NCBI GenBank assembly: GCA_964342765.1
Contig: CAYFFS010000013.1
Coordinates: 4,125 to 24,124 of the forward strand
Origin: an uncultured Nitrososphaerales archaeon
GTDB taxonomy: Archaea > Thermoproteota > Nitrososphaeria > Conexivisphaerales > Conexivisphaeraceae
Length of the DNA stretch: 20,000 nucleotides
Reading direction: 5' to 3'
Shown here: positions 1-20,000 of the stretch, piece by piece
Layout: every line of letters begins with the position of its first letter
Numbering within the stretch: position 1 is the first letter of the stretch
Made by a program: the position numbers and the translations under genes
The notes under the pieces: model-generated
What the model was told of the DNA's origin: nothing
Databases searched by the model: none
What the model saw: only the letters and a program-made list of their open reading frames with translations

Positions 1-1257
1 GACATAGCCGGCAGGAAGTTCATCTACGGCATAGAGGCCATGATACTTTCGACTGGCGCCCTGCTGAGCGCCTTCTCCCCTAACATATACTGGCTTCTCG
101 CGTTCCGCTCAATACTTGGGGTGGGAATAGGCGGCGACTACCCCCTTTCCGCGACGATAGCCAGCGAGTACTCCGGCTACAGGAACAGGGGGAAGCTGGT
201 CTCCCTGGTGTTCGCCAACCAGGGCCTGGGAACCCTGGCGGCCGTGGCGGTGGCGCTCCTATCGGTCCTCCTGTTCCCGCCGGACCTCGCCTGGAGGGTC
301 ATGGCCGGCGTGGGCGCGATACCGGCGCTCTCGGTCATATACCTGAGGAGGAAGCTCCCCGAGACGCCGCGCTACGCTGCGCTCGTGAGGAGCGACTACG
401 AGACCGCCAGAAAGGCGGCCGGCGTGCTCGGGGCAAGCCTCGGCGGCGAGGGCGTAGTCGCTAGGCGCATAGGGATCGGGAAGTTCATCAGGAGGTATTG
501 GGTGACCCTGGTCGCCGCCGCAGTTCCCTGGTTCCTCATGGACGTGGCGTTCTACGGGACCGGGATATACTCGTCGAGCATAGTGAGCGGCATTGTGGGA
601 TCCTCCGGATCCATATTCACGACGATCCTCGAGGCCGGCATGCCCTTCATGGTGGGCGTCCCCGGCTACTTCACGGCGGTGGCGCTGATAGATAGGGTCG
701 GCAGGAAGCTGCTTCAGATCGGGGGGTTCCTAGGGATGGCGGCCATCTACTCGTACATGGGCTACCTGCTGGCCGTCACGGGCGGCGTCATCACGCGCGC
801 GATCCCCGCCTTCCTGGGGCTCGGCATATACTCGCTCTCCTTCTTCATGATAGACGCGGGCCCCAACACCACGACCTTCGTAATACCGTCAGAGGTCTTC
901 CCGGTCAGGTATAGGACGACCGGCCACGGAATATCGGCGGCGATGGGCAAGCTTGGCGCCGGGATAAGCACGCTGTTCCTGGTACCTTACCTCAGGTCCG
1001 CGTACGGGCTATCCACGACGCTGTACGTGCTAGCGGCCATAAGCATCGCGGGGGCCGCTATAACGCTGCTCCTCAGGGAGCCTGCAAGGATGACGCTTGA
1101 GGAGGCCTCCGGCGAGGAGCTCGTGCCCGCCATGATCCAGGTTGAGCGAGGCCTCGATGGCTCAGCAACGCTTATCAATGTCGGCCCCTTCCCTGATCCA
1201 GGATGTCCTACGAGGACAGGAGGAGGGATTGGTTCAGGAGGATGTTCGACGAGATAG
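1..1257 (+). CDS. MFS transporter, Pho84-like (PHS family) inorganic phosphate:H+ symporter; 5'-truncated by window edge
   Basis: Frame 1 is open from nt 1 with no stop before the first Met at 40, so the gene starts upstream of the window. The translation carries the Pho84-type signature GVGIGGDYPLSATIASEYSGYRNRGKLVSLVFANQGLG and many hydrophobic TM-like segments. The last ~18 codons overlap the next gene and look like low-information tail. Confidence 0.85.
   Translation, partial: DIAGRKFIYGIEAMILSTGALLSAFSPNIYWLLAFRSILGVGIGGDYPLSATIASEYSGYRNRGKLVSLVFANQGLGTLAAVAVALLSVLLFPPDLAWRVMAGVGAIPALSVIYLRRKLPETPRYAALVRSDYETARKAAGVLGASLGGEGVVARRIGIGKFIRRYWVTLVAAAVPWFLMDVAFYGTGIYSSSIVSGIVGSSGSIFTTILEAGMPFMVGVPGYFTAVALIDRVGRKLLQIGGFLGMAAIYSYMGYLLAVTGGVITRAIPAFLGLGIYSLSFFMIDAGPNTTTFVIPSEVFPVRYRTTGHGISAAMGKLGAGISTLFLVPYLRSAYGLSTTLYVLAAISIAGAAITLLLREPARMTLEEASGEELVPAMIQVERGLDGSATLINVGPFPDPGCPTRTGGGIGSGGCSTR
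1171..1178 (+). promoter_or_regulatory. TATA-like box (CTTATCAA) for the sHSP gene, embedded in the transporter coding sequence
   Basis: This AT-rich octamer is centred ~28 nt upstream of ATG 1203. The same spacing is seen at most other genes in this window. Confidence 0.35.
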
Positions 1258-1721
1258 AGAGGGAGTTCGAGATGTTCGACGAGATGTTCGACGAAATGTT
1301 CAGGGCGCTGGAGCGCGGGGGCACGAGGAGGCCCTTCTTCTACGGCTTCTCGGTCACCATAGGCCCCGACGGGAGGCCGGTGATCAGGGAGTTCGGCAAC
1401 GTCAAGGCGGGCAAGAAGGCGGCCTTCAGCGAGGTGCGCGAGCCGCTGGTCGACACGATATACGACGAGAAGGAGGGCGAGGTTAAGGTCATAGCGGAGA
1501 TGCCGGGCGTCGACAAGGACAAGATACACGTGGAGGCGTCGGAGGACTACGTGTACATAAAGGCCGAGGGATCCGACAGGAAGTACGAGACCACGGTGCC
1601 GCTGGACGTGCGCGTGGACCCCAACTCCGCGAAGGCCAACTACAAGAACGGCGTCCTAGAGATTAGGCTCAAGGCGAAGGAGCAGGCGAAGAAGGGCGGC
1701 ATCAAGATCAACGTGGAGTGA
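1203..1721 (+). CDS. Small heat-shock protein, Hsp20/alpha-crystallin family
   Basis: An alpha-crystallin domain is present: VKVIAEMPGVDKDKIHVEASEDYVYIKAEG...TTVPLDVRVDPNSAKANYKNGVLEIRLKAKE. The N-terminal arm has MFDE repeats. An alternative in-frame ATG lies at 1242. Confidence 0.9.
   Translation: MSYEDRRRDWFRRMFDEIEREFEMFDEMFDEMFRALERGGTRRPFFYGFSVTIGPDGRPVIREFGNVKAGKKAAFSEVREPLVDTIYDEKEGEVKVIAEMPGVDKDKIHVEASEDYVYIKAEGSDRKYETTVPLDVRVDPNSAKANYKNGVLEIRLKAKEQAKKGGIKINVE
1269..1301 (+). repeat. Tandem 12-nt coding repeat (GAGATGTTCGAC x2 plus a partial third copy), with a further copy at 1242-1253
   Basis: Read directly from the sequence: gagatgttcgac gagatgttcgac gaaatgttc. It encodes EMFD-EMFD-EMF in the sHSP N-terminal arm. 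Confidence 0.8.
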
Positions 1722-1741
1722 CGCGGGCGTTCCCTCGAAAG

Positions 1742-1749
1742 ATTTTTAT
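1742..1749 (+). promoter_or_regulatory. TATA box (ATTTTTAT) of the tRNA-Tyr gene
   Basis: The context is gaaagATTTTTATcc, centred ~27 nt upstream of tRNA nucleotide 1 (1773). Confidence 0.5.
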
Positions 1750-1772
1750 CCCGTTTCCGTCAAGTGCTCTCA

Positions 1773-1893
1773 CCCGCGGTAGCTCAGCCTGGTAGAGCGT
1801 CCGGCTGTAGTCCTCGGCCGGGGCCGAGGGCCCCAGCCTACCAGGCGGACAGAGACCGGAGGGGCGCAGGTTCAAATCCTGCCCGCGGGACCA
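1773..1893 (+). tRNA. tRNA-Tyr: tRNA-Tyr (anticodon GUA) with a 44-nt canonical (37/38) intron and encoded CCA
   Basis: Hand-folded.
- Acceptor: cccgcgg (1773-1779) pairs with ccgcggg (1883-1889), followed by discriminator A and CCA.
- D arm: gctc-agcctggta-gagc.
- Anticodon stem: tccgg (1800-1804) pairs with ccgga (1856-1860). The loop is c-t-GTA-g, then the intron, then a.
- Variable loop: 5 nt.
- T arm: gcagg-ttcaaat-cctgc.
The C1-G72 pair and short variable arm fit archaeal tRNA-Tyr. The mature length is 77 nt with CCA. Confidence 0.9.
1811..1854 (+). other. tRNA intron bounded by a bulge-helix-bulge motif
   Basis: - A 4-bp central helix forms between CUGU (1805-1808) and ACAG (1849-1852).
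- It is flanked by 3-nt bulges, A-G|U (1809-1811) and A-G|A (1853-1855), exactly as for canonical 37/38 splicing.
- The intron contains an internal hairpin, cctcggcc-gg-ggccgagg (1812-1829). Confidence 0.75.
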
Positions 1894-1908
1894 CGGGGCG
1901 CCTGGAAC

Positions 1909-1917
1909 CCTTAAATT
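1909..1917 (+). promoter_or_regulatory. TATA-like box (CCTTAAATT) for the EncFtn-like/XPD transcription unit
   Basis: It is centred ~27 nt upstream of ATG 1941 and lies immediately downstream of the tRNA 3' end. Confidence 0.45.
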
Positions 1918-1940
1918 CGGGGAACCCCCTTCTTCGCCGC

Positions 1941-2237
1941 ATGCCCGCCTCGACGCGCGACCTTAACAGGGCGAGGCAATCCCTCATAGAGGAGCTTCAG
2001 GCTATCATGTGGTACGACCAGCGCGTAGAGGAGACGGAGGACGAGGAGCTGAGGGAGGTTCTGAAGCACAACAGGGACGACGAGAAGGAGCACGCGTCGC
2101 TTATACTGGAGTGGATAAGGAGGCACGACCCCGCCATGGATAAGGAGCTGCGCGAGATCCTCTTCTCATCCAAGGGGCTCTCCGAGCTGGGCGATCGAGG
2201 GCCGCGGTCCTCAGGCGGCGCGGGAGGACCCGCGTGA
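1941..2237 (+). CDS. Encapsulated-ferritin-like (EncFtn family) ferritin-like protein, 98 aa
   Basis: Only the last 98 codons of the 157-aa track ORF are credible, because the upstream part reads through the tRNA gene. IEELQAIMWYDQRVEETEDEELREVLKHNRDDEKEHASLILEWIRRHDP matches, from memory, the EncFtn core (EELEAVDWYDQRV...AHNRDEEKEHAAM.LEWLRRND). This includes the Glu and ExxH ferroxidase ligands. Confidence 0.75.
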   Translation: MPASTRDLNRARQSLIEELQAIMWYDQRVEETEDEELREVLKHNRDDEKEHASLILEWIRRHDPAMDKELREILFSSKGLSELGDRGPRSSGGAGGPA

Positions 2238-4165
2238 CCTCCTTCCCCTACCCCTTCAGGAGGGGCCAGCGCGAGGCCTACGAGGCCCTGGTGAGGGCCA
2301 TAGGGCAGGGGAGGATGGTGTGCTTTCAGGCCCCTACGGGATTCGGCAAGACGCCATTGGTCCTGGCGGCGCTGCTGGACTCGGGATATCCCATAGTCTG
2401 GGCGGTGCGCACGGGGACCGAGACGGACAGGCCGATAGAGGAGCTGAAGAACTTCCGCGGCCCGAAGGGCCCCTACCTGGGCATATCCTTCAGGGGCAAG
2501 AGGGACATGTGCCTCCTCGCCAGGGATAAGCTCGGCGAGGACGTGGACTACGACGACGTGGCGTACTTCTGCTCCAAGAGCAGGAAGTCATGCCCTTACT
2601 ACGAGAACCTCCCGCGCGGCGAGCCCCCAAGGGGGCCGATGCTGTACTCGGAGATACTGAGGATGGGCATGAGCAAGGGGATCTGCCCCTACTACTATCA
2701 GAGGGAGGTGCTCCCCTTGATGGACGTAGTCTCGGTCAACTACAACTACATACTCAACGAGAAGTTCTCCTGGACGCTGAGGGACCTCGTCGACTTCAGG
2801 GAGGCCTACCTGGTGGTCGACGAGGCGCACAACCTGCAGTTCGCCGCCATGAACCTGAACAGCGACTCCATCACGAGCGGAACCGTGGAGAGGGCCAGGG
2901 CCGAGCTGAGGGAGCTCGGGGGGAGCGAGGAGCTGGATGGGGCGCTCGGGAGGCTCGACTCGACCCTGCGCTCCGCCCTCGGCCGCAGGAAGGAGGTGAG
3001 GGTTCGCCTGGGCGAGGTCGTGGAGGAATCCGGCATAGGGGGCGTCCTCGACGGCCTGGGGAGGGCAGGGGATTCGGTGAGGATGAGGAGGCTGAGGAAC
3101 GGGCAGAGGCCGCGCTCCAGCCTCTGGCACATTTACAGGTTCTTCTCGGAGTCCCTGAGGGTGGCTGATGAGGAGGGCGTCGCCTTCTTCCTGAGCAGGA
3201 CCGAGGGGGGCTACGAGCTCGAGAGGTGGGACATGAGGGCCTCCGAGATACTCTCAAAGGTGTGGGGGAACTTCAAGGGGGTCATATTCATGTCCGGCAC
3301 CCTGGAGCCCTTGGACGCGTTCGCGGACGTGGCGGGGGTCAAGGGATGCTCCGAGGTGAGGGCCGAGTTCAGCGTGGATCCGAGGAGGGTCGTCACCTAC
3401 CTCGTTAGGGGGGTATCCACGAGGGGCGAGAGGCTGGGCGAGGAGATGCTCAGGCGCTATCGCGACGTCCTCGTGAGGTTCCTGACCCAGCTGTCCGACA
3501 GGAACGTCGCGGTCTTCTCCTCGAGCTACAGGGTTCAGGACGAGATATTGAAGGTGTTGCCGCGCGAGCTCCTCGAGAGGGCCTACGTGGAGAGGGAGGG
3601 CATGAGGGGGGAGGAGGCCAGGAGGCTTCTAGAGGAGTTCAAGGCGGCCGCCAGCTCGGAGAGGAAGGGGATACTTTTCGCGAGCGCGTCCGGGAGGTTC
3701 GCGGAGGGGGCCGATTTCCCCGGGAAGGAGCTGGAGGCGGCCGCCGTCGTCGGCATACCGTTCGAGCGCCCCACCCTCAGGATGAGGACGTACGTCTCCT
3801 ACTACCAGAGGATGTACGGAAAGGAGAGGGGCAGGTACCTGGCATACGTGGTGCCAGCCCTGAGGAGGGCGGCCCAGGCCCTGGGGAGGGTCATAAGGTC
3901 GGAGGAGGACAGGGGGATATTCCTCCTGGCCGACGGGAGGTACTCGCGCAGGGAGTACCTTTCGCTCCTGCCCTCCTTCGTCAGGGCGAACCTGGTGGAG
4001 GTCAGCTACGAGGATTTCCTGAGGCTCGACCTGGCCTCCCAGCCCGCGGGAGGGCCGGAGGCGGTGGAGGAGCCCGCTAGGAGAGAAGGGCCCTCGCGAC
4101 GCGGAGCGCGAGCCTCGGGTGCGACAGCAGCTTCGTCGCCACCTGCCTCAAGTTCAGCCCGTTAG
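2234..4165 (+). CDS. xpd: XPD/Rad3-family 5'-3' DNA helicase with 4Fe-4S domain
   Basis: - N-terminal FPYPFRRGQ and Walker A FQAPTGFGKT.
- DEAH box VVDEAHNL.
- Four Cys between Walker A and B (DMC, YFC, KSCPYY, GICPYY).
- Motif VI QALGRVIRSEEDRG.
- The GTG start at 2234 overlaps the EncFtn stop (GTGA).
- The last ~30 codons are antisense to the next gene and look like a low-information tail. Confidence 0.9.
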   Translation: MTSFPYPFRRGQREAYEALVRAIGQGRMVCFQAPTGFGKTPLVLAALLDSGYPIVWAVRTGTETDRPIEELKNFRGPKGPYLGISFRGKRDMCLLARDKLGEDVDYDDVAYFCSKSRKSCPYYENLPRGEPPRGPMLYSEILRMGMSKGICPYYYQREVLPLMDVVSVNYNYILNEKFSWTLRDLVDFREAYLVVDEAHNLQFAAMNLNSDSITSGTVERARAELRELGGSEELDGALGRLDSTLRSALGRRKEVRVRLGEVVEESGIGGVLDGLGRAGDSVRMRRLRNGQRPRSSLWHIYRFFSESLRVADEEGVAFFLSRTEGGYELERWDMRASEILSKVWGNFKGVIFMSGTLEPLDAFADVAGVKGCSEVRAEFSVDPRRVVTYLVRGVSTRGERLGEEMLRRYRDVLVRFLTQLSDRNVAVFSSSYRVQDEILKVLPRELLERAYVEREGMRGEEARRLLEEFKAAASSERKGILFASASGRFAEGADFPGKELEAAAVVGIPFERPTLRMRTYVSYYQRMYGKERGRYLAYVVPALRRAAQALGRVIRSEEDRGIFLLADGRYSRREYLSLLPSFVRANLVEVSYEDFLRLDLASQPAGGPEAVEEPARREGPSRRGARASGATAASSPPASSSAR

Positions 4166-5228
4166 CCAGGTCCACCACGTCCTGCGGGCTCAGGATTTCC
4201 GCCAGCTCGTTCAGGTCCTGGTCGCTCAGGCGCTCGAAGACCCTCATGGCCCTCAGGCTGTCCCTTATGCGCCTCCCCCACGGCTCCTCGTAGAGCGAGT
4301 CGAACTCCCTAAGCCTGCGCTCGCTGTTGTCGCCCTCCCTGGCGGCGCGCGCCGCGACCCTTCCGGCGACGAGCCCGGCCGCTATTGACGAGTGAATGCC
4401 CGCGCCGGTGAACGGTATGACCGTCCCGGCCGCGTCCCCCACCAATATGGCCCCGTCTACGACGTTCCTGCGGATTATCCCGCCGATGGGGACCGGCGCA
4501 CCCCTGTAGTCTATTACCTGGGCCCCGCCCACCTCGTCGGAGTGCTCGGCCACGAACCTGTCCAGGTGCTCCTTCGCCGGCGCACCCCTGGTCCCTATGC
4601 CAACCTCAGCGATCCTGCCGGCCTTCGGGAATATCCACGCGTAGCCCTTCGGGGCCACGGAGTTGCCCAGGTAGAACCTAACTACGTCCCATTCGCGGAG
4701 CTTCGCGCCCGCGAGGACGTACTGGACCGTGGGTATGGGCTCGGAGCGCTCCCTTATGCCCAGGGACTTGGCCACCGTTGAGTTGTAGCCGTCTGCCCCT
4801 ATTACGACCGCCGCGCGGTAAACTCCTCCCCTTGCCTTGACCTCCATGGATCCATCTGGCCTCCTGGCCACGGCCTCCACGCCCTCGCGCACCTTTATCG
4901 TGGCCCCCGCCTCGGCGGCGCGCTCCGCCATCGCCTGAAGGAGCGCCGTCTTGTTTATGCTGTAGCCGAGCTCCCTTATCTCCACGTAGTCGCCGTTCGG
5001 CGCGTAGACCCTGGCGTACACCTCCTTAAGGACTATGTAGGGCCTCGGATCCACCCCCGCGGTCTCGAACGTTCCCTTGCTCGTGGCCTCGCCGCACGGC
5101 TTCCAGGCCATTATGGCGGGCTCCTTCTCAAGCAGCAGGACGTCGGCGCCCTCCTCGGCCGCGGACCTCGCGGCGGCCAGCCCCGCGGGCCCGCCGCCCA
5201 CCACTATTACGTCGTGCCGATCCCCCAT
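4077..5228 (-). CDS. Geranylgeranyl reductase family FAD-dependent oxidoreductase (digeranylgeranylglycerophospholipid reductase-like)
   Basis: MGDRHDVIVVGGGPAGLAAARSAAEEGADVLLLEKE is a dinucleotide-binding fold, and VIGADGYNS and LVGDAAG are also present. The length and order are typical of archaeal GGR. I prefer ATG 5228 because the TATA box lies 29 nt upstream of it. The track's TTG at 5243 is only ~14 nt from the TATA box. Confidence 0.85.
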   Translation of the reverse strand: MGDRHDVIVVGGGPAGLAAARSAAEEGADVLLLEKEPAIMAWKPCGEATSKGTFETAGVDPRPYIVLKEVYARVYAPNGDYVEIRELGYSINKTALLQAMAERAAEAGATIKVREGVEAVARRPDGSMEVKARGGVYRAAVVIGADGYNSTVAKSLGIRERSEPIPTVQYVLAGAKLREWDVVRFYLGNSVAPKGYAWIFPKAGRIAEVGIGTRGAPAKEHLDRFVAEHSDEVGGAQVIDYRGAPVPIGGIIRRNVVDGAILVGDAAGTVIPFTGAGIHSSIAAGLVAGRVAARAAREGDNSERRLREFDSLYEEPWGRRIRDSLRAMRVFERLSDQDLNELAEILSPQDVVDLANGLNLRQVATKLLSHPRLALRVARALLS

Positions 5229-5253
5229 TGCCTCCTCCCTCAAATTTGGATGC

Positions 5254-5260
5254 TTATAAA
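5254..5260 (-). promoter_or_regulatory. TATA box (gcTTATAAAgc) for the geranylgeranyl reductase gene
   Basis: It is centred 29 nt upstream of ATG 5228 on the minus strand. Confidence 0.45.
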
Positions 5261-5282
5261 GCGAGAGCCGGGCCGGCCATCC

Positions 5283-5290
5283 TTAAATAA
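5283..5290 (+). promoter_or_regulatory. TATA box (ccTTAAATAAcgg) for the ACT/UPF0210 operon
   Basis: It is centred 27 nt upstream of ATG 5314. Confidence 0.45.
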
Positions 5291-5313
5291 CGGCCTCCGG
5301 CCTCTCGTCGTCC

Positions 5314-5595
5314 ATGGGCGACGAGGACAGGGCGGTGATAATGGTCCTGGGGGCCGACCGCATAGGGATAGTCGCCGGGATAGCCCAGGCCCTGGCGGAG
5401 GCAAACGCGAACATAGTGGACCTGGCTTCCACGAAGATGGGCGACCTCTTCGTCATGGTGCTCCTGGCCGACCTCTCGAGCTCCAAGGAGGATCTCCCAT
5501 CCCTCAAGGCGAGGCTCGAGGCGAGGGGGAGGGAGCTGGGGGTCCAGGTGGCCGTTTACCATTATAATATATTCAAGGTAATGCACAGGGTGTGA
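5314..5595 (+). CDS. ACT-domain protein (UPF0237-like)
   Basis: This 93-aa protein begins AVIMVLGADRIGIVAGIAQALAEANANIVDLASTKMGDLFVMVLLADLS, a single ACT fold pattern. It lies 3 nt upstream of a UPF0210-type gene, which is the usual partner arrangement. Confidence 0.8.
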   Translation: MGDEDRAVIMVLGADRIGIVAGIAQALAEANANIVDLASTKMGDLFVMVLLADLSSSKEDLPSLKARLEARGRELGVQVAVYHYNIFKVMHRV

Positions 5596-5598
5596 GGG

Positions 5599-6987
5599 AT
5601 GTCCTCTAGGATAGATCTGGAGGAGATCCTGGAGACCGTCGACATGCTGGTGTACAGGCACCTGAACATAAGGGCGGTCACGCTCGGGCTCAACGTGATG
5701 CCCTTCGCCTCGGGCGATCCCGAGGAGCTCAGGAGGGGGATCTCGTCCGCCATCAGGTCCGTGGCCCCCCGCCTCGTGGACGCGGTCGAGGAGGTCGGCG
5801 CGCGCTACGGCGTCGAGATAGTCAACAGGAGGCTGGCGCTGACCCCCATAGCGCTGGTCGCCTCCCCCATGGTCCGCGCGGTGGGTAGCGCCGCCTCGAG
5901 GGAGCTCGTGGGCCTGGCGCGCGAGATCGACGGGGCGGCCGCGGACGCCGGGATAGACATGGTGGGCGGATACGGGGCGTTGGTCCAGAAGGGGGAGTCG
6001 CAGTCGGACCTGGCCCTGGAGGAGAGCATACCCGAGGCGCTGGCCGACACGTCGCGCCTGTGCTCCTTCGTCAACGTGGCCGACAGCCGCTCGGGGATAA
6101 ACCTGGATGCGGTCCTCAGGATGGGCCGCGTGATATCCCGCGCGGCGGAGCTGTCGCCTGGGGGAAAGGGGGAGTCGTGCGCCAGGCTCATGGTGCTGGC
6201 CAACGCGCCGGACGACAACCCGTTCATGGCAGGGGGGTTCCACGGGGTTGGCTCCAAGGACATGGTGATCAACGTGGGGATAAGCGGCCCGGCGGTGCTC
6301 CTGGCGGCCATCAAGGGCGCGGCGGGGGCAGGCGTCGCGGAGCTGGCCGAGGTCATAAAGCGCGTCGCCTTCAAGATAACCAGGGTGGGGGAGCTCGTGG
6401 GCAGGGAGGTCGCGTCCCGCGTGGGCGCCGAGTTCGGAGCGGTGGACATATCCCTGGCGCCGGCCCCGGCCGAGGGCGAAAGCGTCGCGGAGGTCCTGGA
6501 GGCCATAGGGCTTGAGGCCGTCGGGCTGCCGGGCACGGTCGGCGCGATGATGTTGCTCACCGACTCCCTCAGGAAGGGAGGGGCTATGGCGGCCTCGAGG
6601 ACCGGCGGCTTCAGCGGCGTGATGACCCCCATCTCGGAGGACCTGGGGATGGCCAGGAGGGCCGCCGAGGGCACCCTCGGCATCTGGGCGCTGCTGGCGA
6701 TGAGCGCCGTCTCCGCCGTGGGGACCGACATGGTGCCCGTGCCAGGGGACACCCCTCCGGAGGTCCTGTCCTCCATAATACTTGACCAGGTGGCCATAGG
6801 AGTAGCGCTGGGGAAGCCCGTGGGCGTCAGGCTCCTTCCGGTCCCCGGCGCCAGGCCGGGCGACAGGGTGGAGCTCGGAGGCCTCTTCGGCTCGGGGGTC
6901 GTCCTCGACGTGCCCCGCAGGGGGGCCTCCGGCCTGCTCTCGCGCGGCGGCAGGATGCCGCCTCCTCTGGCCAGCTTAAGGGGATAG
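5599..6987 (+). CDS. UPF0210/DUF711-family protein (function unknown)
   Basis: This is a 462-aa Ala/Gly-rich soluble protein. The N-terminus ILETVDMLVYRHLNIRAVTLGLNV, the length and the coupling to the ACT protein fit my recollection of the UPF0210 family. Its ATG lies 3 nt after the ACT stop codon. Confidence 0.7.
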   Translation: MSSRIDLEEILETVDMLVYRHLNIRAVTLGLNVMPFASGDPEELRRGISSAIRSVAPRLVDAVEEVGARYGVEIVNRRLALTPIALVASPMVRAVGSAASRELVGLAREIDGAAADAGIDMVGGYGALVQKGESQSDLALEESIPEALADTSRLCSFVNVADSRSGINLDAVLRMGRVISRAAELSPGGKGESCARLMVLANAPDDNPFMAGGFHGVGSKDMVINVGISGPAVLLAAIKGAAGAGVAELAEVIKRVAFKITRVGELVGREVASRVGAEFGAVDISLAPAPAEGESVAEVLEAIGLEAVGLPGTVGAMMLLTDSLRKGGAMAASRTGGFSGVMTPISEDLGMARRAAEGTLGIWALLAMSAVSAVGTDMVPVPGDTPPEVLSSIILDQVAIGVALGKPVGVRLLPVPGARPGDRVELGGLFGSGVVLDVPRRGASGLLSRGGRMPPPLASLRG

Positions 6988-7293
6988 GCGCGCCGTGCTG
7001 GCCGTAGCCCTCCTTCTGTTCTAGGCGGGATCGGGCTAAGAGGCCCACCCGGGCCTCGCCGGGGGCGTTCATAGGCCCAGCTCGGCCTTGCTCCGCGCGG
7101 GTCGGCCGTTTCACCCTCCCCGACGCCTCCTCCGGGGTTGCCCCCCATCACCGACATAGCGCGTCGGGGGGTCCCGTTTCTCTTCCGTTGCCGGCGATCT
7201 CTCGCCGCGCCTCGCGGCGCCGCGCCCCCCGCTGGAGGGAGGAGCTTCCCCGGGAGATCCCCGTGGCCCGCCCGCCAGCTCGGCGCGCCGAGA
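6984..7293 (-). ncRNA. rnpB: RNase P RNA (archaeal type A-like, ~305 nt)
   Basis: All elements are read on the minus strand.
- P1: GGCGCGCCGAGCUGGC (7289-7274) pairs with GCCAGCACGGCGCGCC (7002-6987), giving 15 bp and one A.A mismatch.
- P2: GGGCGGG (7273-7267) pairs with CCCGCCU (7029-7023).
- CR-I/P4 5' strand: GGGGAAGCUCCUCCC (7251-7237).
- CR-V/P4 3' strand: ACAGAAGGAGGGCUA (7019-7005). The P4 pairing is AGC(U)CCUCC/GGAGGGCU, which keeps the universal bulged U.
- S-domain motifs: GGGUGAAACGG (7116-7106) and GGAGCAAGGCC (7094-7084).
- CCCGGGUGGGCCUCUUAGCCCG (7053-7032) resembles the E. coli M1 sequence CCCGGGUAGGCUGCUUGAGCC.
The ends are approximate (+/-5 nt). Confidence 0.85.
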
Positions 7294-7314
7294 AGAGCTG
7301 TGGCGCCTTTCCTA

Positions 7315-7324
7315 CAAATACTTT
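7315..7324 (-). promoter_or_regulatory. TATA-like box (minus strand AAAGTATTTG) for RNase P RNA
   Basis: It is centred ~27-30 nt upstream of the first P1 nucleotide (~7290). Confidence 0.45.
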
Positions 7325-7343
7325 CCGCGACATGTCCGATGGC

Positions 7344-7353
7344 AAAGCTTTTA
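7344..7353 (+). promoter_or_regulatory. TATA-like box (AAAGCTTTTA) for the RAM-domain/TiaS unit, divergent from the RNase P promoter
   Basis: It is centred ~30 nt upstream of ATG 7379. Confidence 0.4.
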
Positions 7354-7378
7354 GGCAGACGTCCCCGCTAAGCTAGGG

Positions 7379-7612
7379 ATGGCCAAAGCGTTCGTGCTGA
7401 TAAACACCGAGATGGGGAAGGAGGAGGACGTCCTGAAGCAGCTCAGGCAGATACCCGGCGTTAAGGAGGCATACGCGATCTACGGCGTGTACGACGTGAT
7501 AGCTAAGGTGGAGGCCGACACCCTGGAGGCCGTGAAGGAGACGATAAGCTCCCGCATAAGGAGGATGGACTACGTAAAATCCACGCTCAGCATGATCGTG
7601 GTGGGCGACTAG
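7379..7612 (+). CDS. Stand-alone Lrp/AsnC-type ligand-binding (RAM) domain protein, 77 aa, no HTH
   Basis: AFVLINTEMGKEEDVLKQLRQIPGVKEAYAIYGVYDVIAKVEADTLEAVKETISSRIRRMDYVKSTLSMIVV follows the beta-alpha-beta-beta-alpha-beta RAM/AsnC_trans_reg pattern (..ipgV.e.y.v.G.yD.i.kv...). Confidence 0.8.
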   Translation: MAKAFVLINTEMGKEEDVLKQLRQIPGVKEAYAIYGVYDVIAKVEADTLEAVKETISSRIRRMDYVKSTLSMIVVGD

Positions 7613-7618
7613 GCAGGC

Positions 7619-8941
7619 TTGCCGGTGGCTCACATAGGGATAGACGACACCGACTCCAACGAGCTCGGCATGTGCACGACTTACATAGGGGCAGTCCTAG
7701 ACGAGAGGCTCAGGGCCCTAGGGTTCGCGAGCGCCGGGGAGCCTAGGCTGGTCAGGCTGAACCCCGCCAACCCCACGAAGACCAGGGGGAACGGCGCCGT
7801 TCACCTGAGGTACCACGTTCGCGGGAGGGAGGAGCTGCCGATGATCCTGAAGGAGGCCGAGGACGTCGTAGCGCGCCTGGCCGCGCTCGGGGATCCAAAG
7901 GCGGATCCCGGCATCGTAGCGATACAGTCGGACGGAAGGCCCCCGGAGGCCCTCTCGGGCTTCTACTGGTCCGCGCTGAGGGGGATAGTTAGCATCGGGC
8001 AGGCGCTCGACCTGATAGTCAGGCTGGGCGGGGTGGCCAGCTGGTTCAAGGAGGGGCGCGGCGTCATAGGGGCGCTCGCCGCGATTGGGGCGCCGGAGGA
8101 GGAGACCAGGATGTACGAGCTGCTGGCATATCGCCCGCCGATCCCGCTGAAGGGCCCGCGCGCCGTGGACGAGGAATCGGTTCGCCTGGCGGACCTGGAG
8201 ACCTGGCCTCTCACGTACGATAACTACGATTGGTACTACATGGAGGCGCTCGTGGCCCCCCACGGGCCCGATCCCGTGCTCCTTGGGATAAGGGGTCCTG
8301 ACAGGTCGTCCCTGTTCAGGGCCTACGACCTCATAAGGGTCGAGGATCGCGTGGAGAGGGTAGCGCTCTACAGAACCAACCACGGCTCGGGATCCCACGT
8401 GGTGGACGTGGGCGGGGTGAGGGACCTGAGGCCCTACACAACCGTCAGGCTCGAGGGGCGCGTAAGCGCCAGGCCGTGGGTTGGCCCTGGATCCCACGCT
8501 TTCTTCGAGCTGGAGGATGCCTACGGCGACCGGATAAGGGTGGCAGCATATGAGCCTACGAAGCACTTCAGGCGCATAGTGCTCTCCCTTGAGCCCGGGG
8601 ATCGCGTGAGGGTCGTTGGATCCTATCGCCCTCGCCCGCCCGAGCCGCCAACGATAAACCTGGAGTCGATGGAGGTCCTGGACCTGGTCAGCGTTTACCG
8701 CAGGGCAGCCCCCACGTGTCCAAGGTGCGGCCACCGCATGGAGAGCGCCGGCCTTGGAAAGGGCTACAGGTGTCCGGCCTGCGGCTACGCTGACGCCGGC
8801 CTAGAACCCACCCGCGTCCGCGTCCCCAGGAGGCTCGTGCGCGGCCAGTTCACGCCCCCTCCGAGGGCGCACAGGCACCTGACGCGCCCGCCCGAGGCCT
8901 ACCTATGGGAGAGGAGGCCGGCCTGTGGCGTGGAGGATTAG
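7619..8941 (+). CDS. tiaS: tRNA(Ile2) 2-agmatinylcytidine synthetase TiaS
   Basis: The translation is collinear with my memory of A. fulgidus TiaS. Shared motifs are HIGIDDTDS..GMCTTY, RLNPANPTKTRGNGAV, GRGVIGALAAIGA, LLGIRGP, TNHGSG, AAYEPTKHFR, INLES, the zinc ribbon CPRCGHRMESAGLGKGYRCPACG, and PPRAHRHLTRP. The start is either TTG 7619 or GVG 7625, 7-13 nt after the previous stop. Confidence 0.9.
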   Translation: MPVAHIGIDDTDSNELGMCTTYIGAVLDERLRALGFASAGEPRLVRLNPANPTKTRGNGAVHLRYHVRGREELPMILKEAEDVVARLAALGDPKADPGIVAIQSDGRPPEALSGFYWSALRGIVSIGQALDLIVRLGGVASWFKEGRGVIGALAAIGAPEEETRMYELLAYRPPIPLKGPRAVDEESVRLADLETWPLTYDNYDWYYMEALVAPHGPDPVLLGIRGPDRSSLFRAYDLIRVEDRVERVALYRTNHGSGSHVVDVGGVRDLRPYTTVRLEGRVSARPWVGPGSHAFFELEDAYGDRIRVAAYEPTKHFRRIVLSLEPGDRVRVVGSYRPRPPEPPTINLESMEVLDLVSVYRRAAPTCPRCGHRMESAGLGKGYRCPACGYADAGLEPTRVRVPRRLVRGQFTPPPRAHRHLTRPPEAYLWERRPACGVED

Positions 8942-9114
8942 CGAGAGGGCGCCGGCACCGCCGCTTCGCGAGGGCTCGCGCACCTCACTAACACGGCGGC
9001 GGCGACGGGTTTCACTTCCGGGATCGGGCGAGACCGGGTGGGTCCCCGTCGCTATGGCCGGCTGGCCATTCCCCTTCATCGGGACAATAAATCCTTTTCT
9101 GCTCGATGAGGAAT

Positions 9115-10374
9115 TTACTTTATCACTGATTTAACTATTTCTAAAAATTCTTCATCCGTTATGTTCGACTTCTTCTCCTCCGCGCGGGCCTTCACCTTCT
9201 CCAGTATCTCCTTCATCTGCTCCTTGGTGGCGCTAATCCCCAGCTCGCCGAGCTTCCACTCTATCGTGTGCAGGCCGGACTTCTTCCCGAGGAGGACCCC
9301 GTGCCTGTTGCCCACCATCTCGGGCAGGTACGCCTCGGATCCAAGGTGGTACTTCAGCCATCCAGCTATGGAGATTCCAGCCTCCCTCGTGAACACCCTG
9401 TCCCCGACCACGGGCTTGTTCTGGGCCAGCCTCATGCCGCTGTAGCGCTGCACGAGGTCGGAGAGCTCCTTCAGCTTCTCGAACCTCACTTTGACGTTGA
9501 CGCCGTAGAGGAGCCTGAGGGCCAGCGCCACCTCCTCGAAGCTGGCGTTCCCGGCCCTCTCGCCGAGCCCGTTGACCGATGTGTGGACGACCGAGGCGCC
9601 GTTGGCGAGGCCCGCGATGGCCGTAGCGACGGCGAGCCCGAAGTCGTTATGGGTGTGGACCTCCACGGTCTGCGGCACGGAGCGCTTAACGATCGACACG
9701 AACTTTCCATATGCCTCCGGCGACGTGCAGCCGAAGGTGTCGGCTAAGACTATTGAGTCGTAGTGCGCCGCGGCGTCGACCTCCCTGAACAGCCTGATCA
9801 GGAACTCAGGGTCGGCCCTCGTCGAGTCTACGCCGAAGAGCGCCACCCATAGCCCATGGGCCTTGGCGTAGCTGACCACGTCTATGGATTTCTCTATCAC
9901 CTGCTCGTACGTCCATTCGAACTGCTTCAACTTTGGGATCCCAACGGGCGCCTCAGTTATCACGCCGGAGACGTCCGCCCTGAGCGCCGCGTCGACGTCC
10001 TCCCTCAGCATCCTCGAGAAGGCTATCACCTTGGCCTTCAGCCCCAGGTGGGCTATCTCGCGCACCGCCTCGAAGTCCTCCCTGGACACGACCGGCATGC
10101 CCGCCTCTATCCTCTGCACGCCGACCTCGTCCAGCATCCTCGCTATCTCCACCTTCTCGTTCTTCCTGAAGACCACCCCTGGCGTCTGCTCGCCGTCCCT
10201 CAAGGTGACGTCGTGGAAGACGACCTCCTCGGGGAAGTGCAGGCGGGACAGCACCTCGCGGTCGTAGTTGAAGTGGCTCACCCAGAACTTATCGGAGACC
10301 CATCTTCCCTTCTCGAACGACTCCCCGTCCAGGTCAAACCCGTCCGTGCGCACGGCCCCTCGGCTCACGCCCAA
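9115..10374 (-). CDS. HMGL-like (DRE-TIM) Claisen-condensing enzyme of the 2-isopropylmalate/homocitrate/citramalate synthase family
   Basis: - Motifs: VFHDVTLRDGEQTPGVVF, VEVHTHNDFGLAVATAIAGLANGASVVHTSVNGLGERAGNASFEEVALAL.
- There is no LeuA-type C-terminal regulatory domain.
- There is an unusual ~55-aa N-terminal extension.
- The start is uncertain: TTG 10374, GTG 10368 or GTG 10353.
- It lies 27 nt downstream of the thioesterase stop, so the two genes are probably co-transcribed. Confidence 0.8.
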   Translation of the reverse strand: MGVSRGAVRTDGFDLDGESFEKGRWVSDKFWVSHFNYDREVLSRLHFPEEVVFHDVTLRDGEQTPGVVFRKNEKVEIARMLDEVGVQRIEAGMPVVSREDFEAVREIAHLGLKAKVIAFSRMLREDVDAALRADVSGVITEAPVGIPKLKQFEWTYEQVIEKSIDVVSYAKAHGLWVALFGVDSTRADPEFLIRLFREVDAAAHYDSIVLADTFGCTSPEAYGKFVSIVKRSVPQTVEVHTHNDFGLAVATAIAGLANGASVVHTSVNGLGERAGNASFEEVALALRLLYGVNVKVRFEKLKELSDLVQRYSGMRLAQNKPVVGDRVFTREAGISIAGWLKYHLGSEAYLPEMVGNRHGVLLGKKSGLHTIEWKLGELGISATKEQMKEILEKVKARAEEKKSNITDEEFLEIVKSVIK

Positions 10375-10401
10375 AAGATAACCATTTTTGTCCTTGGCGC
10401 G

Positions 10402-10878
10402 CTACCTGAATATGAACCACGTGCCGAGTGCGCGTGCGCACACGTTGCCCTCCGAGTCCAGGACCTCCCCCTCCACCACGGCCGTGTGAGCCCCTAGGTG
10501 CACAACCCTTCCGATTACCCTGAAGGGGGACTTCAGGAGGGGCCTGATGAAGTTCACCTTGAGCTCCAGGGTTGACTGGTCGCTGCTGGTGTTGACGCTC
10601 ATCACCGCGAGGCCGCACGTCGTGTCGAGGGCGGTCATTATGACGCCGCCGTGCACATGCGGCCTTCCGCGCCTTCCCGAGGCCATGTGGCTGAAGGGGA
10701 ACTCGAGCTCGGCGCGCCCATCCCCCACCTCGATGACCTTGAAGCCCAGCGCGCCGTAGATCCCCGTCTCCTCGGAGAAGTACCTGTTCACCTCCTCGGC
10801 CACGTTCTTCCCCTCCGATCTCCAGCGCTCGAAGAGCTGCCTGAATCCGCCGGCGGCCCTCACCTCGTCGTCGAACAT
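10402..10878 (-). CDS. PaaI/YbdB-type hot-dog fold thioesterase
   Basis: GRAELEFPFSHMASGRRGRPHVHGGVIMTALDTTCGLAVMSV...STLELKVNFIRPL...VVHLGAHTAVVEGEVLDSEGNVCARALGTWF shows the HGG...lD.. pattern and the central-helix/long-sheet order of the PaaI family. Confidence 0.85.
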   Translation of the reverse strand: MFDDEVRAAGGFRQLFERWRSEGKNVAEEVNRYFSEETGIYGALGFKVIEVGDGRAELEFPFSHMASGRRGRPHVHGGVIMTALDTTCGLAVMSVNTSSDQSTLELKVNFIRPLLKSPFRVIGRVVHLGAHTAVVEGEVLDSEGNVCARALGTWFIFR

Positions 10879-10900
10879 TGCGGCGCGATGTCCGTGAGCT

Positions 10901-10908
10901 GAAATAAG
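10901..10908 (-). promoter_or_regulatory. TATA-like box (minus strand CTTATTTC) for the PaaI thioesterase/synthase unit
   Basis: It is centred 27 nt upstream of ATG 10878. Confidence 0.4.
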
Positions 10909-10939
10909 GGTTTACGGCTGGCCTCGACCTGCCGGCGGC

Positions 10940-10947
10940 AAACGTTA
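10940..10947 (+). promoter_or_regulatory. Promoter element AAACGTTA upstream of the MaoC-like gene
   Basis: The motif begins 35 nt upstream of ATG 10975. An identical 8-mer sits at identical spacing before the FAH gene. Confidence 0.4.
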
Positions 10948-10974
10948 TCTAGGGGGCTTGGGGCATCAGCTCCA

Positions 10975-11430
10975 ATGTTCTTCGAGGACTTCGAGCTTGG
11001 GCGCGAGTACGTGACGTATGGCAGGACCTTGACGGAGGCCGACGTCGTAATATTCGCCTCGATGACCGGCGCCGTAAACCCCCTCTTCCTCGACGAGGAA
11101 TACGCCAAGAGGACGAGGTTCGGGGGCCGGATAGCGCCCGGCCTCCTGACTTTGAGCGTCGTGCTGGGGCTAATCTATCAGCTCCCCCAGGGGTTCTTCA
11201 CCGAGGGATTCGTGGCGCTTTTGGAGGCGCGCGGCTCCTTCCTGGCCCCCGTTAAGGCCGGCGACACGCTCTCTGCGCGCGTCAGGGTCTCGGAGAAGAA
11301 GGAGGTGAGCGGCGGAAGGGGCATAGTGGTCCTGTCATATCAGGCGTTCAACCAGGGCGGGCAAAAGGTCTCGGAGGGCGAGTTCCGCATAATGGTCTCC
11401 AGGCGCCAGACAGGGGCCTCCACATCTTAG
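10975..11430 (+). CDS. MaoC-like hot-dog fold protein (R-hydratase family) with a degenerate hydratase-2 motif
   Basis: TLTEADVVIFASMTGAVNPLFLDEEYAKRTRFGGRIAPGLLTLS aligns to the MaoC core. The motif [YF]-x-[LVIG]-[STGC]-G-D-x-N-P-[LIV]-H reads F-A-S-M-T-G-A-V-N-P-L-F here. Confidence 0.8.
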   Translation: MFFEDFELGREYVTYGRTLTEADVVIFASMTGAVNPLFLDEEYAKRTRFGGRIAPGLLTLSVVLGLIYQLPQGFFTEGFVALLEARGSFLAPVKAGDTLSARVRVSEKKEVSGGRGIVVLSYQAFNQGGQKVSEGEFRIMVSRRQTGASTS

Positions 11431-11451
11431 GCGGGCGCTTCACCACCTGAA

Positions 11452-11459
11452 AAACGTTA
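11452..11459 (+). promoter_or_regulatory. Promoter element AAACGTTA upstream of the FAH-family gene
   Basis: The motif begins 35 nt upstream of ATG 11487, within gaaAAACGTTAAAAcc. Confidence 0.4.
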
Positions 11460-11486
11460 AAACCCTCAGCCGTCTGCTTCAACGCA

Positions 11487-12509
11487 ATGAAGCTGGTCAC
11501 CTACCGCAATCCGTACACGATGGAGGACAGGTCCGGCATCCTCTATGGGGATTACGTGATAGACCTGAACTCGACCTACGCCGCCATACTCTACAGGGAG
11601 GGGATAACGGAGGGCGCCTACAGGATCGCGGACGGCCTGCTCCCAACTAGCCTGCTAGAGGTCCTGAGGGGCGGCGGGCGCTCCCTGAACGCCGCCCAGG
11701 AGGTGCTGACCTTCGCGAAGGAACAGATAGACAAGGGAAAGACGATAGAGGGCCCGCGCGGGGAGAAGGCGTCCTTCCGCCTGAGCGAGGTGAAGCTGAG
11801 GGCCCCCCTGAGGCCTGGCAAGATAATACACACGGCCGGCAACTTCAGGGAGCACGCGCGGGAGGCCGAGAAGGCGGGCTGGGAGTTCCCCATACCTCAG
11901 TGGATATCATTCCTCAAGAACCCCGACGCGGTGGTGGGCCCCGACGAGCCCGTCATCTACCCCAGCTACACCAAGGAGCTCGACTACGAGCTGGAGATGG
12001 GCATAATAATAGGCAAGAAGTGCAAGGAGGTTACGCCGGAGGAGGCGGTCGACTGCATAGCTGGCTATACCGTCTTCAACGACATAACGGCGAGGGACAT
12101 CCAGAGGATAGAGATGAAGAATGGCCTATTGAACCTAGGCAAGAACATGGACACCTTCGCAATACTAGGGCCCTGCATAGCCCTGAAGGACGAGATCCCG
12201 GATCCCCACAACCTCAGGATGGAGCTCAGGGTGAACGGCGAGCCGAGGCAGCAGTCAGGGACCTGGAACCTGTCGGTGAAGGTGCCCGAGATAGTCTCGC
12301 GCTACTCCGTGATAACCCTGTACCCGGGCGACATGATCTCGACCGGCACGGTATCCGGAGTCGCCGCCTTCAGGGAGGATCCCTTCAAGTACTACCTGAA
12401 ACCGGGCGACGTCATAGAGTCGGAGATAGAGAGGATAGGGGTCGTCAGGAATCCGGTCGTGGCGGGCCCGCCCGGGAGAATTAAGCCGCCCATAAGCGAG
12501 TCTAAGTGA
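11487..12509 (+). CDS. Fumarylacetoacetate hydrolase (FAH) family protein with N-terminal extension domain
   Basis: KIIHTAGNFREHA, ELDYELEMGIIIGKKCKEVTPEEAVDCIAGYTVFNDITARDIQ (the metal-binding E..E..D pattern) and MISTGTVSGV are typical of the FAH fold. Confidence 0.85.
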   Translation: MKLVTYRNPYTMEDRSGILYGDYVIDLNSTYAAILYREGITEGAYRIADGLLPTSLLEVLRGGGRSLNAAQEVLTFAKEQIDKGKTIEGPRGEKASFRLSEVKLRAPLRPGKIIHTAGNFREHAREAEKAGWEFPIPQWISFLKNPDAVVGPDEPVIYPSYTKELDYELEMGIIIGKKCKEVTPEEAVDCIAGYTVFNDITARDIQRIEMKNGLLNLGKNMDTFAILGPCIALKDEIPDPHNLRMELRVNGEPRQQSGTWNLSVKVPEIVSRYSVITLYPGDMISTGTVSGVAAFREDPFKYYLKPGDVIESEIERIGVVRNPVVAGPPGRIKPPISESK

Positions 12510-12618
12510 ATTCTGTCCAATATAACCATAAAATTTTCAAAATAGTTCTAAAACAACTGCCTTTTTGGCGCCATACTTCAGTTCCTTGCGCCGCAATGCG
12601 CCCATTATCTTTGAACTC

Positions 12619-12628
12619 TTATATAATT
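12619..12628 (+). promoter_or_regulatory. TATA box (cTTATATAATTcc) for the cyclase-family gene
   Basis: It is centred ~25 nt upstream of ATG 12648, in the only strongly AT-rich intergenic region of the window. Confidence 0.5.
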
Positions 12629-12647
12629 CCAAGGCGCAACTTGCACG

Positions 12648-13463
12648 ATGAGCGTCCTTGAGGATTTCCTTAGGCTGGCCTCCCAGATGAAGATCTACGA
12701 CCTGAGCCAGTACTACTTCAACGGCATGCCGGTGCACCCGGAGGATCCTCCATTCCATATGTGGATCTATAGATATCACGAGAACACCATCAAGATGTTC
12801 GAGAAGGTGGTGCCGGGCCTCGGCTTCGCTGACTCCATGGAGATAGTCATAACCAGCATGCACGCGGGGACCCACTTCGACTCCTTCTGCCACATGTCTA
12901 GGAACGGCCTGCTGAAGGACGGCGTGCGGGCGGCCGACATAGAGAGGTTCGACGGCTACACGAAGTACGGCGTGGACGAGGCGCCCATATTCGCCAGGAG
13001 GGGGGTGCTAATCGACGTGCCCGCTTCCAAGGGGCTGGACATATTGCCCGAGCGCTACGCAATAACCCCGGAGGACCTGGAGAACGCCCTCAAGTGGGAG
13101 GGCGTGAGCGTGGAAAGGGGGGACGTGGTGCTCATAAGGACGGGCTACTCCAGGTTCTTCCAGAGCGACCCGGACGCTTACATGCACAAGTTCGCCGGCA
13201 TGTCGCCCGAGGCCACGCGCTGGATAGCGTCGAAGGGGCCCAGCCTCGTCGGCATAGATAACCTGGCCTTCGGCGTGCCCAAGCCGTTCGAGCAGCACCT
13301 GATATTGCTGGTCGACAACGGGATCTATCTGATGAAGAGCCTTTACCTGGAGGAGCTGGCGAAGGATCGGCAGTACCAGTCCTTCGTCGTCGTGGCGCCG
13401 CTGAAGATCAAGGGCGCCACCGGCAGCCTCATCAGGCCATTCGCGCTCGCGCCCCGCAGGTAA
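12648..13463 (+). CDS. Cyclase-family protein (kynurenine/aryl formamidase-like metal hydrolase)
   Basis: The HxGTHxDxxxH signature is present as MHAGTHFDSFCHM. The size (~270 aa) and IDNLAFG fit the putative cyclase family. Confidence 0.8.
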   Translation: MSVLEDFLRLASQMKIYDLSQYYFNGMPVHPEDPPFHMWIYRYHENTIKMFEKVVPGLGFADSMEIVITSMHAGTHFDSFCHMSRNGLLKDGVRAADIERFDGYTKYGVDEAPIFARRGVLIDVPASKGLDILPERYAITPEDLENALKWEGVSVERGDVVLIRTGYSRFFQSDPDAYMHKFAGMSPEATRWIASKGPSLVGIDNLAFGVPKPFEQHLILLVDNGIYLMKSLYLEELAKDRQYQSFVVVAPLKIKGATGSLIRPFALAPRR

Positions 13464-13545
13464 GCGTATCCTGTAGGGCTCCCAACTGAGGTGCGGTCGC
13501 CGCAACTAGAGTTCATTCCACTTTGTTCCACACAGTAAAATAATG

Positions 13546-13553
13546 TTTTTATA
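13546..13553 (+). promoter_or_regulatory. TATA box (TTTTTATA) for the ParB-like gene
   Basis: The context is aataatgTTTTTATAgag. It is centred ~27 nt upstream of in-frame GTG 13576 but only ~11 nt upstream of the track's TTG 13561. A leaderless start at 13576 is therefore plausible. Confidence 0.5.
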
Positions 13554-13560
13554 GAGCGGA

Positions 13561-14418
13561 TTGGCGACAGGCGCAGTGATCTGGCAGGGCGGCGTCCTGC
13601 AGGAACTGGACATCAGCAAGCTCCGCCCAATGGACCTGCCTTTCCGCGCGCGCCAGGAAGGCGTGGAGGAGCTGGCCTCCTCGATAGCGGAGAAGGGGCT
13701 CCTTCACCCTTTGATAGTTAGGCCGAAGGATGGGTACTACGAGGTCGTGGCGGGGAACAGGAGGCTGGCCGCCCTTAAGCTGCTAGGGAGAAGGAAGGCG
13801 CCTTGCCTGGTGGTCGACATGGACGATAAATCGGCCTACGAGCTGGCTCTCGTTGAGAACATCCAGAGGAAGAACCTGAATCCAATAGAGGAGGCCATGG
13901 CCTTCAAGGCGTACATAGAAACCTATGGCTACGGGTCGGAGAGCGAGCTGGCCAGGAAGATAGGGAAGAGCCAGGAGTACGTCAGCAGGAGGCTTCAGCT
14001 GCTCAAGCTCCCCCAGAAGGTGCAGGAGGAAGTTATGCGCCGGCGCATAGCTCCGAGCGTGGCGGCGGAGCTGGCGACGATCGATGATCCGAAGAAGATA
14101 GAGGAGCTGGCCAACCTCATAGTCGAGAAGGGGCTGAAGCGCGAACACGTGAGGCGCGTGATAAGGGAGGAGAAGGGATCCTGGAGGGTCGATGACCCCT
14201 ATGAGCGCAGGCGCCGCCTCATAGACAGGGTCCTCAACAAGTGCATAACCTCGCTCAAGGTAGCTCTTGTCAACATAGACGACGCAATAGAGGACGTGAA
14301 GGACGACTGGCTGCTCTACGAGATGTTGATGGAGCACCGCTCGCGCCTTCACGCGCAGATAGACGACCTCATAAAGCTGAGGAAGCGCGTGCTCGAGATG
14401 GACGAGGCGATCGCGTAG
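13561..14418 (+). CDS. ParB/Spo0J-type protein (ParB N-terminal CTP-binding-like domain + HTH + helical C-terminal region)
   Basis: The translation is collinear with bacterial Spo0J/ParB.
- HPLIVRPKDGYYEVVAGNRRLAALKLLG corresponds to the GERRxRA box.
- ALVENIQRKNLNPIEEA corresponds to the ENLQRxDLNPxEEA box.
- ELARKIGKSQEYVSRRLQLLKLPQKVQ is the HTH.
The true start may be GTG 13576. Confidence 0.85.
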   Translation: MATGAVIWQGGVLQELDISKLRPMDLPFRARQEGVEELASSIAEKGLLHPLIVRPKDGYYEVVAGNRRLAALKLLGRRKAPCLVVDMDDKSAYELALVENIQRKNLNPIEEAMAFKAYIETYGYGSESELARKIGKSQEYVSRRLQLLKLPQKVQEEVMRRRIAPSVAAELATIDDPKKIEELANLIVEKGLKREHVRRVIREEKGSWRVDDPYERRRRLIDRVLNKCITSLKVALVNIDDAIEDVKDDWLLYEMLMEHRSRLHAQIDDLIKLRKRVLEMDEAIA

Positions 14419-14433
14419 CCAGGCCAGTACAGA

Positions 14434-14441
14434 GATATATT
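14434..14441 (+). promoter_or_regulatory. TATA box (GATATATT) for the SDR gene, bracketed by a 5-bp inverted repeat CAGAG/CTCTG (14430-14450)
   Basis: It is centred 27 nt upstream of ATG 14465. Confidence 0.5.
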
Positions 14442-14464
14442 GAACCTCTGGCGTAGGGCTCACA

Positions 14465-15307
14465 ATGAGTTGGGGTGCCCTGGAGGAGGTTCCAGAGGAG
14501 GTTCCCCCCGAGGTCCATAGGAGGAACGTGACGCCCCCGTGCAACAGGTTCGCTAACCAGAAGGTCCTTGTCACCGGCGCGGGGCGCGGCCTGGGCAGCC
14601 ACATCGCCCTGGCGTTCGCCAGGGACGGGGCCGACGTGGCAGTGCACTACAACACGTCGGCGGAGGGCGCCGAGAGGGTGGCGGAGGAGATCAGGAAGAT
14701 GGGGAGGGACTCGTTCACCGTGCAGGCGGACGTAACCAAGTGGGACGACGTGAGGAGGATGGCGGACGAGATTTGGAAGAGGTGGGGGAGGCTGGACATA
14801 TTGGTGCACCAGGTCGGCGAGATGGTGACCGGCCAGATGAGCTGGAGGGAGATGAAGACCGAGGCCGACGTCAGGAAGGCAATAGACGTCGACGCCCTGG
14901 GCAGCCTCCTCGTCATACACGAGATAGGCCGCAGGATGTACGACCTGCAGAAGTACGGCTCGATAGTCGCGATGGCCTCAAACGTCCTGACGACGGGCAG
15001 CCCTAGGGCGCCTCAGTACGCCGCCGGGAAGTTCGGCGTCGTAGGCGTCGTGAAGTCCTACGCCAACGCGTTCGCGCCCTGGGTCCGCGTTAACGCCGTC
15101 GCGCCGGGCTACATAGAGACCGAGGCGACAAAGGCCAGGCCGGACTGGCCTAAGAGGAGGAAGTTCGTCCTCCAGAACACGCCCCTGAAGAGGATCTGCC
15201 AGGTGGAGGACGTGATACCGGTCATAATGTTCCTCGCGTCCGGCGACTCGGCGTTCATAACGGGCCACACGATATATATAGATGGCGGGTTCACGATGCC
15301 GCACTGA
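14465..15307 (+). CDS. Short-chain dehydrogenase/reductase (FabG-like 3-oxoacyl/3-hydroxyacyl reductase family)
   Basis: The cofactor motif is KVLVTGAGRGLGSHIALAFARDGADVAV (TGxxxGxG) and the catalytic motif is Ser...YAAGK. The C-terminal ITGHTIYIDGG is also present. There is a ~33-aa N-terminal extension. Confidence 0.85.
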   Translation: MSWGALEEVPEEVPPEVHRRNVTPPCNRFANQKVLVTGAGRGLGSHIALAFARDGADVAVHYNTSAEGAERVAEEIRKMGRDSFTVQADVTKWDDVRRMADEIWKRWGRLDILVHQVGEMVTGQMSWREMKTEADVRKAIDVDALGSLLVIHEIGRRMYDLQKYGSIVAMASNVLTTGSPRAPQYAAGKFGVVGVVKSYANAFAPWVRVNAVAPGYIETEATKARPDWPKRRKFVLQNTPLKRICQVEDVIPVIMFLASGDSAFITGHTIYIDGGFTMPH

Positions 15308-15313
15308 GCGATC

Positions 15314-16096
15314 CTACCTGTTCTTCCAGCTGGGCTTCCTCTTCTCGAGGAAGGCCCTGGCGCCCTCCTTCTGATCCTCGGTCGAGAAGCACTTGGCGAA
15401 GAGCTCCGACTCCACGCGCATTCCCTCATCGAACGGCCTCTGGTAGCTAGCGTTGACCGCGCGCTTGGCGAACGACAGTATCAGCGGGCTCTTGGACCTC
15501 AGGTCCTCAAGGTACTTCCTGACGACGTTCACGAGCTCCTCCCTGGGGACCGCCCTGTTTATCAGGCCAAGCGCCTCGGCCTCCTTGGCCGTCAGCGTCC
15601 TTCCAGTGAATATCAACTCCTTAGCCATCTTCACGCCGACGTGCCTCGGAAGCCTCTGGGTGCCTCCGGCCCCCGGTATTAGGCCCACGTTGATCTCGGT
15701 CTGCCCAAGCAGGGCGTCCTCGGCGGCCACCGCTATGTCGCTCGCCAACACCAGCTCTAGCCCGCCTCCGAACGCGTGCCCGTTGACCATTGCTATGACG
15801 GGCTTCGACAGGTTCTCTATCCTATCGACGAGCCCCTTGGTTATAACCAGGTAGGAGCGGGCCTCCTCCTCGTCCATCGTAAGGAACATCCTCAGGTCCG
15901 CGCCCGCGCAGAACGACTTGTCGCCGGCGCCCGTCAGCACGACAGCGAAGACCGAGGGATCCCTTTCCGCCTCCTCGAGCGCGCTCAGGATCTCCTCCTT
16001 CGTCTTGACGTCGAGCGCGTTCCTCACCTCCGGCCTGTTTATGGTTATCCAGGCCGCGCCATCCTTCACCTCGTAGATTATGTTGGAGTAGACCAT
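15314..16096 (-). CDS. Enoyl-CoA hydratase/isomerase (crotonase) family
   Basis: ITINRPEVRNALD, FCAGADL, NGHAFGGGLELVLASD and QTEINVGLIPGAGGTQRLPR are present, and both catalytic Glu positions are conserved. The gene is convergent with the SDR gene across a 6-nt gap. Confidence 0.9.
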   Translation of the reverse strand: MVYSNIIYEVKDGAAWITINRPEVRNALDVKTKEEILSALEEAERDPSVFAVVLTGAGDKSFCAGADLRMFLTMDEEEARSYLVITKGLVDRIENLSKPVIAMVNGHAFGGGLELVLASDIAVAAEDALLGQTEINVGLIPGAGGTQRLPRHVGVKMAKELIFTGRTLTAKEAEALGLINRAVPREELVNVVRKYLEDLRSKSPLILSFAKRAVNASYQRPFDEGMRVESELFAKCFSTEDQKEGARAFLEKRKPSWKNR

Positions 16097-16117
16097 CGAG
16101 CAGCTCAGCGATGGGAA

Positions 16118-16125
16118 GGATATGG
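16118..16125 (-). promoter_or_regulatory. Weak TATA-like element (minus strand CCATATCC) for the crotonase gene
   Basis: It is centred ~26 nt upstream of ATG 16096. The match to a TATA box is poor. Confidence 0.3.
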
Positions 16126-16151
16126 GGTTTCCCCTCCCCCTTGCGCTTCAG

Positions 16152-16160
16152 ATTTTTATA
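16152..16160 (+). promoter_or_regulatory. TATA box (cagATTTTTATAtcgg) for the Mo-hydroxylase/thioesterase unit
   Basis: It is centred ~29 nt upstream of ATG 16185. Confidence 0.5.
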
Positions 16161-16184
16161 TCGGTCCTCGGCACTTAAGCTAGG

Positions 16185-18557
16185 ATGGCTGTACAGGTTG
16201 TGGAGCAGCTCGAGCTCCAGAAATATAAGTGGGTCGGCGCATCTATAAAGAGGAAGGAGGATGCTGAGCTTATAAGGGGAAAGGGAACCTATACGGACGA
16301 CGTAAGGCTGCCGGGCGCCGTCTACGTGGCGTTCGTCAGGAGCCCCTACGCCCACGCGAGGATAAAGAGGATAGACGTGTCCAAGGCGCTGAGCCATCCG
16401 AAGGTGGTGGGCGTCCTGACGCCGGACGAGGCCGTGCCCCTGCACTCCTGGATGGAATTCCCCGGTATGAGGCAGGTGCCCCGCACGTCGTTGGCGGTCG
16501 GCAAGGTCAGGTTCCAGGGGGAGCCCGTCGTGGCGATAGCGGCGACCGACAGGTACTCCGCCGAGGACGCCGTTCAGCTGGTGGACGTGGAGTACGAGCC
16601 CCTCCCGCCGGTGGTCGACGCAGAGAAGGCGCTCGAGCCAGGGGCCCCCCTGCTCTACGAGGAGTGGGGGGACAACGTGATCTACCATGGGAAGGCGTCG
16701 TTCGGCGACGTTGAGGGCGCCTTCTCCCGCGCCGACCTAGTCGTCGAGGGCACGCTCATAAGCAACAGGCACTCGCCGACGCCCCTGGAGCCGCGCGCGA
16801 TAACAGCGCACTACGATACCGTGAAGGACGTCTTCAACATATGGGTTACCACCCAGTTCCCACACGTCTTCAAGACGTACATCTCCCAGGTCCTCAAGTT
16901 CCCCGAGAACAAGATAAGGGTGATAGCTAAGAGGGTTGGCGGGGGCTTCGGCCCCAAGTCCCACGTATACCCTGACGACGTGGCGGTGCTCCAGCTCGCG
17001 CTCAAGCTCAAGAGGCCGGTCAAGTGGGTGGAGACGAGGACCGAGAACCTGCAGGTGACGGGGCACGCCAGGGACTGGAAGATATGGTACAGGGGCGCGT
17101 TCACGAAGGACGGAAAGCTGCTCGCTGTCAGCGTTAAGGGCATAGCCGACTTCGGCGTCTACGGGGCCTTCTGGACGGAGATACAGCCGGCGCTCGTCGC
17201 GCAGGCCCAGACGCCTGGCCCCTACAAGATGCAGGCGTACGAGTTCGAGCTCTACTGCGTCGCCACGAACAAGGCCCCCTACTCCGCGCACAGGGGGTTC
17301 GGGAGGCCCACGGCGGCGCTCATAATGGAGCGCATAATGGACGCGGCTGCCCGCAAGCTCGGGCTGGATCCTGTTGAGATAAGGAGGCGCAACCTGATCA
17401 GCCGCGACGAGATGCCCTATCGCCAGGTCACCAACATAATCTACGACAGCGGCGACTACCCGAGGGCCCTGGAGACCGCCCTCCGCTCGTTCGACTACTG
17501 GGGCTGGAGGAAGAAGCAGGAGGAGCTCAGGAAGCAGGGCAGGTACATAGGGATAGGGGTCTCGACATACGTGGAGTACACGGCGCCCTCCTCCAAGAGG
17601 TTGTCCGAGGGGCTGGGATGGAAGGTAGGGGGCTACGACATGGTGAGGCTCAGGGTAGAGCCGACCGGCAAGGTGAAGTTCTTCACTGGGCAGTCGACCC
17701 AGGGCATGAGCCACGAGACGATATTCGCTCAGATAGTGGCCGAGGAGCTGCAGGTGCACGTGGACGACGTGACGGTTGTGGAGGGCGACACGGAGGACAC
17801 GCCCTACAGCTACGGCGCCTGGGCCAGCAGGGCCACCGTCGTCGTGGGAGGGGCCGCCGTGAAGGCGGCCAGGATGATAAGGGACAAGATGATCAAGATA
17901 GCGGCTTTCAACCTCGGCGTGGAGCCGTCGGACGTCGACCTGGCGCGCGGCTGGTTCTACGTGAAGTCGGATCCCTCGAGGAGGATATCGTTCTCCGAGG
18001 TGGCCAGGATAGCCTACCAGGAGGTCCACAGGATACCCATGGACCTAGAGCCCGGGCTCGAGGTCGTCACGACGTATGAGCCCCAGGTGTACACGACGAC
18101 CAGCCATGGATGGCACTTCGTGGTTGTCGAGGTAGACCCGGAGACGGGCAAGGTGGACATACTGAAGTACTACGTCCTCGAGGACGCAGGCATATCGGTG
18201 AACCCGATGACGATGCACGGGCAGACGCACGGCGCCGTAGCCCACGAGATAGGAGGCGTCATGTACGAGGAGCTCAGGTACGACGAGAACGGCAACCTGC
18301 TCAACTCGACGTTCGTGGACTACCTGGTGCCGACGGCTCTCGAGGTGCCTAACATAGAGGTGGAGCACATAGAGACGCCGAGCCCGCAGCTCGGCGGCTG
18401 GAAGGGGATGGGCGAGGGAGGGTCGATCGGCGCTCCTCCCGCGCTCTTCAGCGCCATAGAGGACGCGCTGTCCCCGCTGGGCGTAAAGCTCGATCGCGCC
18501 CCCCTGACGCCTGAGAACATCCTGCGCGCGATAAAGTCCGCCAGGGCATCGCAGTAG
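16185..18557 (+). CDS. Molybdopterin-binding large subunit of a xanthine dehydrogenase/aldehyde oxidase/CoxL-family hydroxylase
   Basis: - 790 aa.
- The N-terminus is KRKEDAELIRGKGTYTDDVRLPGAVYVAFVRSPYAHARI.
- SAHRGFGRP lies in the active-site loop region.
- The C-terminal GMGEGGSIGAPPA (GxGE) contains the catalytic Glu.
- The loop is neither VAYRCSFR (form I CODH) nor AYRGAGR (form II). Confidence 0.85.
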   Translation: MAVQVVEQLELQKYKWVGASIKRKEDAELIRGKGTYTDDVRLPGAVYVAFVRSPYAHARIKRIDVSKALSHPKVVGVLTPDEAVPLHSWMEFPGMRQVPRTSLAVGKVRFQGEPVVAIAATDRYSAEDAVQLVDVEYEPLPPVVDAEKALEPGAPLLYEEWGDNVIYHGKASFGDVEGAFSRADLVVEGTLISNRHSPTPLEPRAITAHYDTVKDVFNIWVTTQFPHVFKTYISQVLKFPENKIRVIAKRVGGGFGPKSHVYPDDVAVLQLALKLKRPVKWVETRTENLQVTGHARDWKIWYRGAFTKDGKLLAVSVKGIADFGVYGAFWTEIQPALVAQAQTPGPYKMQAYEFELYCVATNKAPYSAHRGFGRPTAALIMERIMDAAARKLGLDPVEIRRRNLISRDEMPYRQVTNIIYDSGDYPRALETALRSFDYWGWRKKQEELRKQGRYIGIGVSTYVEYTAPSSKRLSEGLGWKVGGYDMVRLRVEPTGKVKFFTGQSTQGMSHETIFAQIVAEELQVHVDDVTVVEGDTEDTPYSYGAWASRATVVVGGAAVKAARMIRDKMIKIAAFNLGVEPSDVDLARGWFYVKSDPSRRISFSEVARIAYQEVHRIPMDLEPGLEVVTTYEPQVYTTTSHGWHFVVVEVDPETGKVDILKYYVLEDAGISVNPMTMHGQTHGAVAHEIGGVMYEELRYDENGNLLNSTFVDYLVPTALEVPNIEVEHIETPSPQLGGWKGMGEGGSIGAPPALFSAIEDALSPLGVKLDRAPLTPENILRAIKSARASQ

Positions 18558-18561
18558 CGGC

Positions 18562-18990
18562 GTGATCCACTTGGAGGGCCGCTTCAGCACCGTGGTATCC
18601 TTCGACGACACGGACTGCAGCAGGAGGGTCCACTTCTCGAAGTACTCGATATGGATAGATAGGGCAATACAGGACCTATTCAGGAAGGCAGGCCTTGAGT
18701 TCCTGCCCGATGGAACTCTGCGCCGCGTGGAGGGAGGAGAGGTGGTCGCCTTCGCCATCGGCGAGTACTGGGCCAGGATGGAGAGGCCATCGAAGCTCGG
18801 CGATTCCCTGGATGTCGTAGTTCATCCGCACGAGGTCAGGCCGCGCGTGGTTGTCTTCGAGGGCGCGGTCATCGATAGATCCGACGGCTCCGTCGTCGCG
18901 CGCGGGAGGATAACCATGGTCCACATAGATCCTGAGACAGGCCGCTCCAAGGAGATGCCGAGCTGGCTCAGGGATCTCCTGTCGCGCTAA
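18562..18990 (+). CDS. 4HBT/YbgC-type hot-dog fold acyl-CoA thioesterase
   Basis: VVSFDDTDCSRRVHFSKYSIWIDRAIQDLFRKAGLEF matches the v.y.DtD..g.V....Y pattern, including the catalytic Asp. The GTG start lies 4 nt after the Mo-subunit stop. Confidence 0.8.
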   Translation: MIHLEGRFSTVVSFDDTDCSRRVHFSKYSIWIDRAIQDLFRKAGLEFLPDGTLRRVEGGEVVAFAIGEYWARMERPSKLGDSLDVVVHPHEVRPRVVVFEGAVIDRSDGSVVARGRITMVHIDPETGRSKEMPSWLRDLLSR

Positions 18991-19003
18991 ATCGTTATTA
19001 AAC
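18990..19003 (+). promoter_or_regulatory. Promoter element AATCGTTATTAAAC upstream of the acyl-CoA dehydrogenase gene
   Basis: AATCGTTA begins 36 nt upstream of GTG 19026 and is related to the AAACGTTA boxes at 10940 and 11452. Confidence 0.4.
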
Positions 19004-19025
19004 GACAGAGGCCCGGGGATCCCCC

Positions 19026-20000
19026 GTGGACTTCGCGGAGTCCGACGAGCACGCCCTCCTGAGGAAGGGCATGGCGGATCTCGTCAAGCAGTTCCCCAGG
19101 GAGTACTGGCGCCAGAAGGATCAGGCGGAGGAGTTTCCCCAGGAATATTGGGACGCCCTGGCCAAGCAGGGATGGCTAGGGCTCCTGGTCCCCGAGGAAT
19201 ACGGAGGGGCGGGGCTCAACATGTACGAGGCGCACATAGCTATCTACGAGGCGGCCAGGAACGGCGCCGGGGTCCCCGGAGGGGACCTGCTGATGAGGAC
19301 CTACATGTTCGGGACCTATCCGATAAGGCAGTTCGGCAGCCCCGCCCTCAAGGAGAAATGGCTTCCCAGGATAGCGGAGGGGAAGGCGCTCTTCAGCATA
19401 GGGCACACGGAGCCCGGGGCCGGCGTCAACACTTTCGACATAGAGACCTACGCCGAGCGCAGGGCCGGCGAGTTCGTGATAAACGGCCAGAAGATCTGGA
19501 TGACGCTGGCCCACAGGGCTGACGCGATACTTCTGGTGGCGAGGACGAAGCGCAAGGAGGAGGTCAAGGAGAAGAGCGAGGGCCTCACGCTTTTCCTGGT
19601 GGACACGCGCGAGTCGAAGGTCAGGACGGCGCGCCTGCCGGCGTCCGTCATGAGGCCCCTGGGCGAGAACGTCGTGTACTTCGAGGACACCGCGGTGCCC
19701 GAGGAGAACGTGATAGGCGAGGTGGACCGCGGCTGGCGCTACCTGGTGAACGTGTTCAACGCGGAGCGCCTTGGCACGGCGTCCGTCGCGGCCGGTGCCG
19801 GCGAATACGTGCTAGACCTCGCCGCGGAGTACGCCAGGACCAGGAACGTGTTCGGCAGGCCCATTGGATCAAACCAGGCGATAAGCTTCCCGCTTGCGGA
19901 GATACGCATGTACCTGGAGGCCGCGAAGCTCCTGCTTCAGAAGGCGGCCTGGCGCTTCGATCGGGGCGAGGATCCGTCGGTCGAGGGCAACATGGCTGCC
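19026..20000 (+). CDS. Acyl-CoA dehydrogenase family flavoprotein; 3'-truncated by window edge
   Basis: This gene is not in the ORF track because it has no stop within the window.
- Frame 3 is open from the stop at 18999-19001 to nt 20000, and the first start codon is GTG 19026.
- My translation reads VDFAESDEHALLRKGMADLVKQFPREYW...QGWLGLLVPEEYGGAGLNMYEAHIAIYE...FSIGHTEPGAGVNTFDIETYAERRAGEFVINGQKIWMTLAHRADAILLVART...ARTRNVFGRPIGSNQAISFPLAEI.
- These are classic ACAD motifs (TEPGAG, GxKxW[IM]T, R.vFGrPI..nQ). Confidence 0.9.
   Translation, partial: MDFAESDEHALLRKGMADLVKQFPREYWRQKDQAEEFPQEYWDALAKQGWLGLLVPEEYGGAGLNMYEAHIAIYEAARNGAGVPGGDLLMRTYMFGTYPIRQFGSPALKEKWLPRIAEGKALFSIGHTEPGAGVNTFDIETYAERRAGEFVINGQKIWMTLAHRADAILLVARTKRKEEVKEKSEGLTLFLVDTRESKVRTARLPASVMRPLGENVVYFEDTAVPEENVIGEVDRGWRYLVNVFNAERLGTASVAAGAGEYVLDLAAEYARTRNVFGRPIGSNQAISFPLAEIRMYLEAAKLLLQKAAWRFDRGEDPSVEGNMAA

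Follow-up and report, generated by a model that had tools for sequence, protein, structure and literature searches.

The hmfABCDE route of furoate degradation (Cupriavidus; Geobacillus pHTA426) comprises a ligase, a xanthine-oxidase-family thioester hydroxylase, CoxG and a crotonase, all of which have counterparts in the gene island described here. Mycobacterium INA1 degrades isonicotinate via citrazyl-CoA by two Mo hydroxylations, CoA activation and O2-free hydrolytic ring opening, and the anaerobic iaa pathway of Aromatoleum includes a hydantoinase and a B12 mutase. Steroid side-chain systems (Sal-Shy, Ltp2-ChsH2) combine an acyl-CoA dehydrogenase, MaoC or a crotonase, a DUF35 protein and a thiolase-fold aldolase with a YDxF/Y motif, components also present in the island; the catalytic acid of the aldolase is Cys304 in Sal and Tyr344 in Ltp2. 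The nicotine pyridine pathway of Arthrobacter (Ndh, Kdh, Pkc/HpoH) shares with the island two Mo large subunits and a PF04199 cyclase, from a family for which a role in hydroxypyridine ring opening has been proposed (PMC6214936). In the aerobic iad pathway, indole-3-acetate is converted to dioxindole-3-acetate, isatin and anthranilate (PMC9613470, PMC6221969), and the enzymes of anaerobic indole breakdown have been called unknown (PMC6221969).

The island, which belongs to the hot-spring archaeon Conexivisphaera, was studied from a stretch of 20,000 nucleotides (the window), which contains its left half. It probably encodes an undescribed, O2-independent breakdown of an N-containing ring compound. 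With slightly better than even confidence, we read it as one CoA-dependent route, independent of O2, for the degradation of an N-heteroaromatic carboxylic acid whose side chain is short; a pyridine-type and an indole-type acid are about equally likely as the substrate. Most members of Conexivisphaera, the Caldarchaeales and related groups are heterotrophs that have not been cultured, and little is known of their specific carbon sources. The set comes down to some ten co-inherited enzymes, intact in the complete 1.59-Mb genome G004, so that the substrate should be findable by induction and enzyme screens.

Gene content of the island

The initial annotation described eleven genes in an eleven-kb cluster. 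All eleven open reading frames were found in that order and on those strands, ten by Pfam matches above the cut-off and the acyl-CoA dehydrogenase (ACAD) by NCBIfam:

9115-10353, minus strand: IPMS/HCS-like DRE-TIM enzyme of 412 amino acids (IPMS-like)
10402-10878, minus strand: PaaI-type hot-dog thioesterase
10975-11430, plus strand: MaoC-like (R)-hydratase
11487-12509, plus strand: FAH-family hydrolase or decarboxylase; core gene
12648-13463, plus strand: cyclase-family metal amidohydrolase with HxGTHxD motif; core gene
13576-14418, plus strand: ParB-like protein
14465-15307, plus strand: SDR of a distinct clade with GSPRAPQY motif; core gene
15314-16096, minus strand: crotonase ECH1, hydratase-like, both catalytic Glu present
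16185-18557, plus strand: Mo-hydroxylase large subunit MoL1; core gene
18562-18990, plus strand: 4HBT-type thioesterase
19026-20000, plus strand: ACAD (whole gene, L001 10151-11320); core gene

The genes are real, but the cluster does not end at position 20000. The ACAD gene ends 195 nt beyond the window, and the CoA ligase and FAD and 2Fe-2S subunit genes, for which a search past nt 20000 had been suggested, were found just beyond it (L001 coordinates, equal to the window position minus 8875):

L001 11378-12259, plus strand: CoxM-like FAD subunit
L001 12256-12759, plus strand: CoxS-like 2Fe-2S subunit
L001 12766-15219, plus strand: second Mo large subunit MoL2
L001 15223-15669, plus strand: CoxG-like protein
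L001 15705-16499, minus strand: crotonase ECH2
L001 16566-17756, plus strand: cysteine-less thiolase-fold protein with YDDF motif
L001 17758-18165, plus strand: DUF35-type OB-fold protein, assigned by Cys motifs and position
L001 18217-end, plus strand: acyl-CoA synthetase (CoA ligase), continuing on contig C62

Contigs C13, C62 and C61 are joined in this order by exact 55-nt overlaps; the end of the ligase gene and another Mo enzyme, the third (MoL3), are encoded on them. An M20 amidohydrolase gene comes next after an Fe-S/CCG protein gene on contig C46. In Conexivisphaera, the island has more than 20 catabolic genes. The likely start codons of the IPMS-like and ParB-like genes are GTG 10353, in agreement with the start of the G004 orthologue, and GTG 13576; each places a TATA-like box approximately 20-22 nt upstream.

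Conservation and distribution

The gene order was identical throughout the genus Conexivisphaera (G002, G004 and fragments of G001, G005 and G006), and reshuffled clusters were found in the Caldarchaeales, where the marker genes cluster in several different orders, and in other archaeal contigs. By hand-picked E-value cut-offs, eight marker orthologues occurred together in 18 of 61 Caldarchaeales genomes (all eight in 15, none in 43). The co-occurrence overstates independence, since the 18 positive genomes probably represent few related genera, kin that are not independent, and hold many more Mo-enzyme candidates overall. A class-wide profile of 151 genomes was uninformative because SDR was matched in Conexivisphaera only.

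The neighbours at 92 loci, 86 of them with an SDR orthologue, were FAH (31), MoL (30), M20 (26), IPMS-like (24), ECH (21) and cyclase (19), and MaoC was close to the SDR orthologue in 11 loci. FAH usually adjoins the IPMS-like gene, and ACAD-MoL2-aldolase(-DUF35) is a conserved gene run. The clustering of these genes is not due to chance. A random juxtaposition of unrelated genes would agree with the promoter-like box that most genes have of their own and with the lineage-specific ParB; however, it is refuted by the genus-wide synteny and by the way in which the genes cluster again and again, in new arrangements, in other orders and in bacteria, and its probability is negligible. The catalytic subunits were 28-44% identical to annotated references, and no enzyme had a characterised orthologue. 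The linkage being conserved as well, our results support the initial view of a catabolic gene set with an unassigned role, and the set is conserved; its substrate is most likely an aromatic acid or a heterocyclic one. Searches of the literature turned up no account of such a set, plasmid searches with SDR, FAH and IPMS-like gave generic matches only (at most 40%), and an ESM Atlas search gave family names only.

Parts of the initial description did not stand. The ParB-like gene, confined to Conexivisphaera, is outside the conserved set; it was rejected as a pathway gene, and its product is possibly a regulator. The proposed beta-oxidation set (ACAD, crotonase, SDR) needs revision: SDR does not accompany ACAD but goes with FAH, IPMS-like, M20 and MoL1, and the enzyme of the cleavage step resembles a retro-aldolase, not a thiolase.

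The island may contain two or three separate short pathways, namely (A) ACAD-MoL2-aldolase-DUF35-ECH2, (B) SDR-M20-MoL1 and (C) FAH-IPMS-like. In Caldarchaeales genomes, among them G163, long distances often separate these blocks, and SDR is found amid unrelated genes in G153-G155. The FAH/IPMS-like/SDR sub-module is present in bacteria too, where FAH, IPMS-like, SDR and M20 occur without adjoining Mo or ACAD genes, which counts against a single pathway; two bacterial genomes carrying these four genes had no MoL1 match above 45%. In contrast, the blocks combine variously in G177, L038, L087, L107, L114 and Conexivisphaera, and their presence patterns are nearly identical. We consider separate pathways unlikely. 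Also counting against the preferred single route, SDR was absent from the sister genus G007 at 95% completeness.

Mo hydroxylases

The Mo hydroxylases have the hammerhead, the two Moco-binding domains, the KGxGE glutamate and the FAD and 2Fe-2S subunits of the xanthine-oxidase family. Aerobic CO dehydrogenase was rejected: the active-site loops AHRGFGR and SIRGFSR differ from AYxCSFR (form I) and AYxGAGR (form II), and the scores were 628 and 556 bits against an equivalog cut-off of 991. In a quick IQ-TREE run, midpoint-rooted and with near-duplicate rows excluded, MoL1 was placed in a clade of archaeal sequences only, separate from HmfA, and MoL2 was sister to HmfA-like proteins. None of the enzymes compared was orthologous to HmfA/E, HcrA, CoxL, NdhL, KdhL or isatin hydrolase.

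The initial annotation drew analogies with 2-furoyl-CoA dehydrogenase and 4-hydroxybenzoyl-CoA reductase. A furoyl-CoA (hmfABCDE) or 4-hydroxybenzoyl-CoA reductase route would be consistent with the ligase, CoxG and crotonases, present as at the hmf-like locus, with the 44% identity of MoL2 to a Geobacillus HmfA-like protein, assigned like the other Hmf-like references by locus layout and not by assay, and with MoL3, whose best family match is HcrA. However, MoL1 and MoL2 are outside the HmfA clade (support 100), and the island has no HmfA, HmfD or HmfE orthologue: identities to HmfE-like proteins were 36% for the window crotonase ECH1 and 30% for ECH2, and the ligase was 30% identical to HmfD-like. 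The HcrA scores were 451 (MoL1), 409 and 597 bits against an equivalog cut-off of 995, and no gene of the class I benzoyl-CoA reductase family (PF06050, HGD-D) was found in five carrier genomes, including the complete G004. Moreover, the amidohydrolases would be superfluous, and the island has, beyond hmfABCDE, two or three large subunits, ACAD, aldolase/DUF35, cyclase, M20, FAH, SDR and IPMS-like. Neither analogy was supported, and such a route is very improbable.

The nicotine pathway of Arthrobacter resembles the island in that one Mo large subunit is apart from the medium and small subunits and that the cyclase is a neighbour. In contrast to the island, it needs a flavin monooxygenase and O2 and has no CoA chemistry; the large subunits are approximately 35% identical (32-36% to NdhL and KdhL, on separate branches) and the cyclases 33%. 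The best solved relatives of MoL1 include quinoline 2-oxidoreductase and ketone dehydrogenase, which counts for the N-heteroaromatic reading. Among NCBIfam families, MoL1 and MoL2 both matched archaeal glyceraldehyde dehydrogenase alpha best, with 687 and 595 bits, below the cut-off of 790, and by these scores aldehyde oxidation is as plausible as ring hydroxylation. In databases, Mo subunits of Conexivisphaera, the Caldarchaeales and relatives are often labelled CO dehydrogenase.

Thiolase-fold protein, cyclase and IPMS-like enzyme

In Claisen-type DRE-TIM synthases (IPMS, HCS, citramalate synthase), a beta6 Glu and a subdomain-I His form a catalytic pair. The IPMS-like protein shares with these enzymes the fold, subdomain II, the DRE helix and the metal sites LRDGEQ and HxH. 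In contrast, it lacks both catalytic residues, with ED of beta6 changed to VD and HxxGxH to RE(A/S/T)G, and has a new Glu134 on beta5 that is invariant in all orthologues aligned. The predicted fold confirms the family, with pLDDT below 50 across residues 310-353, the part that contains the changed His motif. IPMS-like is a fourth paralogue besides LeuA, CimA and HCS, and a biosynthetic role is unlikely since those three are located elsewhere in the genome. On sequence grounds, we propose that it is a lyase or aldolase.

The thiolase-fold protein has no nucleophilic Cys and keeps the catalytic Tyr of the YDxF/Y motif; a DUF35 gene is its neighbour. Comparison of its YDDF motif with that of Sal/Ltp2 (PMC12329534) placed Asp291 at the position of Sal Cys304, with no equivalent of Ltp2 Tyr344. 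It looks like a Sal/Ltp2-type retro-aldolase that has Asp in place of Cys or His as the third residue of the motif. Unlike the steroid systems, the island has no steroid ring genes, and its aldolase is set among Mo hydroxylases and amidohydrolases. With their new active-site variants, both the IPMS-like clade and the YDDF aldolase merit assays irrespective of what the substrate proves to be.

The aldolase bears on another reading, in which acids derived from aromatic amino acids would have the side chain shortened and the ring kept. ACAD, hydratase and retro-aldolase would yield an aryl aldehyde and acetyl-CoA, the Mo enzymes would be aldehyde oxidoreductases, and thioesterases would free the aryl acid. 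The products of Sal are an aldehyde and acetyl-CoA, and the glyceraldehyde dehydrogenase matches, the two thioesterases, the absence of a class I benzoyl-CoA reductase family gene and the recurrence nearby of aminotransferase, 2-oxoacid dehydrogenase or ferredoxin oxidoreductase and PaaK-like genes are consistent with such shortening. It leaves cyclase, M20, FAH, SDR and IPMS-like unaccounted for, however, even though their co-occurrence is as tight as that of ACAD, and we regard it as rather unlikely.

The cyclase contains the HxGTHxD metal motif of isatin hydrolase and kynurenine formamidase. Orthology to either was rejected, with 36 bits against 223 for KynB and only a distant match (E 6e-6) to isatin hydrolase B. 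Its closest annotated pathway relative found was the Arthrobacter nic-cluster cyclase (33%), which counts for the N-heteroaromatic reading. The cyclase is proposed to be a lactam ring opener.

A proposed route

From the observed gene content, families, linkage and altered active-site motifs, we infer the following steps for the preferred N-heteroaromatic route. The ligase would form the CoA thioester. MoL2 and MoL1, sharing one CoxM/CoxS/CoxG set, would add water-derived oxygen beside the ring N to give a lactam, or alternatively oxidise an aldehyde intermediate. ACAD would desaturate the side chain, passing electrons to ETF and the Fe-S/CCG protein encoded downstream, and ECH/MaoC would hydrate it. 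The thiolase-fold protein and DUF35 would cut the 3-hydroxyacyl-CoA by retro-aldol reaction, releasing acetyl-CoA. The cyclase would then hydrolyse the lactam, M20 would take off the remaining N-acyl group, and SDR, FAH and IPMS-like, as a lyase or aldolase, would degrade the open-chain oxo/hydroxy acid, while thioesterases would recycle CoA. The island showed no oxygenase gene, which counts for independence from O2.

The indole-3-acetate intermediates (PMC9613470, PMC6221969) could be reached by the ligase, Mo hydroxylase, ACAD, hydratase, retro-aldolase and cyclase. Unlike the known indole-3-acetate pathways, the island has no Rieske dioxygenase, and no hydantoinase or B12 mutase was found in the island of G000, G002 and G004. 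TrpB2 adjoins the module in five Caldarchaeales genomes and G007. It was judged a weak clue to indole, being also present in module-negative genomes and not adjacent in G168 and G183; the query used gave no match in G004. The likeness to the isonicotinate route of INA1 may serve as a lead only. We tentatively suggest, as a possibility somewhat short of even, a single new O2-free pathway that opens an N-heteroaromatic ring in several archaeal orders, possibly the missing anaerobic route from indole(acetate) via isatin to anthranilate or an anaerobic pyridine route, with a new DRE-TIM C-C lyase subfamily lacking the Claisen Glu/His and a new Asp-type thiolase-fold aldolase.

Promoters

The initial annotation described individually promoted leaderless genes. 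This agrees with most genes of the window, since 7 of 11 passed an A/T-run test with strict settings and weaker promoter-like boxes were present at IPMS-like, MaoC and ECH1, but not with 4HBT, which has no box. Leaderless promoters were rejected as a cluster-specific trait, being common across the genome: a box was present for 337 of the 769 genes that have a gap of at least 30 nt, and a control window gave 93. The start of 4HBT lies 4 nt past the MoL1 stop codon, and the two genes are probably co-transcribed.

Content and extent of the island

The catabolic gene set is real, conserved and made of known enzyme families, and it is undescribed within the literature searched. The 11 ORFs claimed for window 9115-20000 were all found in the order and on the strands described, and family searches bore out their families: IPMS-like enzyme, PaaI thioesterase, MaoC, FAH, cyclase, ParB, SDR, crotonase ECH1, Mo-hydroxylase large subunit MoL1, 4HBT thioesterase and acyl-CoA dehydrogenase (ACAD). 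None of the 11 reached the equivalog cut-off of any named enzyme. Just past nt 20000, where the initial annotation advised looking for a CoA ligase and for FAD and 2Fe-2S subunits, all three are present (locus L001): the cluster goes on with CoxM-like (FAD), CoxS-like (2Fe-2S), MoL2, CoxG, ECH2, thiolase-like, DUF35 and CoA ligase genes. Exact 55-nt overlaps join contigs C13, C62 and C61 and thereby add a third Mo enzyme. The complete Conexivisphaera genome G004 further carries EtfB, EtfA and an Fe-S/CCG protein on one island side, and PaaK-like, pyrogallol-transhydroxylase-like, CaiB and second thiolase genes on the other. This latter group, including an AthL/AthB pair and second thiolase/DUF35, borders the island in both G004 (L025 8655-20000, G004:C1:928655-940000) and G002; three AthL-like paralogues of the source genome lie on other contigs (among C30, C9, C25, C3 and C28).

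The window covers positions 4125-24124 of contig C13 in the source genome, which is archaeal (1.22 Mb, 65% GC); GC is 0.62 in the island (window 9115-20000 and L001 11126-19651) versus 0.65 genome-wide. The left neighbour of the island differs from that in G002 and G004. Upstream of the island edge, the window holds:

1773-1890, tRNA match, 118 nt, probably intron-containing
6993-7283, archaeal RNase P RNA
8949-9065, lone 5S rRNA, immediately before the edge
1899-2237, 2234-4165, 4077-5243, 5314-6987 and 7619-8941, apparently housekeeping genes by sequence reading (ferritin-like protein, XPD-type helicase, geranylgeranyl reductase, ACT and DUF711 pair, TiaS-like protein)

The layout of individually promoted, leaderless genes is real but ordinary for this genome. 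Seven of the 11 genes are preceded by an A/T run of at least 6, located some 21-34 nt ahead of the start codon; boxes are weaker before three others and absent before the 4HBT gene. Genome-wide, 337 of 769 genes passed the same test, against 93 when a control window was used, and A/T content peaks at -26 to -27.

Conservation and linkage

Gene neighbourhoods were compared across archaea, as had been proposed. The order from the IPMS-like to the ligase gene is kept within Conexivisphaera (G002, G004 and, as far as their fragments go, G001, G005 and G006). The sister genus (G007) has a Mo/ACAD/aldolase block with an M20 peptidase (amidohydrolase) and an aminotransferase, and a FAH-cyclase pair at another place. 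Other arrangements occur outside the family: archaeon HR01 has SDR-M20-MoL1-MaoC-aminotransferase-ECH, a Thaumarchaeota MAG has MoL2-M20-MoL1-CoxS/G/M-cyclase-SDR, and genome G177 has a nearly full, reshuffled set. Eight markers (SDR, MoL1, cyclase, FAH, close IPMS-like, ECH2, ACAD, thiolase-like) were profiled in 61 Caldarchaeales genomes and fall in the same 18 (all eight in 15, seven in one, six in two); 43 had none, three of these carrying a weaker IPMS-like paralogue. Because these 18 are kin and have more Mo enzymes than the rest, the shared pattern does not amount to 18 separate events. Physical linkage in reshuffled orders is the stronger evidence, and chance juxtaposition is hardly credible.

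Bacteria also cluster FAH, IPMS-like and SDR genes, in some cases alongside M20, M24 and ApbA-like genes, and no Mo genes adjoin them. Such operons contain FAH, IPMS-like, transporter and SDR genes, some adding M20, M24 and two ApbA-like genes (L064 5269-9828; L135; L142; L144), and are an uncharacterised pathway in their own right. Among 92 loci, 86 with an SDR orthologue, the neighbours were FAH (31), MoL (30), M20 (26), IPMS-like (24), ECH (21) and cyclase (19). The island might hold separate, co-located pathways, a reading that we consider rather unlikely.

The ParB-like gene (13576-14418) is the only one in the source genome and was found only in Conexivisphaera, with no match to this query in G007, G163 or G177; its product is possibly a local regulator.

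Mo subunits and crotonases

In the tree, archaeal sequences alone make up the clade of MoL1 (support 100), which has the loop HRGFGRP. A second clade unites MoL2 with two plasmid-borne Mesorhizobium subunits, encoded at a locus that also carries FAD monooxygenase and amidohydrolase genes, and is sister to HmfA-like proteins. Compared with HmfE-like and HmfD-like proteins of the 2-furoyl-CoA (hmf) route, the island crotonases and ligase show 30-36% identity. Family scores, identity and the tree ruled out MoL1 and MoL2 as HmfA, CoxL, NdhL, KdhL, QoxL or HcrA (4-hydroxybenzoyl-CoA reductase), and no gene of the class I benzoyl-CoA reductase family PF06050 was found in the five carrier genomes searched. 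The suggested analogy with 2-furoyl-CoA and 4-hydroxybenzoyl-CoA enzymes is thus not supported, and a furoate or Hcr route is very unlikely.

A deletion removes three residues from the GGG oxyanion loop of ECH2 (L001 15705-16499), yet the protein keeps 72-79% identity across orders. MoL1 (window 16185-18557) and MoL2 (L001 12766-15219), about 44-47% identical as proteins, have exact DNA tracts of 51, 29, 39 and 23 nt in common; in G002, G004 and G007, tracts of 23-62 nt occupy similar positions. The tracts suggest gene conversion, possibly on surfaces that contact shared subunits.

IPMS-like and thiolase-like enzymes

The genome encodes LeuA, CimA and HCS, and the IPMS-like protein is their fourth paralogue. 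In IPMS and HCS, a Glu/His pair (beta6 Glu, subdomain-I His) activates acetyl-CoA. All aligned orthologues of the IPMS-like protein keep LRDGEQ and HxH, but both residues of this pair are replaced (ED to VD for the Glu), and an invariant Glu134 is gained. We infer a putative lyase or aldolase; alternatively, the protein may be a synthase using Glu134. Some genomes have a second, more distant paralogue (G005:C8:6786-7988; G198, G201, G204; L181 181-1326), and three genomes with it lack the module.

The thiolase-like protein has Gly at the position of the nucleophilic Cys of thiolases, and its YDDF motif aligns with YDCY of Sal and YDHF of Ltp2, in which the Tyr is the catalytic base for retro-aldol cleavage of 3-hydroxyacyl-CoA (PMC12329534). 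Since DUF35 also adjoins the gene and ACAD-MoL2 lies upstream in Caldarchaeales, the protein likely performs a retro-aldol step.

Proposed pathway and substrate

The most economical reading, to which we give somewhat better than even chances, is one route from CoA activation through open-chain breakdown, every step of which we infer. After CoA activation, water-dependent Mo hydroxylation would yield a lactam, ACAD and hydratase would act on the side chain, and a retro-aldol would release acetyl-CoA; the cyclase would open the ring, M20 would take off the amide, and SDR, FAH and the IPMS-like enzyme would break down the open chain. A rival reading, which we regard as unlikely, is aryl side-chain shortening with aldehyde oxidation. 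The island works like the hmf, Arthrobacter nicotine (nic) and indole-3-acetate (iaa) routes, but by the features tested belongs to none.

The island cyclase retains its metal motif and is distant from solved isatin hydrolases. A pyridine-type ring is indicated by sequence relatives of this cyclase and of MoL2: the nic cyclase is 33% identical to the island cyclase, and the nic-type family is a proposed opener of hydroxypyridine rings (PMC6214936). Gene context points to indole acids, which we rate about as likely. A route from indole-3-acetyl-CoA through oxindole and dioxindole-3-acetyl-CoA to isatin would call for exactly the island's enzyme types and pass through known intermediates (PMC9613470, PMC6221969). 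Genes for aminotransferase, 2-oxoacid dehydrogenase and PaaK-like proteins turn up repeatedly around the module, and TrpB2, also a housekeeping gene, adjoins the module in two lineages.
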